Shown: one piece after another, positions 1-64,000 of the stretch
Numbering within the stretch: position 1 is the first letter of the stretch
Layout: every line of letters starts with the position of its first letter
Source of the DNA: Escherichia phage vB_EcoM_ESCO49
Sequence record: OM386663.1
Length of the DNA stretch: 64,000 nt
Direction: 5' to 3' (one strand)
Program-made: the position numbers and the translations under genes
Notes under the pieces: model-generated
What the model was told of the DNA's origin: nothing
Seen by the model: only the letters and a program-made list of their open reading frames with translations
Database searches by the model: none

Positions 1-61
1 AAGATGGTGAGAATACCCATAAAGAATATTAACACCATCTTAACAATCAGTCAACAAGGGA

Positions 62-2413
62 TTAAGCAGTTCTTACCCAAGCCATCAGCTTATAGAACTG
101 GTTAGTAACACTAAATGCTGAACCAGAACCTGTACCGCCAGTGTTACCGCTTACTGTATGGGTGTGAGCACCAATACCAACACTGTGAGCATGGTTACCA
201 TTTGATGCAGCAGTACCAGAGATTGTGTGGGTGTGAGCACCAGCAGAATCAGTGTAACCCGGTCCTGTACCGATTTTACCACCACCACCACCAGAATAGT
301 GTGTAGAGTTCTGACCAATCCATGAGATAGCGTGGTTGTGGTTACCAGCAGATGCAGCAGAACCACTTACAGTGTGGGTGTGAGCACCAGTCGTGTTAGT
401 GTTTTTTGTTCCGTAGTCAAACGATGAGGTAGTCGCAGAGAAACTATGAGTGTGTGAAGGTAAGTTTCCAACTGCTAACGTAACAGAATCTGAACCACCT
501 GTTGTAGCAACATCTGAACCGTTTGCTGCTGCAATTCTGATAGTTCTACCAACACCGTTGTTCAGATACGTCCAAGTTAGACCAGGCAGTGCTGTATTAG
601 GGTCAACATTACTGTTAAACCACGTTACAATACCTACTGGATAGATTTTGTTAAGGTCTGTAGAGTCACTTACTGCCTGTGCAATTTTCTGGTCAGTTTC
701 TGCTTTAGTGTATGCACCAAGCTCTGAAGGTGTTGGCTTCTGTGCTTCTGTGTAAATCTTAGACCACTTAGCTTCAAAGCCTTTACTATCTACAGATGTT
801 CTGTACCACATCCCACCGTTCTTATACTGGAACTTTAATTGCGCACAGGCAGTAGAAGAGTTAACCCCCTGATACATTTGAAACACAAGTGCTGTGTAAT
901 CAGCATTTGTTGAGGTTACATTATATAAGCCTGTTTTAGCGTTCCATGCCACACCATCTGCATTCTGCTCTGTAGCTTCTCCTGTAGAACCTGCAACCAT
1001 GAATCTCTGATTAGCTGCTGCCTGAGTGAAGTATCTAGCATCTAAGTTAGACCAATCAGATGGTTGAACTTGACCAGTAATTCTAACAGTTTTATTCAGC
1101 AAGAAATCATCTTGCATATAAATCGTAGTTAAAGTTCTGTCGTTGTGGATAATAAGCCTTGTTGGGTTGTCTCTTTCCCCGCTACCAATGTACCATCTTC
1201 TCGCATTATCAGCATTATGACCAGCAATGTATAGCTCATTATCTTGTGTGGTGTTCTTTAGCCGTAACAGTGAGCCATTCTGGTTGATAACTTGCGCAGA
1301 CCTGAAAGTGTTTACATCGCTTAGCTTAGCAAGATTGCTCAAAGTAGCTGCTGGAATGTATCTAGAGTCAATGTTAGCCCAATCGGAAGGTTGTACTTGA
1401 CCATCAATTTGAACTGTTTTGCTCATGGTAATGGTGTTACCTAGTGAGACTTGTGTTTTTGTTAGATAGTTATAGATTTTTAAAATGTTCTCATCGCCGT
1501 CATTACCAATGTACCACTTATAATCCCCATCTGACTTTCTTGCTCGGATATATAAAGAGGGGGCAGTGTCCACATTTTGCAGAGTGATGGCTTCAGCATT
1601 CTTCTTAGCAACAAAATTAGTGAAAGTATTAGTGCCAATAAAAGTGTTATTCGCAGCTAACTGCGCAAACCTCTGATTAGCAACTGTCTGAGTAAAGTAT
1701 CTAGCATCTAAGTTAGAGAAGTCCGAAGGTTGAACTTGACCAGTGATTTGAATTGATTTATTCACAGAGATTAGGTTAGCTAAAATCGCTACGTATGCAC
1801 CAGATTTAACGTTTTTTAAAACAAGGTTGTCTGTGTCTCTATTATCATTACCTAGATACCATCTGTTAGTGCCATCTGCATCTTGACCACGAATATAGAG
1901 TGGCATCCCTTGTGTGATATTCTTAAAAATAAGGGCTTCATTGTCAGAGAGAATAGCTTGAGTACCGCTAAAGGTGTTATTTGCAGCTAATCTTGAGTAC
2001 CTTGCATCATTCTCTTCATTAGTTCTCATCCCAAGTTCATTAGGGCTTGGCTTATTAAGAGTATGATAAACAGTTGCAGCCCTTGAAGCATCTGCAATAG
2101 TTAGTCTAAGGCCGTTTGCGTTAATTTTAAAAGTCTTTAAAACATCCCCCATAGTAATCTCAGAAGAGCCTGTAGGGTCAAAGACTGCCTTACCACCATA
2201 AAGTAACTTAACAATCCCTAAGTCACCCGTCATAGTGCTACCAGCAATCTGAACAAATCTTTCTAGTTTAAAAGATGCTAAGAAGTCTTGATAGGTCATT
2301 CGACGGTCTTCATCACCCAGCATCTCAGGTCTCTTTTTAACCCTGACATGAAGAAGGTCGTCTGAACGAATTGTATCGATTGAGTTTAATCCACTCAACT
2401 TGTAATCTGCCAT
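62..2413 (-). CDS. tail fibre protein (long)
   Basis: 783 aa; three copies of an ITGQVQPSD[WF]SNLDARYF-type motif; C-terminal Gly/His-rich HxH repeats (GAHTHT, GNHNHA); last gene of the tail module. Confidence 0.7.
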   Translation of the reverse strand: MADYKLSGLNSIDTIRSDDLLHVRVKKRPEMLGDEDRRMTYQDFLASFKLERFVQIAGSTMTGDLGIVKLLYGGKAVFDPTGSSEITMGDVLKTFKINANGLRLTIADASRAATVYHTLNKPSPNELGMRTNEENDARYSRLAANNTFSGTQAILSDNEALIFKNITQGMPLYIRGQDADGTNRWYLGNDNRDTDNLVLKNVKSGAYVAILANLISVNKSIQITGQVQPSDFSNLDARYFTQTVANQRFAQLAANNTFIGTNTFTNFVAKKNAEAITLQNVDTAPSLYIRARKSDGDYKWYIGNDGDENILKIYNYLTKTQVSLGNTITMSKTVQIDGQVQPSDWANIDSRYIPAATLSNLAKLSDVNTFRSAQVINQNGSLLRLKNTTQDNELYIAGHNADNARRWYIGSGERDNPTRLIIHNDRTLTTIYMQDDFLLNKTVRITGQVQPSDWSNLDARYFTQAAANQRFMVAGSTGEATEQNADGVAWNAKTGLYNVTSTNADYTALVFQMYQGVNSSTACAQLKFQYKNGGMWYRTSVDSKGFEAKWSKIYTEAQKPTPSELGAYTKAETDQKIAQAVSDSTDLNKIYPVGIVTWFNSNVDPNTALPGLTWTYLNNGVGRTIRIAAANGSDVATTGGSDSVTLAVGNLPSHTHSFSATTSSFDYGTKNTNTTGAHTHTVSGSAASAGNHNHAISWIGQNSTHYSGGGGGKIGTGPGYTDSAGAHTHTISGTAASNGNHAHSVGIGAHTHTVSGNTGGTGSGSAFSVTNQFYKLMAWVRTA

Positions 2414-2425
2414 TATAAATTTTCC

Positions 2426-2451
2426 TCTTAAAAGGGGCTATACAGCCCCTG
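2426..2451 (-). terminator. hairpin AGGGGCT-n4-AGCCCCT followed by U-run on minus-strand RNA, between the two fibre genes
   Basis: 7 bp perfect stem at 2433-2450 with A-run 2427-2433 on plus strand. Confidence 0.5.
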
Positions 2452-2459
2452 TAAAGAAA

Positions 2460-3608
2460 TTAAGCTGTTCTCTGCCATACATACAATACGAAGGACGGCT
2501 GTTCAACGCTAAATGCTTGACCAGAACCAGTTGTGCCAGTTGTGCCAGAGTGCGAATGCTCACCTGCTCCGGTTACTGTTACTGTTGCTGAGTGGTTGTG
2601 GGAACCAATTGCAACAGAATGGCTGTGAGCACCAATCTCAACTGTGTGATTATGCGCACCAATTGCTACAGAGTGAGTGTGGTTGTTAGCTGTTGTCAGC
2701 GTAGCTCTTGGGTCATAGCTTGCCCCCTCAACTGATAAACCTCTCCAACCACCATCAGCATAACCACGATTAATGAATGTTGTTTGTGTTAAACCCGCAG
2801 CACTGGTTGTTCTGTTACCATAGTCATAGGTAGATACAGTCTTTGTTCCATAGTCAAACGTTGTAGTCCCTTTAGTACCGTAGTCAAAAGCATTGATAGA
2901 GACCGTTGCACCGTGTGTGTGACCACCACCAGTGACGTATACTGAGTGAGTATGTGCAGGAATGTTGTTAACTGTCAGTGCAGTAGTCTGCGAACCAAAC
3001 GTTGAACCAACTGGCCTAGAATCACTATCATAACCTACAAGTGCTCTTCCTCTTGAAACTAACTCCCAAGTACCTCCACAAATTAAATATGTAGAAGGGT
3101 TTGCAGGATTCATAGAGAGATGGATAGTACCTACTGGATAAGAAGCCTGAACAGCCTTGTACAAGTTATTTACTGCTCTTGCTGTAGCATACTTATCTGC
3201 ATCCTCATTATAAAGGTTAGATGTCACCCAGTTCTGAACATTACTTAACCCAACCTGTGCCTTAGTGGTGTTGTGTGGGTTACTCTTATCATCAATATGC
3301 TGTTGAATAAGATTATTAACCTCTTCTGAAGACATAATCTGTAGATTTGCTCTTGCCTCAGCTACACTAACAATGTCTGATAAGTTATTTTCAGCAACTA
3401 ACTGGAGAGCATTAATAACGTTATCTAAACCAATTTGTGTCTTAGTAACACCATGAGGGTTATTTCTTAGGCTTGAGTGTGGAGCAAGTAATTGCTCAAG
3501 AGTACACCTCTTATCCTCGATACCCTGTTTAAGATGGAAGATATCACTAAGGTCAATTGGTAAGGCTGCTTGAGGCAAGGCACTAATTTGAATTTCACCT
3601 ACTGCCAT
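2460..3608 (-). CDS. tail fibre protein (short)
   Basis: 382 aa; NPH..TK.Q.GL.NV phage fibre repeat motif twice; FDYGTK repeats; C-terminal HxH repeats (GAHNHTVEIGAHSHSVAIGSHNH); C-terminus similar to the long fibre. Confidence 0.7.
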   Translation of the reverse strand: MAVGEIQISALPQAALPIDLSDIFHLKQGIEDKRCTLEQLLAPHSSLRNNPHGVTKTQIGLDNVINALQLVAENNLSDIVSVAEARANLQIMSSEEVNNLIQQHIDDKSNPHNTTKAQVGLSNVQNWVTSNLYNEDADKYATARAVNNLYKAVQASYPVGTIHLSMNPANPSTYLICGGTWELVSRGRALVGYDSDSRPVGSTFGSQTTALTVNNIPAHTHSVYVTGGGHTHGATVSINAFDYGTKGTTTFDYGTKTVSTYDYGNRTTSAAGLTQTTFINRGYADGGWRGLSVEGASYDPRATLTTANNHTHSVAIGAHNHTVEIGAHSHSVAIGSHNHSATVTVTGAGEHSHSGTTGTTGSGQAFSVEQPSFVLYVWQRTA

Positions 3609-3610
3609 TA

Positions 3611-11641
<8,031 letters not shown>

Positions 11642-11642
<1 letters not shown>

Positions 11643-11881
11643 TACATTTTTCCTGCTCTTCTAAGTTCGTTGTAAGCAATTTCCTCTTTATACGACCTCT
11701 GAATCTCAAGAAATTGTCTCAATGATAATAAATCAGAGAATGTCATAGCAAAGAGTTGGTCAAGTGTTTCTTTACACCCTTCCATACCATAAATAGCAAG
11801 CACAAATTTCATCTCGTCTGCTTCTTCATAGGTTGCCTCTACAGCAGCATCAGTTAGTGGTGTCTGTAGAGTGTTACCCAT
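11642..11881 (-). CDS. tail assembly chaperone, frameshift-extension segment (GT-like)
   Basis: 79 aa ORF in the -1 frame relative to upstream chaperone; open frame continuous from slippery site at 11920-11926. Confidence 0.5.
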
Positions 11882-11883
11882 GT

Positions 11884-12282
11884 TTACTGAGAAGTTAGGC
11901 TTTTGAAAATGCTTGCTTCGAAAAAACTTCCGAAGTTTGCCTCCAGCGCAAATGCTAAGTAATCAATGAACTCACCATAGTTTGCTTGGAAGTACGTATC
12001 AATATTAAGTGGGAAGTCATCAACAGTTGCCCCTTGAAATAACAGGGTAGTCATTTCTTCAAGGTTAATTTCTTCAATTCTGTCAAAACAAGCTTCAACA
12101 AGCTCTTTAAATGGAACCGTCGGAGCTTCTTTCTTACCCTTGTCAGTCAGACTTGATAGCATCTGTGCAAAGGTTGGAACAACAACTTTACCCAACTTCA
12201 TAGACATCTTAATACCATCTCTTGCTCCAAGCAGAACGATATTTACTTTCTTACCATTAATTACTCTAGATTCTGTTTTCAT
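11884..12282 (-). CDS. tail assembly chaperone (G-like)
   Basis: 132 aa; canonical X_XXY_YYZ heptamer T_TTT_TTC in frame 12 codons before stop; precedes tape measure. Confidence 0.5.
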   Translation of the reverse strand: MKTESRVINGKKVNIVLLGARDGIKMSMKLGKVVVPTFAQMLSSLTDKGKKEAPTVPFKELVEACFDRIEEINLEEMTTLLFQGATVDDFPLNIDTYFQANYGEFIDYLAFALEANFGSFFEASIFKSLTSQ

Positions 12283-12310
12283 TGTGATTCCTTAATACTT
12301 TTAAAAGAAA

Positions 12311-12343
12311 CAAAAAAGGGGAAGACCTTTTAAAGTCTCCCCC
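12311..12343 (-). terminator. rho-independent terminator
   Basis: GGGGAAGAC/GTCTCCCCC hairpin followed by U6 on minus RNA, after tube gene. Confidence 0.6.
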
Positions 12344-12355
12344 TTATAGGATTTA

Positions 12356-12802
12356 TTAAACACTTGACGCTGGAATTGTAGAAGTGTAGTCTAGCTTCTC
12401 ACAACCAAAAATCCAAGTTTTAGAGTTCTGGTCACGACCAAGTTCAATCTGTGGTAACTCCTGCAACCAAGCGTTAATACCAGTTGCCAGAACAGAGCCT
12501 GATGGGTCGTAGATTACGAAGTTAGAAGAGATTTCTTCTTCAAGTTCCATATTGTCTTGTTTAGCTTGAATTGCAGAAAGCATCTGGTTAGAGAGAGAAG
12601 TCTGCATTAACTCAATCTCAATAGTACCTGTCTTGTCTGCATTTCTTGTCAGAGCAACCTGACCACCTGCACCAACAACTGGTGTCACAAGTGGTGATGT
12701 TCTCTGTAGACGCAAGAATGAGTCTGGAGCAAAGCCTTCAATGGCAATACCATTCCAGCTACATACAACGTCTTTAGGGGAATATTGCTGATACATAGCC
12801 AT
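12356..12802 (-). CDS. putative tail tube protein
   Basis: 148 aa; between sheath-sized gene and chaperones. Confidence 0.5.
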   Translation of the reverse strand: MAMYQQYSPKDVVCSWNGIAIEGFAPDSFLRLQRTSPLVTPVVGAGGQVALTRNADKTGTIEIELMQTSLSNQMLSAIQAKQDNMELEEEISSNFVIYDPSGSVLATGINAWLQELPQIELGRDQNSKTWIFGCEKLDYTSTIPASSV

Positions 12803-12817
12803 TCCAATTTACCTCTA

Positions 12818-14170
12818 TTATTCGTAAGCCACTGTACCTTTCAAGTCAACATCCAAGATAGCCCCTGCTAAGATACCTGCGAAGGTAACGTCTTTCAGGA
12901 TACGTGCTTTCTTGTCTGCTAAAGCAACTTGAGAGGCTTTAGGAACATTAACTGTGTAAGATGACAGGAAGTTTCTGTTGACTGCTCTTTGCAGAGAGGT
13001 TTCAATGACTTGACGAATACGGGTAATACCAGTATCATCATAAGTAATCTTACCACCCTTCTGGTTAATTAGCAAGTCTCTCAGAGAAGTTTTCAGGTCT
13101 GATTCTAACCAGTCAACACCACGGATGATATCAATCCATTCCCCACCAGAAGTAATCCCTCTACGAACCACTGGAACACTACCATCAAGGTCAATAAAGT
13201 TACAGTGACGTGCATCTAAAGCAGACTTCTGAATACTTGTCAGAGGTCTCTGATTAGATGGTTGTAGAGAAGCTGCTACACCAGTTAGCTGAGCATTACC
13301 CCAAGCGATTGAACCTGCATCATATGGAGCACCATAAGCAATGTATGCCATTTCTGGGTAATCTTCTGCTGCTTCGTGATGCCACAAGCAAACTGTACGA
13401 GTGTACATATTCTTAGCAAGCTGTGCTGGAACATCATTTGCACTGGCTAATTCTGTCCCTTGCAGTGCTGCTACATCAGAGTTAGCTGTAAAGAAGATTT
13501 TCTTGCGAGCCTGAATCTCAGAAGCCATTGCTAAGACAAACTGTTGAGTTCTGTCTTCTGCTGCAATGAAATACCAGTCGGTAGAGTAAGCTTCAATAGC
13601 TGCCAGAGCAGTTGATGCTGTATCGGCAGTTGTACTTGCAATATATACAGTCTGTGCTGTGGTTGTTACTTTCACAAAGTCATTATCACCAGCTTTAGTA
13701 ATAATCATTGTGGCAGAACCACCACTACCAGTTACATTCACAGAAACCTTATCGTTGATTGTTGGGTCAGCTTCAATCTGTGTTTTAAACTGTTGCAAAA
13801 CTACATCAGCAGTATCTGAATCTTGTGCTGTATACTGGAATGGTTGAGAGATGCCACCACCAACAGCTACAGTAATTGAGTAGTCTGTACTTTCAGTAAC
13901 TTCATCATGAATTGATACAGTGTACTGCATAGTACGTCTACCAATATAAAGCTGAGTCACTTTAGGAGTCTGACTCCAAAGTTGTTTAGCAGCCTTATAT
14001 GCAGCAGTATTCTCATCGAAATCTTCAGCAACTTCAGTTAAGGAAGTGTAGCCACGAACTCTTTCTTCAAAGTTATCTGTTGAAGCTAAGAATAGTGGCA
14101 AACCAAAACCTTCTCTTGTAGTTCCTGCGGTGTTCAATGTAATATCTACATTAACAATTGGATTCCACAT
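12818..14170 (-). CDS. putative tail sheath protein
   Basis: 450 aa; sheath-tube-chaperone-TMP order typical of contractile tails. Confidence 0.5.
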   Translation of the reverse strand: MWNPIVNVDITLNTAGTTREGFGLPLFLASTDNFEERVRGYTSLTEVAEDFDENTAAYKAAKQLWSQTPKVTQLYIGRRTMQYTVSIHDEVTESTDYSITVAVGGGISQPFQYTAQDSDTADVVLQQFKTQIEADPTINDKVSVNVTGSGGSATMIITKAGDNDFVKVTTTAQTVYIASTTADTASTALAAIEAYSTDWYFIAAEDRTQQFVLAMASEIQARKKIFFTANSDVAALQGTELASANDVPAQLAKNMYTRTVCLWHHEAAEDYPEMAYIAYGAPYDAGSIAWGNAQLTGVAASLQPSNQRPLTSIQKSALDARHCNFIDLDGSVPVVRRGITSGGEWIDIIRGVDWLESDLKTSLRDLLINQKGGKITYDDTGITRIRQVIETSLQRAVNRNFLSSYTVNVPKASQVALADKKARILKDVTFAGILAGAILDVDLKGTVAYE

Positions 14171-14770
14171 TTATTTTACCCCTTTGGAGTCTACATCTAG
14201 ATGGATAGTATATTCTGGTGGCTCTTGTCCTTCTTCATAAACCAACTCACCATCAACAATGACATGTTCGATAATACTTCCACGTTCATCCTTCAGGACT
14301 GAGTTTTTTACAAGAGTTACAACAAGAGGTGCAGAATTTTCGAAATCTGTATTGAGATAAGTATAGTCATTCGGGATAGCTCCAGTGTCTAATACTGTAG
14401 CTCCTGTTTCTTCAAGGATTAAATCTCTGACTGAACTCATCTCTAATCGTTGTTTAAGCTCAAGCATAATACTGTGAGCACCTTTACCATTTACCGTAAT
14501 CAATACAGGAATCTGAAAAGCAATTCTGTAGCAAACTACATCATCCTCAACAAACTTATCAAGAACCCAACCATAAGGTGTTGCAGCATCTTGACAATAT
14601 ACGGTGATAAATGGCTGGTCAGGTTTTAAACCTTTGTCATTTGAGTTATCAGAAGGGTAAGCTCTAATTACGTTTGGTCTATTATTTTTATCACGAGCTA
14701 GTCTGTGACCAATAACATCCACTAAGGTTCTAACTAGACCTTTTTCAAGTTCTGCTGTTTCTAACTGCAT
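14171..14770 (-). CDS. hypothetical head-tail joining protein
   Basis: 199 aa; between capsid and sheath genes. Confidence 0.3.
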   Translation of the reverse strand: MQLETAELEKGLVRTLVDVIGHRLARDKNNRPNVIRAYPSDNSNDKGLKPDQPFITVYCQDAATPYGWVLDKFVEDDVVCYRIAFQIPVLITVNGKGAHSIMLELKQRLEMSSVRDLILEETGATVLDTGAIPNDYTYLNTDFENSAPLVVTLVKNSVLKDERGSIIEHVIVDGELVYEEGQEPPEYTIHLDVDSKGVK

Positions 14771-15146
14771 TCATTTTATCCCTTCTAATAATGATATATT
14801 CATAATGGGATGTATGGGCTAATTGCTGTGACCAATCCATAGTCATAAATACTTCATACTCATGACCATCAATCATAACAATGTCAGACTCGTTCCACTC
14901 TACATCATCTGAAGTTCTAAGTTTATATGTAGTATACAGGATTCTTGTATCGGTAAGCCTAATACCTTCCGGTAAAGCAATCTGTGTACCATTCTTTACA
15001 GAGCCTTTGATATATGGCTGGATATTACCTTTACAGTTAACCTCTACAATATCTTGTGAAGCTACCCAATCACCATCATCATTGTAATAACCATCTTCAG
15101 AGACTTTACGCTTTACTACAAAGCTGTGTCTGTTTAAGAGTCTCAT
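14745..15146 (-). CDS. hypothetical head-tail joining protein
   Basis: 133 aa; tightly packed with neighbours. Confidence 0.3.
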   Translation of the reverse strand: MRLLNRHSFVVKRKVSEDGYYNDDGDWVASQDIVEVNCKGNIQPYIKGSVKNGTQIALPEGIRLTDTRILYTTYKLRTSDDVEWNESDIVMIDGHEYEVFMTMDWSQQLAHTSHYEYIIIRRDKMNAVRNSRT

Positions 15147-15625
15147 TTCTTAATACCCTTCTTAGTAGAAATTTTATAAGCAAGGTTATCTCTTAAGTCA
15201 CCTGTCTCAACAAGAGGCGCATTAAAGCCTTTTTTCTTGACTGTGGAAGGTGCGTTAGGAGGGAGGATAGCAGAATTACCAAAACCCCTTTTAATTGCCT
15301 TTTGAGCATTCTTTGCAAATGCTTCTAAGGTATTTGAAGGGTCTGTGTTGAGACTGCTAAGTTGCTTATATAGATTCTTCTTAGTCTGCTCTAACAAGGT
15401 CTGTTTGTTTAGCATCATAGTGATTTCAAACAACCTACGATATACTTTACCAGAAGCTGAAGGAACCCCAATAACTTCTTGTAAATACATTAAAGCAGGA
15501 TAAGAAAAACCAGAGCTATGTTGACCTTGTTCTTGAAAATACCCAACTTGAGCATTAGCCGTTTGCAAGTTCTTCATAGCCCCGACTAATTTTGCTCTAG
15601 CGGGGTGAATAACCCTTTTAACCAT
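15143..15625 (-). CDS. hypothetical head completion protein
   Basis: 160 aa. Confidence 0.3.
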   Translation of the reverse strand: MVKRVIHPARAKLVGAMKNLQTANAQVGYFQEQGQHSSGFSYPALMYLQEVIGVPSASGKVYRRLFEITMMLNKQTLLEQTKKNLYKQLSSLNTDPSNTLEAFAKNAQKAIKRGFGNSAILPPNAPSTVKKKGFNAPLVETGDLRDNLAYKISTKKGIKK

Positions 15626-16074
15626 TATTCATCTCGCTCGATAATAAATACGCCATTAACACGGTTGCAGTAATCTCTGCCTTCGTATCTGGCAGCATCA
15701 CCATATTCTGTGTATTTCTTGACAGAGCAAGGATTATGACGACGCATGTCAATATCACACTGATTAATACCACCTGCATAGGGTAGTCCTGAAACAGAGC
15801 TTTTAACAAGGTCGTCATAAACAGCTTTCAGAGATTTGAATCTGGAAGAGTTACGTAAATAAACACCACCAACCTTCTCATCTCCCATCTTGGCTACTTG
15901 AAAGAGTAAATATTTAAGAGCTTTGATGGCTGCTTTCTTTTCATCCTTTCCAGACTCTAGATAGAACCACTCTAGCACAGACTGCTCGATAAGAATTTCA
16001 TCATTATTAGTGTCTGTGCAGAGGATTCTTACTCTATCAAGAGGGTTATTGGCTGGGTCGCCTGTATAACACAT
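15625..16074 (-). CDS. hypothetical head completion or connector protein
   Basis: 149 aa; directly downstream of capsid gene. Confidence 0.3.
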   Translation of the reverse strand: MCYTGDPANNPLDRVRILCTDTNNDEILIEQSVLEWFYLESGKDEKKAAIKALKYLLFQVAKMGDEKVGGVYLRNSSRFKSLKAVYDDLVKSSVSGLPYAGGINQCDIDMRRHNPCSVKKYTEYGDAARYEGRDYCNRVNGVFIIERDE

Positions 16075-16095
16075 TCATAACCCTCCTTAAGAATA

Positions 16096-17211
16096 TTATG
16101 CGTCTTCAGTGTCTTCAGCATCAGCGCGAACATCAATCAGCAACTGAGGACGAGTACAGTATGGCAGCATGTAAGAGTGAGCTTCGAAGTCGATACCTTC
16201 GTCACGGTCTTTTTCGTATTCGAATACGTACAGTTCCTGACCAAGTGTATTTGCGTAACCCATCTTAGGACATGGACCATATGCAACTTCGAAGATGTTG
16301 TTAGCTTCACCAAGCATAGATACGTTAGGGAAAGCATGACCAACACCAACAGTTGATGCTACACCATCAATGCTCACCAGAGTGTGAACATTACCACGCT
16401 TGTCTTTGAACTTACCGTTGTACTGGACAAACTTAACACCACCATAGTAGAAGGTGTTCATATGAGCCTGAACGCCGTCAGTACCACCAGTTCTCAGAGA
16501 ACCAGTAATCTGTTGCCAAGCCAGTGGGGTCTGCTGTGCAAGATAAGCGTCACGAATCTTAGGATGCTTAGTCAGTTTGCTGAAGAATACACGGTCAACA
16601 ACTACATGAATTTCTTCACCGTTGATTACAGTACCAGTCTTAGCTTCGTCTTCCATGTGCATACGCAGTTCTTCAATAGATGCGTCGATGTCAGCATTAG
16701 GGTTGTCAAGGTCGAAGTAAATAGTCTTCTTCTGAACGTCGAACTGCTGGTACAGGTCAGCATACAGTGTACCACGAGCATCAACAACTTTACCCTTCAG
16801 AGCTTGCATAAACAGGAACTCACGAGTAATATCGAACTTGGTACGAATCTTCATCAGCTTCTTAGCACGGACTACAGCTTCAGTAGTCAGTTCGTTTGCA
16901 GTGCCTGGCTGACGTACACCCTGAATCTCATCAGGAGTGATGCTTTCAACTTCCTTGAAATACATCATTGGGAAGCTGATTTGACGAACACGCTCAGGTG
17001 CGCTAGTCTCTGCTTTACGGCTATCACGGTCTACCGCATCAAGCAAGCTAACATCCCAATCAGTCAAGTCCATAAGGAAAGTAGTTTGGGTGATTGGTGC
17101 TGAACGGAACAGACCTAAGTTGGAAATATACCCATAAGTATTTGGGATAGACTGGACTTCACCAGTCAGGTCAGCAAGGAAAAATCTGCTTTTTTCAGAA
17201 TTAGTCAACAT
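16096..17211 (-). CDS. major capsid protein (lambda gpE-like size and position)
   Basis: 371 aa; follows protease/scaffold and small decoration-like gene; RBS GGAG upstream. Confidence 0.6.
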   Translation of the reverse strand: MLTNSEKSRFFLADLTGEVQSIPNTYGYISNLGLFRSAPITQTTFLMDLTDWDVSLLDAVDRDSRKAETSAPERVRQISFPMMYFKEVESITPDEIQGVRQPGTANELTTEAVVRAKKLMKIRTKFDITREFLFMQALKGKVVDARGTLYADLYQQFDVQKKTIYFDLDNPNADIDASIEELRMHMEDEAKTGTVINGEEIHVVVDRVFFSKLTKHPKIRDAYLAQQTPLAWQQITGSLRTGGTDGVQAHMNTFYYGGVKFVQYNGKFKDKRGNVHTLVSIDGVASTVGVGHAFPNVSMLGEANNIFEVAYGPCPKMGYANTLGQELYVFEYEKDRDEGIDFEAHSYMLPYCTRPQLLIDVRADAEDTEDA

Positions 17212-17244
17212 TGTAAAATTCTCCAGAATGTCTTATTATTGTTA

Positions 17245-17622
17245 TTACAGGCCAGTTGGTACGAAAGTAATACCTTTAGCAGCTAGAGCTGCCTTGACTG
17301 AGGCAGCGTTAACACCTGTTCCAAGAGTAAGCGTGTCTTTTAGTTCTGCATCACGGTAGATACCTACCACTTTCAACTGACCATGATAAGACAGTTGCAG
17401 GTCTGCATAAAAGTTAACGATACATACTGAATCAGCCTGAGCTTCTTGCCCTGCTGCAACCTTAGTACCGTCTGCTTTCAGAACTTCACCTACACGGTAA
17501 TCTGTTGAAGCAACCGGAGTGTACTCTTTACGAGAGTGTCCTGTTGGGGTAATCTGTTCCCAAAGAATGATATCATTCAGAGGTTCTCTGTTACCTAACT
17601 TAGTAAAACCTTGATATGCCAT
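17245..17622 (-). CDS. putative head decoration protein
   Basis: 125 aa between protease and capsid genes (lambda D position). Confidence 0.35.
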   Translation of the reverse strand: MAYQGFTKLGNREPLNDIILWEQITPTGHSRKEYTPVASTDYRVGEVLKADGTKVAAGQEAQADSVCIVNFYADLQLSYHGQLKVVGIYRDAELKDTLTLGTGVNAASVKAALAAKGITFVPTGL

Positions 17623-17633
17623 TATTGTGTTCC

Positions 17634-18980
17634 TTATTTGATAAGAGATTTTAGAGCATTCTGGAGAGCCAGTTTGCGTTGTTCAGCGGTGTCTTCGGAA
17701 GCATTCTTAGCTGGTTCTTTTTCTTCTTCAACCAAATCAGCTTCGCCGTCATTACCCACTTCTTCCATAGCATTGGAATGTTCAAGAACAGCACCAGCAG
17801 TTTCTTTCAGCTTGGTAATTTCTGATTCTTTTTCTTCCATTGCAGAAGCATGGGACGCGATAGTTTCATTAAGTTTCTGGTTAGCACCTTCCATAACATT
17901 CATAAACAGAACGCTCAGAGGGTTATCAAGACCAGCACCTAAAATAGTCGTTGCAGCTTCTTTTGCATCAAATCCAAAAGCTTCAGCAGAAGCAGAAATC
18001 TTATTAGTCAAATCTGACAAAGCAGCTTCCTGTTCTTTAGCTTTCATTTGAGCAACCTGAAGACGCAAAGCTTCTAGTTCTTGCTTTTCTTGTTCAGTCA
18101 TTTCTTCACCTGAATTGTTAACGTTTAAACTTACAGGAGCCTCTTCAGAACCTTGTAAGTAATTTAAGAAATCATCTTGAGACATGATTGAGTTAATTAA
18201 ACCAAGTTCAAGAGCTTCCTGAGCAGAATAAACATTCGCCTCAGTATTCTTTACAGCTTCTTCAGAGAGATTACGAGATTCGGCTACAAAACCTGTAAAG
18301 GTTGCGTAGGTATCATTAATTCTCTTTTGAAGTCTTTCTTTGCTTTCTTCTGAGAGTGCTTGGAATGGTGAACCCATACCTTTAAACTCACCAGCTTTGA
18401 TGACGTTAATTGTTACGCCATTCTTTTCAAATGCCTTAGTTAATTCCTGATGAACCATGATTACACCAATAGAACCAACATCTGCATCTGGTGATGCAAT
18501 AATTTCTTCAGCAGAAGATGCAAGAGCATATGCAGCGGAACAAGCGAACTCATCTACATAAGCAATAATTTTCTTTTGGCCTCTTGAAGCCATAATGTGA
18601 CGTGCTAATTCAAAGCAACCTGAAGCTTCACCACCACCAGAATCGATGTGCAGAACAATAGTCTTGATTGACTCATCTGCTAAAGCTTCGTCAAAGCCTC
18701 TACGCAAACCTTCATAAGAGCTTAACCCACCTGTACACATTGCATCAATGAATGTCATACGATGGGTTAAACCACCCATAATAGGGATAATAGCAATGTC
18801 ATCTTTTACTTTTAAAAGACTTCTTGCTTCACCTTTTGGTTTATCAAAGTTTACTGCTGCTTGGACATCACCCAGCAATCTGTTATTCACATAAGTTGCT
18901 GCTGAGTGAGCTAATGATTCAGTGGCTAGTAAAGGTTGGTTGAATAATCTATCAGCAAGTCTGAAGATATTCGAACTCAT
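17634..18980 (-). CDS. prohead protease (S49/ClpP-like) fused to scaffold-like coiled-coil C-terminus
   Basis: 448 aa; IVLHIDSGGGEASG...FACSAAYALAS serine-protease core; C-terminal EQEKQELEALRLQVAQMKAKEQE coiled coil. Confidence 0.6.
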   Translation of the reverse strand: MSSNIFRLADRLFNQPLLATESLAHSAATYVNNRLLGDVQAAVNFDKPKGEARSLLKVKDDIAIIPIMGGLTHRMTFIDAMCTGGLSSYEGLRRGFDEALADESIKTIVLHIDSGGGEASGCFELARHIMASRGQKKIIAYVDEFACSAAYALASSAEEIIASPDADVGSIGVIMVHQELTKAFEKNGVTINVIKAGEFKGMGSPFQALSEESKERLQKRINDTYATFTGFVAESRNLSEEAVKNTEANVYSAQEALELGLINSIMSQDDFLNYLQGSEEAPVSLNVNNSGEEMTEQEKQELEALRLQVAQMKAKEQEAALSDLTNKISASAEAFGFDAKEAATTILGAGLDNPLSVLFMNVMEGANQKLNETIASHASAMEEKESEITKLKETAGAVLEHSNAMEEVGNDGEADLVEEEKEPAKNASEDTAEQRKLALQNALKSLIK

Positions 18981-18991
18981 TTTTACTCACC

Positions 18992-19324
18992 CTATTTGTT
19001 TAAATCTACAGAGACTGAAGAGATAACATAGATACCTTCTTCAGCAAAGAATTGAGGTTCGCTAAGAGCACCAGTTGCCACGCATTTATCGTTAGCATCC
19101 CACAAGCTATAGTGTGAGACCGTTGCAGAAGCTGGAACAGTAATATTAACTGTGTCTTCTGAGGCAATTAAGCCATTATCCGGTTCAGAAAAATAAATAG
19201 CCACTGGCTGAGTAACCTTATTTGCTGTAGGGTCTGCCGTTGGGTCTACATTGTGTAAAATAATAGTCGTTGGGGTTAGCGTGGCGAGGATTTTATTCTT
19301 ACCATCAATAGTTAATGTTCCCAT
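18992..19324 (-). CDS. hypothetical head protein
   Basis: 110 aa. Confidence 0.3.
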   Translation of the reverse strand: MGTLTIDGKNKILATLTPTTIILHNVDPTADPTANKVTQPVAIYFSEPDNGLIASEDTVNITVPASATVSHYSLWDANDKCVATGALSEPQFFAEEGIYVISSVSVDLNK

Positions 19325-19824
19325 TAATTAAACCTTACTTTTTGTTTAAGGACTGTTGAATGGTTACCAGATTCATCTACCACATTTACAATCATATCAT
19401 ATACTTTACCTTTGACAAGCACTTTGTAATCATTTTGTGAAAAAATGTATTCAAGTCTGTTTGTTTCTTTATTAACTGTCATTGGAGATTGAAATGCAGT
19501 GTCGAGGGTAATGAAAGCGGCTTCAATGCTATTAACATTGATACGTTTATTCTCACAGTTATATAACTTTACACCCAAAAGGCATGAACTGTCAAATGGA
19601 ATTTTAACAATTTCACTACAATTTCCTGAAATAAACGGTTTTCCACTCATTGGAGCATCAAGTAACCTGCAAATAGTGAAAACGTCAGAGGTTCCACCAT
19701 CACTTACATAACCTGAAAGGCTGACCCTTGAGCCAGCCTCTACAGATAACTCGTCAGTAATGATAAGAATACCTCTATACGAATGCACTCGTGTAGCATT
19801 TGAAATAGAGATAACTTCAGCCAT
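19324..19824 (-). CDS. hypothetical head protein
   Basis: 166 aa. Confidence 0.3.
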   Translation of the reverse strand: MAEVISISNATRVHSYRGILIITDELSVEAGSRVSLSGYVSDGGTSDVFTICRLLDAPMSGKPFISGNCSEIVKIPFDSSCLLGVKLYNCENKRINVNSIEAAFITLDTAFQSPMTVNKETNRLEYIFSQNDYKVLVKGKVYDMIVNVVDESGNHSTVLKQKVRFN

Positions 19825-21299
19825 TATTTATTTGCCTTATTTGCTGTGCTTGGGTCTTTCGCTGAAGGTGTCTTTGCAGTACCTTCTCCAGCGGTCTTAT
19901 AACCATCTCCTGAACGGCTTTGGGTATTTGGAGAAAGCTTTTCAGATACTGGCTGAGACTCATCAGCAGGAGGAAGACCAATATGCTCTCTAAGCTTGTT
20001 AGATAGCTCTTTGTCAACTTCCAAAGCACCTACTGCAACAGTCTTCTGGATATAAGAACCAATTGTTTCAAGGTCTGGAGTTTCGATATCATCATATGTG
20101 ATTTGTACATGTTCTTCATCGTCCCACATATTAAGAGCATAAGTCTGTGCAACTAAATCACGGTTAATTACGTTCTTAATTTGCTTCAGCAGAATATCTA
20201 CTGACATTGCTAGTAAGCTTGTCTTAGAATCTGCAAGAGAGAATGAACCATATTTTGACTGACCCATCGCAAGAACATCTGACATAAATGCCATCATAAT
20301 CTGCTTGGAATATCTGTCAATAATAGAACCTGTATCGTATGCTTTAGCACCCTGTCTAGAAACTAATGAGAACTCGAAAATATCCTCTTTAGTATCTGGG
20401 TCGATATATCTAGGCCAGATTAAACCTGCTCTATCATTAGCAATCATATCGTTAACAACAGTTTTGCAGTATTGTACGAAAGCTTTCTTTTCAGGTTCTG
20501 CATTTTCATCCAGATAATCTGGTGGTAAACCAATCTTTGGCATACCTACCAAGTCTCTTGAAACACCAACAGCTTCGTACTCTTCAATCTGGACTTTATA
20601 CTTCCACGGTACATAGGCATTAAGTAATGGTGAACGACCTTCTGGGTTTCCATATTCATCATCATACTTAAACAGCATGAATTTAGCTCGTGGAAGTTTT
20701 CTTGTCAGTGGTCTTTCTCCAAGATTAATTGCTCCAGCAATATGTGAAACATTTCTCAGATTCTGTCTAACACCAGTAACTTTTCTAAAGTCTTCGTCAA
20801 AATACCACTTATCAAGTGTTGATTGGTTTCTGATTGGTAATTTAGCCCATCCAATTAGACCATCATCAAATTTAGACTGGTACTTTCCTTTTTTACCCTG
20901 TCGCTTCTTATAAACTTTCTCGTTAACACAGAATCCATAAGTGCAGAATGACATTACAGAGTTAATAAAATCTGCCCAATCATGCTCCATGTCATCCATT
21001 AAAGAATTAAAGAAGTCTGCTCTTTCAAGCATTTTAGGGTCTTGCTCTTTTCCCTTTGGAGGTACGAATCTCCAGTTGACTTTTCTGACAAACATCTTAA
21101 TAATATTTACAGATGCTGCTACAGCAGGGTCACGCATCATTAATTGGAAAGTTTTAATACTTTCAGGGAACCTTAGTGCCTGACGAGGTTCTTCATAGAT
21201 TCTTCCATTCTTAACCTTCAGACCCAAAGAACCTACTTCACCCATCCTAAATGGTGGTAAGCTTTCTTGTGTTTCTGTAATATCTGCCATTCTTCTCAC
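19824..21299 (-). CDS. portal protein
   Basis: 491 aa immediately downstream of large terminase. Confidence 0.55.
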   Translation of the reverse strand: MRRMADITETQESLPPFRMGEVGSLGLKVKNGRIYEEPRQALRFPESIKTFQLMMRDPAVAASVNIIKMFVRKVNWRFVPPKGKEQDPKMLERADFFNSLMDDMEHDWADFINSVMSFCTYGFCVNEKVYKKRQGKKGKYQSKFDDGLIGWAKLPIRNQSTLDKWYFDEDFRKVTGVRQNLRNVSHIAGAINLGERPLTRKLPRAKFMLFKYDDEYGNPEGRSPLLNAYVPWKYKVQIEEYEAVGVSRDLVGMPKIGLPPDYLDENAEPEKKAFVQYCKTVVNDMIANDRAGLIWPRYIDPDTKEDIFEFSLVSRQGAKAYDTGSIIDRYSKQIMMAFMSDVLAMGQSKYGSFSLADSKTSLLAMSVDILLKQIKNVINRDLVAQTYALNMWDDEEHVQITYDDIETPDLETIGSYIQKTVAVGALEVDKELSNKLREHIGLPPADESQPVSEKLSPNTQSRSGDGYKTAGEGTAKTPSAKDPSTANKANK

Positions 21300-21306
21300 C
21301 TAGCTA

Positions 21307-22923
21307 TCAACGTCTAAGCCCCTCATATGGGTTTCCTCTCACTAAGTCTGTGTGAACACCCATTGATGGTGGCTTGAATAATTTAACTTCATTAAGACTG
21401 TTGAAAGCATCACTGGTAGCATCCACTTGGTCATCTTTAGTTTTGCCATCACCACAAAAGCCTTCAAGCTCTTGAAAGTAAGCTTCATTCCAACTACCTC
21501 TCAAGACTTTTACAAGTCCAGCTTCAGAAGCAGCAGAAAATCCCGCAAAGCGGGTAACTTTATCTTTATTTGTTGGTTTAGCTCTTGCACGATAGCCTTT
21601 CTCGGCAAGTTTCCTGATGAGGGATGTTGCGTAGGATTTACCAGCAGCGCCTGGGTCTTGAGGGATAAAAATACCAGTTCGCTTACCGTCACTTTCAGCA
21701 GTCAAATTAATTTGTGTTTCGACTCCAGAGGGTCTATCTCTAAATCTTACTACATCAATGATATAATAGCAACCGTCTTTTTTAGATTTACCCATCTTAA
21801 CACCTGCTGTCCAGTCTGGATTAGGGTTAACCTCAGATGGTAAAGTTGCTGCTAAGTCCCATGCTCTAACATCAAATACATCTTCTGGGAGTGAATCAAC
21901 AATCTCACACCATTGTCTTTGCCAATAGTTTGAACCTTCTGCACGAGCCTTCCAGTTACCAAAACGAAGTCTTGCAACGTTTACAGGAGTGTTGTTTTCC
22001 AACTTACCACGGTACTTAGGTTCTAAGAAGTCAAGGATTGGGTTATCATCAATCGTACCAGAGATAAAGGTGTATGTTTGAGGAATCTCAAGAGGGAACA
22101 TTTCAAGAATCTTATCCCTTTCCCAATCAGAAACCATCACACCATCATTCATTACATACCAACGAATACGACCACACTTTTCAGGGTCTGGATAACCTTC
22201 TTCATCTAAGAATGGTTCTACCCAATCGTAAATAAAGTGGTCTCTATCTGGGTTCATGGAAATCTTCATGTATGAATCACCTTCAGCACCAGAACGTAGA
22301 CGGGTTTGTAGGTATGAAATCTGTGAAGCAGAGAAGTGTGTACCTTCGTCAAAGTAAATAGCTGAGTATTCAATACCCTGATGACCTTCAGCGTGCTTTT
22401 CAAGTTCTAGGTAGGTAAACTTGATAGTTGCCCCAGAAGGGAATGTGATAGTCATTTTCTGCTCGTGAGGAATCCCACCAAACTTACCAAATAGTTTCTT
22501 TGCAGCAGGCCATAAACCACCTTGTAACTGTGTTGTGTTTCGACGGAAATACACAGCATTATAGTTGGGGTCTTCAATAAATCTTAAAGAGTCCATTAAC
22601 AATGCGGCAGTCTTACCAGCACCAGCAGCACCACCATAAAGAACCAAGTCAGCATTAGTGTTTAAAAAAACCTCTTGAGAACCCGGCTGAGGGGCTACAT
22701 AGTTCTTATCAGTCATCAATTTAAAGATGAGGCGAACTTGGTCTGGTGTGTATCTTAATAAAGTCAGAATTTGAGTTGGAAGGAATTTAGAGGGGTCTTT
22801 ACCGAATGATTTAATAATTTCTTTTACTTCATCAGAAAGCCCCAACTCTCCAGCTAGGACTTTCCTAACATCTTCCACTCGCTTCTGCTTAACAGTATTT
22901 AAGTCCATTAAGCGCCTCCGCAA
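21307..22923 (-). CDS. terminase large subunit
   Basis: 538 aa; Walker A VLYGGAAGAGKTAAL; size and position. Confidence 0.8.
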   Translation of the reverse strand: MRRRLMDLNTVKQKRVEDVRKVLAGELGLSDEVKEIIKSFGKDPSKFLPTQILTLLRYTPDQVRLIFKLMTDKNYVAPQPGSQEVFLNTNADLVLYGGAAGAGKTAALLMDSLRFIEDPNYNAVYFRRNTTQLQGGLWPAAKKLFGKFGGIPHEQKMTITFPSGATIKFTYLELEKHAEGHQGIEYSAIYFDEGTHFSASQISYLQTRLRSGAEGDSYMKISMNPDRDHFIYDWVEPFLDEEGYPDPEKCGRIRWYVMNDGVMVSDWERDKILEMFPLEIPQTYTFISGTIDDNPILDFLEPKYRGKLENNTPVNVARLRFGNWKARAEGSNYWQRQWCEIVDSLPEDVFDVRAWDLAATLPSEVNPNPDWTAGVKMGKSKKDGCYYIIDVVRFRDRPSGVETQINLTAESDGKRTGIFIPQDPGAAGKSYATSLIRKLAEKGYRARAKPTNKDKVTRFAGFSAASEAGLVKVLRGSWNEAYFQELEGFCGDGKTKDDQVDATSDAFNSLNEVKLFKPPSMGVHTDLVRGNPYEGLRR

Positions 22924-22929
22924 ATAGAA

Positions 22930-23130
22930 TTATTCAGAGTCTGTCGCAGTCTCTTCTTTCTTAACTTCGAACTTTTCATCAACAGCATCAAGAAGTGCAT
23001 CCATAGATGCTTCTTTAATATCAATACCTGTTGCTACAGATAATCTATCTGCAATTGCCATGATAGTATTCTGCATAAACTCTAACTTCTTGTTAGCTTC
23101 ATAAAGTTCTTTATAAACGTTCTCGCTCAT
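22930..23130 (-). CDS. hypothetical protein upstream of terminase (small terminase not excluded)
   Basis: 66 aa from MSENVYK with RBS GGAGAAAAC; ORF-track start at 23205 has no RBS. Confidence 0.3.
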   Translation of the reverse strand: MSENVYKELYEANKKLEFMQNTIMAIADRLSVATGIDIKEASMDALLDAVDEKFEVKKEETATDSE

Positions 23131-23162
23131 TATGTTTTCTCCAAATAATAAATCTTGTTTCC

Positions 23163-23192
23163 CCTTAAAAAAGACGGCACGGAGACCGTCAA
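23163..23192 (-). terminator. rho-independent terminator
   Basis: GACGG-n8-CCGTC hairpin followed by U6 on minus RNA; separates tRNA region from late genes. Confidence 0.5.
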
Positions 23193-23355
23193 GGAGAAAC
23201 CACAATGTACGTCAGAGACATACTGTATAAGTCTTCCTATAAAGTATAACTCTGTAAAAAAGCCCTGTCTAAAAATACTCTTCGGTAGCGAAAGGAAGAA
23301 TACTTATAGCAGGGCATTATTATTATTTTAATTGAGAGAGAGTAAAATAACTTGG

Positions 23356-23428
23356 AGAATCCGAAGGGACTTGAACCCTTATAAACCTGTTTTGCAGACA
23401 GGCACATATCCATTTCTGTCACGGATTC
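23356..23428 (-). tRNA. tRNA-Cys (GCA)
   Basis: acceptor 7 bp, T-arm AAGGG-TTCAAGT-CCCTT, anticodon stem CCTGT/ACAGG, loop CUGCAAA. Confidence 0.7.
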
Positions 23429-23436
23429 GAAATTGG

Positions 23437-23525
23437 GGGAAGATACCAGACTTGAACTGGTACACCGATTTCTCAGCTACTGGCAGTTTAGCAAACTGCT
23501 CCCTTACCTTTAGGGTTAATCTTCC
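23437..23525 (-). tRNA. tRNA-Ser (GCU), long variable arm
   Basis: 89 nt; T-arm, anticodon stem GCAGT/ACTGC, plus-strand loop TTAGCAA. Confidence 0.65.
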
Positions 23526-23526
23526 A

Positions 23527-24309
23527 TTATCTCTGTAATGCGCTCTTCATTTCTGGTGTTGCAATAGTATCAATCACACCAGTTTTACAAGCATCATCAA
23601 ACCAGTCTGGTAAGATACCTGCTAAGAACCCATTGATATTCGTTTTAAGGTACTCTGCAATAAGGGCAGCTTCTTCTTCAATCATCTGCACAACTTCATC
23701 TGCATAAGCTGTAATCTTTGAGATACCTTCATTAATCTTACTAACAGCCTGATTAGCTAAATCAGAAACAGTCTCAAGACCCTTATCAATAGCGTCTTGT
23801 AAGTCACTTAACACACCATTAACACTGTCTAGTGTGCTGTTAATCATGTCAATAGCTTGCTGACCATACTCTGTAGCAACACCCATAATACCACTAAATG
23901 GTGTACAACCAACTTGTTCTCCTGCTGCACCCATAACATTGGAGTATCCCTTTGCTACCTGCATACGTGATGAAAACTCATCAATAGACTTTTGACCGTA
24001 GTCTGTTAGGGTCTTAGTAGTTGCTGTAGTGCTTGTAAGGCTTGTTGTAAAGCTGTTTAGAAGGACTGTTGTGAGTCCAGCAGCAACAAGCTTCTCCTTC
24101 ATTGTAGGGTCTGTTACAGAGCTAATAGAGCTTACAAGTGATGTAGAGGCAGCTACGGTTCCACCGAGAACTGCTGCACCAGTAATAAGTGGGTTAGAAA
24201 ACCCTCTACCGGTTTTTAAGAGATTAAAAATCTCCTTACCTTGTTCTGTCATCTCTTTCATTAAGCACCTTTGAAATTGGTACTCCATATCGGATTCGAA
24301 CCGATACAT
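23527..24309 (-). CDS. hypothetical protein
   Basis: 260 aa; Ser/Thr/Ala-rich middle; embedded in tRNA region. Confidence 0.4.
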   Translation of the reverse strand: MYRFESDMEYQFQRCLMKEMTEQGKEIFNLLKTGRGFSNPLITGAAVLGGTVAASTSLVSSISSVTDPTMKEKLVAAGLTTVLLNSFTTSLTSTTATTKTLTDYGQKSIDEFSSRMQVAKGYSNVMGAAGEQVGCTPFSGIMGVATEYGQQAIDMINSTLDSVNGVLSDLQDAIDKGLETVSDLANQAVSKINEGISKITAYADEVVQMIEEEAALIAEYLKTNINGFLAGILPDWFDDACKTGVIDTIATPEMKSALQR

Positions 24310-24356
24310 AACACAGATTTTAAGTCTGGCCTCTCTGCCAATTGGAGTAATGGAGC
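24281..24356 (-). tRNA. tRNA, anticodon read as UAA (Leu-type), standard length
   Basis: acceptor GCUCCAU/AUGGAGU (G1-U72), T-arm ATCGG-TTCGAAT-CCGAT, 4 bp anticodon stem, loop CUUAAAA, A73. Confidence 0.5.
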
Positions 24357-24362
24357 ATTGGC

Positions 24363-24434
24363 TGGGGATGTTGGAATTGAACCAACTTCTTCGATTTCAA
24401 AGACCGAGGTTTTAACCTTGTAAACTAATCCCCT
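24363..24434 (-). tRNA. tRNA-Gln (UUG)
   Basis: T-loop TTCAATT; anticodon stem with one G-U; plus-strand loop TTCAAAG. Confidence 0.6.
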
Positions 24435-24442
24435 TTAAATCT

Positions 24443-25000
24443 TTACTTTCTCAGTGGATGAATAAAGAATGCCAACATAACTCTTTCCCTTGAGAATGCT
24501 CTTTCTTCTGGGACAACACTTTTTAGTTTCCATCCAATATAAATTCTCCAGTAAAACTGTTTACCAAAGATTTTAATTGATGGGATAAAAGCGAATAATC
24601 CCCAAGCATTGCTATTCCACATTAGGAGATAACCAGTCTGATTATCTTCAGGGTCAGAACTTACGCTGATATTACCTTTCCACTTAGTAACATCTTTTAC
24701 ATCTCTTCCTAATACATGGTAAGAGAAGTTATAAGCTTTGTTTCTCCAGAGCCATCCAACTCTCTGCATGTAGACACCCAGCTTACCAATCTTTCTAATC
24801 TTAGCCCATCTTTTAACGTGGCCTTCATCACCATCAATCGGGTTGTCATAGGTCTCCATCCATCTGAATCCAAAAGGTAGATGCCCTTTCTTCTCACTGT
24901 AGAATGGAACCACGAAAGGTGCTAAGATGACTGCTAGGGTTGCTGCAAATGGTTCTAGTAAAGCTAGGAAAATCCATGAAGCATACTTCAAATATCTCAT
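24443..25000 (-). CDS. hypothetical membrane protein
   Basis: 185 aa; hydrophobic N-terminus; between tRNA genes. Confidence 0.4.
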   Translation of the reverse strand: MRYLKYASWIFLALLEPFAATLAVILAPFVVPFYSEKKGHLPFGFRWMETYDNPIDGDEGHVKRWAKIRKIGKLGVYMQRVGWLWRNKAYNFSYHVLGRDVKDVTKWKGNISVSSDPEDNQTGYLLMWNSNAWGLFAFIPSIKIFGKQFYWRIYIGWKLKSVVPEERAFSRERVMLAFFIHPLRK

Positions 25001-25022
25001 CTAAATAGCCTCTTAAAATTGG

Positions 25023-25098
25023 TGTTCCAAGACGGATTCGAACCGTCACTAATACAAGGTTTGAGCTTGCATCCTCTGCCAATTGGGATACTGGAACA
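25023..25098 (-). tRNA. tRNA, anticodon read as CAA (Leu-type), standard length
   Basis: T-arm GACGG-TTCGAAT-CCGTC perfect; acceptor 7 bp with one G-U; loop CUCAAAC; A73. Confidence 0.5.
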
Positions 25099-25101
25099 TG
25101 G

Positions 25102-25173
25102 TACTCACTAAAGGACTTGAACCTTTTTCTTCATCTTGTAAGGGTGATGTTTTACCATATAAACTAAGCGAGT
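25102..25173 (-). tRNA. tRNA-Val (UAC), tentative
   Basis: T-arm AAAGG-TTCAAGT-CCTTT; D-arm GUUU-AUAUGGUA-AAAC; anticodon stem with one mismatch; plus loop TTGTAAG. Confidence 0.5.
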
Positions 25174-25271
25174 GTGAAAGAGGTCTGAAGTTGTGCCGCT
25201 AACTCAACTCCGTGGAATTTGTTACGGTCTTCAGTTGACACCAGCGGTCTTTCACTTGACCTCTGAATTGG

Positions 25272-25345
25272 TGCTGCTCACAGGACTCGAACCTGCATTT
25301 CCATCCTTACAAGGGATGTGTAATAGCCAATTATACGAAAGCAGC
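25272..25345 (-). tRNA. tRNA-Thr (UGU)
   Basis: perfect anticodon stem CATCC/GGATG, loop CUUGUAA; T-arm and acceptor present. Confidence 0.7.
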
Positions 25346-25354
25346 ATTATTTGG

Positions 25355-25426
25355 AGCATCCAGAGGGAATCGAACCCTCAACCTCAGTTTGGAAGACTGT
25401 AATTTTCCCGTTTAAACTATGGATGC
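25355..25426 (-). tRNA. tRNA-Gly (UCC)
   Basis: T-arm GAGGG-TTCGATT-CCCTC; acceptor perfect; loop CUUCCAA. Confidence 0.6.
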
Positions 25427-25435
25427 ACTAATTGG

Positions 25436-25508
25436 TGGAGAAGCAGGGAATTGAACCCTGTACTTAAGTTTGCAAAACTTATGTTTTAACCATGTAAACT
25501 ACATCCCC
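25436..25508 (-). tRNA. tRNA-Ala (UGC)
   Basis: anticodon stem TAAGT/ACTTA, loop UUUGCAA; acceptor GGGGAUG with G3-U70. Confidence 0.6.
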
Positions 25509-25517
25509 AATGTTTGG

Positions 25518-25590
25518 TACAGGTGGAGGGAATTGAACCCATCGTCTTACTGATTAAGAGTCAGCCGCATAACCATTTTGCTACACCTGC
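25518..25590 (-). tRNA. tRNA-Lys (CUU)
   Basis: plus loop TTAAGAG; acceptor 7 bp; T-loop TTCAATT with short GGG/CCC stem. Confidence 0.55.
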
Positions 25591-25600
25591 ATTAATTTGG

Positions 25601-25674
25601 TACACCTAGAGAGATTCGAACTCACACTGAGCAGATTCTAAGTCTGCTGCCTCTACCAGTTGGGCTATAGGTGC
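25601..25674 (-). tRNA. tRNA, anticodon read as UAG (Leu-type), standard length
   Basis: perfect anticodon stem GCAGA/TCTGC, loop CUUAGAA; acceptor 7 bp (G1-U72); D-loop with GG; A73; 5 nt variable loop. Confidence 0.55.
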
Positions 25675-25750
25675 ATTAAACCTTTTTAGAGAACTTCTAA
25701 GAACCTAAGCAACAAGGTTCCACAACAAGCCGTAATAACCTTAGAAGCCC

Positions 25751-25773
25751 TCTAAAAAGACCTAAAAAGGTCT
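25751..25773 (-). terminator. weak terminator-like hairpin (AGACC-n6-GGTCT plus U-run)
   Basis: 5 bp stem followed by UUUUAG on minus RNA. Confidence 0.3.
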
Positions 25774-25930
25774 TTGCATAGTCTTGTTTAATCCGGTGAC
25801 TAGAACCTTTGGAGAGCTTGATATTATCTCTTCTCCGTGACACCTGCTAGGTGCTTTATGAGTGTGTACGACAATACACGCGGGATACCAAAGCAACACC
25901 CTAATGAAGCTTGGCTTTAAATCTTATTAG

Positions 25931-26018
25931 GCGGTAAGTAAAGGAGTCGAACCCTCACCGTATCTCTACAGTGGCAACTGTTTTCAAGACAGTTTGGCTA
26001 CCATTAGCCGCTACCTAC
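25931..26018 (-). tRNA. tRNA-Ser (UGA), long variable arm
   Basis: 88 nt; anticodon stem AACTGT/ACAGTT 6 bp, plus loop TTTCAAG; acceptor 7 bp incl. one G-U. Confidence 0.55.
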
Positions 26019-26034
26019 CCCTAATAAGACTTTG

Positions 26035-26114
26035 GCATGGGACGGAGGAGTTGAACCCCTTTGAAACGGTGTTGGAAGCCGTTGCTCATGCCTTAGAGTC
26101 TTAACATCGTCCCA
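26035..26114 (-). tRNA. tRNA-like gene, identity unresolved (aberrant core)
   Basis: perfect 7 bp acceptor ATGGGAC/GTCCCAT, encoded CCA, T-loop TTCAACT; internal stem AACGG/CCGTT with 9 nt loop CUUCCAACA; extra nucleotides before D-arm. Confidence 0.4.
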
Positions 26115-26261
26115 TACTATAATTCGAAGCTTACCGTATTATCTCAACACTGTAAAGCCCCTTCTCAGATTATTTACATGTTCTGGAAAACATGAGATAC
26201 AGACCACCTCCCTACAGGAAGACCCGCTTAGGTCGTCTAAGTAATCTGCTAACTAAATTGG

Positions 26262-26340
26262 TCGAGGCGGCAGGACTCGAACCCGCATACTCCACTTACT
26301 CGGTTAACGTCTGTTTAGAAGACAGATGAGATACGCCCCG
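26262..26340 (-). tRNA. tRNA-like gene, identity unresolved (anticodon-like loop CUUCUAA, Arg-UCU-like, displaced)
   Basis: acceptor CGGGGCG/CGCCUCG all paired, T-arm GCAGG-TTCGAGT-CCCGC; perfect TCTGT/ACAGA hairpin sits where D-arm is expected. Confidence 0.35.
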
Positions 26341-26680
26341 TAATTATCTTTAAAGACTCTCTTAGAAAGCCCTTAAAGATGCCCACCTTATTAATCATAC
26401 CGTGGGCTAGTACGCCAAATTCTTTGATGAGGGATTGGAAGACCTCACTGGTGTTTAGCCTATCAAGCTACTGCCAGAAAAACATTGTCGTTTGCATTTA
26501 TTTTAAATTTGCAAAATAGACGCTACGCAACGAAAACTATTCAGAATATGTACAACAAATTTCCCCACATTGTGTTACGTCTAACGCTCATGTATTGGTG
26601 TTTGAATTATACATATTATGAAGTATTTTAGTTACTATAAAGTGGTCACATCTCAATGTCAACAACTTTATTGAAATTGG

Positions 26681-26753
26681 TACTGGTAGGTGGAATCGAA
26701 CCACCGACGTTCCCTTATCAGGGGAGTGTTATAACCTTCTTAACTATACCAGC
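26681..26753 (-). tRNA. tRNA-Ile (GAU)
   Basis: T-arm GGTGG-TTCGATT-CCACC perfect; plus loop TTATCAG. Confidence 0.6.
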
Positions 26754-26757
26754 TTGG

Positions 26758-26831
26758 AGGTTCAGATGGGAATCGAACCCACATTCATAGGGCTTATGAG
26801 ACCCTTGCATTACCTTATCTGCGACTGAACC
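26758..26831 (-). tRNA. tRNA with CAU anticodon (Met or Ile2)
   Basis: perfect acceptor GGTTCAG/CTGAACC; plus loop TTATGAG. Confidence 0.55.
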
Positions 26832-26838
26832 ATTTTGG

Positions 26839-35844: not shown

Positions 35845-36344
35845 TTTACGAAGAAAGATACAAGATAGATTACCAGAAGACTGGTCATCATGTCTCCCTA
35901 AGAGTAACAAAACCGAATGGAGATACCGGTATCATAGCACATTTTGGTGGTGATTATTGGTACGGTACAGGTTGCTTTGAAGGCTACACTCAAGAATACT
36001 TGAAAGCTTTCTACAGAGACTTTACAAATGACTACAACAGGCTTGTTGACGAAAAGAATAAGTGCATTAAGCATGAACACCGTGCCAGAGGTTGCCTAAG
36101 TATTGTTATGGTACTGGCGTTCTTCTTAGCAATGTTACTGACAGTATCAGTAATTAGCTGCATAGCTCAAGATTTGACAATTACACAGATTACTGCAAAG
36201 CTACATGATATCTGGTACTTGTATGTTGTTCCTTTAGCTGGTATCATCATCTCACTAATGAGGTTCAGAGTTCATAAGAAACGACTTAAGGACTCTGAAG
36301 TTAAACTTGAAGAGGTAAGTAAAGAATGCAACCTACAATTATAG
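35841..36344 (+). CDS. hypothetical membrane protein (two predicted TM helices; holin not excluded)
   Basis: start at MIYEERYK overlapping upstream stop (ATGA); hydrophobic stretches LSIVMVLAFFLAMLLTV and LYVVPLAGIIISLM. Confidence 0.4.
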   Translation: MIYEERYKIDYQKTGHHVSLRVTKPNGDTGIIAHFGGDYWYGTGCFEGYTQEYLKAFYRDFTNDYNRLVDEKNKCIKHEHRARGCLSIVMVLAFFLAMLLTVSVISCIAQDLTITQITAKLHDIWYLYVVPLAGIIISLMRFRVHKKRLKDSEVKLEEVSKECNLQL

Positions 36345-36420
36345 CTTTATGTGTTCGTTTTGCAATCGCTGAAATGATTAACAAGGCAATCTTAAAAGAC
36401 GCCTATGGAGAGACTAAGTA

Positions 36421-36645
36421 ATGATTAAGACACCTGTACCAATTTTTGGATTTCCTTCTATAGAAGAATTTAAAGTTTATCTTGACAAAAACTTCTACAA
36501 CGAGCAGCCTGTTACTTTACTGAAGAGTGACTTATCAGAGCTTCTTGATATGATTATCAAGGCAACTCCTGAGAAGGAACCTGAACAGAAAGCTGAGAAG
36601 AAGACTAGTAAGAAATCCGATAAGAAGACTGAAAAGTCTGAGTAA
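36421..36645 (+). CDS. hypothetical protein with Lys/Glu-rich tail
   Basis: 74 aa; RBS GGAGAG. Confidence 0.35.
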   Translation: MIKTPVPIFGFPSIEEFKVYLDKNFYNEQPVTLLKSDLSELLDMIIKATPEKEPEQKAEKKTSKKSDKKTEKSE

Positions 36646-36697
36646 TAACTTAGGGGTTACTTGATAGCCCCTTTGTAGAAACTTAGAAGGTAGCGAA

Positions 36698-37108
36698 ATG
36701 AAAATTAAAGAAGTAGTCCAAAAAGCAATGCTTGACAACTCAACTAAAGATGAAATGTACAATGATATTTGTGATAAGTTGAATTGCTCAAGACATGCTG
36801 CTAAGATTCTTGTGCACTGTTTTATCTGGGAATGCTCAGAAGCTGGTGAGAATCTAAAAGAACCTGAAGTGAAAACAGTCCCTAAAGTTGGTAATGTATA
36901 CCGTCTTAAAGACTTCAAGACTGGAAAGATTGTTGCAAAAGGTGTAGTAGAGTCTGTCTATCATGATGGTAAATACTTACTTAAAATATTTGAATATGAT
37001 AGCCGCTATACACACTTGTGCGGTCTTACATTCTTAGTAACAGAAGAAGACCTCATTAAAAACAATGACAACAAGTTTGCAGTACCAGATTACCAAGTTT
37101 TACGATAA
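36698..37108 (+). CDS. hypothetical protein
   Basis: 136 aa. Confidence 0.4.
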   Translation: MKIKEVVQKAMLDNSTKDEMYNDICDKLNCSRHAAKILVHCFIWECSEAGENLKEPEVKTVPKVGNVYRLKDFKTGKIVAKGVVESVYHDGKYLLKIFEYDSRYTHLCGLTFLVTEEDLIKNNDNKFAVPDYQVLR

Positions 37109-37121
37109 TGGTGTGATAGCT

Positions 37122-37670
37122 ATGGAAAAAGATAACTTAAAAGAAGTTGAAGGTAACTACCTAGTCCTTGACTGGAGTGATATTCGAGAAGCATTATCCA
37201 AAGAAAGCCTTGACATACTGGAGCAGCTTGTCTTCTCAGTACGACATATCAGAGAAGTTAGGAATGGTAAAGAGCCACTTGAAGGAATCTTTGTAGAGAA
37301 GTCTTATCCGTTCTATGAAGACACTTTACAGAAAGTTAAAATGTACTTTAAACAGAAGAACCGTAAAGTGGTCACTATGGTATCTCTTGGTGGGCAGAGT
37401 ATGTCTATTATGGAAGATATCAATCCTAAGAGACCAAGTAAGGGTGTCTGTATAAAAATCACAGGGCATGAAGAGTATATCTCAATTGATGATTTTAGTG
37501 CACTCTGTAATGGTTCTGCTGTCTTTAATGGGTTTCACTATGATATCCGAGTGTACCCAATCAAGGGAGATGCTGTTATGATGCAGATATTTGATATCAA
37601 TGGTGGATTTACTCATTTTTATCAGACAACCAAGTCATCATTGAAGACAGTTTTAGAAAGTCTGATTTAA
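37122..37670 (+). CDS. hypothetical protein
   Basis: start placed at MEKDNLKEVEG to avoid overlap with upstream gene; start uncertain. Confidence 0.35.
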   Translation: MEKDNLKEVEGNYLVLDWSDIREALSKESLDILEQLVFSVRHIREVRNGKEPLEGIFVEKSYPFYEDTLQKVKMYFKQKNRKVVTMVSLGGQSMSIMEDINPKRPSKGVCIKITGHEEYISIDDFSALCNGSAVFNGFHYDIRVYPIKGDAVMMQIFDINGGFTHFYQTTKSSLKTVLESLI

Positions 37671-37680
37671 AATATCTTAA

Positions 37681-37708
37681 GAGCCTCCTTAATTGGGGGC
37701 TTTTTATT
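37681..37708 (+). terminator. terminator-like hairpin
   Basis: AGCCTCC/GGGGGCT stem followed by TTTTTATT, end of plus-strand block. Confidence 0.5.
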
Positions 37709-37710
37709 GA

Positions 37711-39360
37711 GTGAAAATTACGAAATTTATAATTTTTATAAAATTTTATCGGTTGTCCCAACCTCTGGGTCACCATCATACGTGAATAAAATATCTATCC
37801 TTCTTAACAACCTTCTTAATCTTACTCTCTATATAGTTATATAGTACTATATAGTATCTTAGTAACTATCTAGTGGTCTTAATAGCCTCTCTGTATAACC
37901 CTTCTAACAAGCCTTCTAACAAGCCCTCTAAACACTCTTCTAACAAGCCTTCTTAATAACCTATACAATCACCTTAACCATCCCTCTATACCCTCTTAGA
38001 AGCTCCTATACACCTCTTAATCTCTATGTTACCTATGATACCCTCTATAGGTGTTCACTAGGCACTACTAAGCCTCTATATAGACTGTTTTAACAAACTT
38101 AACAGGAATATCTTTACAGACCTTATCTCACAAGGCCTAACACGGTACTAACAAGGTATCTTATAAACCTGTTTATGCCTGTATTTTAGAAAGACTGTAT
38201 AGGTAATTATTCAGAATTTTAATTTTTTTTATAAAATAGGACTGTCAAGTCATTTTTTAGGGTCTTTGAAGGAACTCAAAAATATCTGTCTAGGATGTAT
38301 ATCTGCTTGGTAGCCCTTAACAGCCCTGTAACATCCCCTTTGCAAAATTTTAAAATATCATTAACAAACTCTTAACAACTCTCTCAAGCTCTTAACATCT
38401 CTCCAAAGGTCTTAACAAATTCTTAATAGTTTTAACAAGAGGGTAACAAATTTCTAACAAGTGCTGAAAAGGCTTTACAGAATCTTAACAGATGATTAAC
38501 AAGAGCTAACAAGTTAATTTTTAAGGGTTATTTTGTTAAGATAATTAACAAGTTCCTAACAAGTATTTAACCTTTTTAACAAGCTATTAACATGGTCACT
38601 ACTCTTTTCTTATCGTTCCCTTTCTCTCTTAGTGATTCTCTAAACATACCTTTTAAAAGCTCTCTATAGCTCCTTGTAAGCTCTTTTAAGCCTCTTCCTA
38701 GTAATTACACCCCAACTATACAGACACCTCTTTATAGAGCTTTACAGGAGCTTTTAAGGCTATGTCAAAGACTCTTACAAGGCTTTTACATGGTATTAAC
38801 AGAGATTTAACAAGGGGCTAACAAGTTGCTAACAAGCATAACTATGTAGGGATTGTTAAGAATTTGTTAAAAAGATGTTAAAGGGGCTAGCATTTACGTA
38901 ACTTTTACGTAACTTTTGAGTAACTTTATAGCCCCTATAACATACTTTTAAGACACTATCAAGCCCTTTTTAGTAGTTCACGAGATACTAGTCAGCCTAT
39001 AAGCTTATACCCTTATAAGGTTCTTTTAAGCCTCTAGAAAGCTTTATAAAGGGCTTTTAAGGGTGAGGTAATGCAATCCCTTAAGTTATATTGATAAGGC
39101 TGTTATAGGGCTTTATAGGGCGTTTTAGGGGTTGCCCTTCCCTTTCGGGTTATGGGCTTGTATTTAAGGGAAAGATTAGTTGATTTGATAAAAGGCTATA
39201 GAATAAGCTATAGAGTTATTGCTTTTTAAGGTATGGGATAGAGTCTATCGAACCAGTGGGGAGATTCTGGAAAGGTGAGGGAAAGGGTTGTATAAGGATT
39301 CGATAGACGTAAAAAAGCCCCATTTAAGGGGCTGTATAAAGGTATCTGGGGCTATTTAGC
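37711..39360. repeat. 1.65 kb ORF-free, G-poor region with at least 14 exact TAACAAG iterons plus CTATAG-rich and ACGTAACTTTT repeats; candidate origin or regulatory array
   Basis: no ORF of 60 aa or more on either strand; motif counted by eye (3 near 37905-37950, 1 near 38147, 7 in 38430-38580, 3 in 38800-38850). Confidence 0.6.
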
Positions 39361-39373
39361 CCCGCTGCGTCGA

Positions 39374-39622
39374 TTAGTTGTAACCTTGTTTGCTGTAGTA
39401 CAGAGAGATAATCAAGTCACCCCAATAATGATAGTGATGCTCATCGTTTAGTGCCTCTTTTACGGCATCTTTCCAAAAGTCATCAGTTGGGTTATAGTCT
39501 GGGATAACTTGCTTGATAACTGTCTTCACTAAGGAAAAGCATTCATCAGTTCCACCGATATCAAATTTAACATCCAGAGTATAACAGCCATAAGCGTTTA
39601 CAGTTGCGCGGATAGTTGCCAT
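39374..39622 (-). CDS. hypothetical early protein
   Basis: 82 aa from MATIRATVNA; start preceded by cassette RBS CTGGAGAATC. Confidence 0.45.
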   Translation of the reverse strand: MATIRATVNAYGCYTLDVKFDIGGTDECFSLVKTVIKQVIPDYNPTDDFWKDAVKEALNDEHHYHYWGDLIISLYYSKQGYN

Positions 39623-39716
39623 TTTTAGATTCTCCAGTTTAGGAAGTAGTTTAAGGACTTTATTTAGTGGGGAGGTCATACCCTCCCCGTTGATTGACAA
39701 TTTACAGATTTTTGAT
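39623..39716 (-). promoter_or_regulatory. early promoter/hairpin/RBS cassette, type A
   Basis: minus strand: TTGACG-N17-TAAATT, hairpin GGGGAGG-n7-CCTCCCC, RBS GGAGA, ATG. Confidence 0.55.
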
Positions 39717-40232
39717 TGTATCGTCAATGTCTTTTTCAATATCTTTTAAAGTTTTTTCTAAGTTCTTGATATTGAAAGATAAGCCCTCTCCCAATGTCTT
39801 AGAGTAAACATCAGGGCGCAAGTCATGCAGTTCGATTTCTTCCACTTCAAAGAGACTAACCAGTTCACCGCTTACATTGTAAGCCATTGAAACAGTATTT
39901 ACAGGGGCTTTGTAAAACTTGTTCAACGACTTGATAGACCGTTCATAAGCCATTTTATAACCGTTTAAAAGGTTTTTAACGTGATTGCGAACGTTTTTAC
40001 ACTCATCTAAGTAAATCCCTAAGAATAACGGCAATAACTCCGCTATAGCTTGCATAAAGTGAGAGACCACAACGGTTGCAACATTACGACGATGAACGTA
40101 ATAAGCCCCTTTTCCTGATTTAGTGATAGTTGCAAAGTGTACACCATTGCAGCGAAATTCGTAGGTATCTTTAACAGGTTTAGACATTACAGCATTTGAA
40201 CGAATGAAGTTGATAGCTTTGAACTTGTTCAT
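39702..40232 (-). CDS. hypothetical early protein
   Basis: 177 aa from MNKFKAINF; ORF-track N-terminus MTSPLNKVL is read-through of the cassette. Confidence 0.45.
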   Translation of the reverse strand: MNKFKAINFIRSNAVMSKPVKDTYEFRCNGVHFATITKSGKGAYYVHRRNVATVVVSHFMQAIAELLPLFLGIYLDECKNVRNHVKNLLNGYKMAYERSIKSLNKFYKAPVNTVSMAYNVSGELVSLFEVEEIELHDLRPDVYSKTLGEGLSFNIKNLEKTLKDIEKDIDDTIKNL

Positions 40233-40320
40233 TTTGAATCTCCAGTTTAGGACTTTATTTAGCGGGGAGGTCATCCCTCCCGTTGATTAGTACTTTACTT
40301 GTTTTGATAGCTGATTGCAA
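40233..40320 (-). promoter_or_regulatory. early promoter/hairpin/RBS cassette, type A variant
   Basis: TTGCAA-N17-TAAAGT, hairpin GGGAGGG-n5-CCTCCCC, RBS. Confidence 0.5.
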
Positions 40321-40448
40321 GCAATTTTTTAAGTTTATCTATAAAGAGTCTTTTAAGTGAATCCCTTTTAGATAAACCCCCTCGAACAAATCTACCAATG
40401 TCAAGGGGTGTTGTCAATACTTTTTGAAAGTTTTTTGTAAGTTATTGA

Positions 40449-40790
40449 TTAACTGATAAATATTTTTTCAGGCTTTACATAGCTGATACGTTGGATTTTT
40501 AGTAGGTCATTCCAGATTAATGCGGCAATATGAGAATAGCCGGATTCACGTAGAAGCTTCATTGTTTTACTTCTTGTTTCAAATCGGTTTACGTAGTACT
40601 CACTATTTAAAACCGTTTTATTGCCTTCATTGTCCACATGGATAATCTGCATTACTTGAAAGGGGCTTACATCCTCGCCTTTATTCCATTGTTCAAAGTA
40701 TTTTAGGCACTGCATAGGTGACATCTTATCACTAACCTGCGTTGACCAAGATGCGCCAGCTTTATCAGCAATTACGGTTACATAAGCCAT
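40449..40790 (-). CDS. hypothetical early protein
   Basis: 113 aa. Confidence 0.45.
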   Translation of the reverse strand: MAYVTVIADKAGASWSTQVSDKMSPMQCLKYFEQWNKGEDVSPFQVMQIIHVDNEGNKTVLNSEYYVNRFETRSKTMKLLRESGYSHIAALIWNDLLKIQRISYVKPEKIFIS

Positions 40791-40882
40791 TTTTGAATCT
40801 CCAGTTTAGGGTTTTATTTAGTGGGGAGGTCATACCCTCCCCGTTGATTGACAATTTACAGATTTTTATCCGGCTTGTCTAG
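40791..40882 (-). promoter_or_regulatory. early promoter/hairpin/RBS cassette, type A
   Basis: TAGACA-N17-TAAATT, same hairpin and RBS as 39623-39716. Confidence 0.55.
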
Positions 40883-41112
40883 TCTTTTTCAATGATAATT
40901 TCATCTTGGCCGTCAACACTGTCAAAATAGATTCCGTCGTCATCTTCTGTCTTAAAGTAGCATTTTATATCATCACTTGCGGGATAGTCTTGTCTTGCTA
41001 TCTGGCAAACTTGAATAGCATTTTCTTTACTTCCTGAAAACTCCTCAAGCCCTTTAAAGTCGCATGAATACCCATTACAGGTGGAAAGGATGAGATAAAC
41101 GGTTATAAGCAT
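40879..41112 (-). CDS. hypothetical secreted protein or lipoprotein
   Basis: 77 aa; N-terminal hydrophobic segment ending ILSTC; acidic C-terminus; preceded by a different hairpin GGCCC-n5-GGGCC. Confidence 0.4.
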   Translation of the reverse strand: MLITVYLILSTCNGYSCDFKGLEEFSGSKENAIQVCQIARQDYPASDDIKCYFKTEDDDGIYFDSVDGQDEIIIEKD

Positions 41113-41175
41113 GATTTAAGCCCCCTAAATGGCCCTGTACGGGCCTTAAGTTGGAAATTGGTGTCTTTGTATGGT

Positions 41176-41739
41176 TTAGCCTAAAAAGTCGCTCATATTG
41201 CGTTCTGTGAGGCTGTTGGTAATTTTGTCCAGTAGGTCACAATACACAGAGCTATCACCGCTATTCTGTACAATTTTTGCAATACTCAACAAATCATCGT
41301 CAATATAGCCCAAATTGCGGTTAGTTGTATCAGGTACAAAGAAAGGCGCATACATCGCACTAAAATTCGCGGAGTGGATACCAACAATCCAATTTTTATC
41401 AAAGTAACCTGTAAAGCTGGCGATGTCGCTCATATTGTCACAAGAATAATCGTCCTCAAGTTCTTCCTCTGGGATATCCATCTCAATTACAATCACTTCC
41501 TGCGTTTCCATTTGGAAAGCTGCCGTAATAAGCCCCGACTCTAAAGCATTTTGAATGCAGCGTTCACGGATGTAAGAAGCTTCTTCATCTTCCAGGCATT
41601 CCGTTTTGATAATCTTATCCATCGGGTAAACGTAAAAACAATCATCCATGTAAGAGCAGTTCCAGATACCCTCCGGCTTGTCGCCACCTTTAAGCAGGTT
41701 TACAAAGTTTTTCAGAGTAGTGCCGTGATAGCATTTCAT
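41176..41739 (-). CDS. hypothetical early protein
   Basis: 187 aa; acidic. Confidence 0.45.
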   Translation of the reverse strand: MKCYHGTTLKNFVNLLKGGDKPEGIWNCSYMDDCFYVYPMDKIIKTECLEDEEASYIRERCIQNALESGLITAAFQMETQEVIVIEMDIPEEELEDDYSCDNMSDIASFTGYFDKNWIVGIHSANFSAMYAPFFVPDTTNRNLGYIDDDLLSIAKIVQNSGDSSVYCDLLDKITNSLTERNMSDFLG

Positions 41740-41838
41740 TTTTGAATCTCCAGTTTAGGATTTAGTGGTAAAGCTCTTTATCTGGGGCTTACTATATCGA
41801 ACTATAAGCCCCTTGTAAAGTACTTTATTTGTTATTTT
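41740..41838 (-). promoter_or_regulatory. early promoter/hairpin/RBS cassette, type B
   Basis: TTTACA-N17-TATAGT with hairpin GGGGCTTA-n13-TAAGCCCC spanning spacer and -10; shared 3' part CCACTAAATCCTAAACTGGAGATTCAAAA-ATG. Confidence 0.55.
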
Positions 41839-42028
41839 TTACAACTTTTAAAACTGCAAGATAGCCTAAGCAATAGGAATCACCAAAGAGAGTCCTACCC
41901 ATGAAAGAATCTTCTTTAATATCCTTTGCAGTGACAGTTTTTTCTACGCCGTGGGAAAGGACTACATCACCAACTTTAATGTCTTTGATGTGTGTAGTTT
42001 CAATGGTTAAACCGTTAATAATAGCCAT
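41825..42028 (-). CDS. hypothetical early protein
   Basis: 67 aa. Confidence 0.4.
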   Translation of the reverse strand: MAIINGLTIETTHIKDIKVGDVVLSHGVEKTVTAKDIKEDSFMGRTLFGDSYCLGYLAVLKVVKNNK

Positions 42029-42122
42029 TTTTGAATCTCCAGTTTAGGGTTTTATTTAGTGGGGAGGTCATACCCTCCCCGTTGATGTGTAATTTAATCT
42101 ATCTAAAAACCAGTGTCAACAA
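42029..42122 (-). promoter_or_regulatory. early promoter/hairpin/RBS cassette, type A
   Basis: TTGACA-N17-TAAATT then hairpin GGGGAGG-n7-CCTCCCC then RBS. Confidence 0.6.
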
Positions 42123-42127
42123 AATTT

Positions 42128-42532
42128 TTAGAGTTCTGCATAAATTGCATCACAGACATCACGAAAATCGTGATTTGTCAAATTACGCTGTAACCAAGTG
42201 GCGAAAAAATCAGCGATTGCATAATTGGCATCATACTCGACGGATAGCCATACTTTAACAGCAAATCGAAACATCTTTAAATCAAGCTCTTTATTCATTA
42301 CCTTTGATTTGCCTAACATGTCGGACATTTCATATTGTGCGCCGTCTAGCGTGATACCTGCTGCAACGTCAGCCAATGAACTTTTTACGTTTTTAACGTC
42401 TAAAATAACGCTTTGAATCTTTCCGATAATGTTGTGCAATGTTTCATCTGGCGCTGCTGATGTCATCACATTAATCCGGTTGACGGTCAAACGTGCTTTT
42501 AAGATAGATAATTCACGGTTATTAATAGCCAT
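42128..42532 (-). CDS. hypothetical early protein
   Basis: 134 aa. Confidence 0.45.
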   Translation of the reverse strand: MAINNRELSILKARLTVNRINVMTSAAPDETLHNIIGKIQSVILDVKNVKSSLADVAAGITLDGAQYEMSDMLGKSKVMNKELDLKMFRFAVKVWLSVEYDANYAIADFFATWLQRNLTNHDFRDVCDAIYAEL

Positions 42533-42617
42533 TTTTGAATCTCCAATTTAGGATTTAGTGGTAAAGCTCTTTATCTGGGGCTTACTATATCGAACTATAA
42601 GCCCCTTGTAAAGTACT
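42533..42617 (-). promoter_or_regulatory. early promoter/hairpin/RBS cassette, type B
   Basis: near-identical to 41740-41838. Confidence 0.55.
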
Positions 42618-42890
42618 TTAAACTAAATGCAGCTTTTTGCCTTTTACCATGATGTAACTTGATGCGCTATTGCTACAAACATCCTGATAAATTCTGCGCA
42701 AACGCCCTTTATAGTGTACTTTCCAGCTGGTTGGAATCTTTTTACCGTATCCCGTAGCAGTTTTTTGGAATCCTGCAAGTTGCCAATTCAAAATATGCTG
42801 TTCAGCTTGTAAATCCTCAAAGTGCATTATGCCGTTCACATAGTGGCGTAGGGTTACGTTTAAGGTGCGACCGTTGTTAGTAGTATACAT
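42618..42890 (-). CDS. hypothetical early protein
   Basis: 90 aa from MYTTNNGRTL; ORF-track extension is cassette read-through. Confidence 0.45.
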   Translation of the reverse strand: MYTTNNGRTLNVTLRHYVNGIMHFEDLQAEQHILNWQLAGFQKTATGYGKKIPTSWKVHYKGRLRRIYQDVCSNSASSYIMVKGKKLHLV

Positions 42891-42978
42891 TTTTGAATCT
42901 CCTAGTTTAAGGGTTTTATTTAGTGGGGGGTTATCGCCCCCGTTGATGTGCAATTTAATCTATCTAAAAACCAGTGTC
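42891..42978 (-). promoter_or_regulatory. early promoter/hairpin/RBS cassette, type A variant
   Basis: TTGACA-N17-TAAATT; hairpin GGGGGCGATAACCCCCC. Confidence 0.55.
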
Positions 42979-43309
42979 AAGCATTTTGTTTTCGTTTGCT
43001 CATTTCTTGAGCAATTACAGCGTAGTAGTCTTTTAAGTCACTGGTATTTAAAGCATTTATCAGGGAATTATAATCATCAACTAACTGAAAATCATCTTTG
43101 AAGATGTCACTAATCTGGTATGTTCTCGCTTTAAATCTGAAGCTCATCTCTAGCCGCTTTATTTGCTCATCACTTAAACGCTCCAGGAAGCTCATTACAA
43201 GGCTATTATTAACCTGTTGTGTGATAGCCTTATCTGCTAAATTATAGGCTTTATATGCCTTATACAGCGCGAAAATGGCTATAATGGCGGTGACGCCGGT
43301 CATTAACAT
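42977..43309 (-). CDS. hypothetical membrane protein
   Basis: 110 aa; N-terminal TM segment; start overlaps stop of a 26-codon upstream micro-ORF. Confidence 0.45.
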   Translation of the reverse strand: MLMTGVTAIIAIFALYKAYKAYNLADKAITQQVNNSLVMSFLERLSDEQIKRLEMSFRFKARTYQISDIFKDDFQLVDDYNSLINALNTSDLKDYYAVIAQEMSKRKQNA

Positions 43310-43383
43310 GGTGTTTCCTCTTTGAAATCAATTTTATTAAGTGACTTGCTTAGATTTTCACGGACCTTATTTGATAATTTCAT

Positions 43384-43470
43384 TTTTTGAATCTCCAGTT
43401 TAGGATTTAGTGGTAAAGCTCTTTATCTGGGGCTATCTTATCAGCTTGATAACCCCGTGTAAAAAGGTCT
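43384..43470 (-). promoter_or_regulatory. early promoter/hairpin/RBS cassette, type B variant
   Basis: TTTACA-N17-TAAGAT; cassette ATG opens the 26-codon micro-ORF. Confidence 0.5.
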
Positions 43471-43472
43471 AT

Positions 43473-43985
43473 TTAGTCCTTAAAGATATTCATCACTGAA
43501 TCTTTTAATGCTTCCAATTGCTCCAGTACTTCAGATTCTGCGCCTGAATTGCTCACTTCCTCTTTTAGTCTATCCTCTAAATCAACGCCGTCACTATAAC
43601 ACCAATCAAAAGCATAACCAAGATAAAAACTTTCTAAAACCGTTTTGCCGTTTACATCTACAACTTTCGCGGCAAGGATGTATTCTGAAGCCTCTAAATC
43701 TCTTTCTAGTTCTTCCTGTAAGCTGACATAAGCCTCTTTTGATGGATTTTCCCGGCCCTGTTTTGCATAGTCACTTGAAAGCTGTTTAAGGCTATAATTT
43801 AAAGGGATTGCATATTTAAAGGCATTATGACGATAGTTGGGGTTTTTAATAGTCACGCCGCCTTGATGGTCGTCTGTAAACTCCCAATCAGCAAGATTAT
43901 GGCTTGACTCGTAGCAGTTTACCGCTTCATAGATGATTGAAAATTTTTCTTTTACAACTTCAAAAGTAGCGTCTACAGTTTTCAT
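43473..43985 (-). CDS. hypothetical early protein
   Basis: 170 aa; acidic C-terminal half. Confidence 0.45.
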   Translation of the reverse strand: MKTVDATFEVVKEKFSIIYEAVNCYESSHNLADWEFTDDHQGGVTIKNPNYRHNAFKYAIPLNYSLKQLSSDYAKQGRENPSKEAYVSLQEELERDLEASEYILAAKVVDVNGKTVLESFYLGYAFDWCYSDGVDLEDRLKEEVSNSGAESEVLEQLEALKDSVMNIFKD

Positions 43986-44071
43986 TTTAGAATCTCCAGT
44001 TTAGGGGTTTAGTGATAAAGCTCTTTATCTGGGGCTTACTATATCGAACTATAAGCCCCTTGTAAAGTACT
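43986..44071 (-). promoter_or_regulatory. early promoter/hairpin/RBS cassette, type B
   Basis: same module as 41740-41838. Confidence 0.55.
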
Positions 44072-44455
44072 TTATTTGTTAATTTTGAAAATTGTCACAT
44101 AGCCATCGCTCCCGATAATTTGAGATACTCCAGCTTTTTCTACTGAATAGCCCATATTCTCAAGATGATAAACAGCATCATCATAACCATATGCGCCGCC
44201 CTGATAACGTCTCTTATCACATCTTATCAGGTTTTTACCACGTCCTGCAAGTGCATTTAGTACGGCTTTTTCACTTGAAAGCGTACCATCTAACATTGTT
44301 GCCGTGTAGTGGTTGATTCTGTTCCCGTTAATATCATACTTAAAATTGAACGAGTGAACAACAACTATTTTATCGTTAAATTTTTCATCAAGCGCCTTCT
44401 CTAATACATTACGGAAATTTTCTTTATTGATGAATTTAGGTGCACGATATGCCAT
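44072..44455 (-). CDS. hypothetical early protein
   Basis: 127 aa. Confidence 0.45.
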   Translation of the reverse strand: MAYRAPKFINKENFRNVLEKALDEKFNDKIVVVHSFNFKYDINGNRINHYTATMLDGTLSSEKAVLNALAGRGKNLIRCDKRRYQGGAYGYDDAVYHLENMGYSVEKAGVSQIIGSDGYVTIFKINK

Positions 44456-44543
44456 TTTTGAATCTCCTAGTTTAAGGTTGTTGATAAAGCTCTTTATCTG
44501 GGGCTTAAGATATCAACTTTTAAGCCCCTTGTAAAGTACTTTA
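44456..44543 (-). promoter_or_regulatory. early promoter/hairpin/RBS cassette, type B variant
   Basis: TTTACA-N17-TATCTT; hairpin GGGGCTTAA-n11-TTAAGCCCC. Confidence 0.5.
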
Positions 44544-44750
44544 TTAGATATCGTAGTAATAAACTGCTGTCTGTCTTATGTGCTTTCTTGTGTTTCTTGT
44601 AAGGTAGCAATTAGAGTTTATAGCCGTTTCTACATAATTGCAATAGTCAGACTCTGAAATTCTGGACCATGCGCCGCAAATTTGCATGTAAAAACGTTTT
44701 ACATTTGTGTTAACGTTAGTTGTGACCATCAATTCACGACCGTATAGCAT
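44544..44750 (-). CDS. hypothetical early protein
   Basis: 68 aa; Cys-containing. Confidence 0.4.
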   Translation of the reverse strand: MLYGRELMVTTNVNTNVKRFYMQICGAWSRISESDYCNYVETAINSNCYLTRNTRKHIRQTAVYYYDI

Positions 44751-44812
44751 TTTTAGATTCTCCTAGTTTAAGGCTATCGGGCTTATCGCCCTGTCTGATG
44801 CAAATACTAGAT
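44751..44812 (-). promoter_or_regulatory. partial cassette (RBS half plus short hairpin GGGC-n5-GCCC)
   Basis: CATTTTTAGATTCTCCTAGTTTAAGG shared with other cassettes. Confidence 0.4.
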
Positions 44813-44994
44813 AACCCCGTTCAAATAGTCAATAAAATTTTTAAAAATATTTTTGGCAAAAATGTAATGAAACGGGTGCGCGCGAATACCACAAAACAGA
44901 ACACAAATCAAGAATTATTTTTCAATCCGCTACAAATTTTTCTGTTGACTTTTCTTTTCGGATGTGGTAGCCTTGTGAGAAATGGCGACATCCC

Positions 44995-45195
44995 CACCTA
45001 CACCCACCTACCTGCACAATTCTAAAATGATTTTTCTTGCCCGACCTGATTTTTCTCTGCACGTTTTGAAAATGAAAAAGCTCTTTGGAGATTACCTGCA
45101 CAGTTTGAAAATGAATTTTCTCTTTGGAGTTCAAGATTTTCTCTACAGATTTCTCTATAGAAATATACCTGCACAATTCTGAAATGAAAAAGCCC
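44995..45195. repeat. three degenerate direct repeats (ACCTGCACA[AG]TT[CT]T[AG]AAATGA...CTCTTTGGAG) in an intergenic region
   Basis: copies near 45004, 45093 and 45166 read by eye. Confidence 0.5.
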
Positions 45196-45261
45196 TCCTT
45201 ACCTGAAAAAATCTACCAGATAAGAAAGGCTTAGTCTATTGTGAATATTATACAGAGTTTC

Positions 45262-46047
45262 TTAGTTCTTTGCGTCTAAGAAGGTTACTTCCGGTGAAGA
45301 GAAGACCGTCTCAATATCCTCATCAGTTCTTGCATAGATGTATGTATCTGCATCACTGCCAAATGTTACAGCTATCCTGTGATTGCTCTTCGACAGGTGG
45401 GTAACTAGAGCGTTACTTAGAGACATCTTTTCAACCGGAGGGTTACTTTGATGTATCTTACCTTTTCTTCGTCTGAAGAGGGTAACTGTATTGTCCGTGA
45501 ACACAACTACACCTGCAAAGTATTCTGGTTCACAGTAGTTTTTCCAACCTGAGTGTAACTCGTTGTACATCTCTGTCTCGTAGACATACAGATAAACATC
45601 TACGCTCTTCATAACCTGATTGATGATAACTGTGACAGCTTGAGGGTCCAGCCCACCGATACCTGCACCAATCATAGGTAGGCCAACCTTCTTCAACTGG
45701 TTAACTTCACAGTATCTGTTAAGTTGCTTCAAAGATGACTCTAAAGCACTGTATCGGGCGTCTTTACCAGTCTTAAGCTGAGTGTAAAGGTTAGCTATAC
45801 GACCTTGTTTTAAACGTGCTACAGAGAAGTTACCCAGTAAATTTTCACAGGGTTTGTGGCCTATACCACCTGCATAGATGTAAACTTCTGTATCGGTCTC
45901 ATATGCTTTTGGGTAAAGTTTAGAAATCTTGTCAGCGATACCTGCACCCATTAAATTCATACAGTTGCAACCGTGACCAATGATGTCAAACTTACCTTTA
46001 TCAAAGGCGTCAAAGATATCACCATTGATGATTTTTACAATACCCAT
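45262..46047 (-). CDS. macro-domain (ADP-ribose binding/processing) protein with C-terminal extension of unknown function
   Basis: 261 aa; N-terminal GDIF...DIIGHGCNCMNLMGAGIA and LPMIGAGIGG Gly-rich motifs. Confidence 0.6.
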   Translation of the reverse strand: MGIVKIINGDIFDAFDKGKFDIIGHGCNCMNLMGAGIADKISKLYPKAYETDTEVYIYAGGIGHKPCENLLGNFSVARLKQGRIANLYTQLKTGKDARYSALESSLKQLNRYCEVNQLKKVGLPMIGAGIGGLDPQAVTVIINQVMKSVDVYLYVYETEMYNELHSGWKNYCEPEYFAGVVVFTDNTVTLFRRRKGKIHQSNPPVEKMSLSNALVTHLSKSNHRIAVTFGSDADTYIYARTDEDIETVFSSPEVTFLDAKN

Positions 46048-46248
46048 TTAACATCTCTCCCAAGATTCTTTATCTTCTGAAGGCTTTACACGTTGCCCTT
46101 CGTGGTCTACCCAGATGCACCCACAGCCTTCACAGATTACTGGCATTGCATAACCAGCTTTAAAGTCATCTTCAGTGATAAGACCTTTTAAGTCACCTGT
46201 ATCACGTCCAAACATTTCGATAGAACAGTCTTTGCAGAAGTCAGCCAT
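46048..46248 (-). CDS. hypothetical Zn-ribbon-like protein
   Basis: 66 aa; CxxC...CxGCGC. Confidence 0.4.
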   Translation of the reverse strand: MADFCKDCSIEMFGRDTGDLKGLITEDDFKAGYAMPVICEGCGCIWVDHEGQRVKPSEDKESWERC

Positions 46249-46260
46249 ACAATATACACC

Positions 46261-46488
46261 TTATAGTTCGGTTTCTCGTAATTCTTTACCTTCATCATAG
46301 AAGCATTTATAGAATGTGTCTATAGAGATTCTGGCAAAGGTGAGGTCTTCAAAGTATTCCTCTGGAGTTGTCCCTGTAAAACTAAAACTGTCGAGGCTGT
46401 AAAATGGTATCACTGTGTCGTGACTCACGAAAACACATGCTGACGTGACTTCTCCAGTATCTTTGTCAATTACCTCTAGAGCTTTCAT
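46261..46488 (-). CDS. hypothetical protein
   Basis: 75 aa. Confidence 0.35.
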   Translation of the reverse strand: MKALEVIDKDTGEVTSACVFVSHDTVIPFYSLDSFSFTGTTPEEYFEDLTFARISIDTFYKCFYDEGKELRETEL

Positions 46489-46789
46489 AGCTTACCTTTT
46501 CGGTTAGTTCATATAAATCAACATGCTCAATACTGTCAATGTTGATATCAATCTTTTTGAAACGTTCTATCACTTCGTTGGCAGTCATCCATATCAGACA
46601 CCAATGATTCTTGATGGATTCTTCAAGAAGGTCAACACAATCTTTAAAGGTTTTTGTATCACTCCTTGTTCCAACTACTGCAATTGTCCCATATAGCCAC
46701 TTACCATTGTCATAAGTTACTTGTGCTACACCAACCTCTTTACCTTTCTCGTAGTAAACAGCTACAAAGTCTCTTCCATTAATCTGCAT
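46466..46789 (-). CDS. hypothetical protein
   Basis: 107 aa. Confidence 0.4.
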   Translation of the reverse strand: MQINGRDFVAVYYEKGKEVGVAQVTYDNGKWLYGTIAVVGTRSDTKTFKDCVDLLEESIKNHWCLIWMTANEVIERFKKIDINIDSIEHVDLYELTEKVSYESSRGN

Positions 46790-46791
46790 AG

Positions 46792-47061
46792 TTACTTCCT
46801 CGTTTTAAGAACTGCTAAGATTTCTTTAGAGTCTGGTAAGAACCATGTGTAGTGATTTTCTTTGATTTCTGGATGAGTGTCAACCTTTATTTTGCACTCT
46901 TTACCAACATGCTTAAGCTGTGCTGTGACACCTTGCATAAAGATATGGCACATCACATTATCCATAATGGTTGGTGAGAAATCAATTCGCATATAAGTTT
47001 CTTTTGGTCGTGGTAACAGTAAGTAACCCTCTACATAGAAAGTATCTTGGTTCTCTGTCAT
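46792..47061 (-). CDS. hypothetical protein
   Basis: 89 aa. Confidence 0.4.
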   Translation of the reverse strand: MTENQDTFYVEGYLLLPRPKETYMRIDFSPTIMDNVMCHIFMQGVTAQLKHVGKECKIKVDTHPEIKENHYTWFLPDSKEILAVLKTRK

Positions 47062-47327
47062 TGCTGCTTATTCCCTAGTAAAATCATGTCAATAAGGTTG
47101 TTAGCTTTGATTGTGCACTGGTAAAAGCCGTCACGATAGAACTCAAGTGCTGCTGCTACATCACTGCCTGTGTTGCCTTTGATGATATACCGTGACTCTT
47201 CTTGAGTGTACTTATCACTCTCACTTACTTGGGAGTTTTTGAATGTACTGCTCACTTTGTTCGTTGAACACCCTGACATAATTATCAGTAACACAAACAT
47301 TATAAAACTCTGGCTTAGTTTTTTCAT
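47058..47327 (-). CDS. putative o-spanin (outer-membrane lipoprotein, Rz1-like)
   Basis: 89 aa; signal peptide with lipobox IMSGC; gene starts inside the upstream i-spanin-like gene in another frame. Confidence 0.45.
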   Translation of the reverse strand: MKKLSQSFIMFVLLIIMSGCSTNKVSSTFKNSQVSESDKYTQEESRYIIKGNTGSDVAAALEFYRDGFYQCTIKANNLIDMILLGNKQQ

Positions 47328-47568
47328 ATGTTAGTACCTCTTTTGTATGCTTATTCTTAGCAAGCACATCTTTCAAATCATTTTTGTAATTGGTGCTCAG
47401 TGTGGCTAACCCTTCCTGATAAGCATCTTTAGCAACACTTATGAGCTTCTGATTGTTTAGCTCAGCTTCAGCAACTTGATAGTCTCTGTAAGAGTATCCT
47501 CCCCAGACACCTGCCCCAACTAAGAAAACAATTATGAAAGTGGCTTGACAGAACTCTTTAAATGTCAT
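47221..47568 (-). CDS. putative i-spanin (Rz-like)
   Basis: 115 aa; N-terminal TM helix then charged periplasmic segment; overlapped by lipoprotein gene. Confidence 0.45.
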   Translation of the reverse strand: MTFKEFCQATFIIVFLVGAGVWGGYSYRDYQVAEAELNNQKLISVAKDAYQEGLATLSTNYKNDLKDVLAKNKHTKEVLTYEKTKPEFYNVCVTDNYVRVFNEQSEQYIQKLPSK

Positions 47569-47585
47569 TTAACAATCTCCTGAAA

Positions 47586-47610
47586 TGAAAAAGGCTCCCG
47601 AAGGAGCCTG
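47586..47610 (-). terminator. rho-independent terminator
   Basis: GGCTCC-TTCG-GGAGCC hairpin plus U5 on minus RNA. Confidence 0.65.
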
Positions 47611-47620
47611 TATCTTAACC

Positions 47621-48085
47621 TTAACCGAGGACTTTAGCAAGGATATTCGCAGCCATCGAAGAGGCTTTTGCAGCAGCAACTACGCCAGCTTTGATAGCAC
47701 TATCCTTGATAGCAGATACCGTTGCAGCATCAGTAAAGAGATAAGTAGTTGTTTTAGAACCACTTGTAAAGGAAAGCATAAGAGCAGTTTCCAGATTGAA
47801 AGAGCGATACGGAGCACCTTCTTTAACGATACCTTCAGCACCTAACTCTGAAGCCATACCCATATCATAGATAGTCATCAGGTTTTCTTTGTGTGCAGTC
47901 GTTGAACCAGCACCTTTGACGTGTTTCTTAACATTCAGAAGAGCACGATACTCCCGGATGTTACCGTCTGCTTTTACATTGACAGCACGGAAGATTTTAC
48001 CTTCAAAGTTGCTCTTGATAATGTTACGAACTACTTCAGATTTGTTTGCTGTAACGTCCAGTGCTACCGTAATGATACTGTTCAT
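47621..48085 (-). CDS. hypothetical protein
   Basis: 154 aa; Ala-rich C-terminus. Confidence 0.4.
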   Translation of the reverse strand: MNSIITVALDVTANKSEVVRNIIKSNFEGKIFRAVNVKADGNIREYRALLNVKKHVKGAGSTTAHKENLMTIYDMGMASELGAEGIVKEGAPYRSFNLETALMLSFTSGSKTTTYLFTDAATVSAIKDSAIKAGVVAAAKASSMAANILAKVLG

Positions 48086-48094
48086 AAGTTTCTC

Positions 48095-48790
48095 TCAATG
48101 TTTAACTAACATGGTTTTAATGTGTGGAAGGATTCTGTTTACCTTCTGCACATTCTTCTCTGTATCTTCTATAAAACATACTATATTAAAGTAAGGCAGA
48201 ATGCAAGACTGAATCATCCTCACTTTCAAACTTTCTGCACTTATAGAGTTAGCCCCAAAACCACGCATAAAAAGCATGTAGTCATGCTCTATGTAATGCC
48301 TTAAAAACATCTCAGTAGGTATTCTCTGAGATTCACCCCTCGCTGTCAAGAGTCCAATGGCAGCATGGTTGGCAATTGCATCAATAATATTGAAAACATA
48401 CGTTGGTTTTGCACTTACAGAGTCAAGCAAATTAGTGTACTGTGAAAATGAACCATCAATCAGTTCCGTTGAGCAATCTTCGTGATTAAAATTTGTAAGG
48501 ACACCATCAATATCTGCTAAGATGAGGTTACCTTTTTCTACAAGGTCTTTATTGACTATGACTAAACTGTCACGTCTTACACCTATAGATTGCCCCGTCT
48601 CTTTATCCACAACGTTCACAATCGGTTCTGAAGTGTGGAACTCTTCAAGTGAACATACAACTTCTCTTGCAGTGTCTTCAAAATCCCTACACTGTTCTGG
48701 AGTCCATACACCGGAATCAAGACCTAACTCATGAGGGTGTAAGTCATAAGCATGACACAGTACTTCATCAGACTTTCTTAATTTTTTCAT
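48095..48790 (-). CDS. HAD-superfamily phosphatase (possible nucleotidase)
   Basis: 231 aa; motif I ILADIDGVLTNF, motif II LTARGES, acidic motif FIEDTEKN. Confidence 0.5.
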   Translation of the reverse strand: MKKLRKSDEVLCHAYDLHPHELGLDSGVWTPEQCRDFEDTAREVVCSLEEFHTSEPIVNVVDKETGQSIGVRRDSLVIVNKDLVEKGNLILADIDGVLTNFNHEDCSTELIDGSFSQYTNLLDSVSAKPTYVFNIIDAIANHAAIGLLTARGESQRIPTEMFLRHYIEHDYMLFMRGFGANSISAESLKVRMIQSCILPYFNIVCFIEDTEKNVQKVNRILPHIKTMLVKH

Positions 48791-49316
48791 GGTTTACCTT
48801 AGAAATGTTTGTTGCAAATTCACATTGAGCAATAACTTTCATGTTGTTATAGACATCTTGAGAATATTTCTTAGCTTTAGGGATTCTGTACGAATACCCA
48901 GCATTATATGATGCTAAAACTTTTTGTAAAGTCTTCTTTGACTTTGGCTGACCATGCACCTTTGTCCAAAACTCAAGTTCTTTGTGCGTTTCCTTTGCAG
49001 CATAGTCAAAATCTTTTAAGAGTTTCTTTTTAGCCACATTAGGACTAATTTTGTTACGCTTTACAACAGTCTTCAAGTGATTCTGGAAAATACCATAGTC
49101 GTGGGTCTTTTTATTCTCTACCTTCAGACCTAACTCTGACTCTTGTAAGGCTATAGCTGCTAGAGTAATACCCCAGCCTTTCCCCATATTATTCTCACCA
49201 TACTGGTAAGCTTTTAACATGTTTACTTTTTGGCTAATTGATAGCTCTGGGCAGTCAACTGCATAAGATAAGTGTGCTGTAAACATTAAGCACAAACCTA
49301 GAATCAATTTCTTCAT
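48768..49316 (-). CDS. secreted lytic transglycosylase (SLT / GH23-like)
   Basis: 182 aa; signal peptide MKKLILGLCLMFTAHLSYA; catalytic LQESELG, GIFQ and SYNAG motifs. Confidence 0.6.
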   Translation of the reverse strand: MKKLILGLCLMFTAHLSYAVDCPELSISQKVNMLKAYQYGENNMGKGWGITLAAIALQESELGLKVENKKTHDYGIFQNHLKTVVKRNKISPNVAKKKLLKDFDYAAKETHKELEFWTKVHGQPKSKKTLQKVLASYNAGYSYRIPKAKKYSQDVYNNMKVIAQCEFATNISKVNHEKIKKV

Positions 49317-49375
49317 TGGTTCTCCTGTTTAGTTTATCGTGACAACAATTATACAGCACTCTGCACAAAATACAA

Positions 49376-49400
49376 ATAAAAAAGGCCGCCGAAGCAGCCT
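49376..49400 (-). terminator. rho-independent terminator with UUCG tetraloop
   Basis: GGCUGC-UUCG-GCGGCC followed by U6 on minus RNA, downstream of rIIB. Confidence 0.6.
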
Positions 49401-49416
49401 TTTAAGAAATTACTTA

Positions 49417-50526
49417 TTAGATTTCACGTTTACGTTGGGAGATAAGTTCTCCAGCAGTACCAACGATGACATGTAAAGCTTCAGTCTTGCCATCCCATGC
49501 TTTCAGCACTTTACGTTGATTATCAACGATTGCTGCAACTTCATAACGAGACGAGCGCATCTTCATATCGTTGTAATCAGTTGGTACGGATACAACGTCT
49601 CGTGGATGGACACGAACCTTCAGAATTGTGTCACCTGAGAAGCAACGAACATAATCCCAAGCACCAACATGAAGACCTTGAGAGCAAGTCACGTTACGAT
49701 TATTATCAACCATCCAACGTGGCATTTCTACAATGTTACCCAAATCATTAGGTACTCTGTGGGTGTGGGAGTCAACCAGCTTGCCTTCACGAGTAGATAC
49801 TTTCTTCCAACCAATGATGTAGCCTTCTTCATCAATTTCAACATCAAGGTGAGATACAAAGCCCCAAAGTTGTTCTACAGAGTCTTTAGATGGGTTTTCC
49901 ATCAGTTTTTCGAAGAACATCACGAGGCGTTCAAAACCTTTATCTCCAGTCTTCATCATGTGAAGAATACGGTCAACCAGAGTAGAACGCATCTCAACAG
50001 CACCGTAGAATAGCTTGTCACCTTTGATTGTGATAGCGCCCTGAGTGAAGTTTTCGATAGACTTACGAATATTCATCAGTTCAAATGCTTTCTTGAACTC
50101 ACCTTTCACAACATGAACTACAATCTCTTGATAGTTCGGATGAGTAGACTCAACAATTTCAGATTCTGAACCATAAGTCATAATTACAGAATCACCAGTA
50201 ATCATGTACTCAATATTGTCATCTTTCTGCATAGCTTCATGCAGTTTATTTACCGGAGCTTTCTGTACAGACTCTTTAACGACCTTTTCAACTTGTTTGC
50301 CAGATTTCTTTTTAAAGGTCTTAGCAACTTGCTTCAAAGTCTTCGTAGCTGGTGTAGAAGTCGCCTTCTTTTTCCCTTTTAAGGTTGCTTCATGACGCTC
50401 TACAGCACGACCAACTGAACGGGTTGAAGTATTAAATTTCTGTGCAATAGCTGTTTTAGTCAGCTTACCTTCTTTAACCAGTTTGTAAATTTCTGCGTCA
50501 ATCTGTGCTTTAGTTTTAGTAGTCAT
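49417..50526 (-). CDS. rIIB: rIIB protein
   Basis: 369 aa directly downstream of rIIA; N-terminal helix-turn-helix-like segment as in T4 rIIB. Confidence 0.7.
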   Translation of the reverse strand: MTTKTKAQIDAEIYKLVKEGKLTKTAIAQKFNTSTRSVGRAVERHEATLKGKKKATSTPATKTLKQVAKTFKKKSGKQVEKVVKESVQKAPVNKLHEAMQKDDNIEYMITGDSVIMTYGSESEIVESTHPNYQEIVVHVVKGEFKKAFELMNIRKSIENFTQGAITIKGDKLFYGAVEMRSTLVDRILHMMKTGDKGFERLVMFFEKLMENPSKDSVEQLWGFVSHLDVEIDEEGYIIGWKKVSTREGKLVDSHTHRVPNDLGNIVEMPRWMVDNNRNVTCSQGLHVGAWDYVRCFSGDTILKVRVHPRDVVSVPTDYNDMKMRSSRYEVAAIVDNQRKVLKAWDGKTEALHVIVGTAGELISQRKREI

Positions 50527-50605
50527 CTTATTACTCTCTCTTGTTAGTTAATCAATCAATTTGTGAGGCTATTCTAAGGGGCTTTGAAGCCCCTTGTCAA
50601 ACACT

Positions 50606-52972
50606 TTAATCGTAAATTGTTGTACCTTCTGGAACACATTTCACATTAAAGCCTAAAAACTTACTCACTTCGATAGGTGATACCTTATTCCAATCTAAGT
50701 GTGAAAGCAAGAAGTTTTCTTGTTTTCTTTTTGAAAGATAGTTTGTCAGCTTGATAACCATGCGGTCACCTGCTTTCTTAATCTTTTTGTACAGTTTTGT
50801 GTCATTATCAAGGCATGACTTCAAATCCTGAAGAACACTGATAGTGTAAGTGTATGCAAACGGTGCAGCCACATACTGAATCTTACCAAACATTGCCTCA
50901 ACAGCATCTTCATTCCCTTCTAAGAAGATTGTCTTAATAGTATCCCTTGAATAACAATACCCGCGAGAAATCTTCCTGTTATTGAACGTAAAGTTTCTGG
51001 CAATAATCCTACTGCTTGTAAGGTCGAGGACACCATCCATGTAGATGCGTGTCATATACCTGTTATGGTTAATCCAATGAACATCAGTTAAGCTGTCGTT
51101 CAAGAGCTTCTCATCTACTTCAATCCAGTCTTCTGGTATCTTTTTCCAATTTGCTTTTCGGAAAACATAGACTGTCTTACCTGTAACATTAGCAACTGAC
51201 TTAGCTACATCCTCTGGAGATGAGCAAAAACATCTACCATCAACTGTGTCACCTACTGCCTTAATATAAAGCTGAGGCTCTTCAATTGTGTCTAAGTCTT
51301 CTGACACCTCTTTGTATGAAGCTTTAGTTTCTGCTGGAACAGCTTTCCAGAGTTTTACAACACCTCTTACAGCTTCTTTACGCTGATAGTGATGTTCCTT
51401 ATCAGACATCTTCACAATCTTTAACAAGCTTTTATCAAGTTTGTGCAGATTGATTAAGTCATCTAGCTCTTTCTCTGTAGAGAATACAAAGACAATACCA
51501 TTGTATCTGTGAAACAGATTTGACTCACTGGCGTAGTCTCGACATGCACCACGCAAAATTTGATTGCGTCCTACAGTCTTCTCAGTACCGTTTTTATTGC
51601 GACGGTCATTAATCACGAACAAAAACTGTTCAATTTGGCTTTTACGCATTGCACCAAAGATATTGAACATGCTTGCCTCTTGAGTGTAGGAAAGTGCTGT
51701 TACACGAATCTTACTCTCTAAAGAGTTGAACTTGACATAAGCAACTGGGTCATAAAGATAATCTACTTTAGGGATATTGTTCCCGTTCCTATCAACCTTA
51801 ATATTGCCTTTACCGTCACGTTCATAAATGACTGAGCCGTCTTCTGCGTAGATAATTCCACGACGAATGTTTAACAATTCTTCTTCCAGAGAATCAAGCT
51901 TAACGCCTCCCCACTCTAGCTTTGGACACACAGCATTAAACATCTCTCGTGAGTTCAAACGTAACTCTGCATAAGCCTGTGCAGCATCCATGAGTGTAGG
52001 TTGGCTATTAACTTTCTTGATAACATCCTTTGTAATTGCTTCAGTTATCTTTTTGGTAGCCTCGATGATAACATTTTTTGTCGTATCATTCATCTGCAAT
52101 GCTTCACGAGAAGCTGCTATAGCAACTGAACCAATAGGCATGTAGATGTTTACAAGGTCTACGCTCCTACGGAAAAACTCTGGCAAGACTTTGAAGAAAT
52201 CATCACCAAGTAATGCTTCCATGTTCACTGGATAGGCAATATTACCCATCACCACATTAAACTCTATCCTATTACCACTAGAACGCCAGCTTTGCTTATG
52301 AATCATGGCATCATAAACACCTTCTTCACGGGCAATGACGTTCATATCTGCTAATACATCGTCGTACTCAATATTACTTTCTGGTTTTACAGCAAAGTAT
52401 GAGTACACATTTCCAGCTTCTTCAAAGAACTTTGAGATACGGTGGTCAGCAACTGCCACACGTACAGCTAAACCATTAGGTTCTTTTGTTGGGTTAGTGG
52501 TCAGCTTAGTTACTTGAGGGATACCATTCTCAAGATAAACAGAGTACTTATTAACAACACCATCAACATAGCTAGATACTGTGAATGACTGAGCAATTGC
52601 AAATGGGGATTTTGAGCCGATACCCATTGCACCAATGTAGTCATTAGAGTCATTCTTCGTAGAAGCCCCGTAGTTTAGGTACAAACTCATAACTTTATCA
52701 TGAGTCAATCCAGTTCCAAAATCACGAACTTCAAAGTAAGGCTCAAAACGAGTAGGTAAATGCACATGGAACGGGATATTCTCTTTTCCAGCTTCTTTCT
52801 GAGCATCTACTGCATTGCATGACAGTTCACGAATCACTGCCCTTTCTTTAAATGTGTATACACCAGAACTCAGAAGGCTGAACATTTCAGGTGTCATTGT
52901 AATCTGTGCTTGAGATGTCTCCAAAGAAGTTGAACTCTTAATCACTTCTGCGTGGTCATTTACCATGCGCAT
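50606..52972 (-). CDS. rIIA: rIIA protein
   Basis: 788 aa; N-terminal region RAVIRELSCNAVDA...FEVRDFGTGL...YIGAMGIGSKSPFA matches T4 rIIA ATPase-like N-terminus. Confidence 0.85.
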   Translation of the reverse strand: MRMVNDHAEVIKSSTSLETSQAQITMTPEMFSLLSSGVYTFKERAVIRELSCNAVDAQKEAGKENIPFHVHLPTRFEPYFEVRDFGTGLTHDKVMSLYLNYGASTKNDSNDYIGAMGIGSKSPFAIAQSFTVSSYVDGVVNKYSVYLENGIPQVTKLTTNPTKEPNGLAVRVAVADHRISKFFEEAGNVYSYFAVKPESNIEYDDVLADMNVIAREEGVYDAMIHKQSWRSSGNRIEFNVVMGNIAYPVNMEALLGDDFFKVLPEFFRRSVDLVNIYMPIGSVAIAASREALQMNDTTKNVIIEATKKITEAITKDVIKKVNSQPTLMDAAQAYAELRLNSREMFNAVCPKLEWGGVKLDSLEEELLNIRRGIIYAEDGSVIYERDGKGNIKVDRNGNNIPKVDYLYDPVAYVKFNSLESKIRVTALSYTQEASMFNIFGAMRKSQIEQFLFVINDRRNKNGTEKTVGRNQILRGACRDYASESNLFHRYNGIVFVFSTEKELDDLINLHKLDKSLLKIVKMSDKEHHYQRKEAVRGVVKLWKAVPAETKASYKEVSEDLDTIEEPQLYIKAVGDTVDGRCFCSSPEDVAKSVANVTGKTVYVFRKANWKKIPEDWIEVDEKLLNDSLTDVHWINHNRYMTRIYMDGVLDLTSSRIIARNFTFNNRKISRGYCYSRDTIKTIFLEGNEDAVEAMFGKIQYVAAPFAYTYTISVLQDLKSCLDNDTKLYKKIKKAGDRMVIKLTNYLSKRKQENFLLSHLDWNKVSPIEVSKFLGFNVKCVPEGTTIYD

Positions 52973-53000
52973 AATACTTTCCTCTTAGTTTACTGTTAAA

Positions 53001-53177
53001 TTACTTATTAAACATTCTACCAGAACCACCACACATAGGGCAACAACCTGCTCTTGTATAACCTTCTCCATTACAGTAGTAACATCTCTTGTGCTCTGCA
53101 TAGTACTTGCAAAGAAGGTAAACAAAAACTGCTACACTACCAAGTGACAGTAAAATTTCTATCCAATATGCTTGCAT
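53001..53177 (-). CDS. small hypothetical membrane/Zn-ribbon protein (not in ORF track)
   Basis: 58 codons: MQAYWIEILLSLGSVAVFVYLLCKYYAEHKRCYYCNGEGYTRAGCCPMCGGSGRMFNK. Confidence 0.3.
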   Translation of the reverse strand: MQAYWIEILLSLGSVAVFVYLLCKYYAEHKRCYYCNGEGYTRAGCCPMCGGSGRMFNK

Positions 53178-53494
53178 GACTCACCTCTCATATTTTTGTA
53201 AAGGATAAAGCTTCTGTCATGGACGATACTTGTAGATACTGCAAAGTTACTTTCAAGCATCTGTTTGTTTGGATTGTAGAAGCTTTCTTTAAACTCGTCA
53301 AGCGCAAATTGGTGATGTTGTGGAAGACCTTTTACACAGATTTTTATTGTGATTGCTGCTGCAATCTTGCCAGTCAGTTCTTCTTTAGCTGCTACTAAAA
53401 TTTTGTTAAGAAACTTTTCACCATCTTCAGGTTTTTTAATGTTTTCCCAACGTTCTTCTAGGACAATGTTAATGTTCAACTCTTTGATTTTCAT
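53159..53494 (-). CDS. hypothetical protein
   Basis: 111 aa; RBS GGAGAA. Confidence 0.45.
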   Translation of the reverse strand: MKIKELNINIVLEERWENIKKPEDGEKFLNKILVAAKEELTGKIAAAITIKICVKGLPQHHQFALDEFKESFYNPNKQMLESNFAVSTSIVHDRSFILYKNMRGESCKHIG

Positions 53495-53508
53495 AGTCTT
53501 CTCCAGAA

Positions 53509-53532
53509 ATTAAAAAGGCTCCCGTAGGAGCC
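53509..53532 (-). terminator. rho-independent terminator
   Basis: GGCTCC-TACG-GGAGCC plus U5, downstream of NAMPT-like gene. Confidence 0.65.
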
Positions 53533-53547
53533 TCTTATCATATACTT

Positions 53548-55329
53548 TTAAAGCTGCTTGTCAATAATATTTCGAATATCACCAAGAGTTGTGTAACCGA
53601 ACTGCTCAGAGTCGCTAAAGACTAAACGTAAAGCACAAGCTGGGTGGTCAAGTACGTCTGCAAAACTCTGGAATCCATAGCCATCTACAGCTTTCAGCTT
53701 ATCACCATCCCACATAGGTGCTACACCACCAAAGGCAGACTTCTTAACACCACTATCTGTTTTAGGGTCTTTTGCAAGCATAATCTCTTTACCACCAATG
53801 CTTGCAAGAGTTGCTTTGACAGCAAATGCAAAGGTGTCACGAGTCATGTACTGGTAAGTGTAAGAGCCTACACCAAATACTACGTTAGAGCTTGCAAAAC
53901 CCATTTCATACAGACGATTCAGGATTTCGTTTGCACGTTCCAGCGTGATAGAGTCACCATAGATAAGGCCGATGTGCTCATCCAGTACCTTAAACCCTTT
54001 AGAGTTAATAGTTCCCCCAAAGATGTTGTACAGTGTCTTAATAGCTCCATCAATTTCAGCTACAGGACGTGTTACAACATTTGCAGAACCAACCATATAA
54101 GCATTCTTCAACATCACCGTATCAGCAACTTCAAAGTCTTCTCTGTCAACAACCATTTCGTAGCCTTCTGACAGTAGCCATCCAGCAATACCATAGTCGA
54201 TGTTTTCAAGCTTCATGTTCAGAACAGCATTCAACATTGTGTCGCTGGCTTCCAGCTTGCTTAGGTGCTCGTAATAAGCCTTCTTAGCACATTCTAAGTG
54301 GATTGCTTTATAACCTGTGACAATATGTACAGGGTCTCCAGAGTCAGGACGAATTACCAGTTTGCCATCACGTTCCATAATTTCTTTACGAAGTGCTGGT
54401 AAAATTTCTGACACAGCTCTCCAGAAGTTATAAGTGTCTGAAACAATACTTGCAATACCAGTTGGGTAAGTTTCTGTTAAGAAACGACGGAAGGTTTGCA
54501 ACTCACCTTTAAATCGTCTTTCTTCTTCAACCAACTCGTTACCACCTTCCCAAGCAATGTTTGCACACATTACAGAGTGTTCAGTGGCTGGTACAGAGCT
54601 TCCAATATCAGAGATTGGATAGGTCTGCCCATAGATACGTTTAGCCGTGTATACAGCAGGGAAGCTATCAGTCCCTTTAAAGCTGGTTAAGTGGCCTACA
54701 GCATTGAATGCGTCATCAGTAAAGCCTGACATACCACGCATAGCAAAGTCATGGCACTGATAAGGTAAATGCAAGTCATTGTCGCAAGTAAGGTCAGCCC
54801 ACTTCTTACAGATACGTTTGTAGTGTAATGCAATAGTAGCAATGGTGCAAGCTTTCCAAATCTCAGCAGAGAAAGCATCCTCCAGATACCCTGCTACCCA
54901 ATGGAAACCTGAAACAGTGTTCTGGAAGACAATCATTGGGACACGCATCGGGACAACTGTGCCTTCTTCTACAGCGTATACTTCAACCGGTAGATAACCT
55001 AAGTCGTGAAGTGCTTCCCAATGCTCTCGACCGATAGCATCTTTACCCAGAACACCATTCATGACTTCTAAGATTTCGTCAACTGCTTCTTTTTTATCAC
55101 GTTCAAAGAAAGTGGCGTTCCAGTGGTCTATTAAGTAATCTTTAACAAAACGTTGAATACCAAAAGCCACTACACCATCAATTGCTAAGGGGCTGTTAAA
55201 CCATTTATCACTACGTGGTGTCAGGTTGAACATCAAGTATTCTGTTGCACTAGGGTACTGGTAAACATGACCAGATTTGTAAGCATCTGCGTTTAAACCT
55301 GCTGGTACTGCATAAAGTGATTTAGTCAT
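53548..55329 (-). CDS. nicotinamide phosphoribosyltransferase family protein (NadV/NAMPT-like; Namat not excluded)
   Basis: 593 aa; motifs ADAYKSGHVYQYP, HDFAMRG, SVPATEHSV, IRPDSGDP. Confidence 0.8.
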   Translation of the reverse strand: MTKSLYAVPAGLNADAYKSGHVYQYPSATEYLMFNLTPRSDKWFNSPLAIDGVVAFGIQRFVKDYLIDHWNATFFERDKKEAVDEILEVMNGVLGKDAIGREHWEALHDLGYLPVEVYAVEEGTVVPMRVPMIVFQNTVSGFHWVAGYLEDAFSAEIWKACTIATIALHYKRICKKWADLTCDNDLHLPYQCHDFAMRGMSGFTDDAFNAVGHLTSFKGTDSFPAVYTAKRIYGQTYPISDIGSSVPATEHSVMCANIAWEGGNELVEEERRFKGELQTFRRFLTETYPTGIASIVSDTYNFWRAVSEILPALRKEIMERDGKLVIRPDSGDPVHIVTGYKAIHLECAKKAYYEHLSKLEASDTMLNAVLNMKLENIDYGIAGWLLSEGYEMVVDREDFEVADTVMLKNAYMVGSANVVTRPVAEIDGAIKTLYNIFGGTINSKGFKVLDEHIGLIYGDSITLERANEILNRLYEMGFASSNVVFGVGSYTYQYMTRDTFAFAVKATLASIGGKEIMLAKDPKTDSGVKKSAFGGVAPMWDGDKLKAVDGYGFQSFADVLDHPACALRLVFSDSEQFGYTTLGDIRNIIDKQL

Positions 55330-55374
55330 CTTTTAATCTCTCTCAAAATGGGGTTTTTAAGCCCCTATAAAGTT

Positions 55375-56280
55375 TTAATCAAGGTTTGCTACAGTAACTT
55401 GACCATAATGTGTTAAGCCACGGTCTTTAGCTTCCCCTAAAGAGTTTGTAGTGTAGATATGGTCAATGCCATTGTCAAGAAGGTTTTCAACATCTTTAGA
55501 GAAGATACCATGTGTTACATAAAGTTCCACACGTTTTGCACCTGCTTCACGAAGATGTTTCGCTGCTTCTATGAAGGTTCGACCACCATCACAAATATCA
55601 TCAAGAATCATGACAGTTTTATCTGTCAAATCAACATCATCAAGGATTCGCATACCAGTTATTTCACCAGTCTTAAGGTTGCGTACTTTAGACATTGTGA
55701 TATATGGTTTATCCACCTCTTTAGCAGTCTCTGCAATCTTCTTAGAAGCACCTGCATCTGGGGCTACTAAGTAATCAATCAGAGGGTCATTTGCATAGTG
55801 GACTGCAATCTCCTTTTGAGGAATACTTTGGAAGCAGTTGAAAAGGTTATCTGGAACGTAACTATGAGGGTCAACTGCACAGACTGCATCAAAACCCATT
55901 GCATTAACCTGTTGTGCAAACACTTTCAAAGCTGCTGCATCACCTTTAAACATGTGACGGTCGTAACGTGCATTTGGCAAATAGTAAAAGATAGCAGTCT
56001 TCATAGCAAACTTATGAGGTACTAAATCATCAATTGCTTCTTTAGCAAGTGCCACAGCAAACAATGTGTCCTTGTCATAGCCTTTTACAATAATAACCAC
56101 ATTGTTGATGGATGATGCTGCATAAGCAGTAAAATCAACAAGCTCTTGTGAAAAGTGTCCACCAATCTCACCAGAAGGGAACTGGATGATGTTAAACTCT
56201 TCTTCATGAGACCCTTTTGTCGGTGAATGAATTATAACACGAATCGATGTCTTCATAGTTTTCCCTCTCTTTATTCCCAA
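55375..56280 (-). CDS. ribose-phosphate pyrophosphokinase family protein (Prs-like; ADPR-PP synthetase not excluded)
   Basis: 301 aa; FPSGEIG, VAPDAGASKK, MILDDICDGGRT motifs; true start may be the internal Met (MKTSIRV). Confidence 0.65.
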   Translation of the reverse strand: MGIKRGKTMKTSIRVIIHSPTKGSHEEEFNIIQFPSGEIGGHFSQELVDFTAYAASSINNVVIIVKGYDKDTLFAVALAKEAIDDLVPHKFAMKTAIFYYLPNARYDRHMFKGDAAALKVFAQQVNAMGFDAVCAVDPHSYVPDNLFNCFQSIPQKEIAVHYANDPLIDYLVAPDAGASKKIAETAKEVDKPYITMSKVRNLKTGEITGMRILDDVDLTDKTVMILDDICDGGRTFIEAAKHLREAGAKRVELYVTHGIFSKDVENLLDNGIDHIYTTNSLGEAKDRGLTHYGQVTVANLD

Positions 56281-56678
56281 ATAACCTTTCTACGCTTTAT
56301 CTGGATAATGTTCTTTTTACAATATTCGATAGCTTCATCTATTGACCCAAAACTTTCCTTCTCCACAAAGAAGCGAACTTCACCATCTTGTATCTTTTGT
56401 TCTTCGGCTGTTGGCTCTTCAAGTATTTTACTTGATACTTCTCTGTTAATCTGCATTACATACTCGAAAGAGTTCTTCTTGTACCCAACTATTTTAATGT
56501 AACCCCTCTGGCGAAGACGATTGAACCGAGTTGACTTGTTTGTCTTGGATACATCTGGAAATTCCTTGTCATGGATACTACGTATCTGTGAGCAAGTAAA
56601 TGTTTTATCATAACCAAACTCATTATACAGGACTTTTAACAGTTCAATCATAACATCACTCCCAAATAACTTTTGCAT
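56271..56678 (-). CDS. hypothetical protein, paralog family member A1
   Basis: start placed at MQKLFGSD by alignment with A2; C-terminal ...EAIEYCKKNIIQIKRRKVIWE. Confidence 0.5.
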   Translation of the reverse strand: MQKLFGSDVMIELLKVLYNEFGYDKTFTCSQIRSIHDKEFPDVSKTNKSTRFNRLRQRGYIKIVGYKKNSFEYVMQINREVSSKILEEPTAEEQKIQDGEVRFFVEKESFGSIDEAIEYCKKNIIQIKRRKVIWE

Positions 56679-57120
56679 GTTTAACTTTAATAAGATGCTC
56701 TTTGCAGTGCTCAATAGCTTCATCTAGTGTTTTAAACATAACATCCGCGATAAAGTATCTTACGTCAGGTTGTACATCAACATCTTTAACCTCAGATAAG
56801 TTTGATTTTTGTGAACTCCCCAACTCTTCACGCGTGTTATTTAGCATCCTTGACAGTTGTATGTGCTTCTCCATAAAGGCTCGATTTAATTGATTAATAC
56901 TTAGTCTACCTTTGCTTTTTACCTGCCCTACAGTCAGCAGTACACCAGACTGTCTTAACATTGTTAGATACCCACGGGTATTACTGATTGACTGGCCTCG
57001 TATAAAAAGGCTATTCTCTCTTAATGCGTCAATTGCTTCGTTAGAGTCAAAAGTGTTTTCTGTCCCGAAGGTTTTGTATAAAATCTCTATTACGTGCTTC
57101 TGTAAATTGCAAAAAATCAT
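56656..57120 (-). CDS. hypothetical protein, paralog family member B1
   Basis: 154 aa; MIFCNLQKHVIEILYKTFGTENTF...HCKEHLIKVKHAKVIWE. Confidence 0.5.
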   Translation of the reverse strand: MIFCNLQKHVIEILYKTFGTENTFDSNEAIDALRENSLFIRGQSISNTRGYLTMLRQSGVLLTVGQVKSKGRLSINQLNRAFMEKHIQLSRMLNNTREELGSSQKSNLSEVKDVDVQPDVRYFIADVMFKTLDEAIEHCKEHLIKVKHAKVIWE

Positions 57121-57141
57121 AGTGTATTCCTAATCAAATGT

Positions 57142-57564
57142 TTAAACTTCTTCCCAAACAATACGCTTTCTTTTTGTTTGGATAACCGTTCTCTTACAAT
57201 GCTCAACTGCTGCCTCCATACTGGTAAAGTGTATGTCACCTATGAAGTATCCTACTTCACCTACACTAACCTCTTCATCCTTTTGTTGATGGCCATTACA
57301 ATTTAGAAGCACATTTTTAGCTTTGCTTTCATTGATTCTCATAAGATACTCATTATTAAATCCTGTCGCTCCAACAACACTAATGTACCCACTTTTACGT
57401 AATCTGTGAGACCAATTAGCTTTATCCCTGATTGAAGCATGTGGTAGATATTTATTAAAAACCTTAGTTAGTTGTGAGCCAGAAAATGTTTTATCATAGC
57501 CAAAATTTATATACAGAACCTTCAGAAGCTCAAACATGTTATTACTCCCAAATAATTTTTGCAC
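57142..57564 (-). CDS. hypothetical protein, paralog family member A2
   Basis: 140 aa; MQKLFGSNNMFELLKVLYINFGYDKTF...HCKRTVIQTKRKRIVWE. Confidence 0.5.
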   Translation of the reverse strand: MQKLFGSNNMFELLKVLYINFGYDKTFSGSQLTKVFNKYLPHASIRDKANWSHRLRKSGYISVVGATGFNNEYLMRINESKAKNVLLNCNGHQQKDEEVSVGEVGYFIGDIHFTSMEAAVEHCKRTVIQTKRKRIVWEEV

Positions 57565-57994
57565 GTTTTACTTTGATAATATACTTTTTGCAGTGTTCAA
57601 CAGCATCTTGGAGTGTATCAAACATCAACTCACCAATAAAGAATTTTATGTCTGGAGACACACCTACACCACTTAAGTCTTTTTGCTGCTCTTCACGTTG
57701 GTTTCGTGGCTCTTTAAGTAAATAGTCTAGCTGAATGTGCTTCTCAATAAAACCTCTATTTAATTGGTTGATGAGCATCCTCCCTTGTTGCTTAATCTGT
57801 CCTACCACGATGAGCACACCCCACTTTCTCATCTGAGTCAAGTAGTACCTGATGTTTGCTATTGGCTGTTTTTTGATGTAATCACTTCCTTCTTGTAGGG
57901 CTTCAATAGCTTCATTTGAGTCAAATGTGTTATCTGTCCCAAACTTATTGTATAGAATCTCAATAATTCTTTTTTGGAAGCTGCAAAAAATCAT
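57542..57994 (-). CDS. hypothetical protein, paralog family member B2
   Basis: 150 aa; near-collinear with B1. Confidence 0.5.
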   Translation of the reverse strand: MIFCSFQKRIIEILYNKFGTDNTFDSNEAIEALQEGSDYIKKQPIANIRYYLTQMRKWGVLIVVGQIKQQGRMLINQLNRGFIEKHIQLDYLLKEPRNQREEQQKDLSGVGVSPDIKFFIGELMFDTLQDAVEHCKKYIIKVKRAKIIWE

Positions 57995-58003
57995 AATTTT
58001 CTC

Positions 58004-58282
58004 TCAATCAAAAGTTACGTTTGTTACTGCCATTGCAGATTTGCATTTTACAGGGTCTACAACGTGATAAAGTACACTACAGTTACCTGTGCTGTCTGGT
58101 ACAGGCTTTACCCATTGCTGCTTTATAGTTGGTTCTCCTAAGTCTTTGTAAGAGCCGTCTGTAAAATTGTTTACCATCTCAAGTGCAATTGGTTCTGGGA
58201 CATGACCACGTATCATGTACATTTCACAACCATTACCACCATCGCTGACTAGTGGTAAAATCTCCCACTTTTCTTTAGCCAT
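58004..58282 (-). CDS. hypothetical protein
   Basis: 92 aa. Confidence 0.4.
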   Translation of the reverse strand: MAKEKWEILPLVSDGGNGCEMYMIRGHVPEPIALEMVNNFTDGSYKDLGEPTIKQQWVKPVPDSTGNCSVLYHVVDPVKCKSAMAVTNVTFD

Positions 58283-58790
58283 TGTAAGTCGCCCTATAAA
58301 CTGTCTCGAACTTCAACAGGAGAGATATTGCCAAATCTGTATAGTTGTTGTCAAGCACATCTGGCATATTATTTTTGATATATTTCTCTTGCTCTTCATA
58401 GGTCATCTTAGGAGTGCTTAGAAGGTTATCTCCTTGCTTCTGGTTATCAAGTTTAGTCTGGATAAACCAGTTTGCACAGTGATGCTCACCACCCTTTGTA
58501 ACAGGTTTGTGGTGGCCTAATGTGAAGGATTGACTACCTGTGTATCTGCAAAGTTTATTGAGTACTGTAATGGTGTTCTTCACAACAAAACATTCATACA
58601 GGTTGTCTATGGTGTAGTGTGGGTAGTAGCGGAATAGTGCTCTTTCACGAGTGCTATCACGATTCCAGAGAATCATGTGATTAGAGTTTGAAGGGTCATA
58701 TTGGTGGGAGTCAATGAACTCTTGGCGTTCCTCAAAGCTGAGTCTTAACACTGACATTGCAGCAGAACGTTTCAGGTTTGACAGGTACAT
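58275..58790 (-). CDS. putative HNH endonuclease
   Basis: 171 aa; LGHHKPVTKGGEHHCANW...DNQKQGDN His/Asn motif region. Confidence 0.45.
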   Translation of the reverse strand: MYLSNLKRSAAMSVLRLSFEERQEFIDSHQYDPSNSNHMILWNRDSTRERALFRYYPHYTIDNLYECFVVKNTITVLNKLCRYTGSQSFTLGHHKPVTKGGEHHCANWFIQTKLDNQKQGDNLLSTPKMTYEEQEKYIKNNMPDVLDNNYTDLAISLLLKFETVYRATYNG

Positions 58791-58797
58791 ATTATCT

Positions 58798-58830
58798 CCA
58801 AAATAAAAAGGGAACCTTTACAGTTCCCTT
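58798..58830 (-). terminator. rho-independent terminator
   Basis: AAGGGAAC-n7-GTTCCCTT plus UUUUAUUUU on minus RNA. Confidence 0.6.
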
Positions 58831-58841
58831 ATAGTATTTGT

Positions 58842-59162
58842 TTACTGAGCTACTTTCAAGATGCTTGTGAACGAGATTTCACTCTCATCCATAAACTCTT
58901 TTGCTTCTCCAGTAACTTTTACAAAGTTATCTAGGCAGAGAATCTTCTTATCTTTCTTGCTGTAGGTTAGCTTAACCTTTTCAATATCTTTCTTAGAGCT
59001 TTCCTCTTCATTAAAGAGCTTTACAGCTTCTTTGAATGGGAGGTATGAGCCATCATCATCGCTAATAAAACCTGTACCACAATAGTAGAAGTTATATTCT
59101 TTAGCCATAAACTGGCACAGTACGAAAATCTGTAATTTGCGAGTGTTATAAACTTTACCCAT
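58842..59162 (-). CDS. hypothetical protein
   Basis: 106 aa. Confidence 0.4.
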   Translation of the reverse strand: MGKVYNTRKLQIFVLCQFMAKEYNFYYCGTGFISDDDGSYLPFKEAVKLFNEEESSKKDIEKVKLTYSKKDKKILCLDNFVKVTGEAKEFMDESEISFTSILKVAQ

Positions 59163-59164
59163 GA

Positions 59165-59506
59165 TTATTTAGCCTTCTTATTACGTTTATGGTTACGAGC
59201 TTTCTTAGCTGCTCGTTTAATAGCTGCTGCACCAGACGGACGGTGGGCTTGTTTCTTACCACCTTTATCACGGCCTACATAGATACTTTTCATAACCTCA
59301 TTAGCCAGCTTCTCCTCCATCTTAAAGTTCTGCATAAGATGAGTCACATCAACACCAGTGAGCATACCTAATGAAGCTAGTGCTGCTTTTACTTTTGATT
59401 TAAAACTATTCCAGAGTCCCATTTCATATCTCTCTCTCAATCTTTTCACAAATGTTTTAAGTTCTCCTTCAGTGACACCAATGGTTAAGTTTGTTCTGTA
59501 GAACAT
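59165..59506 (-). CDS. hypothetical protein with Lys/Arg-rich C-terminal tail
   Basis: 113 aa. Confidence 0.4.
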   Translation of the reverse strand: MFYRTNLTIGVTEGELKTFVKRLRERYEMGLWNSFKSKVKAALASLGMLTGVDVTHLMQNFKMEEKLANEVMKSIYVGRDKGGKKQAHRPSGAAAIKRAAKKARNHKRNKKAK

Positions 59507-59547
59507 TGTAAAGTGGTCTTTACCGATAACCTACTTTACAACGAGAT

Positions 59548-60033
59548 TTACTCTGCTCTCCACTGGCAATCACCTTGCCATCCATACTCTTTTCTCCAGA
59601 GGTTTTGGTTATCAGAACCACGATATGGTTTAGCTGTTGGTTTAGATAAATCATACTTGCCATCAATCACCACGTCAATGTATTTCATCACATCAAGGTG
59701 AATTTTTTCGTGTAGTTGAAAACCTGTCCAAAGCCATATAGACTTCTCTGGATAAACAGTTTTAATACGTTTACATATATTGGTAACCTCTTGAATATTT
59801 CTATCATCCAGAGGTTCTCCACCAAGTATTGACAAACCACTGACAGCATTATCACCCATTAGTTGGATGATTCCGTAGAGGTTTGCATAAGTAAACTCTT
59901 TACCAGCATTAAACTTCCAAGACTCCCTGTTAAAGCAGCCTTCGCAGTGATGCTTACAACCAGCTACGAAGAGGCTTACACGAACCCCTTCACCATTAGC
60001 TGTGTCAAATGGTCTAATCTCCATGTAATTCAT
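59548..60033 (-). CDS. nrdG: anaerobic ribonucleotide reductase activating protein (radical SAM)
   Basis: 161 aa; CKHHCEGC (CxxxCxxC) cluster motif; adjacent to nrdD. Confidence 0.8.
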   Translation of the reverse strand: MNYMEIRPFDTANGEGVRVSLFVAGCKHHCEGCFNRESWKFNAGKEFTYANLYGIIQLMGDNAVSGLSILGGEPLDDRNIQEVTNICKRIKTVYPEKSIWLWTGFQLHEKIHLDVMKYIDVVIDGKYDLSKPTAKPYRGSDNQNLWRKEYGWQGDCQWRAE

Positions 60034-60097
60034 CTAGTCACCTCACCAATAAAAAGGTGGTGTAAGCCTATCAAGGCCCACACCACCTTGTCAAGTT

Positions 60098-62242
60098 TTA
60101 CATAGAAACCCTATCCTTAATTTCTGCCATCTTAGCGTCATTCATTCGAGACTGACCTTTAATTTTTGTGAATGACAAGTACCCGCACACCCTGTTAATC
60201 ACAGAGATATCGTGTGAATGACAAACCTCACATTCTTCAACATCAGCCTTTGGTCTGTTACCACAATGTTCACAGATTGCTAAGTCAAAGTTAAGTCCCT
60301 GATAGAAACCTTTCAACATCCCTCTGGTAATACAACTTTTAAGTGCTGATAAGTTTTCTGGATTAGCCACCCTTACATACTGGATTCTGCCGCCTCTACA
60401 GATATGGAAGAATGGCTCTTCTAAGTCCTGCTTCTCAAATGGTGTAATGTCTGCTGCAACATTCATATGGAAACTATTTGTAAAGTATTCCTTATCAGAA
60501 ACACCTTTGATAACGCCAAACATATCTCTGAACTGTTTTAGCTGAGTTCCACAAAGTGATTCTGCTGGAGTGCCATATACCGCATACAAGAAGCCATCTT
60601 CGTTCTTAAACTCTTCAGTTTTCATGTTAATGTATGCCAGAACATCATATGCAAAACTACAGCTTCCAACTTCATGGAGTCGTTTACCCTCAGCAAGAAC
60701 AGATAGCTCATCAAGCGCAGTAACCCCAAAAGAGGCTGTGAAAGATTTCACGATATCCCAACCAACCTTATCAGTAGGCTTCTTAGTCCCTTTGTACAGA
60801 CCACCTTGCGTAAATGCAAGAGGGTTAGAACTTGCTGGCATATTAGCAATCATTTCGTAACGTTTCTTGTGGAAGCTGCGAATCATCTCTAGGTACTTAT
60901 CAAGCTCTTTCCAGAAATCTAAACCATTCTCTTTAGAATACTGGTAAATCATTGGTAAGTTCAAAGATACAGCACCAATGTTAGCACGACCAACGTAGAA
61001 CTCTTCCCCATTCTCGTTAAAATATGGAGATAAGAAGGCTCTGCAACCCATCGGGGAAATTACCTTACCAGAACGCTCAAAAGCCTCTGCTACAGCACCA
61101 TGACCAGATACACTTAAGAAATCTGGATACATTGCTTTAGAGCAACACTCAATGGCTTTACTGTACAGGTGTCCTTGACAGATATTCTCATCGTGTCTCT
61201 TCTGGTCATAAATATAAACCAGTTTAGGGAATACAACAGGCTTCTTGCTCTTACCTTGTCCATTCATACGAACATCTAGGAGGGTACTTGCAATCATGTA
61301 TTGTAGTCGGTTATCTTCATTGGCCATATCTGAGTCAAGTAACCCGAATGTCAAAGTTGTGAATGCAAAATCCCCACGGCTACAAGGCACAGTGTTTAGT
61401 TTCATTTCAAGTGACTGGAAACCTTGAGTCAGTTCAATCTGTAGCTGCTCCATGACATAATTGTGGTAATGTTCTTTAGGAATACCATAAGATGCTGCTT
61501 TCTCAGCATGATAGCGTAGAGACTTCTTAGCATATGGCACAAGTACCTTATCAATCTCTGCTAAAGTAAAACCACCAAATTGCTGTGCAGTTGCTGAAAG
61601 AACTACATCACCAATAACCTGTAATGCCGACAGTACAGACTTCGGTTCACAATATTCGATGCCAGACATTTCAAAGCCACCTTTCAGGACTTTACCAATG
61701 TCAAACAGACAACAGTTGATACCACCGAAAATTAGGTCTCTTAAATCATGGATATAGATAAACCCTTTTTCAATGGCTTCAAGTTCCTCTGGTGTTAAAT
61801 GGTACTGTTTAAAGATTTCTTTAGTCAGATAACCACGAATAATTGAGCCTTTTGTAGAAATTAAACTGCTGTCAAAGTTAGCATTCTCTCTGTCACCTAA
61901 GAAGAGTGTATCTTTGGTCTTCTGGTAAAGTTCATCCCAATTTTGAGCAACTTCTTTACGGTAATTTCTATATGTTGAGTAAGACTCATAAATCTCGTGA
62001 TTGACTTCTGCCAAAGCACCCTCAACAATACTGTGAATATCATTTACTGAAATGAGTAAATTATTCTGCTTAGTGGATTTTACCAGAACCCTCATAAATG
62101 CTGACTCAAGAGCTTGGGTAACATCTGGCGGGAGTTCTTTATACCCAACCCTATTAGCTGACTTTGTGACTGCTGTTAAAACTTTTTTGATATCAGGTTC
62201 TTCGAGTGAGCCATTCTTTTTAATAATCTGTACTTTGTTCAT
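60098..62242 (-). CDS. nrdD: anaerobic ribonucleoside-triphosphate reductase
   Basis: 714 aa; C-terminal Zn-ribbon CEHCGN...CEVC and glycyl-radical motif RVCGYL. Confidence 0.85.
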   Translation of the reverse strand: MNKVQIIKKNGSLEEPDIKKVLTAVTKSANRVGYKELPPDVTQALESAFMRVLVKSTKQNNLLISVNDIHSIVEGALAEVNHEIYESYSTYRNYRKEVAQNWDELYQKTKDTLFLGDRENANFDSSLISTKGSIIRGYLTKEIFKQYHLTPEELEAIEKGFIYIHDLRDLIFGGINCCLFDIGKVLKGGFEMSGIEYCEPKSVLSALQVIGDVVLSATAQQFGGFTLAEIDKVLVPYAKKSLRYHAEKAASYGIPKEHYHNYVMEQLQIELTQGFQSLEMKLNTVPCSRGDFAFTTLTFGLLDSDMANEDNRLQYMIASTLLDVRMNGQGKSKKPVVFPKLVYIYDQKRHDENICQGHLYSKAIECCSKAMYPDFLSVSGHGAVAEAFERSGKVISPMGCRAFLSPYFNENGEEFYVGRANIGAVSLNLPMIYQYSKENGLDFWKELDKYLEMIRSFHKKRYEMIANMPASSNPLAFTQGGLYKGTKKPTDKVGWDIVKSFTASFGVTALDELSVLAEGKRLHEVGSCSFAYDVLAYINMKTEEFKNEDGFLYAVYGTPAESLCGTQLKQFRDMFGVIKGVSDKEYFTNSFHMNVAADITPFEKQDLEEPFFHICRGGRIQYVRVANPENLSALKSCITRGMLKGFYQGLNFDLAICEHCGNRPKADVEECEVCHSHDISVINRVCGYLSFTKIKGQSRMNDAKMAEIKDRVSM

Positions 62243-62259
62243 TATTGCCCCTTTACATT

Positions 62260-62283
62260 CTAAAAAGGTCTCCGAAGAGACCC
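62260..62283 (-). terminator. terminator hairpin GGTCTC-n4-GAGACC with flanking A/T runs
   Basis: between small membrane gene and nrdD; possibly bidirectional. Confidence 0.5.
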
Positions 62284-62290
62284 TTTCATT

Positions 62291-62497
62291 TTAAATCTTT
62301 TTAGAAAACTTCGCAAAGAGTTCTCTTAGTTTTTCAGTGATACCTAACTGTATCTCTAATATTTCAAAGATAACCCATAGTAACATGGCTCCAAACAACG
62401 AACCTTGTTCAAAGTCAGTAAATAGGTTAACAATAAACATACCAATCACAATAGCTGGTGCATCAACAACCAAACCTTCCCAAATGCGTTTAAGCAT
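62291..62497 (-). CDS. hypothetical small membrane protein
   Basis: 68 aa; two hydrophobic segments. Confidence 0.4.
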   Translation of the reverse strand: MLKRIWEGLVVDAPAIVIGMFIVNLFTDFEQGSLFGAMLLWVIFEILEIQLGITEKLRELFAKFSKKI

Positions 62498-62732
62498 TAT
62501 TCACCTCTGCCATAAAATTCTGTAGCGTCCCAACAGGTTTTAGGTTTTGTCCATCAGTTTTCATGATGAATGGCATCTGACGAACTGGCATCTGTGCAAT
62601 ATCCATTAGTTCTGATAGCTCATAATCCTGCCCTAACATTCTCACAACATGGTCAATACCACGAGCTTTTGCAAAATTCTTTGCAGTCTCACACTGAGGG
62701 CATCCAGTTTTGGAGTAAATTACATAAGTCAT
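62490..62732 (-). CDS. glutaredoxin / NrdH-like redoxin
   Basis: 80 aa; CPQC active-site motif; between nrdB and nrdD. Confidence 0.7.
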   Translation of the reverse strand: MTYVIYSKTGCPQCETAKNFAKARGIDHVVRMLGQDYELSELMDIAQMPVRQMPFIMKTDGQNLKPVGTLQNFMAEVNNA

Positions 62733-63805
62733 TAAGGAACCTCTAAAAATCCACTATTCAAATCGTCTACAACAGTATTCAATAGGTACGCACCGTTCTG
62801 TTGCTCCTGATTAGCATTCTGCTCTTTATCAATTTCCATCTTCTTAATCATGTACTTCAAAGGTGGTTCTTTAGGAGCTACAAAATCTCTTTGAATACCA
62901 AACATATCATACAGCGGGGCAGCATTATAGTAAACCCACTCATGAAGAAGCTTTGTATTTAAGCCAACTACAGCACGTCCTTCGGAGAAGATATAATACG
63001 ACCATTTCTCTTCACTTTCAACTACTTCATCTAAGATTACTTTAATCTCTGGAAGAATTTGTTGAAAGGCTTTCTGCCACTCATCGTCTCTTAAAGTTTC
63101 TTTTAAAACTTCAATATCAATTTTAGTGTGAAGGATTTCGTCAAGCATAATTTTCTGGACAGCTTGAGCAATACCCTGAAATTTATCTTGAGCATCAAGT
63201 GCAAAGGTACATGCAAAGGATGCCATAAAAGATATACCTTCCAGTGCAGTCACTGCAAATAGACCTTTCAGAATCACTTTATGGAAGTGTAAAGGGTCTT
63301 TGTCCAGAAGTGAGTCACGCACATAACTCAGACGATAGTTTATACCTTCATCCAGTAATTCTTCAAGAACACGATTCACAGTTTTTAATCGGTCTTGCAC
63401 AGCAACATTCTGGTTAATCTCATCTAAGATTGTTTCAGGGTTTTTAATACATTGTCTTACAATCTCTGAGTAAGTAAGAGCATGTAGGTTTTCAATCTCA
63501 GACTGCTTCATAATTGCAGTTGCATAGATGTCATCAGAGATAAATGGTGCAAAGGCAAATGCCAAGCTCTTAGCAACTTGAGTGTCTGCTTCCCATTGCC
63601 ACTTAAGAATCTCAAGCATTACACCTGACATAGATGCTGGAACACTCTCAAAATCAAGACGTGATTGTTCAAAAGGGAACTCATCTTCTGACCAGTCTTG
63701 TGCTTTTTGTTGTTTATAAAGTTCAAAGATTTTTGGGTAGTGCTTGTTAAGTGAGTCAAAAGTTTTTCTCTCACCACCTAAAAAGATTGGGTGCTGGTTA
63801 ATCAT
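62732..63805 (-). CDS. nrdB: ribonucleotide reductase small subunit (class I beta)
   Basis: start moved to MINQHPIF with RBS AGGAGAA; ferritin-like ExxH motifs (ENLHALTYSE, LDEILHTKID). Confidence 0.7.
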   Translation of the reverse strand: MINQHPIFLGGERKTFDSLNKHYPKIFELYKQQKAQDWSEDEFPFEQSRLDFESVPASMSGVMLEILKWQWEADTQVAKSLAFAFAPFISDDIYATAIMKQSEIENLHALTYSEIVRQCIKNPETILDEINQNVAVQDRLKTVNRVLEELLDEGINYRLSYVRDSLLDKDPLHFHKVILKGLFAVTALEGISFMASFACTFALDAQDKFQGIAQAVQKIMLDEILHTKIDIEVLKETLRDDEWQKAFQQILPEIKVILDEVVESEEKWSYYIFSEGRAVVGLNTKLLHEWVYYNAAPLYDMFGIQRDFVAPKEPPLKYMIKKMEIDKEQNANQEQQNGAYLLNTVVDDLNSGFLEVP

Positions 63806-64000
63806 AGTGTGATTTCTCCTTTCTTTATCATTTCTGAGGCTTGTTTTCTGTCTAAAACTTCCCAATTTTCTTTGTTGAACATCTCATAAGGTCTTGCGTA
63901 GACTTTACCATCTGCTGTAGAGATGTAAGAGATACCAGCAACCCATGAGTCATCCTTTTGTTTTATCATCATATCTGTGCTACTCACATAGTACATCGTT
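63802..64000 (-). CDS. partial CDS (C-terminal end only), unknown function
   Basis: open frame runs to window edge; stop overlaps nrdB start. Confidence 0.3.
   Translation of the reverse strand, partial: TMYYVSSTDMMIKQKDDSWVAGISYISTADGKVYARPYEMFNKENWEVLDRKQASEMIKKGEITL

Follow-up and report, generated by a model that had tools for sequence, protein, structure and literature searches.

Two Felixounavirus tail fibre types with gp37-type tips: the likely identity of the fibre genes of Escherichia phage vB_EcoM_ESCO49

The fibre region of Escherichia phage vB_EcoM_ESCO49 very probably contains the genes for both fibres of a Felixounavirus (Felix O1-like myophage), a short tail fibre (STF) of 382 aa and a long tail fibre (LTF) of 783 aa, both with gp37-type tips. 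Relating the HxH tips of both fibres to the metal-binding T4 long-fibre tip is correct but ordinary. Gp37-like tips on both fibres are already known from Bas63 (Escherichia phage JohannRWettstein, MZ501086), since a 2025 cryo-EM paper describes both of its fibres in these terms, with collar-needle-head tips carrying 7 (STF) and 6 (LTF) di-histidine motifs (Sci Adv 2025, PMC12609058). The Bas63 virion carries both fibre types, their tips being seen at domain level by cryo-EM (PMC12609058). The window analyzed here (the whole stretch of 64,000 nucleotides) represents one further STF/LTF allele pair. Its small additions are that the "extra" LTF histidine of Bas63 is not conserved and that the HxH layers of the STF family range from 6 to 11. 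Felix O1-type phages serve Salmonella diagnostics and are studied for the biocontrol of Salmonella and E. coli; host recognition by these phages was still termed elusive in 2021.

Identification of the fibre genes and their neighbors

A sequence-only reading of this DNA had placed two tail fibre genes in positions 62-3608. Two open reading frames with exactly these limits were found, both on the minus strand, and all the peptides that it had quoted are present in their products (Table 1). Pfam, PHROGs and the GenBank annotation all class both genes as tail fibres. The LTF matches the GenBank "tail fibers protein" of Escherichia phage vB_EcoM_ESCO49 at 100% identity, and the STF is 97.1% identical to Bas63 gp26 and 99.2% identical to the ESCO45 protein. 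At the DNA level the matches comprised 240 phage records, nearly all of them Felix O1-like.

Table 1. Features of the ESCO49 fibre region (positions in the window)
Feature	Positions	Strand	Evidence or content
LTF gene, 783 aa, Bas63 gp27 orthologue	62..2413	-	ORF; full-length match to PHROG 4277 "tail fiber" (E=0)
LTF receptor-binding tip, predicted	62..643	-	aa ~591-783; similarity to 2XGF
Fifth rod module of LTF	683..1003	-	aa ~471-577; Pfam gp37_C E=1.6e-18
Three tandem ~110-aa rod modules of LTF	1004..1984	-	aa 144-253, 254-365, 366-470; Pfam gp37_trimer
STF-LTF spacer, 46 nt	2414..2459	-	G+C hairpin then UUUU; LTF ribosome-binding site
STF gene, 382 aa, Bas63 gp26 orthologue	2460..3608	-	ORF; PHROG 2097 E=1.2e-126
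STF receptor-binding tip, predicted	2460..3140	-	aa ~157-382; Gp10_C and similarity to 2XGF
LTF platform protein, 100 aa, Bas63 gp25 orthologue	3611..3913	-	96.0% identical; PHROG 4141 E=2.3e-61
Baseplate wedge 1, 285 aa	3913..4770	-	97.2% identical to Bas63 gp24
Baseplate wedge 2, 489 aa	4773..6242	-	98.4% identical to Bas63 gp23

The neighborhood is that of Bas63, a phage of the same genus. The gene order is the same (wedge 2, wedge 1, platform, STF, LTF), as are the lengths of the products of gp23-gp27 (489, 285, 100, 382 and 783/784 aa), the 46-nt spacer between STF and LTF, and the HxH counts of 7 (STF) and 6 (LTF). The platform protein has the length and position of Bas63 gp25, described as T4 gp9-like (PMC12609058), and the wedge region (3913..6242) gives a Baseplate_J match in Pfam (E=2.7e-15). 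In Bas63, the platform and the STF attach to wedges 1 and 2 (PMC12609058). Downstream of the LTF gene, the small ORFs of Bas63 and ESCO45 have PHROG matches of unknown function only.

The STF-LTF spacer contains a hairpin, GGGGCUGUAUAGCCCC, with a folding energy of -16.2 kcal/mol. It was missed by a consensus terminator scan because only four U follow it. The hairpin is conserved, being identical in ESCO45 and changed by one loop base in Bas63.

T4 has a gp38-type chaperone gene, whereas no gp38 homologue was found beside the ESCO49 fibre genes or anywhere in the 64-kb window, nor were Mu U/U' assembly proteins found in it. With neither a gp38 nor a Mu U homologue in the window, folding of the ESCO49 fibres must differ from that of T4 in some respect. 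T4 also differs in building its long fibre of gp34-gp37, whereas ESCO49 uses one polypeptide per fibre.

The rod of the long tail fibre

The LTF is laid out as an N-terminal baseplate-binding region followed by five rod modules and a gp37-like tip. Three tandem modules were recovered by a self-HMM (E~1e-54 to 1e-57) and correspond to three gp37_trimer stretches in Pfam (E=2.2e-53). Their pairwise identity is 36-47%, and direct repeats in their DNA are spaced 327 and 339 nt apart. Each of the three ends in I[TD]GQVQPSD[WF].N.D.RY, and the internal ITGQVQPSD-type repeats are the conserved ends of these modules. Three copies of ITGQVQPSD[WF]SNLDARYF had been proposed at the outset; two are exact (223-240 and 445-462), while the third is a variant, IDGQVQPSDWANIDSRYI (336-353). 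Degenerate connector motifs at aa 122-139 and 560-577 fit the five beta-helix domains reported for the Bas63 LTF.

The fifth module relates the rod to Mu/P2/P1-type fibres. LTF residues 470-577 are homologous to a module of the Mu tail fibre S/S' (PDB 8JU3, E=1.9e-17), and tblastn returned matches to Mu, D108, P2 and P1-like fibres. As the Mu S/S' fibre is invertible, the common module lends something to the idea that the tips are switchable, i.e. that a programmed DNA rearrangement (Mu/P1-type inversion, a diversity-generating retroelement, or recombination between HxH repeats) alternates them, and so do short DNA repeats common to both tips (58 nt at 74% and 22 nt at 91%). These repeats are, however, too short and diverged for efficient homologous exchange. 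Only one rod module is common to the two systems; the invertible segment, the Gin invertase and the U-type protein are absent from the ESCO49 window. No inverted repeats of at least 18 nt were detected in positions 1-4000 and none of at least 40 nt in the whole 64-kb window, a tblastn search of the window with D108 Gin gave no invertase match at E<=1, and the window holds no second copy of the tip DNA and no template repeat. The annotation of Bas63 likewise contains no recombinase or reverse transcriptase. The two genes are arranged in tandem and co-oriented, and their products are assembled together, both proteins being present on one Bas63 virion (PMC12609058). Switchable specificity, which had been put forward beside dual specificity, is not supported; tip switching by DNA rearrangement is largely refuted, and we consider it a most improbable reading.

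Two related tips with HxH needles

The early suggestion of His-rich tips held up well. The 382-aa and 783-aa proteins contain 7 and 6 HxH motifs, and these counts were never reached by shuffling either the whole proteins or the last 170 residues (20,000 shuffles each; shuffle means 0.35-1.07). The resemblance between the two C-termini is also real, but it had been understated as covering the last ~12 residues: the homology extends over ~200 residues, with LTF 591-783 and STF 157-382 sharing 31% identity (BLASTP, E=2e-15). A three-way alignment with T4 gp37 retains the collar YP[VI]G, FDYGTK, the HxH columns and a terminal R.A.

The LTF collar contains YPVG and ends in KLMAWVRTA. Between them lies a needle of three ascending and three descending HxH motifs (H654/656, 678/680, 692/694, 727/729, 741/743 and 750/752), separated by a Gly-rich head loop of ~26 aa (aa ~697-722), which is the least conserved stretch of the tip among 121 homologues. 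Against the crystal structure of the T4 gp37 tip (2XGF) the LTF tip scores E=7.7e-17, and all six motifs align column-for-column with gp37 H883/885, 915/917, 929/931, 966/968, 980/982 and 989/991. The histidines are kept in 118-121 of the 121 homologues, and the middle residue varies. A seventh gp37 motif (H998/1000) is absent from the LTF, and the gp37 head is much larger than either ESCO49 head.

In the STF, the needle consists of two ascending and five descending motifs (H219/221, 230/232, 310/312, 319/321, 328/330, 337/339 and 351/353), and three FDYGTK-like repeats also lie in the tip, as does a variable distal segment (aa ~255-307), whose residues 261-300 are only 14-25% conserved among 72 homologues. 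The 9-aa HxHxVxIGx period of the protein is reflected in the DNA by a 27-nt tandem period (2590-2681). The similarity to 2XGF has E=1.4e-12 for the single sequence and 2.2e-29 for a family profile; four motifs align with those of gp37, and the other three lie in inserted segments. Across the 72 homologues, which reach down to 39% identity, three motifs (H219/221, 230/232 and 337/339) are invariant; the remaining four are retained in most homologues, or wherever the segment is present, again with a varying middle residue.

Both collars match Gp10_C (PF21939) and PDB 2FKK/5HX2, and resemble the C-terminal domain of T4 gp10 and the related gp12 collar. The Pfam match is clear for the STF (E=3.9e-18, 67.2 bits, cutoff 27); the LTF remains under that cutoff at 22.8 bits, and its collar aligns with the STF collar by BLASTP. 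T4 gp10 differs in being without a long HxH needle, and PDB searches with both fibres gave no direct sequence match to gp12. By sequence, the collar-needle-head layout, the in-register HxH motifs, FDYGTK and the C-terminal strand leading back to the collar are all as in gp37, and this strand is predicted to return and complete a gp10/gp12-type collar domain. An AlphaFold2 model of the STF (66-sequence alignment), a monomer that cannot represent the intertwined trimer, had a mean pLDDT of 63, with 82-92 in the collar and 40-70 in the needle and head. Foldseek with this monomer model against the PDB returned weak gp10 matches only (best E=1.8e-3, TM ~0.2), and 2XGF was not among them, so the needle gains no separate structural backing from this model.

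Compared with Bas63 gp27, the LTF is 74.6% identical overall. The rod (aa 161-540) has diverged, and the N-terminus and the tip (559-783) are ~78-100% identical (the tip by 40-residue windows). The extra LTF histidine of Bas63 (HHxH, H692) is Asn691 in ESCO49, and His occupies this position in only 25 of the 121 homologues; a compensating ligand conserved at this site is therefore unlikely.

Metal coordination by the needles

That the HxH repeats are of the gp37 type had been suggested from the letters alone, and the alignments confirm it: judged by sequence, the repeats are homologous to the iron-coordinating needle of T4 gp37 (2XGF), beyond what shared composition would give. The gp37 motifs are known to coordinate iron (Bartual et al. 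2010, cited by PMC12609058 and PMC11705849), and both citing papers place the ions buried on the threefold axis of the needle. In ESCO49, the conserved histidine pairs, the free middle residue and the alignment with the gp37 Fe motifs form the pattern expected of metal ligands. Homology thus suggests that both ESCO49 fibres bind metal. In Bas63, the fibre density is without resolved side chains, so that the histidine-metal geometry there rests on homology and AlphaFold models.

The number of motifs is variable, which leaves some room for the HxH motif being a metal-free structural repeat, maintained by packing or hydrogen bonding in a narrow needle, or a site for Zn2+/Ni2+ rather than Fe2+. 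A 2003 study by Thomassen et al. is said to have found zinc at the HxH site of T4 gp12, which would favor another metal. We nevertheless regard these readings as improbable, both histidines being strictly conserved with a free middle residue and a one-to-one alignment with the gp37 Fe motifs. The metal stack itself appears to be no fixed requirement, since STF homologues carry from 6 to 11 motifs and the ESCO49 STF allele is without two ascending motifs that are present in most relatives.

For HxH-bearing fibres a "Ferrojan horse" has also been proposed (PMC11705849), in which the iron of the stack is a ligand for a host siderophore receptor rather than a structural rivet. The ESCO49 motifs are indeed homologous to iron-binding ones. 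Set against this are the burial of the gp37 ions, the reliance of the genus on the LPS core and not on TonB-dependent receptors, and the concentration of variation at the apex rather than in the HxH stack; moreover, the published LPS-only dependence of Bas63 implies that it would plate normally on mutants in tonB or a siderophore receptor. The chance that such a mechanism operates here seems to us very slight, and a structural role of the metal is preferred.

Proposed roles of the two fibres

Each fibre would be a homotrimer docked on the baseplate by its N-terminus, the STF on wedge 2 and the LTF on the gp25 platform. The C-terminal part of each chain is expected to leave the collar, climb a thin intertwined beta needle, make a small apical head and descend into the collar; the chain would finish there, which would account for the similar ...W.RTA strands that close the two proteins. 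In each HxH layer the three chains would direct six imidazoles around the threefold axis toward one metal ion (Fe2+ in T4 gp37), and 6 stacked ions in the LTF, or 7 in the STF, would rivet the needle. The variable apex head may then contact the receptor, for this genus the LPS core, on which Bas63 and the Felixounavirus Eifel2 depend (PMC8594841; PMC12892995). T4 differs here in using OmpC as a receptor, as opposed to the LPS core only in the genus of ESCO49.

By analogy with T4, the LTF probably makes the first, reversible contact, after which the STF would fix the baseplate before contraction. The position of the Bas63 STF, which lies along the sheath and is not folded under the baseplate (PMC12609058), counts against such a reversible-then-irreversible split. 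The metal and its identity, the sugar bound by each tip and the order of binding are all matters that we infer. In the PhageMaP preprint, which addresses gene essentiality in Bas63, a search of the main text yielded nothing on the fibre genes.

The dual specificity proposed from the sequence survives only insofar as one virion bears two kinds of fibre, like the long and short fibres of T4; it is better read as such an LTF and STF pair, with a division of roles suggested by the T4 comparison. A different reading makes the two fibres independent, parallel receptor-binding devices, each sufficient on different hosts, that widen the host range without acting in sequence. The two heads show no sequence relationship and differ in size (~26 aa in the LTF versus ~50 aa in the STF), and LTF and STF alleles assort independently among relatives: the STF of phage momo is 97.9% identical to that of ESCO49, yet its 843-aa LTF is only 71% identical. 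A broad host range is known for Felix O1-type phages (PMC8594841). In Bas63, however, the STF is at full occupancy and the LTF is variably released (PMC12609058), which resembles a sensor plus an anchor, and we hold independent use on alternative hosts to be rather unlikely.

Returning to the LTF and STF pair, we tentatively put forward, as a possibility that we hold less likely than not, that the two tips bind two LPS-core epitopes, both of them required, that reassorting alleles yield a combinatorial host range, and that the spacer hairpin limits the supply of LTF. If this is true, the combinatorial range would span the LTF apex variants and STF needle variants with 7 versus 9 HxH motifs, and the conserved hairpin would provide a sub-stoichiometric supply of LTF, matching the partial LTF occupancy in Bas63. 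As both fibres carry gp37-type tips whose apexes can be swapped, engineers would graft specificity at the head loops and leave the HxH stack and the collar alone, as already published for Bas63.

Two adjacent tail fibre genes with gp37-like tips

By DNA similarity, the window groups with Felix O1-like myophages (Ounavirinae/Felixounavirus), its closest matches being Escherichia phages ESCO45 and ESCO56 (~98%). The two tail fibre genes claimed by the sequence-only reading at 62-3608 coincide with two adjacent minus-strand ORFs, both assigned to tail fibres by PHROGs and Pfam. In GenBank, the 'tail fibers protein' of Escherichia phage vB_EcoM_ESCO49 matches the long tail fibre (LTF) with 100% identity. 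Three further minus-strand ORFs (100, 285 and 489 aa) lie upstream of the fibre genes, and the 489-aa one has a Baseplate_J domain.

Gene order, lengths and spacer are all the same in the felixounavirus Bas63 (MZ501086), with identities of 98.4% for wedge 2, 97.2% for wedge 1, 96.0% for the platform, 97.1% for the short tail fibre (STF) and 74.6% for the LTF. In the cryo-EM study of Bas63 (PMC12609058, November 2025), the STF (gp26, 430 A) sits on wedge 2A and carries seven di-histidine motifs, and the LTF (gp27, 630 A) sits on a gp9-like platform, gp25, and carries six; both have gp37-like tips. Since Bas63 shares genes, order and spacer with the window, the observation of HxH fibre tips re-describes a published structure-function picture, and the two-fibre HxH-tip feature is already known from that study.

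Features of the fibre region and of the rest of the window (motifs in residue numbers)
Feature	Location	Strand	Details
STF ORF	2460..3608	-	382 aa; adjoins LTF ORF
LTF ORF	62..2413	-	783 aa; 46 nt from STF ORF
STF HxH motifs (n=7)	H219/221, 230/232, 310/312, 319/321, 328/330, 337/339, 351/353		
LTF HxH motifs (n=6)	H654/656, 678/680, 692/694, 727/729, 741/743, 750/752		
T4 gp37 HxH motifs in aligned fragment (n=7)	883/885, 915/917, 929/931, 966/968, 980/982, 989/991, 998/1000		
Repeat in STF gene	2590-2681		27-nt period, 3.4 copies, 69% matches (Tandem Repeats Finder)
46-nt STF-LTF spacer	2414-2459	-	G+C hairpin GGGGCUGUAUAGCCCC (-16.2 kcal/mol), UUUU, then LTF ribosome-binding site
Just past LTF stop codon	1-61	-	Promoter-like TTGACT-17-TAATAT, TG upstream; hairpin with 9-bp stem
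tRNA cluster	23353-27708	-	19 genes (ARAGORN)
tRNA-like match	26262-26340		Weak, Rfam; no ARAGORN call
Ig-domain gene	31366-32499	+	377 aa; three immunoglobulin-like domains = three 206-nt direct repeats
Phage lysozyme gene	32499-32963	+	Next after Ig-domain gene
Short tandem repeats	37829-38927		Close to gene-orientation change
Intergenic repeat families	39631-44543		74-91 nt, up to 99% identical, 470-1240 nt apart; each with G+C-rich hairpin, e.g. GGGGAGGTCATACCCTCCCC
Duplication	56271-57994	-	~870-nt unit, ~75% identity; two paralogous ORF pairs, 140-154 aa

Homology to the T4 gp37 tip was confirmed for both fibres. Its crystal structure (PDB 2XGF) was matched by the LTF (E=7.7e-17), by the STF (E=1.4e-12) and by a profile built from 66 STF homologues (E=2.2e-29), and the part preceding the needle matched the C-terminal (collar) domain of T4 gp10. 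In a three-way alignment of LTF, STF and gp37 residues 785-1026, the conserved features are YP[VI]G where the chain enters the collar, FDYGTK, the columns of HxH motifs, and R.A at the very end. All six LTF motifs align with the first six of gp37; four of the STF motifs align and three fall within inserted repeats. HxH motifs are the ligands of seven iron ions along the gp37 needle (Bartual et al. 2010, cited in PMC12609058 and PMC11705849). The AlphaFold2 model of the STF, a monomer rather than a trimer, was confident in the collar only, and with it Foldseek gave weak gp10 matches only. The window encodes no assembly factor resembling gp38 or U.

The observed HxH counts were reached in 0 of 20,000 shuffles, whether of the entire protein or just of the His-rich last 170 residues, and every peptide quoted earlier was found in the two proteins. 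The C-terminal likeness first noticed over 12 residues extends over ~200 (LTF 591-783 versus STF 157-382, 31% identity, E=2e-15); the last residues are similar because the chain returns to the collar. The 27-nt period of the STF gene encodes a 9-residue HxHxVxIGx period in the descending needle strand, and T4 gp37 shows the same one.

Three internal repeats had also been reported in the LTF; two are exact copies, but the third has diverged (IDGQVQPSDWANIDSRYI). These repeats close three ~110-aa modules arranged in tandem (pairwise identity 36-47%), which at the DNA level are direct repeats with spacings of 327 and 339 nt and which Pfam reads as three gp37_trimer stretches. Two degenerate connector motifs (aa 122-139 and 560-577) would bring the total to five, so that the sequence suggests an LTF rod of five modules; the Bas63 LTF has five T4 gp34-like beta-helix repeat domains (PMC12609058).

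Conservation of the tips and a probable division of labour

Among 121 LTF homologues, each HxH histidine was kept in 118-121, with a variable middle residue (T/A/S/N), and the apex (aa ~697-722) varied more than any other part of the tip, with at least three unrelated versions. Among 72 STF homologues (identity down to 39%), three HxH motifs were invariant and the others were kept in most homologues or wherever their segment exists; conservation of residues 261-300 was just 14-25%. Judged from these sequences, conserved HxH motifs and a variable apex are the pattern expected of buried ligands under a diversifying receptor-binding apex. Relative to Bas63, LTF identity is ~78-100% at the N-terminus and across the tip, with a diverged rod. 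The extra His of the Bas63 LTF (HHxH), remarked on by its authors, is Asn691 in the window; His occupies this position in only 25 of the 121 homologues.

Comparison of the STF tip (2460-3140) with homologues P0004-P0069 placed the window among carriers of a seven-HxH allele, together with Bas63 and Salmonella phage PC79-13. The majority allele has nine motifs; the window allele lacks its two distal ascending-strand motifs and has in their place one more FDYGTK-like repeat, along with a different distal segment. As HxH number ranges from 6 to 11 in the STF family, both the length of the needle and its count of putative metal sites are modular.

Dual or switchable receptor specificity had been proposed. 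The Bas63 virion bears both fibres at once, which gives the phage two receptor-binding tips, but the switching part was not supported. We found no inverted repeats of at least 18 nt in 1-4000 or of at least 40 nt across the window, and neither a second copy of the tip DNA nor a Gin-type invertase in the window; a programmed switch between tips is therefore very unlikely. Bas63 has no annotated recombinase or reverse transcriptase. Only one rod module (LTF 470-577) is shared with the invertible Mu fibre.

Known Felixounavirus receptors are LPS-core structures: Bas63 fully requires an intact core (PMC8594841), rfaJ and rfaK are loci of resistance to Eifel2 (PMC12892995), and large genetic screens place the genus among LPS/O-polysaccharide binders. 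By analogy with T4, the LTF most likely senses the host first and the STF would then anchor, a split also favoured by the Bas63 authors from variable LTF occupancy (PMC12609058). The two tips may instead act in parallel, widening host range, and LTF and STF alleles do reassort independently among relatives.

Other features of the window

The spacer hairpin, unchanged in ESCO45 and with one loop base different in Bas63, may act as a partial terminator or on mRNA stability, thereby tuning the STF/LTF ratio. Bas63 has the sequence of 1-61 unchanged and, after it, a small ORF with no assigned function and then one of 123 aa. The ESCO45 counterpart of the latter carries a holin annotation, and this order loosely recalls T4 gp37-gp38-holin t.

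Bas63 is annotated with 25 tRNAs, of which those for His, Phe, Asp, Glu and Arg were not detected in the window. The paralogous ORFs of the duplication have no Pfam match. Lying between small genes, the intergenic repeats resemble terminator/promoter cassettes present in several copies. The 377-aa Ig-domain protein is probably a Hoc-like hexamer decoration protein, whose Ig-domain number varies within Felixounavirus (PMC12609058).

What the first reader, a model, noticed from the sequence alone, without database searches (positions are those of the whole stretch)
11642..12282. Programmed -1 frameshift site in tail assembly chaperone
The 132-codon chaperone gene contains the canonical slippery heptamer T_TTT_TTC in its reading frame (plus-strand 11920-11926, about 12 codons before its stop). 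The -1 frame from that point is open through the start of the next 79-codon ORF, so slippage would give a longer fusion product. This matches the conserved G/GT chaperone arrangement upstream of tape-measure genes.
Basis: partly seen in the sequence, partly recalled or inferred. Interest (0 to 1): 0.45.

Follow-up and report, generated by a model that had tools for sequence, protein, structure and literature searches.

The report
Felix O1-type tail chaperone frameshift site
This is the usual two-in-one tail assembly chaperone gene of a Felix O1-like phage, in which a few ribosomes probably slip back one base on a run of six U's to make a longer protein; it looks real and is strongly conserved, but it is already annotated and published for this phage family.

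Summary
On the minus strand, a 132-codon gene (12282..11884) carries T_TTT_TTC in frame at 11926..11920 (Phe120-Phe121). The -1 frame is open from 11962 to the stop of the 79-codon ORF (11881..11642), so slippage would give a 213-aa fusion.

The window is a Felixounavirus (98.8% identical to phage ESCO56). The genes sit in the order sheath, tube, G, T, tape measure, and G matches Pfam Phage_TAC_15.

One genome alone is weak evidence: the chance of a heptamer in the overlap is about 0.07. The comparative evidence is decisive:
- All 70 analysable related loci, down to 23% identity, keep an in-frame T_TTT_TTN at the same Ser-Phe-Phe/Leu position, followed by a long -1 extension.
- The downstream ORF has no Shine-Dalgarno sequence.
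- Its ATG is absent in distant relatives.

I found no hairpin directly downstream. A GGAGG lies 13 nt upstream, and this element is conserved at synonymous sites across the family.

The frameshift is already annotated with the same junction in phages Mushroom, Moogle, Michonne and Maleficent, and was reported for the family Andersonviridae in 2025. I found no experiment that tests it. Verdict: real, ordinary and already known.

The parts
11884..12282 (-). G: short tail assembly (tape-measure) chaperone, 132 aa, the product of standard translation
   Evidence: ORF list. Pfam PF21822 Phage_TAC_15, E 1.8e-19, 71 bits against a cut-off of 22. phrog_1613 and phrog_3840 'tail assembly chaperone'. 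Own Shine-Dalgarno AAGGA, dG -6.1.
11940..11944 (-). Shine-Dalgarno-like GGAGG inside G (codons CTG GAG GCA), 13 nt before the heptamer; candidate upstream frameshift stimulator
   Evidence: Read from the sequence. Anti-SD duplex dG -9.3. The Glu codon is GAG in 18 of 21 clusters against 8.1 expected, and 17 of 20 against 5.9 with a codon-pair control. An SD-like motif lies in the stimulatory window in 19 of 23 clusters against 3.4 expected. The window and motif set are taken from PMC4066793.
11920..11926 (-). Slippery heptamer T_TTT_TTC (U_UUU_UUC), codons Phe120-Phe121 of G
   Evidence: In-frame register verified. Invariant in 10 annotated relatives and in 3 more distant ones. Present as T_TTT_TTN in 70 of 70 IMG/VR loci. 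U_UU.U_UU.C is listed as an efficient, under-represented shift motif in E. coli (PMC4066793).
11882..11962 (-). Stretch where the -1 frame is already open inside and just past G (the productive overlap); after the slip it encodes the linker RSKHFQKPNFSVN
   Evidence: Six-frame translation and frame analysis. The 16 nt AAGTTTTTTCGANGCA are invariant in 8 phages at 36-85% protein identity.
11642..11881 (-). T: the -1-frame C-terminal extension (79 codons from the ATG), most likely expressed only as the 213-aa GT fusion
   Evidence: phrog_4963 'tail assembly chaperone', E 2.8e-55. No SD upstream, dG -0.1 against -5 to -12.6 for 14 neighbouring genes. Homologous to the ATG-less -1-frame peptide of Wc4-1, E 7e-9. 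The fusion proteins align end to end.
11827..11882 (-). Hairpin that begins 2 nt after the G stop codon and covers the T ATG, 37 nt downstream of the heptamer; role unknown, too far away to be a classical stimulator
   Evidence: MFE fold. 90.8% of cells paired and 5 pairs with compensatory changes in 13 Felixouna-/Susp-/Mooglevirus sequences; 0 of 500 shuffles reach the observed score. Not recovered in distant relatives.
9399..11642 (-). Tape measure protein gene; its start overlaps the T stop (TAATG)
   Evidence: Pfam TMP_3. phrog_4036, 1510 bits.
12356..12802 (-). Tail tube-like virion structural protein gene, immediately upstream of G
   Evidence: Pfam KPP10_Orf10. phrog_280. The sheath gene at 12818-14170 is phrog_205.

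Best explanation
Genes G (12282..11884) and T (11881..11642) are the tail assembly chaperone pair of a Felix O1-like myophage.

Proposed mechanism:
- Most ribosomes translate G to its stop and make the 132-aa chaperone.
- A minority slip one base backwards while the two tRNA-Phe sit on UUU-UUC of U_UUU_UUC (11926..11920).
- These ribosomes continue in the -1 frame through the linker RSKHFQKPNFSVN and the T ORF, and make a 213-aa GT protein.
- The slip probably relies on the intrinsically shift-prone heptamer, helped by a Shine-Dalgarno-like GGAGG 13 nt upstream that pairs with 16S rRNA in the elongating ribosome, as in dnaX and IS911. No downstream hairpin seems to be involved.
- By analogy with lambda, G and the G part of GT coat the tape measure protein, the T part recruits tube subunits, and neither protein ends up in the virion.

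Shown here: the anatomy, the family assignment, the deep conservation of the heptamer, the -1 frame and the SD-like element, and the lack of start signals for T.

Inferred: that slippage happens, how efficient it is, that the SD-like element stimulates it, and what G and GT do.
For: - Anatomy.
- Gene order sheath, tube, G, T, TMP, and TAC family hits.
- The window is a Felixounavirus.
- Heptamer conservation: in frame in the overlap in Felixouna-, Susp-, Moogle- and Kolesnikvirus, Hafnia phage SarahDanielle and Pectobacterium phage Wc4-1; in Vequintavirinae and an Alteromonas myophage at 25-30% identity; in 70 of 70 IMG/VR loci down to 23% identity, with -1 extensions of 25-91 codons.
- The U6 run is kept even where the second Phe has become Leu (TTTTTTA/G), so the nucleotides are selected and not only the amino acids. 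The codon-level null is about 1e-18.
- Phe120 and Phe121 are 2 of only 7 invariant columns in the G alignment.
- T cannot start on its own: no SD, no ATG in three genera, and ATA in L017.
- The T peptide is conserved in the -1 frame.
- SD-like element; the criteria come from PMC4066793.
- Motif efficiency in E. coli: PMC4066793.
- The same junction is deposited as a joined CDS. It is stated in PMC4319497, PMC5543628 and PMC12846349.
- The lambda G:GT model comes from PMC5009743.
Against: - I found no experimental detection of GT for any Felix O1-like phage.
- There is no stimulatory structure within 60 nt downstream in this lineage (MFE -3.4 kcal/mol, z +1.17), so efficiency may be low.
- In Felixounavirus the T ORF does have an ATG 2 nt after the G stop, so some coupled re-initiation cannot be excluded.
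- The SD-like element is absent in phiEa21-4, SarahDanielle and CR8, so it is not essential.
- The sequence clusters used for the statistics are not fully independent phylogenetically.
- The G model found no solved TAC structure.
Confidence: 0.9

Rival explanations
1. G and T are two independent genes. T would be translated from its own ATG (11881) by termination-reinitiation coupling to the G stop 2 nt upstream, and the heptamer would be incidental.
For: An ATG lies 2 nt after TAA. Many GenBank records list two separate CDS. In one genome the heptamer alone has a chance probability of about 0.07.
Against: T has no Shine-Dalgarno sequence, dG -0.1 against -5 or stronger for 14 neighbours. The equivalent ATG is absent in phiEa21-4, SarahDanielle and Wc4-1, yet the -1 frame stays open from the heptamer. 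It is ATA in the Felixounavirus contig L017. The heptamer is conserved in 70 of 70 loci and at synonymous sites. A hairpin covers the ATG.
Confidence: 0.05
2. The long product would be made by transcriptional slippage. RNA polymerase would add one extra U on the T6 run, giving an mRNA in which G and T are in frame.
For: The site is a homopolymer run. One database genome, phage CL1, carries T7 at exactly this place with G and T fused in frame. This shows that a one-base insertion here gives the same protein.
Against: From general knowledge, and not tested here: efficient transcriptional slippage in bacteria needs runs of about 8-9 or more, and six is short. Selection keeps the run in the exact X_XXY_YYZ register of the zero frame in all 23 clusters. 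Polymerase slippage would not need that register. It would not need an SD-like element at ribosomal-stimulator spacing either.
Confidence: 0.04
3. The feature would be a chance coincidence, or a weak hairpin plus T-run acting as a transcription attenuator, with no recoding at all.
For: The terminator scan flags CTGGAGGCAAACTTCGG followed by AAGTTTTTTC at 11946..11930. In-frame heptamers are common in this AT-rich genome.
Against: The scan found 2 sites where shuffles give 1.1, so this is not significant, and the stem has only 6 pairs including G-U. A terminator would not require the codon register, nor a conserved and homologous 60-90-codon -1-frame extension.
Confidence: 0.01

Closest known systems
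Phage lambda G/GT tail assembly chaperones (Levin et al. 1993; Xu, Hendrix and Duda 2004, 2013, 2014, as summarised in PMC5009743)
   Same: Two ORFs lie between the major tail/tube gene and the tape-measure gene. The second ORF is in the -1 frame. [quoted passage not shown] The predicted outcome is a short abundant product plus a rare C-terminally extended one.
   Different: The heptamer is U_UUU_UUC rather than G_GGA_AAG. There is no detectable sequence similarity to lambda gpG; this G belongs to Pfam PF21822. The host phage is a contractile-tailed myophage, so T would recruit tube rather than siphophage tail protein. The product ratio and function have not been measured here.
Annotated frameshifted 'tape measure chaperone' of Salmonella phage Mushroom (AJF40599.1 / YP_009600435.1) and of Citrobacter phages Moogle, Michonne and Maleficent
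   Same: These are the same gene family with the same heptamer and the same junction. My predicted fusion sequences for Mushroom and Maleficent are exactly the deposited proteins. The window's G-T region is about 98% identical in DNA to its closest Felixounavirus relatives.
   Different: The window's own fusion differs by a few residues and is not in the protein collection. Most sister records, including RefSeq Felix O1, still list two separate CDS.
Conserved GTTTTT -1 PRF motif in TAC-N genes of Vandenendeviridae and Andersonviridae (Pseudomonas phage Adele paper, PMC12846349, 2025)
   Same: It reports the same motif near the 3' end of TAC-N in 231 Andersonviridae phages, the family that contains Felixounavirus, and uses the same comparative argument of an uninterrupted -1 frame.
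   Different: The passages I read mention neither the upstream SD-like element nor the hairpin over the T start. My scan also covers Vequintavirinae, Myoalterovirus and uncultivated relatives.
E. coli dnaX and IS911 -1 frameshift signals
   Same: A slippery heptamer sits with a Shine-Dalgarno-like sequence upstream, within the 6-17 nt spacing shown to be stimulatory (PMC4066793).
   Different: dnaX and IS911 also use a downstream stem-loop, and none is found here within 60 nt. The heptamer differs. Stimulation by the GGAGG is inferred from conservation and was not tested.

Membership tests
G/GT-type tail assembly chaperone pair with programmed -1 frameshift (Xu, Hendrix and Duda 2004) | Two small ORFs located between the major tail/tube gene and the tape-measure gene | tested here: met
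   The order is sheath 12818-14170, tube 12356-12802, G 11884-12282, T 11642-11881, TMP 9399-11642.
G/GT-type tail assembly chaperone pair with programmed -1 frameshift (Xu, Hendrix and Duda 2004) | The downstream ORF is in the -1 frame, and that frame is open back into the 3' end of the upstream ORF | tested here: met
   The -1 frame is open from 11962 to 11642, a 25-codon overlap with G.
G/GT-type tail assembly chaperone pair with programmed -1 frameshift (Xu, Hendrix and Duda 2004) | A slippery X_XXY_YYZ heptamer in the zero frame inside the overlap | tested here: met
   T_TTT_TTC at 11926..11920, codons 120-121. The motif is shift-prone in E. coli (PMC4066793).
G/GT-type tail assembly chaperone pair with programmed -1 frameshift (Xu, Hendrix and Duda 2004) | The arrangement and slip site are conserved in relatives despite sequence divergence | tested here: met
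   13 annotated phages and 70 of 70 IMG/VR loci down to 23% identity. The codon-level null is about 1e-18.
G/GT-type tail assembly chaperone pair with programmed -1 frameshift (Xu, Hendrix and Duda 2004) | The downstream part has no independent translation start | tested here: inconclusive
   There is no SD. The ATG is absent in three genera and is ATA in L017. This window does keep an ATG 2 nt after the G stop, so coupled re-initiation is not excluded.
G/GT-type tail assembly chaperone pair with programmed -1 frameshift (Xu, Hendrix and Duda 2004) | The fusion protein is actually made at a fixed low ratio to the short protein | not testable with these tools
   This needs a reporter assay, western blot or mass spectrometry. 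No such data were found in the literature searches.
G/GT-type tail assembly chaperone pair with programmed -1 frameshift (Xu, Hendrix and Duda 2004) | Both products are needed for tail assembly and are absent from virions | not testable with these tools
   This needs genetics and virion proteomics.
Pfam PF21822 Phage_TAC_15 | Score above the curated gathering threshold | tested here: met
   71 bits against a cut-off of 22, E 1.8e-19, covering residues 9-124.
SD-stimulated bacterial -1 PRF signal (dnaX / IS911 type) | [quoted passage not shown] | tested here: met
   GGAGG at 11944..11940, 14 nt before base 2 of the heptamer. The element is conserved in 19 of 23 clusters against 3.4 expected.
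SD-stimulated bacterial -1 PRF signal (dnaX / IS911 type) | A downstream stem-loop or pseudoknot a few nucleotides after the motif | tested here: not met
   The 60 nt downstream fold at -3.4 kcal/mol, z +1.17. There is no conserved consensus structure. The nearest conserved hairpin starts 37 nt away. Pseudoknots were not modelled.

The most novel reading that the evidence does not exclude
The frameshift cassette of this whole chaperone family (Pfam PF21822: Felix O1-like, rV5-like and many uncultivated myophages) may be a fixed two-part signal. An internal Shine-Dalgarno-like GAGG/GGAGG, held at synonymous sites, lies about 13 nt upstream of an invariant U6N run and would stimulate slippage without any downstream structure. 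In the Felix O1 lineage, a covarying hairpin over the T start codon may in addition suppress independent initiation of T. The family-wide heptamer is already published. The SD-like stimulator and the hairpin do not appear in the papers I read.
Probability: 0.4. Interest if true: 0.3.

Novelty: already known. Interest (0 to 1): 0.15.

Why it matters
For annotation, G and T should be recorded as one gene with two products, a 132-aa G and a 213-aa GT joined by a -1 slip. They should not be listed as two 'hypothetical' or 'chaperone' CDS. Many Felixounavirus records, including RefSeq Felix O1, still split them, and some leave the T part unannotated.

For biology, the site adds no new principle. 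It is a very clean, deeply conserved example of the G/GT strategy in contractile-tailed phages.

The conserved upstream SD-like element is a cheap hypothesis to test. It could explain how a downstream-structure-free site reaches a useful frameshift rate. Felix O1-like phages are used in diagnostics and therapy, so correct tail-gene models have some practical value.

Tried and rejected
- Downstream stimulatory structure: the 60 nt after the heptamer fold no better than shuffles. RNAalifold on 8 phages found no conserved downstream helix. It proposed a hairpin that includes the heptamer itself (CUUCGGAA/UUUCGAAG). That hairpin is broken in phiEa21-4 and SarahDanielle, and it would be melted inside the ribosome at the moment of slippage, so I rejected it as a stimulator.
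- Search for the fusion protein among homologues: the word-based search returned only 132-aa G proteins. The exact-sequence look-up succeeded instead.
- Solved structures: the profile search of the PDB gave nothing, best E 0.97.
- Structure model: an AlphaFold2 model of G (pLDDT 79.7) had no significant Foldseek match in the PDB, best E 0.73.
- BLASTP of T against the Alteromonas phage -1 peptide found nothing, although the two align in the multiple alignment.
- Literature searches for experimental proof in Felix O1-like phages found none. The Vladimirov et al. 2022 paper on T4-like chaperones is not held.
- A weak terminator-like hairpin just before the T-run was considered and rejected as not significant.

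Full report
**1. What is in the sequence**

The region is transcribed on the minus strand.
- A 132-codon ORF runs 12282..11884 and ends in TAA.
- Two bases later, an ATG at 11881 opens a 79-codon ORF that ends at 11642. Its stop overlaps the start of a 747-codon ORF (TAATG).
- The reverse complement of 11920-11926 is TTTTTTC. Position 11925 is the first base of codon 120, so the run reads AG**T TTT TTC** in the G frame. This is exactly the X_XXY_YYZ register, on Phe120-Phe121, with 11 sense codons before the stop.
- The -1 frame is open from 11962, 25 codons before the G stop, through the ATG of the next ORF to its stop.
- A -1 slip on the heptamer therefore gives a 213-aa protein: G residues 1-121, the linker RSKHFQKPNFSVN, and the 79-aa ORF.

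**2. What the locus is**

The window is a Felix O1-like myophage.
- The 1.5 kb around the site is 98.8% identical to Escherichia phage vB_EcoM_ESCO56. It matches 294 phage records, mostly Escherichia and Salmonella Felixounavirus.
- The genus belongs to Ounavirinae, family Andersonviridae.
- The gene order is sheath (phrog_205), tube-like structural protein (Pfam KPP10_Orf10), G, T, tape measure protein (Pfam TMP_3; phrog_4036, 1510 bits).
- G matches Pfam PF21822 Phage_TAC_15 at 71 bits against a cut-off of 22. T matches phrog_4963 'tail assembly chaperone'.

**3. Is it more than chance?**

Within this genome alone, the evidence is weak.
- In-frame canonical heptamers are common: 51 in about 17,000 codons.
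- The chance of at least one in a 25-codon overlap is about 0.07.
- Among the 51, the G/T heptamer gives the longest -1 extension, 80 codons past the zero-frame stop.
- The only comparable case is a C_CCA_AAC at 35569 on the plus strand. It simply runs into the next gene through an ordinary ATGA overlap.

The comparative evidence is what decides the question.
- T_TTT_TTC is invariant and in frame, inside the overlap, in Felix O1, Mushroom, SUSP1, HP1, Maleficent, phiEa21-4, SarahDanielle and Wc4-1. Their fusion proteins are 36-85% identical to this one.
- The same holds at 25-30% identity in Cronobacter phage CR8, Escherichia phage 24-2-1 (both Vequintavirinae) and Alteromonas phage PT11-V22.
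- An IMG/VR scan seeded with the G alignment returned 71 loci. All 70 that could be analysed carry T_TTT_TTN at the homologous Ser/Cys-Phe-Phe/Leu position inside the -1 overlap. The -1 extensions are 25-91 codons, and the +1 extensions are mostly short.
- Where the second residue has become Leu, the codon is TTA or TTG, so the U6 run survives. The nucleotides are under selection, not only the amino acids.
- Using local codon usage, the chance that all 23 sequence clusters have an NNT codon followed by TTT is about 1e-18. This treats the clusters as independent, which overstates the significance somewhat.
- Phe120 and Phe121 are two of only seven invariant columns in the G alignment.

**4. Can T be made on its own?**

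Probably not.
- The 19 nt upstream of the T ATG pair with the anti-SD at -0.1 kcal/mol. Fourteen neighbouring genes give -5.0 to -12.6.
- The equivalent ATG does not exist in phiEa21-4, SarahDanielle or Wc4-1, although the -1 frame is open from the heptamer onwards. GenBank leaves that stretch unannotated in phiEa21-4 and Wc4-1.
- One 87-kb Felixounavirus contig (L017) has ATA instead of ATG.
- The T peptide is conserved as protein in the -1 frame. Against the ATG-less Wc4-1 peptide, BLASTP gives E 7e-9. The predicted fusions align end to end with a shared CKETL..L..M(T/P)F motif.
- This window does keep an ATG 2 nt after the G stop, so a little coupled re-initiation cannot be excluded.

**5. 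How it most likely works**

- U_UU.U_UU.C is among the efficient -1 shift motifs measured in E. coli. It is used by IS elements and is under-represented in E. coli genes (PMC4066793).
- Both codons are read by tRNA-Phe. The phage's 19 tRNA genes in the window include no tRNA-Phe, so the host tRNA would do the slipping.
The 60 nt after the heptamer fold at -3.4 kcal/mol, z +1.17, and RNAalifold finds no conserved downstream helix.
- Across the 23 clusters, the downstream 60 nt do tend to be more structured than a control region (mean z -1.35 against -0.14). The Felix O1 cluster is not (z +0.73).
- A GGAGG lies at 11944..11940, 13 nt before the heptamer. [quoted passage not shown]
- This element arises from the codons Leu-Glu-Ala (CTG GAG GCA) and is preserved beyond what the protein needs:
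  - The Glu codon is GAG in 18 of 21 clusters against 8.1 expected from local usage (P about 2.5e-6).
  - It is GAG in 17 of 20 against 5.9 after controlling for the following G.
  - An SD-like motif occupies the stimulatory window in 19 of 23 clusters against 3.4 expected at other in-frame positions.
- The element is missing in phiEa21-4, SarahDanielle and CR8, so it is not indispensable.
- I therefore infer a heptamer plus upstream-SD signal, dnaX/IS911-like but without the downstream hairpin. The stimulation itself is untested.
- The functional model comes from lambda as reviewed in PMC5009743 and is an analogy here. In that model G and GT bind the tape measure, T recruits tube subunits, the ratio is about 30:1, and neither protein is in the virion.

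**6. Rival explanations**

- Independent translation of T: see section 4.
- Transcriptional slippage on T6: the run is short. Polymerase slippage would require neither the codon register nor an SD-like element at ribosomal spacing.
- A weak hairpin plus T-run flagged by the terminator scan at 11946..11930: not significant, and it cannot explain the conserved -1-frame protein.

**7. What is already known**

- The frameshift is deposited as a joined CDS in Salmonella phage Mushroom and Citrobacter phage Maleficent.
- My independently predicted fusion sequences for Mushroom and Maleficent are exactly AJF40599.1/YP_009600435.1 and the Michonne/Maleficent protein. Moogle has a 212-aa counterpart. 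The junction is therefore the same.
- The genome announcements of Moogle (2015) and Mijalis (2017) mention it.
- A 2025 paper on Pseudomonas phage Adele reports an invariant GTTTTT motif near the 3' end of TAC-N in Vandenendeviridae and in 231 Andersonviridae genomes.
- Many records still list two CDS: RefSeq Felix O1, ESCO56, skuden, SUSP1, HP1 and SarahDanielle.
- I found no experimental demonstration for this family.

**8. Side observations**

- Phage CL1 (OK040806) has seven T's at the site, so G and T are fused in frame and annotated as one 213-aa protein. This is either a homopolymer sequencing error or a GT-only variant.
- A hairpin at 11882..11827 begins 2 nt after the G stop and covers the T ATG. 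It shows 90.8% pairing and five pairs with compensatory changes among 13 Felixouna-, Susp- and Mooglevirus sequences. It starts 37 nt after the heptamer, too far for a classical stimulator. It might mask the T start.
- A strong terminator-like hairpin lies between the tube gene and G (12345..12316).

**9. Verdict**

The feature is ordinary for tailed phages and already known for this family, so interest is low (0.15). The only possibly new details are the synonymously conserved upstream SD-like element across PF21822 chaperones and the hairpin over the T start.

Noticed in passing
L005 (Escherichia phage CL1, OK040806.1) 656-663; homologous to window 11926-11920: CL1 has T7 instead of T6 at the slip site. 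G and T are therefore one in-frame 213-aa ORF, annotated as a single 'tape measure chaperone'. This is either a homopolymer sequencing error or a natural GT-only variant.
   Followed up: partly
window 11827-11882 (minus strand): A hairpin (inner stem CUCUACAG/CUGUAGAG, outer stem CAUGGGU/ACCUAUG) begins 2 nt after the G stop and covers the T ATG. Among 13 Felixouna-/Susp-/Mooglevirus sequences, 90.8% of cells are paired and 5 pairs show compensatory changes. It is not found in distant relatives. It might mask the T start codon.
   Followed up: partly
L017 (IMGVR_UViG_3300045988_004167) about 1602-1604; homologous to window 11881-11879: In this 87-kb Felixounavirus contig the start codon of the T ORF is ATA instead of ATG, while the heptamer and the -1 frame are intact.
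   Followed up: partly
window 12316-12345 (minus strand), plus the T-run to about 12306: A strong intrinsic-terminator-like hairpin (13 pairs, then TTTTTGTTTCT) lies between the tube gene stop and the G start. It could lower transcription of the chaperone and tape-measure genes relative to the sheath and tube genes. One relative (KhF3) annotates a terminator here.
   Followed up: no
window 23353-27708 (minus strand): A cluster of 19 tRNA genes, typical of Felix O1-like phages. None is tRNA-Phe, so the two slipping tRNAs at the heptamer would be the host's.
   Followed up: no
window 35568-35574 (plus strand), ORF 35045-35629 and ORF 35626-35844: This is the only other in-frame heptamer in the window with a long -1 extension. 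It is a C_CCA_AAC 19 codons before the stop, and the next 72-aa gene follows through an ATGA overlap. It is probably a coincidence of ordinary translational coupling.
   Followed up: no
P0088 (Buttiauxella noackiae, 1.88-Mb contig) and P0099 (Staphylococcus hyicus assembly): G-type chaperones of this family appear in bacterial assemblies. One is a 45%-identical copy on a large Buttiauxella contig, possibly a prophage or tailocin-like element. The other is in the same 90%-identity cluster and sits in a Staphylococcus hyicus assembly, probably contamination.
   Followed up: no

Follow-up and report, generated by a model that had tools for sequence, protein, structure and literature searches.

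Introduction

The closest described relatives of the genes reported here are the type I tRNA-Leu genes of Streptomyces, which Fan, Huang, Ji and Wang (NAR 2019, PMC6614811) presented as a rarity of that genus handled by a special leucyl-tRNA synthetase (LeuRS). Textbooks assign a long variable arm to all bacterial leucine tRNAs. The Streptomyces coelicolor type I tRNA-Leu(CAA) was leucylated in vitro, its gene could not be deleted, and the reported minimum variable loop for type I activity was 5 nt (PMC6614811). In the same study the E. coli enzyme (EcLeuRS) gave zero leucylation of this tRNA and the S. coelicolor enzyme (ScoLeuRS) was without activity on hmt-tRNA-Leu. Its authors described EcLeuRS as type-II-only, credited the leucine-specific domain of the Streptomyces enzyme with type I charging, and read the crystal structure of EcLeuRS as showing that its C-terminal domain contacts the variable arm at 47f-47i (PMC6614811). 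Within M. tuberculosis, long loops are present only in tRNA-Leu-2, -3 and -5.

Short-armed leucine tRNAs are also known from animal mitochondria and from engineered constructs. Human mt-tRNA-Leu(UUR) has no long arm and uses A73 and A14 as identity elements, and an arm-less minimalist E. coli tRNA-Leu (Larkin et al. 2002) was charged by EcLeuRS according to a review, provided that A73 and the D/T tertiary interactions were intact (PMC9976931). The determinants of E. coli LeuRS include A73, A14, A15-U48 and G18G19, with the long arm being dispensable (PMC9976931); determinants for this enzyme are also given in the introduction of Fan et al. (PMC6614811).

Three short tRNA-Leu genes in a Felixounavirus tRNA cluster

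The window, a 64,000-nt stretch of Escherichia phage vB_EcoM_ESCO49 (OM386663.1), belongs to a Felixounavirus (Felix O1-like phage) genome and contains the following features.

23353-27708, minus strand: tRNA cluster, 19 tRNAs called by ARAGORN and one tRNA-like gene found by Rfam only
23434-23525, minus strand: tRNA-Ser(GCU), 92 nt, long variable arm, internal control
24278-24356, minus strand: type I tRNA-Leu(UAA) by ARAGORN (Rfam 24281-24356)
25020-25097, minus strand: type I tRNA-Leu(CAA) by ARAGORN (Rfam 25023-25097)
25598-25674, minus strand: type I tRNA-Leu(UAG) by ARAGORN (Rfam 25601-25674)
25930-26019, minus strand: tRNA-Ser(UGA), 90 nt, long variable arm, internal control
27106-27193, minus strand: tRNA-Tyr(GUA), 88 nt, long variable arm, internal control

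ARAGORN and the Rfam model RF00005 agreed on three short tRNAs with the Leu anticodons UAA, CAA and UAG, as an earlier note on this DNA had proposed. Their lengths were 79, 78 and 77 nt with the encoded CCA, or 76, 75 and 74 nt without it, the latter agreeing with the 74–76 nt given in that note, and its span of 24281-25674 coincided with the Rfam boundaries. The matches to RF00005, which covered model positions 1-71, are far beyond chance because their scores of 47.5 bits for Leu(UAA), 44.0 for Leu(CAA) and 57.3 for Leu(UAG) greatly exceed the gathering score of 29, at E-values of 6e-8, 6e-7 and 1e-10, respectively.

The Rfam alignment placed the anticodons exactly where they had been read by eye, in the 7-nt loops CUUAAAA, CUCAAAC and CUUAGAA, each with U33, and left few inserted bases in the variable loop. 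No long variable arm was found in the three Leu genes by either fold, and the covariance model shifted no anticodon. Variable regions were GTTATGT (7 nt) in Leu(UAA), ATTAGT (6 nt) in Leu(CAA) and TCAGT (5 nt) in Leu(UAG) in a segment parse, bearing out the claim of short loops, and their last base was U48 in all three. In comparison, the hairpin-forming variable arm of canonical class II Leu tRNAs from the host, T4 and T5 spans 13–15 nt. The two Ser and the Tyr tRNAs of the cluster, which the earlier note had described as long-armed, were found to be so.

The D-arms were CTC-CAATTGGCAGA-GAG in Leu(UAA), TCC-CAATTGGCAGA-GGA in Leu(CAA) and GCC-CAACTGGTAGA-GGC in Leu(UAG). A73 was present in all three genes, and the first pair was G1-U72 in Leu(UAA) and Leu(UAG) (both traits as previously claimed) and G1-C72 in Leu(CAA). 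Leu(UAA) had a C27-U43 mismatch, and Leu(UAG) had a U50-U64 mismatch in the T-stem and A37, where host Leu(UAG) has G37. The GenBank annotation of the three genes was already tRNA-Leu, and Felix O1 possesses a syntenic cluster annotated with three tRNA-Leu genes; the present comparison gives annotators a reason not to label such short-armed Leu genes as pseudogenes.

Leucine identity of the short tRNAs

In each of the three tRNAs the D-arm consisted of a stem of 3 bp and a loop of 11 nt, CAAYTGGYAGA, and agreed with host leuZ, leuW and leuX in both length and consensus; canonical class II Leu tRNAs likewise possess a 3-bp D-stem and an 11-nt loop (NAAYYGGYAGA). The segment parse located U8, A14, A15-U48, G18G19 and A73 in all three, such that the core and elbow determinants of E. 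coli LeuRS (U8-A14, A15-U48, G18G19, a Leu-size D-loop and A20a) were complete. The same anticodons, A73, U8-A14 and A15-U48 occur in E. coli leuZ, leuX and leuW and in the Leu tRNAs of T4 and T5.

A signature for the Leu D-arm was found in 19 of 24 Leu tRNAs in comparison to 3 of 165 tRNAs of other isotypes, and in a larger set in approximately 80% of Leu versus 2% of non-class-II tRNAs; A73 was present in 99% of 322 phage Leu tRNAs. In a comparison that disregarded the anticodon and the variable region, the window Leu tRNAs came closest to other short Leu tRNAs (0.70–0.81), above every other isotype. In published tRNAscan-SE isotype scoring, Leu ranks first for the Leu tRNAs of Sf14, a Moogle-like phage related to that of the window; Citrobacter phage Moogle itself has Leu genes near-identical to those of the window.

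By established identity rules, covered in part by the review (PMC9976931), SerRS needs the long arm, and synthetases that read the anticodon need their cognate anticodons. The window Leu tRNAs fit no other E. coli synthetase identity set, because G3-U70 is absent from all three, the long arm for SerRS is lacking, and no anticodon is cognate to an anticodon-reading enzyme. Of the two options left by the earlier note, this disfavours another identity, and the D-arm, determinants, family membership, isotype scores and codon usage favour Leu isoacceptors resembling class I tRNAs. Judged by their sequences, the three genes look like true Leu tRNAs whose variable arm has been lost.

Short and long forms differed in the tRNA core. 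Position 9 was G in 99% of long forms, in contrast to A9 in approximately 60–70% of short forms; position 13 was a purine unable to pair with the D-loop G in long forms, whereas short forms had a C13-G pair; and G12-C23 of long forms was often replaced by C12-G23. The mitochondrial tRNAs offer a different comparison, as human mt-tRNA-Leu(UUR) shares the absent arm, A73 and A14 with the window genes, but mitochondrial tRNA-Leu has degenerate D- and T-loops and a dedicated LeuRS, whereas the phage-encoded tRNAs retain canonical elbows (G18G19 and TTCGAAT).

Kinship with type I tRNA-Leu of Actinomycetota

Sequence comparison places the window Leu tRNAs within the type I tRNA-Leu family native to Actinomycetota. 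A type I tRNA-Leu joins a loop of at least 5 nt to a Leu-type body, as the window genes do with loops of 5–7 nt. A genome scan turned up single chromosomal genes of this architecture, in ordinary neighbourhoods, in Mycobacterium, Amycolatopsis, Nocardia and Pseudonocardia. A phage-specific invention was rejected on account of these chromosomal genes and the Streptomyces case.

Leu(UAG) was the closest to this family, sharing 16 of 17 D-arm and 16 of 17 T-arm positions with the type I Leu(CAA) gene on the Amycolatopsis chromosome and 76–78% identity over the full sequence with several chromosomal Actinomycetota type I genes. Identities of Leu(UAA) and Leu(CAA) to Actinomycetota type I genes were 0.59–0.75, and those of the window Leu tRNAs to E. 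coli Leu were 0.51–0.62. The window and actinobacterial genes had a common core signature, A9 with C12-G23 plus the C13-G pair, and the Actinomycetota type I tRNAs likewise combine A73 and a Leu-type D-arm with a variable loop of approximately 5 nt (xCAGY) and coexist with long-armed tRNA-Ser.

Differences were also evident. Two of the three phage tRNAs have 6–7-nt loops, unlike the approximately 5 nt of Actinomycetota type I; the phage set is phage-borne, comprises three isoacceptors (UAA, CAA and UAG) and encodes CCA, unlike Streptomyces type I. Position 48 is U in the phage tRNAs, forming A15-U48, versus C48 in S. coelicolor type I, a comparison drawn from the S. coelicolor variable loop (ACAGC) alone. 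The phage tRNAs must moreover function in Enterobacteria, with a host LeuRS of the E. coli kind, the enzyme that did not charge the Streptomyces tRNA.

Distribution and conservation

Leu(UAA) was unchanged (100% identity) in 215 out of 263 phage records, in comparison to 90–97% identity for most of the surrounding 3.8 kb, and Leu(CAA) was identical in Felix O1 and Moogle. Overall, the three isoacceptors were kept near-perfectly and with intact cloverleafs in more than 250 enterobacterial phage genomes, in a cluster that is otherwise mosaic. Leu(UAG), compared outside its anticodon and variable region, was 73–81% identical to short Leu tRNAs of Pseudomonas, Mycobacterium, Gordonia and Streptomyces phages, and the same range applied to Cronobacter, Enterococcus and Prochlorococcus phages and a crAss-like phage. 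Type I tRNA-Leu was further found in unrelated gamma-proteobacterial phages (Certrevirus CR3, a Pseudomonas phage and an Aeromonas Demerecviridae phage). Phages of at least five host phyla carried the form, the hosts of arm-less Leu phages including Pseudomonadota, Actinomycetota, Bacillota and Cyanobacteria in addition to the crAss-like phage.

The proportion of short forms was estimated from a less biased viral sample anchored on tRNA-Met rather than on the D-loop, in which 19 of 70 Leu tRNAs (27%) were short versus 1 of 46 Ser and 1 of 26 Tyr tRNAs. Roughly one in four phage tRNA-Leu genes is thus arm-less, which extends the architecture beyond a Streptomyces rarity. The type I family is under selection, since 97.7% of stem cells paired among 109 family sequences versus 41–45% when the partners were slid, and compensatory double changes occurred at 20 of 21 pairs. 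Within the genus (Moogle, FG1m) variation is too small to show compensatory change in enterobacterial phages alone.

The literature, paywalled papers aside, contained no prior account of short-arm tRNA-Leu in phages. The architecture itself is known from Streptomyces, and the window places it in a classic Salmonella/E. coli phage.

Codon usage and charging by the host LeuRS

Leu codon usage of the phage ORFs, compared with an E. coli sample as the earlier note had suggested, was enriched in UUA (28% versus 11%), CUA (12% versus 2%) and CUU (27% versus 13%) and depleted in CUG (14% versus 50%), in a phage with a G+C content of 39%. Owing to this enrichment and depletion, codon usage fits a decoding role for the three Leu tRNAs.

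We consider it probable (at roughly 0.7) that the three genes are functional type I Leu tRNAs, which have lost the arm, kept the features read by LeuRS and would be charged by the host enzyme. The tRNAs would be transcribed from the phage cluster and processed, with CCA already encoded, and then leucylated by the host LeuRS, which ignores the anticodon and reads A73 along with the elbow of the D- and T-loops and the core (U8-A14, A15-U48, G18G19 and A20a). Around the short loop the core appears to have been rebuilt through a new Watson-Crick pair that joins position 13 to the G within the D-loop-closing ...AGA, with A9 going with C12-G23. Anticodon UAA would decode UUA/UUG, CAA would decode UUG, and UAG would decode CUA/CUG and possibly CUU, codons that are frequent in the phage and poorly served by a host whose Leu decoding favours CUG. 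The family is common to Actinomycetota chromosomes and phages, with a wide spread among the latter.

No LeuRS gene was encoded in Felix-like phages, such that use of these tRNAs in translation would depend on the enterobacterial enzyme. The minimalist constructs are the best precedent for its possible acceptance of the phage tRNAs, although they were engineered from the E. coli sequence, whereas the phage type I tRNAs are natural genes; the latter offer tRNA engineers natural compact scaffolds. The searchable literature contained no charging, expression or suppression data for Felix O1-type tRNAs, although anticodon-replacement tests of the T5 tRNAs are mentioned in the T5 record. The only cross-species charging datum is negative and concerns a different type I tRNA, that of S. 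coelicolor. Other observations that weigh against charging and use are the mismatches U50-U64 in Leu(UAG) and C27-U43 in Leu(UAA), and a survey of 5,426 complete E. coli genomes that found no similar tRNAs and hence no in-host precedent. This raises the question of whether natural type I tRNA-Leu is a substrate of an E. coli-type LeuRS and on which nucleotide the outcome hinges, with U48 versus C48 as the obvious candidate.

It is unlikely that the tRNAs are made but not chargeable by enterobacterial LeuRS, persisting as inherited baggage of an Actinobacteria-adapted family or in a non-translational role such as tRNase decoys. The failure of EcLeuRS on the Streptomyces tRNA-Leu(CAA) (PMC6614811), a family origin that looks actinobacterial, and proposals in the literature that phage tRNAs counter host tRNases are consistent with this alternative. 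However, it would not account for near-perfect conservation of three isoacceptors with intact cloverleafs in the mosaic cluster of more than 250 genomes, for their retention in several unrelated gamma-proteobacterial phage lineages, or for anticodons that match enriched phage codons. A decoy would have no need of three anticodons or A73, and the phage tRNAs, unlike the Streptomyces tRNA with its C48, have the A15-U48 that is a determinant for E. coli LeuRS.

Loss of the variable arm

A separate proposal concerns why the arm was lost. Arm loss may be adaptive, hiding the tRNA from host toxins or nucleases that bind class II tRNAs by their long arm while LeuRS still accepts it, and we regard this as improbable. 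On this proposal only Leu could lose the arm, which is required by SerRS and probably by bacterial TyrRS, and this agrees with the Leu-specific loss (27% of Leu short versus approximately 2–4% of Ser and Tyr); permissive neutral loss would also explain a Leu-only pattern. In support, type II tRNAs are bound by human SLFN11, and bacterial nucleases of the Schlafen type cut tRNA in phage defence, but none of the bacterial defence enzymes is known to pick tRNA-Leu by its long arm, and MenT3 prefers tRNA-Ser and modifies Leu weakly. Furthermore, Actinomycetota have genes of this architecture as a normal part of their chromosomes, and long-arm Leu suffices for T4 and T5. The Schlafen link is speculative, as the bacterial Schlafen papers show cleavage of the anticodon arm or of bulk tRNA with no class II specificity.

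A broader model, which we hold with little confidence, is that enterobacterial LeuRS, although described as long-arm-only, charges these phage tRNAs of type I by way of A73 and the core of A15-U48 and the D-loop, and that phages repeatedly adopted a form that may be portable across host phyla, invisible to arm-docking defence, or both, Leu being the sole class II tRNA able to lose its arm. Type I Leu may in this respect provide a new angle on phage tRNAs and defence.

The charging of another amino acid on these Leu anticodons, with UUR/CUA recoded in phage proteins, is very improbable. In its favour, the missing arm departs from canonical class II Leu; against it, the tRNA body is Leu-like and unlike any other isotype, published isotype models rank Leu top for Sf14, G3-U70, the SerRS long arm and other cognate anticodons are absent, the same family is leucylated in Streptomyces (PMC6614811), and recoding a six-codon amino acid in all phage genes would be highly disruptive.

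The G1-U72 pair, which the earlier note had mentioned, was rejected as a hallmark of the short form, since its frequency was 42% among short and 37% among long phage Leu tRNAs and 13% among other isotypes, and host leuZ has it, as do two of the window genes.

Gene calls and anatomy

ARAGORN called 19 tRNA genes, all on the minus strand, spanning 23353-27708, and the three leucine genes among them were matched across the full length of the Rfam tRNA covariance model (gathering score 29):

24278-24356, minus strand, tRNA-Leu(UAA), ARAGORN; Rfam tRNA covariance model 47.5 bits
25020-25097, minus strand, tRNA-Leu(CAA), ARAGORN; Rfam tRNA covariance model 44.0 bits
25598-25674, minus strand, tRNA-Leu(UAG), ARAGORN; Rfam tRNA covariance model 57.3 bits

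These genes are 76, 75 and 74 nt long (UAA, CAA and UAG, respectively), each followed by an encoded CCA, and have 7-bp acceptor stems, A73 in all three and a G1-U72 pair in the UAA and UAG species. Their anticodon loops are CUUAAAA, CUCAAAC and CUUAGAA and their variable regions GTTATGT, ATTAGT and TCAGT, in the same order. The earlier note had read three standard-length tRNAs with leucine anticodons from the sequence by eye, and ARAGORN and Rfam agreed with it on genes, lengths (74-76 nt) and anticodons; the Rfam alignment placed the anticodon at the same position and revealed no overlooked long arm, giving merely a few additional variable-loop bases, while the A73 and G1-U72 that the note had listed are read in the gene sequences. 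The long arms it ascribed to both serine tRNAs and the tyrosine tRNA of the cluster were likewise found, as hairpins in Ser(GCU) (92 nt), Ser(UGA) (90 nt) and Tyr(GUA) (88 nt). Isotypes in all counts below are by anticodon (ARAGORN), and the segment parser presumes 5-bp anticodon and T stems.

The Leu(UAG) loop has A37 where host leuW (UUUAGGU) has G37, the site of the host m1G37 modification, and C32 opens all three phage loops where the host counterpart has U32. The same anticodon-loop differences were listed in the Sf14 paper, where they were related to nuclease evasion.

Leucine identity

The D-arm of all three genes, read by hand and by script, consists of a 3-bp stem and an 11-nt loop, CAAYTGGYAGA, matching in length and consensus that of host leuZ, leuW and leuX (RAAYYGGTAGA). 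The genes also carry U8, A14, A15, G18G19, A at 20a and U48 as the last variable-loop base. According to a recent review, the identity set of E. coli LeuRS comprises A73, A14, the A15-U48 pair, G18G19 and A20a; anticodon and long arm are both dispensable to this enzyme, and armless variants stay active (PMC9976931). A regular expression for the leucine D-arm matched 19 of 24 Leu against 3 of 165 other-isotype tRNAs in the isolate-phage set, and approximately 80% of Leu against 2% of non-class-II tRNAs in a larger viral set. After masking of the anticodon and removal of the variable region, the nearest neighbours of each window gene were other short Leu tRNAs (0.70-0.81 identity), every other isotype scoring lower. 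Phage Moogle has Leu genes of its own near-identical to those of the window, and published tRNAscan-SE isotype scores for its relative Sf14 rank Leu top for all three (67.4, 49.1 and 60.2 bits). The earlier note had left another identity as the alternative to class-I-like leucine isoacceptors; none of the three genes carried G3-U70, a SerRS-type long arm or the cognate anticodon of a synthetase that reads anticodons, and the leucine-type D-arm, LeuRS identity set, nearest neighbours and Sf14 scores all support the isoacceptor reading.

The G1-U72 pair was rejected as a diagnostic mark because, among the matches listed and isolate phages, it is common to short (42%) and long (37%) phage Leu tRNAs, and it is also present in host leuZ.

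Distribution among phages

With the 77-nt Leu(UAG) as query, blastn returned near-full-length ungapped matches to annotated phage tRNA-Leu genes from many hosts, and Leu genes of 74-78 nt beside long Ser/Tyr genes were confirmed in fetched representatives of eight phage types; the short form was also seen in the locus sequence of an Aeromonas phage.

Phages with short tRNA-Leu genes
Bixzunavirus (Mycobacterium), short Leu, representative sequence
Streptomyces phage Elmer, short Leu, representative sequence
Gordonia phage Forza, short Leu, representative sequence
Cronobacter phage CR3, short Leu, representative sequence
A Pseudomonas phage, short Leu, representative sequence
Enterococcus Schiekvirus, one short and one long Leu, representative sequence
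Cyanophage P-RSM6, short Leu, representative sequence
crAss-like phage, short Leu, representative sequence
Aeromonas Demerecviridae phage, short Leu, locus sequence

The classical models T4 and T5 differ in having long-arm Leu tRNAs (87 and 85 nt), which may be why the short form has been little noticed. Two IMG/VR scans with leucine D-loop and T-loop anchors at class I or class II spacing (at least 120 loci each), pooled with isolate phages, gave at least 168 short and at least 154 long unique phage Leu tRNAs among the matches listed. As D-loop-anchored scans enrich for the signature, subsets unselected by the pattern were counted apart. In a less biased viral sample anchored on a tRNA-Met motif, 19 of 70 Leu (27%) were short in comparison to 1 of 46 Ser and 1 of 26 Tyr, with at least one short Leu in 15 of 36 Leu-bearing loci; virus or host assignments of IMG/VR and MAG contigs may be wrong. 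We found no description of type I (short variable loop) tRNA-Leu in phages in the searchable open-access literature, and its breadth in phages appears to be undescribed, as does its presence in phages whose hosts' LeuRS reportedly fails on that type.

Chromosomal relatives

The same pattern scan over one genome per bacterial species gave, among the matches listed, 51 pattern-bearing short tRNAs with Leu anticodons and 49 tRNA-Trp (ARAGORN), and at least 84 short Leu genes altogether in the bacterial loci. The 49 tRNA-Trp genes, out of at least 120 pattern matches, have a leucine-like D-loop, AAYTGGYAGA. Some bacterial short Leu genes lie in dense arrays on MAG contigs (15-34 tRNAs per 8 kb), which may derive from phages as fragments, be native to the bacteria or be mobile "tRNA arrays". 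These arrays (e.g. L258, L271, L303 and L323 among the bacterial loci L255-L374) come from Acidobacteriota, Planctomycetota and Myxococcota, and every Leu isoacceptor in them is short-armed. Others are single chromosomal genes of Actinomycetota (Mycobacterium, Amycolatopsis, Nocardia, Pseudonocardia and Glycomyces). Leu(CAA) adjoins a response-regulator/ANTAR gene in Mycobacterium asiaticum and Amycolatopsis, with thiolase and adenylate cyclase genes also close by in the former, and both settings are ordinary chromosomal neighbourhoods.

A precedent is the "type I" tRNA-Leu(CAA) of S. coelicolor, with a 5-nt loop ACAGC, five nucleotides being the minimal length; a single LeuRS charges both tRNA-Leu types in that species, and phages go unmentioned (Fan et al., NAR 2019, PMC6614811). 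The term "Type I tRNALeu" was found only in that paper in the searchable open-access literature. MenT toxin papers imply that M. tuberculosis, too, has type I tRNA-Leu, with long loops only in tRNA-Leu-2, -3 and -5. A phage-only type I tRNA-Leu was rejected on the Streptomyces precedent and the chromosomal Actinomycetota genes. Amycolatopsis Leu(CAA) and window Leu(UAG) share 16 of 17 D-arm positions, 16 of 17 T-arm positions and an xCAGT loop, and the latter has 76-78% identity with several actinobacterial genes in comparison to 56-61% with E. coli Leu tRNAs. The phage genes are thus annotated members of a known, little-noticed kind, the bacterial type I tRNA-Leu.

Core signature of the short form

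Among the matches listed and isolate phages, pooled short and long phage Leu tRNAs have A73 (99%), U48 (98%) and a 17-nt D-arm in common, and the core is the part that tracks arm loss. Short Leu tRNAs carry A at position 9 in 71% of cases overall (52 of 87 when unselected by the scan pattern), and long ones carry G there in 99%. The 12-23 pair of short Leu is often C-G instead of G-C, covarying with position 9, and position 13 is C, with Watson-Crick covariation with the G of the D-loop's closing ...AGA (C-G 98, G-U 7 and U-A 5; n=122); among tRNAs unselected by pattern, this pairing occurs in 81% of short versus 23% of long. A9, C12-G23 and C13-G are present in all three window genes. Standard pairs filled 97.7% of stem cells across 109 family members of fixed length, versus 41-45% with the 3' partner slid, and compensatory double changes occurred at 20 of 21 pairs, indicating that the short-loop cloverleaf is under selection.

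Codon use and charging

Leucine codon shares in window ORFs, in comparison to a 49-kb E. coli sample, were 28% versus 11% for UUA, 12% versus 2% for CUA, 27% versus 13% for CUU and 14% versus 50% for CUG. The codon comparison suggested in the earlier note gave enriched UUA and CUA (and CUU) and depleted CUG, and the leucine codons over-used by the phage relative to its host are exactly those that the three anticodons are predicted to cover.

No aminoacyl-tRNA synthetase likeness was found among the large window ORFs scanned, and no Felix-like phage was among 61 tblastn matches to E. coli LeuRS, so the three tRNAs must rely on host LeuRS. E. coli LeuRS showed about half activity on Streptomyces type II tRNA-Leu(UAA) and no charging at all of type I tRNA-Leu(CAA), whose charging was credited to the leucine-specific domain of Streptomyces LeuRS (PMC6614811). 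However, armless E. coli tRNA-Leu constructs are still substrates given intact A73 and D/T interactions (PMC9976931), the phage tRNAs have the E. coli determinant A15-U48 where Streptomyces type I has C48, and several unrelated gamma-proteobacterial phage lineages keep short Leu genes; for these reasons we consider it likely that host LeuRS charges the three phage tRNAs. Comparable genes were absent from 5,426 complete E. coli genomes, and there is therefore no in-host precedent.

The long arm is required by SerRS and contacted by bacterial TyrRS. As it is dispensable to LeuRS, Leu is the one class II tRNA able to lose it, which matches the 27% of short Leu versus about 2-4% of Ser/Tyr. Arm loss may be merely permitted or may be selected; possible gains are portability across host phyla and escape from arm-docking enzymes such as MenT3-type nucleotidyltransferases. 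No defence enzyme is known to pick tRNA-Leu by its arm.

Conservation in Felixounavirus

The region shows 94-97% identity to over 200 Felix O1-like phages (Felixounavirus) from Salmonella, E. coli, Shigella and Citrobacter. At the syntenic positions, three tRNA-Leu genes are annotated in the deposited records, that of Felix O1 included; the genes are therefore already known, while it is their architecture that goes undiscussed. Of 263 phage records, 215 have Leu(UAA) at 100% identity, exceeding the surrounding 3.8 kb (mostly 90-97% identical), in a cluster otherwise mosaic through homing endonuclease genes, tRNA gain and loss and a differing Felix O1 Leu(UAG) allele. This other short allele (L001, the Felix O1 locus, 3981-4058) reads GGGAGAT...TACCA with D-arm ATGGTAATTGGTAAACCT, and the window allele at 25598-25674 begins GCACCTA; the latter is found at 90% identity or more in just ~90 of ~270 related records, indicating tRNA gene replacement within the genus. 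Salmonella phage FG1m (L376, its fetched locus, 3999-4076) has a chimeric tRNA in which the 5' two-thirds of Leu(CAA) joins the 3' end of Leu(UAA) at the common GGTTCGAATCCG T-loop, leaving a mismatched acceptor stem. By its sequence, it looks like a deletion via recombination between paralogous type I Leu genes with the intervening stretch lost.

Other features of the cluster

23527-24309, minus strand, longest ORF of the gene downstream of Leu(UAA), overlapping the tRNA at 24278-24309
26262-26340, minus strand, tRNA-like gene, Rfam alone (33.4 bits), without an ARAGORN call
26755-26831, minus strand, CAU-anticodon tRNA, candidate elongator Met, initiator or lysidine-dependent Ile2
27425-27501, minus strand, CAU-anticodon tRNA, candidate for the same three identities
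27873-29288, minus strand, 471-aa gene with Pfam DUF7788 and DUF2828, flanking the cluster

The 23527-24309 ORF begins within the 3' end of tRNA-Leu(UAA), and the true start of the gene is probably a downstream ATG; in relatives the matching gene carries a holin or membrane protein annotation. In the tRNA-like gene the acceptor stem, T-arm and anticodon arm (loop CUUCUAA, anticodon UCU, Arg) are well formed, the D-arm is cut to 4 nt and a ~20-nt variable region holds a D-loop-like AGUGG; "tRNA-OTHER" or pseudo-tRNAs are annotated somewhere in the clusters of other Felix-like records. ARAGORN and Rfam made no calls within 25675-25929, 26020-26261, 26341-26677 and 26912-27105, and ~26030-26110 looks tRNA-like by eye. 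The equivalent cluster part of the T5 record has several annotated "stable RNAs of unknown function". In Felix O1, Moogle and FG1m the counterpart of the 27873-29288 gene bears the annotation "RNA-binding protein", and a "Ro-like RNA binding protein" is annotated beside the tRNA clusters of Streptomyces phage Elmer and Gordonia phage Forza (loci L003 and L009); by annotation alone, an RNA-binding-protein gene adjoining a tRNA cluster recurs in unrelated phages.

What the first reader, a model, noticed from the sequence alone, without database searches (positions are those of the whole stretch)
26035..26340. Two tRNA-like genes with intact acceptor/T-arm but aberrant cores
Gene at 26035-26114 has a perfect 7 bp acceptor stem, encoded CCA and a canonical T-arm, but its internal hairpin has a 9 nt loop (CUUCCAACA) and about 8 extra nucleotides precede the D-arm. 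Gene at 26262-26340 has a fully paired acceptor and T-arm, but a perfect anticodon-like hairpin (loop CUUCUAA) sits where the D-arm should be, leaving no room for a D-arm. These could be pseudo-tRNAs, tRNA-derived regulatory RNAs or tRNA mimics.
Basis: seen in the sequence. Interest (0 to 1): 0.45.

Follow-up and report, generated by a model that had tools for sequence, protein, structure and literature searches.

The report
Two conserved phage tRNAs with non-standard cores
Two odd-looking tRNA genes in a Felix O1-like phage are not decayed copies. They are conserved, structurally unusual arginine and tryptophan tRNAs, and the arginine one belongs to a widespread phage family whose core is wired differently from the textbook cloverleaf.

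Summary
Both objects exist as described, on the minus strand of a Felix O1-like phage tRNA cluster.

Element B (26340→26259) belongs to a family of at least 57 distinct sequences found in very different phages. Acceptor, anticodon and T helices covary strongly. There is no D hairpin. Instead a 3-bp helix (CUC 26330-26328 with GAG 26301-26299) encloses the anticodon arm and is followed by a D-loop-like strand (UAAnnGGA). This helix uses ten pair combinations and is paired in all 57 sequences. Every anticodon is arginine (UCU, CCU, UCG, ACG). In Felix-like genomes B and a canonical tRNA-Arg(UCU) occupy the same slot and never co-occur (13 versus 16 loci). AGA is 42% of the phage's Arg codons.

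Element A (26115→26033) is an Ounavirinae-wide tRNA-Trp(CCA)-like gene. It has A1-U72, G73, an encoded CCA, a covarying cloverleaf, an invariant 10-nt connector where normal tRNAs have 2 nt, and a conserved 9-nt anticodon loop.

The most likely reading is two functional, non-canonical decoding tRNAs. Charging and expression are untested. I found no prior description.

Just upstream lies an unannotated tmRNA-like tag element (ANDNVFLAVA*) that is shared by many unrelated phages and deserves its own study.

The parts
26259..26340 (-). Element B: non-canonical tRNA-Arg(UCU) gene, 82 nt including the encoded CCA
   Evidence: Rfam RF00005 33.4 bits. Family of 57 distinct sequences. Covariation. Slot equivalence with canonical tRNA-Arg(tct).
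26334..26340 (-). B acceptor 5' strand CGGGGCG, pairs with 26263-26269
   Evidence: All seven pairs show double-sided changes across the family; 99.1% of cells paired.
26328..26333 (-). B 5' connector UAU (26333-26331) plus the CUC strand (26330-26328) of the long-range D-stem-like helix
   Evidence: CUC pairs with GAG at 26299-26301. Ten pair combinations, 57 of 57 sequences paired. 100% paired, 18 double-sided cells, 0 of 500 shuffles reach the pairing or covariation score.
26310..26326 (-). B anticodon arm UCUGU-CUUCUAA-ACAGA; anticodon UCU at 26319-26317
   Evidence: All five pairs covary and 100% are paired. Anticodons in the family: UCU 52, CCU 2, UCG 2, ACG 1.
26302..26309 (-). B 8-nt linker CGUUAACC between the anticodon stem and the GAG strand (always 8 nt; family consensus C-N-U-Y-A-A-N-N)
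   Evidence: Length is constant in 57 of 57 sequences. U34, A36 and A37 are invariant in alignment A5. No pairing partner found.
26287..26301 (-). B GAG strand (26301-26299) followed by the D-loop-like strand UAAGUGGAGUAU (26298-26287)
   Evidence: Helix support. The GGA is invariant, and the strand resembles the D loop AAUUGGAUA of the canonical tRNA-Arg in a relative. RNAalifold's alternative local hairpin is rejected.
26259..26286 (-). B T arm GCGGG-UUCGAGU-CCUGC, acceptor 3' strand CGCCUCG, A73, CCA
   Evidence: T stem covaries and 99.4% of cells are paired. N73 is A or G in 52 of 57 sequences and CCA is encoded in 35 of 57.
26033..26115 (-). Element A: non-canonical tRNA-Trp(CCA)-like gene, 83 nt including the encoded CCA
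   Evidence: 235 phage records; those examined are Ounavirinae. Cloverleaf 97.6% paired, 23 double-sided cells, 0 of 500 shuffles reach it. The slot holds a different tRNA-Trp(cca) in L028 and L044.
26099..26108 (-). A invariant 10-nt connector GAUGUUAAGA between the acceptor and the D stem (normal tRNAs have 2 nt)
   Evidence: GAUGUUAAG is invariant in all 11 divergent sequences, including the Pectobacterium phages.
26085..26098 (-). A D arm: CUC-UAAGGCAU-GAG
   Evidence: The middle pair covaries (U-A in 4 sequences, A-U in 7) and the third pair varies C-G to U-G.
26065..26083 (-). A anticodon arm AACGG-CUUCCAACA-CCGUU; anticodon CCA at 26075-26073; 9-nt loop
   Evidence: Four of five stem pairs covary. 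The loop-flanking positions are C.A or C.C in 11 of 11 sequences and never pair.
26033..26064 (-). A variable loop UCAAA, T arm GGGG-UUCAACU-CCUC, acceptor 3' strand GUCCCAU, G73, CCA
   Evidence: One T-stem pair covaries (G-C to U-A). G73 and CCA are conserved in all sequences.

Best explanation
Both elements are functional phage tRNA genes with non-standard cores. They are not pseudogenes.

Element B is the phage's tRNA-Arg(UCU). Its chain order differs from the cloverleaf:
- acceptor 5' strand;
- U-A-U;
- a 3-nt strand (CUC) that runs through one A straight into the anticodon stem;
- the anticodon arm;
- an 8-nt linker;
- the complementary 3-nt strand (GAG);
- a single-stranded D-loop-like segment (U-A-A-n-n-G-G-A-G-U-A-U);
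- a normal T arm and the acceptor 3' strand.

Shown: the four helices and their covariation, the restriction to Arg anticodons, the mutually exclusive slot, and the phage's heavy use of AGA.

Inferred:
- The CUC/GAG helix plays the part of the D stem, stacked on the anticodon stem. CUC stands in for positions 23-25 and GAG for positions 10-12.
- The GGA that follows supplies G18, G19 (contacts with the T loop at the elbow of the L) and A20 (the main ArgRS determinant). The molecule would then still fold into an L shape, be charged by host ArgRS and read AGA/AGG on host ribosomes.

Element A is the phage's tRNA-Trp(CCA). It is a four-arm cloverleaf carrying the E. coli Trp identity set (CCA anticodon, G73, A1-U72, G5-C68). 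It has an invariant 8-nt excess in the connector before the D stem. Its anticodon helix is shifted by one pair: the pair at the core-proximal end always forms and the loop-closing pair never does, so the loop is formally 9 nt. I infer that it is charged by TrpRS and reads UGG. What the insert and the open loop do is unknown.
For: Detection and anatomy.

B family:
- The same architecture occurs in a T5-like Klebsiella phage with a fully compensated anticodon stem.
- 37, then 57, distinct sequences came from three independent anchor patterns.
- BLAST finds it in Felixounavirus, T5-like, rV5-like/Justusliebigvirus, 121Q-like jumbo and other phages, 262 records in all.
- Classical helices: 99.5% of cells paired, 171 double-sided cells, 0 of 500 shuffles reach it, slid registers fall to 34-47%.
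- Long-range helix: 100% paired, ten pair combinations, 0 of 500 shuffles reach the pairing or covariation score, slid registers fall to 10-40%. The competing local hairpin is no better than shuffled.
- Anticodons are UCU, CCU, UCG and ACG only.
- Slot test: 13 loci have B only, 16 have the canonical tRNA-Arg(tct) only, none have both or neither.
- In 81 B-bearing loci only one also has a canonical tRNA-Arg with the same anticodon; other canonical Arg genes there carry different anticodons.
- C35, U/G36, A/G73 and an invariant GGA match the bacterial Arg identity set of A20, C35, U/G36, A/G73 (PMC9976931).
- AGA is 41.9% and AGG 10.9% of Arg codons in the window's long ORFs, and ARAGORN finds no other Arg tRNA in the window.
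- Only 4 hits among 185,579 species genomes, all on short MAG contigs, three of them with tRNA genes close by.

A:
- 235 records, and none of the 40 listed rows annotates a tRNA at the match.
- Covariation in the D, anticodon and T stems.
- Its slot holds another tRNA-Trp(cca) in L028 and L044.
- Trp identity elements.
Against: - There are no expression, end-mapping, modification or aminoacylation data.
- The match of GGA to G18-G19-A20, and of CUC/GAG to the D stem, is by analogy only. No 3D model was possible.
- Single-sequence folding energies are unremarkable (z = -1.56 for A and 0.04 for B).
- Parts of the 'invariant' blocks were fixed by my search patterns: UAUCUCA and the anticodon loop, the 3' block, GGAGUAUG and GGUUCGA, and UAU and UAA in the parser. 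Each block was nevertheless free in at least one scan and stayed conserved.
- A's T stem has only 4 pairs plus an A.C, and one lineage has a U.U there.
- Whether EF-Tu, RNase P and the ribosome accept the B fold is unknown.
- The literature search covers open-access papers only.
Confidence: 0.72

Rival explanations
1. Non-decoding tRNA mimics. The RNAs keep the features seen by tRNA-binding proteins (synthetase, a tRNA-cleaving toxin, or modification enzymes) but act as decoys or sponges, for example against a host nuclease that targets tRNA-Arg, or as regulators. They would not deliver amino acids to the ribosome.
For: The core differs from every tRNA the host ribosome normally uses. A decoy for an anticodon-loop nuclease would also keep Arg-type anticodon loops. 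Phage tRNAs that counter tRNA-targeting defences have been described (title and abstract of PMC10264068).
Against: B and a canonical tRNA-Arg(UCU) exclude each other in the same slot, and every one of 29 Felix-like loci has exactly one of them. That is what a functional substitute predicts; a decoy could coexist with the real tRNA. The phage depends heavily on AGA. The acceptor stem, discriminator and often CCA are kept, which a loop decoy would not need.
Confidence: 0.15
2. Decaying pseudo-tRNAs: remnants of tRNA-Arg and tRNA-Trp genes damaged by deletions or insertions and drifting. This is how tRNAscan-SE-based genome papers have labelled such genes.
For: ARAGORN does not call either gene. 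One Felix-like genome paper lists three 'pseudo-tRNA' genes (PMC4837284). Folding energies are no better than shuffled sequences.
Against: The same odd architecture is preserved in 57 distinct B sequences and across the Ounavirinae examined for A, with many compensatory changes in every helix. The non-helical blocks are invariant, and the anticodons stay within one amino acid. Drift would destroy these features.
Confidence: 0.03
3. Element B is the tRNA-like domain of a phage tmRNA whose tag-coding part lies just upstream (tag frame at 26495-26466).
For: The window copy has a G3:U70 pair, A73 and CCA. A tmRNA-like tag element lies 125 nt upstream on the same strand, behind a strong promoter-like site.
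Against: G3:U70 is not conserved in the B family; position 3:70 is G-C in 16, G-U in 7, C-G in 4, A-U in 3 and U-A in 2 sequences. B has a conserved Arg anticodon arm. B occurs without the tag element in T5-like, rV5-like and jumbo phages. The tag element occurs with a canonical tRNA-Arg, or with no B at all, in other phages.
Confidence: 0.03
4. Element A is a recoding tRNA. Its open 9-nt anticodon loop and altered D-arm region let a Trp-charged tRNA read UGA stops or shift the reading frame at specific phage genes.
For: The 9-nt loop and the D-region insert are conserved. Structural changes outside the anticodon are reported to let tRNA-Trp(CCA) read UGA, namely 4-bp anticodon stems (PMC13092985). 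Seven of 42 long ORFs in the window end in TGA.
Against: The published cases unpair the top pair of the stem (27:43), not the loop-proximal pair as here. No candidate readthrough or frameshift gene was identified. The C.A flank could form a non-Watson-Crick pair that restores a 7-nt loop.
Confidence: 0.1

Closest known systems
Canonical phage tRNA-Arg(UCU), for example the 77-nt gene in the same slot of Escherichia phage pEP20 (L004 841-917)
   Same: Same genomic slot, same anticodon loop CUUCUAA, a normal T arm, a 7-bp acceptor stem, encoded CCA, and a D-loop sequence AAUUGGA.
   Different: The canonical gene has a D hairpin between the acceptor and the anticodon arm and a 5-nt variable loop. 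B has no D hairpin. Its two D-stem-like strands flank the anticodon arm, and its D-loop-like strand lies between that helix and the T arm.
D-arm-lacking mitochondrial tRNA-Ser(AGY/AGN) of animals (PMC4013460, PMC7609411)
   Same: A tRNA that works without a D hairpin. From my own knowledge, the proposed models extend the anticodon helix and replace the D arm with a short connector.
   Different: Those tRNAs are organellar, and their partner proteins are adapted to them. B is carried by phages of bacteria and keeps a full T loop, a GG-containing D-loop-like strand and a specific long-range helix. There is no sequence relationship, and homology was not tested.
Permuted and split tRNA genes of archaea and algae (PMC3218864)
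   Same: The order of tRNA segments along the gene departs from the standard order.
   Different: In those cases processing restores a normal cloverleaf tRNA. In B the rearrangement lies inside a contiguous 82-nt gene with ordinary 5' and 3' acceptor ends, so the mature RNA itself would have the altered topology.
E. coli tRNA-Trp(CCA) and its UGA-reading variants (the Hirsh D-arm suppressor; 4-bp anticodon-stem tRNA-Trp, PMC13092985)
   Same: Element A has the CCA anticodon, G73, A1-U72 and G5-C68. Most relatives have the loop CUCCAAA, which from my own knowledge is the E. coli tRNA-Trp loop.
   Different: A has 8 extra nucleotides before a 3-bp D stem and a loop-closing position that never pairs. 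The published UGA readers change D-stem pair 11:24 or unpair 27:43.
tmRNA tRNA-like domain and CDS-less mini-tmRNA of mycobacteriophage DS6A (PMC11915505)
   Same: A phage-borne tRNA-like RNA lacking a D arm. The window copy of B has G3:U70.
   Different: The B family has a conserved Arg anticodon arm, and G3:U70 is not conserved. B is not a member.

Membership tests
Standard elongator tRNA (Rfam RF00005 / cloverleaf) | 7-bp acceptor stem, discriminator base and a 3' CCA (encoded or added) | tested here: met
   B: 7 bp, A73, CCA. A: 7 bp (8 possible), G73, CCA. Covariation.
Standard elongator tRNA (Rfam RF00005 / cloverleaf) | T arm: 5-bp stem with a 7-nt UUCRANY loop | tested here: met
   B: GCGGG-UUCGAGU-CCUGC, which covaries. 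A: 4 pairs plus an A.C, loop UUCAACU, so slightly substandard.
Standard elongator tRNA (Rfam RF00005 / cloverleaf) | D hairpin (stem 10-13/22-25 closing the D loop) placed 2 nt after the acceptor stem | tested here: not met
   B has no D hairpin; its helix strands lie on either side of the anticodon arm. A has a 3-bp D hairpin, but it starts 10 nt, not 2 nt, after the acceptor stem.
Standard elongator tRNA (Rfam RF00005 / cloverleaf) | Anticodon arm: 5-bp stem with a 7-nt loop | tested here: inconclusive
   B meets it. A has a 5-bp stem with a 9-nt loop whose flanks are C.A or C.C in all sequences. A non-Watson-Crick closing pair cannot be excluded.
Standard elongator tRNA (Rfam RF00005 / cloverleaf) | Recognition by tRNA gene finders | tested here: inconclusive
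   B: Rfam 33.4 bits against a gathering score of 29, ARAGORN negative. A: no Rfam tRNA hit at E<=10 and ARAGORN negative.
Bacterial tRNA-Arg (ArgRS identity set, PMC9976931) | C35 and U/G36 in the anticodon; A/G73 | tested here: met
   C35 in 57 of 57 sequences. Position 36 is U in 54 and G in 3. N73 is A or G in 52 of 57. Identity set.
Bacterial tRNA-Arg (ArgRS identity set, PMC9976931) | A20 in the D loop (the main determinant) | tested here: inconclusive
   An invariant GGA follows UAAnn, as G18-G19-A20 follow A14-R15-N16-N17 in a normal D loop. The equivalence is positional analogy and is not shown structurally.
Bacterial tRNA-Arg (ArgRS identity set, PMC9976931) | Aminoacylation with arginine | not testable with these tools
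   Needs in vitro charging or in vivo charging assays.
E. coli-type tRNA-Trp (TrpRS identity set, PMC9976931) | CCA anticodon, G73, A1-U72, G5-C68 | tested here: met
   All are present in the window copy. G73 and CCA are present in all 11 aligned sequences. Pair 1:72 is A-U in 8 and G-U in 1, and the two Pectobacterium copies have a different, bulged acceptor end.
tmRNA tRNA-like domain | G3:U70 alanine identity pair conserved; no anticodon arm; linked to a tag-coding domain | tested here: not met
   G-U at 3:70 in only 7 of 32 sequences. A conserved Arg anticodon arm is present. B occurs without the tag element in other phage groups.
Pseudo-tRNA (decaying gene) | No selective maintenance: helices lose pairing, no compensatory change, anticodon drifts | tested here: not met
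   99.5% of cells paired in B and 97.6% in A, with 171 and 23 double-sided changes. Anticodons are restricted to one amino acid.

The most novel reading that the evidence does not exclude
The B-type genes define a phage-specific tRNA fold in which the D-stem strands and D loop are re-threaded around the anticodon arm. The molecule would still be charged by host ArgRS, delivered by EF-Tu and used by host ribosomes to read AGA/AGG. It would be the first natural non-cloverleaf elongator tRNA working in bacterial translation. The altered core might exist to escape host enzymes that recognise or cleave normal tRNA-Arg. Element A would be a second, independent departure, and the neighbouring orphan tmRNA-like tag element suggests that phages carry a broader, unannotated set of non-standard translation RNAs.
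Probability: 0.4. Interest if true: 0.85.

Novelty: new variant of a known kind. Interest (0 to 1): 0.72.

Why it matters
[quoted passage not shown] A natural tRNA-Arg family with a differently threaded core, used by phages that rely on host synthetases, EF-Tu and ribosomes, would show that the bacterial translation machinery tolerates a second topology.

- **Structural biology.** It gives a ready-made natural test case.
- **Synthetic biology.** It offers a natural scaffold for orthogonal tRNAs.
- **Phage-host conflict.** It suggests a possible route by which phages evade tRNA-directed defences.
- **Annotation.** Hundreds of sequenced phage genomes, many of them therapeutic candidates from the Felix O1-like, rV5-like and T5-like groups, currently lack annotation for these genes or call them 'tRNA-OTHER', 'tRNA-Leu', pseudo-tRNA or hypothetical proteins. 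Their tRNA repertoires and codon-supply analyses are therefore incomplete.

Tried and rejected
- **B as a tmRNA tRNA-like domain.** Suggested by G3:U70 and the upstream tag. Rejected because the family does not keep G3:U70 and does keep an Arg anticodon arm.
- **RNAalifold's local hairpin in B's extra region** (columns 38-40 with 47-49). Rejected: 82.5% paired equals the shuffled mean, with no compensatory change.
- **A variable-arm hairpin UUAAU/AUUGG in B.** Considered by eye and dropped. The columns that vary (46-47) face invariant A36 and A37, and many variants cannot pair.
- **ARAGORN at relaxed thresholds.** It finds neither gene. At -ps80 it gives only a poor 'tRNA-Pyl(cta)' fold that overlaps part of A, which I treat as spurious.
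- **The shared GUUAA motif before the D-stem strand in A and B as a diagnostic module.** The same pentamer occurs inside ordinary D arms of tRNA-Gln, Ala and Ile in this cluster, so it is not diagnostic.
- **The published 4-bp anticodon-stem tRNA-Trp mechanism as an explanation for A.** That mechanism unpairs a different pair, 27:43.
- **The tag-like frame as an ordinary small ORF.** There is no in-frame start codon after the upstream stop. The alternative AUG/GUG frame would put the variable sites on codon position 2.
- **A full tmRNA around the tag.** No Rfam hit reaches the gathering score in any context. ARAGORN made no credible tmRNA call; its one call, in L039, spanned three tRNA genes and is spurious. 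No 5' acceptor strand lies upstream of the tag.
- **Literature searches** for phage D-arm-less tRNAs, Felix O1 tRNA-like genes and phage tmRNA-like elements found no description.
Full report
**Context.** The window is a Felix O1-like phage (Felixounavirus). An 801-nt query around the finding matches 265 phage records at 80-99% identity, mostly Escherichia and Salmonella phages of about 85-88 kb, and element A is 100% identical to Felix O1 itself. The finding lies in a minus-strand cluster of 19 ARAGORN-callable tRNA genes at 23353-27708, in the 660-nt gap between tRNA-Ile (26678-26753) and tRNA-Ser (25930-26019).

**Checking the observation.** Read on the minus strand, element B (26340→26259) is:
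- CGGGGCG (acceptor 5' strand);
- UAU, CUC, A;
- UCUGU-CUUCUAA-ACAGA (anticodon arm);
- CGUUAACC (linker);
- GAG;
- UAAGUGGAGUAU (D-loop-like strand);
- GCGGG-UUCGAGU-CCUGC (T arm);
- CGCCUCG (acceptor 3' strand), A, CCA.

Rfam's tRNA model scores it at 33.4 bits against a gathering score of 29. It gets there only by deleting the D arm (4 nt against 15 model positions) and inserting 20 nt after the anticodon arm. ARAGORN misses it at every threshold tried.

Element A (26115→26033) is:
- AUGGGAC (acceptor 5' strand);
- GAUGUUAAGA (connector);
- CUC-UAAGGCAU-GAG (D arm), then C;
- AACGG-CUUCCAACA-CCGUU (anticodon arm);
- UCAAA (variable loop);
- GGGG-UUCAACU-CCUC (T arm), then C;
- GUCCCAU (acceptor 3' strand), G, CCA.

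No tool calls it. The only correction is that A's acceptor register is one base off: A26115-U26037 gives G73 followed by CCA.

**Element B belongs to a large, conserved family.** A T5-like Klebsiella phage has the same layout with a fully compensated anticodon stem (UCUGU/ACAGA against ACGGG/CCCGU) and near-identical sequence elsewhere. A sister Felixounavirus has an ordinary 77-nt tRNA-Arg(tct) at the same place.

I ran three scans of IMG/VR, each anchored on a different part of the molecule so that every block was left free in at least one scan. They gave 57 distinct sequences that fit the layout. BLAST against GenBank phages finds 262 records: Felixounavirus, T5-like Klebsiella phages of about 110 kb, Justusliebigvirus and rV5-like phages of about 146 kb, 121Q-like jumbo phages of about 350 kb, KNP2- and Mydo-like phages, and weaker matches in Vibrio and Streptomyces phages. 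Annotation is almost always absent, and at best reads 'tRNA-OTHER'.

On 32 sequences the acceptor, anticodon and T helices are 99.5% paired with 171 double-sided changes. None of 500 shuffles reaches this, and sliding the partner by 1-3 columns drops pairing to 34-47%.

**The core of B is rewired, not missing.** I proposed that CUC in the 5' segment pairs with GAG after the anticodon arm. In the first 32 sequences both strands were invariant, so this could not be tested, and RNAalifold preferred a small local hairpin. The third scan brought in divergent members in which the two strands change together: CUC/GAG (36 sequences), CGC/GCG (8), CAC/GUG (3), CAG/CUG (3), CGU/ACG (2), and CGG/CCG, CUU/AAG, UCC/GGA, CAU/AUG and CCC/GGG (one each). 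All 57 sequences pair at 3 of 3 positions.

On the 38-sequence alignment A5 the helix is 100% paired with 18 double-sided cells. None of 500 shuffles reaches the observed pairing or covariation score, and slid registers fall to 10-40%. The local hairpin scores exactly its shuffled mean (82.5%) with no compensatory change, and I reject it.

The secondary structure is therefore a three-way junction. The acceptor stem closes a loop that contains two arms:
- a composite arm made of the 3-bp helix, an asymmetric internal loop (1 nt on one side, 8 nt on the other) and the anticodon stem-loop;
- the T arm.

The 11-12-nt strand U-A-A-n(-n)-G-G-A-G-U-A-U joins the two arms.

**Interpretation of that core (inference).** In a normal tRNA the D stem stacks on the anticodon stem. 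One continuous strand runs 22-25, 26, 27-31, and the other runs 39-43, 44, then 10-13. In B the 5' strand CUC-A runs straight into the anticodon stem, as 23-25 and 26 do. GAG follows the 3' strand of the anticodon stem, as 10-12 do, and is followed by U-A-A-n-n-G-G-A. That reads like N13-A14-R15-N16-N17-G18-G19-A20, and it matches the D loop AAUUGGAUA of the canonical tRNA-Arg in the sister phage. The two variable positions coincide with 16 and 17, which from my own knowledge are the most variable D-loop positions. The final U before the T stem sits where Y48 would pair with R15.

On this reading B is a tRNA whose segment 10-21 has moved from before the anticodon arm to after it. All the pieces needed for the L-shaped core are still present. 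I could not test this in three dimensions.

**B behaves as the phage's tRNA-Arg.**
- All anticodons in the family are arginine: UCU 52, CCU 2, UCG 2, ACG 1.
- C35 is invariant, position 36 is U or G, N73 is A or G in 52 of 57 sequences, and the GGA is invariant. This matches the bacterial arginine identity set of A20, C35, U/G36 and A/G73 (PMC9976931).
- In 29 Felix-like loci, 13 have B and no canonical tRNA-Arg in the slot, 16 have the canonical tRNA-Arg(tct) and no B, and none have both or neither.
- Across 81 B-bearing loci, other tRNA-Arg genes nearly always carry a different anticodon (mostly ACG). Only one locus has a canonical gene with the same anticodon. Three apparent further cases are ARAGORN folding the B gene itself as a 91-96-nt tRNA.
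- In the window's long ORFs AGA is 41.9% and AGG 10.9% of arginine codons, and ARAGORN finds no other tRNA-Arg in the 64 kb. From my own knowledge AGA and AGG are the rarest Arg codons in E. coli.
- The architecture is essentially confined to phages. A family-specific pattern hits 4 of 185,579 species genomes, all on short MAG contigs; two of them carry 14 and 7 tRNA genes within about 6 kb.

**Element A.** It occurs in 235 phage records, and none of the 40 listed rows annotates a tRNA at the match. The exact 5' insert occurs only on Felixounavirus-sized contigs, but divergent Ounavirinae keep it, including Mooglevirus, SUSP2-like phages and Pectobacterium phages Arno162 and Wc4-1.

On 11 divergent sequences the four-arm fold is 97.6% paired with 23 double-sided changes. 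None of 500 shuffles reaches this, and slid registers fall to 29-51%.
- Four of five anticodon-stem pairs covary.
- The D stem covaries (CUC/GAG, CAC/GUG, CAU/GUG).
- One T-stem pair covaries.
- The two positions flanking the 7-nt core of the loop are C.A or C.C in every sequence, while the pair at the top of the stem always forms (A-U, G-U or G-C). The 5-bp stem with a 9-nt loop is therefore a conserved trait.
- The connector GAUGUUAAG is invariant.

The gene carries the CCA anticodon, G73, A1-U72 (G1.U72 in one lineage) and G5-C68, which is the E. coli-type Trp identity set. In two Felix-like contigs the same slot holds a different 71-nt tRNA-Trp(cca). Most relatives have the loop core CUCCAAA. 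The window's subgroup has UUCCAAC, changed at positions 32 and 38. I conclude that A is the subfamily's tRNA-Trp. The roles of the insert and the open loop are unknown. A recoding role such as UGA reading is possible, but nothing found here supports it. The published 4-bp-stem mechanism unpairs a different pair.

**Comparison with what is known.** B works like a tRNA-Arg but fails a defining feature of the cloverleaf family, the D hairpin two nucleotides after the acceptor stem. The nearest structural analogue is the D-arm-lacking mitochondrial tRNA-Ser of animals, which is unrelated and works with adapted partners. Permuted and split archaeal or algal tRNA genes rearrange the gene but restore a normal tRNA.

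A recent paper states that all known bacterial tRNAs are cloverleaves (PMC11551756). In the search, the 2020 review of natural non-canonical tRNAs shows no occurrence of the word 'phage'. Genome papers have only flagged 'pseudo-tRNA' (PMC4837284). I found no description of either architecture, but only open-access text was searchable.

**A second finding beside the first.** Upstream of B on the same strand, behind an 11/12 sigma-70-type promoter match (26662→26634), lies a tmRNA-like tag element.
- An A-rich run precedes GCA-AAC-GAC-AAU-GUU-UUU-CUG-GCA-GUA-GCU-UGA-UAG, which reads ANDNVFLAVA** (26495→26460).
- A stop lies nine codons upstream in frame, with no start codon in between.
- Two Rfam tmRNA models align here below threshold.
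- BLAST-derived homologues occur in Kuttervirus Det7, a Jedunavirus, a lambdoid prophage (between the antitermination protein gene and the holin) and plasmids of about 110 kb (upstream of a tRNA cluster). The tags there are ANDNTFLAVA, ANDTEFLAVA, ANEEMYLAVA and ANEEVYLAVA. Outside codons 4-5 the differences are third-position changes or conservative replacements.
- The element is present in 291 of 5,426 complete E. coli genomes, and no listed hit has an annotated feature under the match.
- Aligned with E. coli ssrA it shares the resume-codon context and the first three codons.
- The stop codon sits in a hairpin loop, as I recall for tmRNA helix 5. Two downstream helices in the consensus fold carry compensatory changes. 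One of them pairs the loop of a GAGG/CCUC hairpin, which I identified by eye, with a downstream strand, which would make an H-type pseudoknot.

No 5' acceptor strand or recognisable tRNA-like partner was found, so it is not a standard tmRNA, and its mechanism is open. It is independent of B, because it occurs with either type of tRNA-Arg and B occurs without it.

**Verdict.** The pseudogene reading is rejected. The best explanation is two functional non-canonical tRNAs, and the Arg one represents a widespread, apparently undescribed, phage-specific tRNA topology supported by strong covariation. Expression, charging and the three-dimensional fold remain to be shown.

Noticed in passing
window 26375-26545 (minus strand); tag frame 26495->26466, stops 26465->26460: An unannotated tmRNA-like 'orphan' tag element. 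An A-rich run precedes a GCA resume-like codon and the frame ANDNVFLAVA**. There is no in-frame start codon, the stop sits in a hairpin loop, and downstream helices covary, consistent with a pseudoknot. It is shared with Kuttervirus, Jedunavirus, lambdoid prophages and plasmids of about 110 kb (tags ANDNTFLAVA, ANDTEFLAVA, ANEEMYLAVA, ANEEVYLAVA). It is present in 291 of 5,426 E. coli genomes. Only sub-threshold tmRNA hits were found, and no tRNA-like partner.
   Followed up: partly
window 26634-26662 (minus strand): A near-consensus sigma-70-type promoter match, TTGACA-17-TATAGT (11 of 12), about 130 nt upstream of the tag frame. It would drive transcription of the tag element and the tRNA genes downstream.
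   Followed up: no
window 26532-26613 (minus strand): The segment between the promoter and the tag element matches unrelated phages of about 52 kb (Escherichia phage flopper, Yersinia phage PYps3T) at 82-85% identity. No feature is annotated at the match in either record. Its nature is unknown.
   Followed up: no
L137 2722-2815 (E. coli lambdoid prophage) and L002 1833-1955 (Klebsiella Jedunavirus): Downstream of the tag element in these phages lies a self-contained tRNA-like end. It has the acceptor UGUGGUG/CACCACA, a 5-bp stem GCCGG/CCGGC with a 9-nt T-like loop, then G (L137) or A (L002). CCA follows only in L137. About 60-95 nt of insert separate the acceptor 5' strand from the T arm, and there is no G3:U70 pair. 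No tool calls it.
   Followed up: partly
L001 800-2230 (Salmonella phage Det7): The tag element sits in a gap of about 1.4 kb with no annotation. About 190 nt upstream of the tag the gap also contains a tRNA-like piece, GGUGAGG...GUGUGG-UUCGAUU-CCACAC-CCUCGCC-A. A related Kuttervirus-like contig (L031) has an Rfam STnc100 hit just above the gathering score, 48.7 against 47.
   Followed up: no
window 26020-26680 and homologous gaps in relatives: In several relatives (phages mio, Felix O1, bumzen, warpig, JN01) an HNH endonuclease gene is inserted in this same tRNA-Ile to tRNA-Ser gap, splitting the BLAST match into pieces. The gap seems to be a hot spot for homing-endonuclease insertion, and perhaps for swapping of tRNA alleles.
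   Followed up: no
window 26070-26078 (minus strand): The window's subgroup has the element A anticodon loop core UUCCAAC where most Felix-like relatives have CUCCAAA. This is a paired change at positions 32 and 38 that leaves the anticodon intact.
   Followed up: partly
window 23527-24309 and 24443-25000 (minus strand): Two ORFs of 260 and 185 aa lie inside the tRNA cluster between tRNA genes. They were not examined. Homing endonucleases are a natural guess given the HNH insertions seen in relatives.
   Followed up: no
phage records MG065664.1 (Campylobacter phage A132), MG065645.1 (Campylobacter phage A145) and OK283618.1 (Listeria phage LPML1): These records match element B at 85-100% identity, and their sizes are typical of Felix-like or rV5-like coliphages. 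The host labels look doubtful, perhaps from mislabelled or contaminated records, so host range inferred from record names should be treated with caution.
   Followed up: no
window 25930-26019 (minus strand): The ordinary long-arm tRNA-Ser(UGA) next to element A scores higher against the selenocysteine tRNA model (39 bits, below its gathering score of 47) than against the general tRNA model (33.2 bits). This is probably just an effect of its long variable arm. The anticodon is UGA (Ser), not UCA.
   Followed up: no

Follow-up and report, generated by a model that had tools for sequence, protein, structure and literature searches.

In phage T7 a terminal repeat of 160 bp reportedly contains arrays of heptamer-type repeats, with more of them beside it, and the repeat is said to be duplicated by a hairpin-primed mechanism. 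The pac site of P1 consists of seven hexamer elements, four and three on either side of the cleavage region, that are bound by PacA. These elements carry Dam sites, and P1 is packaged by the headful from one pac cut. The R sites of lambda cosB and the pacL and pacR boxes of SPP1 are binding arrays for small terminases, where the reader is oligomeric. In T5 the terminal non-coding region contains repeats, and an injection stop signal has been proposed.

Among the Felix O1-like phages, ends have been mapped in two members of the genus Felixounavirus. In UAB_Phi87 a direct terminal repeat (DTR) of 608 bp was found by Bal31 digestion and run-off sequencing, with two Bal31-sensitive restriction fragments and the sequencing run-offs fixing the ends (PMC4837284). 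For Pr103Blw, PhageTerm assigned the DTR packaging class with repeats of 581 bp (PMC8303462). The existence and position of the DTR are already known for the genus, and what is reported here is a refinement rather than a surprise. The two papers give the repeat and its length, with no analysis, in the passages searched, of a TAACA array, its phasing or inverted boxes, and the motif architecture within the DTR appears to be undescribed. A search of the literature on TAACAAG in phages and on the Felixounavirus origin of replication likewise gave nothing on a TAACAAG motif. Genome papers on the Ounavirinae have stated that a small terminase does not exist.

The DNA considered here, referred to as the window, is a stretch of 64,000 nucleotides from Escherichia phage vB_EcoM_ESCO49 (OM386663.1), a Felix O1-like myovirus of the genus Felixounavirus. 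It contains a gene-free intergenic region (37671-39373) between two convergent transcription units, bounded by the stop of a plus-strand gene at 37670 and that of a minus-strand gene at 39374. A first-pass annotation, made from the letters alone, had described a stretch with no ORF of 60 aa or more. This is borne out for 37671-39373, where the longest ORFs are 56, 45, 31 and 35 aa. The homologous stretch of 15 related genomes has no ORF as long as 50 aa, and the longest ones lie at non-conserved positions; conserved small ORFs are excluded, though some records annotate 'hypothetical proteins' of 30-45 aa in the region. In 256 phage records the region is homologous and free of ORFs. It is conserved no less than the flanking genes, with an identity per 50 nt of 0.75-0.95 across most of its length (0.75-0.77 in the flanking genes). 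Identity drops to 0.43 in a variable block at 39251-39300.

Both neighboring gene blocks are transcribed towards the genome ends and stop at terminators. The plus-strand block ends at an intrinsic terminator (37685-37709, plus strand, with a terminator-like hairpin at 37685-37699) that is also annotated in AYO145A, wV8 and Moogle. The minus-strand cassette array ends at another (39306-39333, minus strand, hairpin 39333-39316), also annotated in AYO145A and Moogle. The flip of polarity reported earlier is real, and it is a convergent one in which hairpins close both flanking gene blocks.

Homology to the mapped relatives, at about 87-92% identity, identifies 38309-38887 as the DTR of the linear virion DNA, 579 bp long, with one copy at each end. 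In the orientation of the window the linear genome, on the same evidence, starts at 38309 and ends at 38887. Judged in this way, the region 37671-39373 is the junction of both genome ends as found in a concatemer or a collapsed assembly, with 638 bp of unique non-coding sequence to the left of the DTR (next to the right genome end) and 486 bp to its right (next to the left genome end). The DTRs of UAB_Phi87 (608 bp) and Pr103Blw (581 bp) are 84-92% identical to that of ESCO49 and represent the same element; their boundaries differ from its own by 0-8 nt, and they too lie in a convergent non-coding region. The published UAB_Phi87 repeat, taken from Figure S1 because record JN225449.1 is not opened at the termini, corresponds to about 38307-38879 of the window, 2-8 nt from 38309 and 38887, and at the right-end boundary the PhageTerm and run-off positions differ by at most 8 nt. 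Exact DTRs in three independent records, Pr103Blw (581 bp), CRP22 (579 bp) and SeKF_63 (613 bp), all align exactly to 38309 and 38887. The records of I14.1, H12, ZX4221, NBEco005, Ro111lw, ECP2307 and pEP20 also start or end at these positions, and at least 10 records in all have an end at one of the aligned boundaries. Outside the genus, Erwinia phage M7 (Kolesnikvirus) has an exact repeat of 444 bp at both ends of its record, in the homologous convergent non-coding region. The record ends of Mooglevirus KMM2 were also considered as a DTR; their overlap is only 64 bp and lies elsewhere, and it was treated as an assembly overlap. The terminal repeat had gone unrecognized in the first-pass annotation.

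The composition of the region is less unusual than its position. The plus strand, which had been called pyrimidine-rich, is only modestly so (C+T 53%), with 16.0% G and 18.8% C and a GC skew of -0.17 over 38001-39000. The most A+T-rich tract (38182-38241) has 83% A+T over 60 nt, compared with 65% for the whole region, and lies about 70 bp outside the left DTR boundary. Within the left unique part, the block with the highest conservation contains three YTATATAG palindromes (37829-37854). CTATAG words, noted earlier for the right half, are present but weakly enriched, at 8 against 2.2 expected with a shuffle maximum that is also 8.

Each DTR boundary lies in a box of its own. The left boundary box (38294-38322, with halves GATGTATATCTGCTT and GGTAGCCCTTAACA) shows almost no variation across 15 genomes from two genera. 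Its inverted counterpart, the right boundary box (38875-38905, with halves ATGTTAAAGGGGC and TAGCATTTACGTAACTTT), is nearly invariant in 15 genomes as well. The left boundary compared with the reverse complement of the right one gives a score of 54.5, against 0.8 ± 10.4 with a maximum of 42.5 in 300 shuffles (z about 5). Copies of the word TAGCCC(C)T(A)TAACA lie at 38311 on the plus strand, at 38884 on the minus strand and again at 38929 on the plus strand. The inner boundary of the M7 repeat coincides with the same conserved box; the outer half of the left box, TGTATATCTRC, is conserved there too, and blastn matches to Kolesnikvirus are limited to the left box.

An inverted repeat (38856-38962, with arms 38856-38889 and 38929-38962) straddles the right boundary and is predicted to allow a hairpin in single-stranded DNA. 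Its folding energy is -18.2 kcal/mol (z = -4.1), and none of 200 shuffles folds equally well; the left DTR boundary, folded likewise, gave no structure. The hairpin is only partly conserved, being weak or absent in Sf17, 3HA14, Sf14 and Alf5. Though it would fit a T7-like duplication, it is not used as the basis of a mechanism because it is not conserved in all relatives. Directly outside the right boundary are three units of 11 bp (TACGTAACTTT, 38888-38927, plus strand) whose copy number differs among genomes. The direct repeats of ACGTAACTTTT recorded earlier are part of these units.

The word TAACAAG, for which the first-pass annotation gave at least 14 exact copies, occurs exactly 14 times in the region, all on the plus strand, between 37905 and 38836. 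The shuffling control that it proposed gives a mean of 0.20 copies (sd 0.44, maximum 3) over 1000 dinucleotide-preserving shuffles of the region itself, and the other 62 kb of the window have 13 copies over both strands. The preference for a flanking C or T is also found, before the word in 14/14 copies and after it in 10/14, and the three clusters are located as it described. One-mismatch variants do exist; the earlier count of about 8 was too low, with 13 found on the plus strand. The core of the motif is shorter than this word, being TTAACA or TAACA, and occurs in both orientations. There are 29 copies of TAACA in the region compared with 2.9 expected (shuffle maximum 9). The true motif can be written YTAACA(A)(G), in which only Y-TAACA-A-G carries information; the bases of the spacers appear random.

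The DTR contains 24 copies of this motif, mostly 11 bp apart. A density of 17 copies per 300 bp is unique in the window, where no more than 6 are found elsewhere. Block A (38317-38594, plus strand) has 16 forward copies and one inverted copy (38534), with gaps mostly of 11 or 20 bp. Block B begins with four forward copies exactly 11 bp apart (38796-38836, plus strand) and ends with three inverted copies (38852-38883, minus strand) at the same spacing, which reach up to the right DTR boundary. Eight copies fall outside the DTR. In the unique sequence to its left there are 12-bp tandem units (TTCTAACAAGCC, 37904-37947, plus strand) and four additional TAACA copies (38091-38155, plus strand). Not every copy is needed, since the cluster of 12-bp units outside the DTR varies in copy number and is absent in Mooglevirus. 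Neighboring forward copies are exactly 11 bp apart in 11/28 cases. The phasing is local only, and a Fourier analysis (TAA/TAG and AA/TT) for a region-wide period of 10.5-11 bp was not significant in any sub-segment.

The motif is kept in related phages. In each of the 15 genomes compared, the DTR contains 19-22 copies in forward and 3-5 in inverted orientation. At homologous positions, relatives retain 71-100% of motif 5-mers and 31-63% of other DTR 5-mers, the second range being that expected under neutrality (identity to the fifth power). Such site-specific retention indicates that the motif copies are under purifying selection, and it suggests that they behave like selected, putative protein-binding sites. 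The DTR of M7 is filled with an array of the TTAACA core in the same forward-then-inverted layout, and in SUSP2 and Arno18 no word is more frequent than this core in the homologous non-coding region. In all, the array is kept in four genera and one unclassified member of the subfamily.

The locus resembles the end of T7 in having a short exact DTR in non-coding DNA, arrays of a short word in and beside it, and a palindrome adjoining one boundary. Unlike T7, ESCO49 has a DTR roughly 3.6 times as long, an unrelated motif, a T4-like terminase (Terminase_6), flanking genes that face the ends instead of pointing away from the left end, and a palindrome that is not found in all relatives. As in P1 pac, copies of a word of 6-8 bp are grouped to either side of a terminase cut; at the right boundary of the ESCO49 repeat, four forward copies and three inverted ones fall within 90 bp. 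In contrast to P1, ESCO49 is cut precisely at two points, 579 bp from each other, and has about 24 copies of a motif that lacks GATC. The short, helically phased sites repeated near a cut are also like those of lambda cosB and SPP1, with a reader that in ESCO49 is putative; the ESCO49 array is far larger. The IHF consensus WATCAANNNNTTR, a feature of lambda cosB that is not universal among such arrays, has no match in 37671-39373. In keeping with a terminase array of the cosB or pac type, 24 copies lie within the DTR; each boundary box has one, and the right cut is adjoined by three inverted copies.

We consider it probable that this region, which holds the genome ends, uses its YTAACA(A)(G) copies as a binding array for the packaging machinery. 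The first-pass annotation had offered an iteron origin, a regulator array or a packaging or injection site; the last fits because the physical genome ends lie inside the region, and the origin has no specific support. We infer that the motif is bound by a protein, that this acts in packaging rather than in replication, recombination or end protection, and which protein it may be. An oligomeric DNA-binding packaging component, similar to a small terminase, would bind the 24 copies, which are spaced by roughly a turn of the helix, with the forward orientation over most of the DTR and the inverted one at its right edge. So bound, it would mark the junction in the concatemer and bring the large terminase to both boundary boxes, which are invariant and inverted relative to each other, for cutting there. 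The concatemer carries the DTR once, and this copy would afterwards be duplicated in the manner of T7-type phages.

Cutting at the DTR boundaries is expected to be the task of the large terminase encoded at 21307-22923 on the minus strand (phrog_979, with Terminase_6N and Terminase_6C domains). A plausible candidate for the small terminase and reader of the array is a DUF5681 protein of 123 aa (29370-29741, minus strand), conserved across the Ounavirinae and proposed here from gene neighborhood. Distant DUF5681 genes in unrelated phage contigs are directly upstream of large-terminase genes and overlap them, which is the position of a small terminase; in ESCO49 a tRNA island separates the DUF5681 gene from terL. 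A PDB sequence search and NCBIfam gave no match to the protein. Its AlphaFold model is of low confidence (pLDDT 68), and the Foldseek comparison with the PDB, which found no structural match, is uninformative. No TTAACA arrays were found beside the DUF5681 genes of three unrelated contigs. A more specific proposal, held only tentatively, is that the phased TTAACA array is the platform for an unrecognized small terminase of the Ounavirinae, with the DUF5681 protein as candidate, and that the two inverted TAGCCC-TTAACA boxes set both DTR cuts symmetrically.

Other roles for the array have been weighed. A phage or host protein could coat the terminal ~580 bp of incoming DNA, either protecting it from an exonuclease such as RecBCD or pacing or arresting DNA entry, as has been proposed for the injection stop signal of T5. 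The array is indeed in the sequence that forms both physical ends, and the repeat-bearing terminal non-coding region of T5 is a precedent. According to the authors of PhageMaP, Felixounavirus Bas63 has no RecBCD inhibitor. The idea lacks a candidate protein, stepwise ejection is without evidence in this group, and the inverted symmetry of the boundary boxes points to the formation of ends over their protection, so we regard it as unlikely. Coating of the ends could coexist with a role in packaging.

Replication is given a similarly small chance. In iteron origins of plasmids and lambdoid phages many short direct repeats lie by an A+T-rich tract. Here too numerous same-strand TAACA repeats adjoin an 83% A+T tract (38182-38241) that might serve as an unwinding element for an initiator, and this non-coding sequence shows strong conservation. 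Origins may fall at genome ends, as in T7, where secondary, promoter-associated origins are near both of them. The term 'iterons' in the first-pass annotation, with the origin it implies, does not hold up: there is no DnaA box (TTATCCACA, up to one mismatch) in 37671-39373, and the flanking genes match only phage families of unknown function, none of them initiator-like. The units are also shorter, 7-8 bp at a spacing of 11 bp as opposed to iterons of 17-22 bp, and an origin would leave unexplained why the arrays are centered on and bounded by the mapped termini.

It is very improbable that the TTAACA words are -35-like elements or operators for non-coding transcripts, or that they titrate a regulator. 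TTAACA does agree with the sigma-70 -35 hexamer at 5/6 positions, and several promoter-like matches in a scan use motif copies as the -35. These matches are not significantly enriched (10, against 5.9 ± 2.7 in shuffles), none exceeds 9/12, and both flanking operons point inward and terminate in the region. Nor does this look like a locus for structured non-coding RNA, with promoter-like sites not above shuffles and no credible Rfam family in the region. The sole match in a search of 37500-39500 at E ≤ 1 was Phe_leader at 37631-37709, on the terminator of the left gene, with 23.8 bits compared to a gathering value of 55 and E = 0.42.

That the repeats are neutral tandem duplications made by slippage in a dispensable spacer, with no function of their own, would agree with the variable copy number of the units at 37904-37947 and 38888-38927 and is hardly credible otherwise, since motif 5-mers are kept while others decay at the neutral rate (which largely refutes it), the spacers between copies are unrelated in sequence, and the array persists across genera.

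For annotation, the 'empty' 1.7-kb region marks the true ends in Felix O1-like assemblies that are collapsed or arbitrarily opened, and the two invariant boundary boxes could orient records without read-level analysis. Felix O1-like phages are widely used for typing of Salmonella and E. coli, biocontrol and therapy, and they are now genetically tractable, as PhageMaP on Bas63, whose dataset also covers intergenic insertions, has demonstrated. Outside T7, little is understood of how the terminases of short-DTR myoviruses recognize and cleave two exact sites. Conserved sites that can be counted, a pair of symmetric cut boxes and a candidate for the small terminase make this a directly testable system, and, if the tentative proposal on the small terminase and the boxes is true, it would provide a sequence-level model of the way in which a large terminase of the T4 type produces short terminal repeats that are exact.

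Felix O1-like myoviruses of the genera Felixounavirus and Mooglevirus, subfamily Ounavirinae, make up nearly all of the 256 matching records found when 37600-39450 was compared by Megablast with 50,697 phage records. In 184 of them a single match spans at least 80% of the query with 80-92% identity. The window also has the tRNA island typical of this group (19 tRNAs, 23353-27708), and the T4-type large terminase gene (terL) lies on the minus strand at 21307-22923. Directly upstream of the island, a minus-strand gene (27873-29288) encodes a 471-aa protein, RNA-binding according to PHROGs (DUF2828/DUF7788); it is the counterpart of the Ro60-like gp130 of Bas63 treated in the PhageMaP preprint.

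The ORF-free region at 37671-39373, for which the first-pass annotation had proposed iterons, is almost certainly the genome-end and concatemer-junction region, as established by homology. The decisive lead is vB_EcoM-Pr103Blw, classed by PhageTerm as a direct terminal repeat (DTR) phage with repeats of 581 bp (PMC8303462); its two identical repeat copies align to window positions 38309-38887. CRP22 and SeKF_63, from other laboratories, have exact repeats (579 and 613 bp, respectively) at both record ends, aligned to exactly the same positions, 38309 and 38887. The position aligned to 38887 is where the records of I14.1, H12, ZX4221, NBEco005, Ro111lw and ECP2307 begin or finish; the pEP20 record begins at 38309. 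Bal31 digestion plus run-off sequencing, an approach independent of sequencing coverage, located the ends of the Felix O1-like phage UAB_Phi87 and gave a DTR of 608 bp (PMC4837284). In window orientation the published repeat runs from TTGGTAGCCCTTAACA... to ...AAGAAAATGTT, or about 38307-38879, and is off the left boundary by 2 nt and the right by 8 nt. By homology, therefore, the central third of the supposed iteron region is the DTR of the virion chromosome, seen once in the window because the assembly was collapsed or circularly opened elsewhere.

In window orientation, 38309 is the first position of the linear genome and 38887 the last. The left-end repeat is followed by a right unique part of 486 bp (38888-39373), and the right-end repeat is preceded by a left unique part of 638 bp (37671-38308). 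Genes adjoining both ends are transcribed outwards, toward the ends. The record of Citrobacter phage BSwM KMM2 (OP902295.1) was probably opened inside the repeat; its ends share only 64 bp, aligned to 38321-38384, which looks like an assembly overlap and not a true DTR.

As first reported, no ORF of at least 60 aa occurs between the plus-strand gene ending at 37670 and the minus-strand gene ending at 39374. The homologous stretch in 15 related genomes is without ORFs of at least 50 aa, and the longest ORFs sit at non-conserved positions. Automatic annotation of SeKF_63, JLBYU28, Sl26 and other GenBank records places 30-45-aa 'hypothetical proteins' inside the terminal region; these differ from genome to genome without conservation and probably do not represent real genes. 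The polarity flip noted at the region takes the form of convergence, with both flanking gene blocks entering it and stopping at terminator hairpins that are also annotated in relatives. Conservation of the whole non-coding region at least equals that of the flanking genes. Farther right, in the minus-strand cassette array (39631-44543), small genes are separated by 74-91-nt intergenic repeats (at 39631, 40226, 40785 and 42023; also at 41737, 42530, 43382, 43984 and 44453). They correspond to direct repeats noted when the Felix O1 genome was published, include hairpins, and are probably terminator/promoter/RBS modules.

Every sequence feature described in the first-pass annotation is present. 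All 14 copies of TAACAAG lie on the plus strand between 37905 and 38836, compared with 13 on both strands in the remaining 62 kb, and 1000 dinucleotide-preserving shuffles of the region gave a mean of 0.20 and a maximum of 3. The real unit is shorter than this heptamer, Y-TAACA-(A)-(G), other spacer bases being without information. The core TAACA occurs 29 times (2.9 expected from shuffles of the region), and the motif density of 17 copies per 300 bp is unmatched elsewhere in the window (at most 6). The DTR holds 20 forward and 4 inverted copies. Sixteen of the forward copies lie in block A (38317-38594); after a motif-free spacer of 200 bp comes block B, with four forward copies spaced exactly 11 bp (38796-38836) and three inverted copies, also at 11-bp spacing (38852-38883), abutting the right DTR boundary. 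The left unique part has eight further forward copies, including a 12-bp tandem cluster (37904-37947) that varies in copy number and is absent from Mooglevirus. Neighbour gaps are exactly 11 bp in 11 of 28 cases and otherwise 20-22, 31-33 or 42-44 bp, so that adjacent copies lie on the same helix face; phase is not maintained region-wide. The ACGTAACTTTT direct repeats are real (three 11-bp units, 38888-38927), and the switch to CTATAG words amounts to a weak enrichment. Three YTATATAG palindromes spaced 8-10 bp (37829-37854) fall within the best-conserved 50-nt block of the non-coding region (0.95 identity, 15 genomes) and possibly form a second site for protein binding, located in unique sequence beside the right genome end.

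The left DTR boundary falls between GATGTATATCTGCTT and GGTAGCCCTTAACA, the right between ATGTTAAAGGGGC and TAGCATTTACGTAACTTT, and both blocks are near-invariant among the 15 genomes. Aligning the left block to the right one in reverse complement scored 54.5, far above shuffled controls (0.8 ± 10.4, maximum 42.5). They have in common TGC..TAGCCC(C)TT(T)AACA plus an outer ...ACTCAAAA element; a GCCC-TTAACA word is therefore read from both virion DNA 5' ends. The boundary word occurs a third time (TAGCCCCTATAACAT; TAGCCCC-TATAACA) at 38929-38943, 42 bp outside the right boundary, in the orientation of the left-boundary copy. With the inner copy at the right boundary as its partner arm, it makes up a 34-nt inverted repeat; as single-stranded DNA this folds well in ESCO49, but not in all relatives examined.

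The best-supported reading of the motif arrays, held at about even confidence, is a putative role in packaging recognition, in which the packaging machinery would use them as a platform for binding. It is favored because the arrays are confined to or centred on the DTR, each cut-site box includes one motif copy, motif orientation flips toward the right cut, and an arrangement of many short, helically phased sites beside a terminase cut is known from lambda cosB, SPP1 pac and P1 pac.

An iteron replication origin is improbable. An 83% A+T tract (38182-38241), lying some 70 bp beyond the left DTR boundary, could serve it as an unwinding element, or else be a zone that melts readily when the DTR is duplicated; however, the region has no DnaA boxes, no initiator gene was recognised among the flanking genes, the repeat units are not iteron-sized, and the coincidence with the termini is left unexplained. 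A role in end protection or ejection pacing, which could coexist with packaging, is given the same low weight. Regulatory or non-coding RNA functions found no support and are very unlikely. Neutral slippage is just as hard to credit as the source of the repeats, since each relative keeps 71-100% of the window's motif 5-mers at homologous positions, whereas other DTR 5-mers (31-63% kept) follow the neutral expectation, identity to the fifth power.

That retention is evidence that the motif copies are functional sites, as are their numbers, 19-22 forward and 3-5 inverted in the DTRs of all 15 genomes examined, from two genera, with DTR identity as low as 76%. In the distant genus Kolesnikvirus the blastn match is limited to about 100 bp at the left boundary. 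Even there, the Erwinia phage M7 record carries an exact repeat of 444 bp at each end; this repeat lies in the corresponding convergent non-coding region and is packed with TCTTAACA, which is forward on its left side and inverted on its right. TTAACA-rich non-coding regions occupy the equivalent position in Suspvirus SUSP2 and Pectobacterium phage Arno18, so the TTAACA core is shared across the subfamily; the AAG extension is confined to Felixounavirus, Mooglevirus and Suspvirus. Kolesnikvirus genomes (M7, phiEa21-4) have a second abundant word, CTTAGAAG, with 8-9 copies, all on one strand, in unique sequence of the homologous region; its single window copy is at 37995.

For packaging recognition, a possible partner is a conserved 123-aa DUF5681 protein (29370-29741, minus strand) with an invariant N-terminal FKKGQSGNPxGRPKGSxN motif. 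Felix O1 papers, including that on UAB_Phi87 (PMC4837284), present the large terminase as the sole identifiable one. Distant DUF5681 members in unrelated phage contigs are encoded directly upstream of, and overlapping, the large-terminase gene, and in phage STGO-35-1 the member is the final gene before terL. Because the family adjoins terL in other phages, the protein is a reasonable small-terminase candidate, perhaps the small terminase 'missing' from Felix O1-like phages; in the window the tRNA island separates its gene from terL. Its AlphaFold model has low confidence, and no structural relatives were found with it. A specific pairing of the motif array with this protein is tentative.

The Felixounavirus DTR is already known, from PMC4837284, PMC8303462 and GenBank annotations, and the open-access literature gave no description of the motif array or of how it is phased and conserved, nor of the inverted boundary boxes or the small-terminase candidate. 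The region is therefore an ordinary feature that can be explained, to which the motif layer adds modestly, and it would fall in the known class of terminase-recognition regions.
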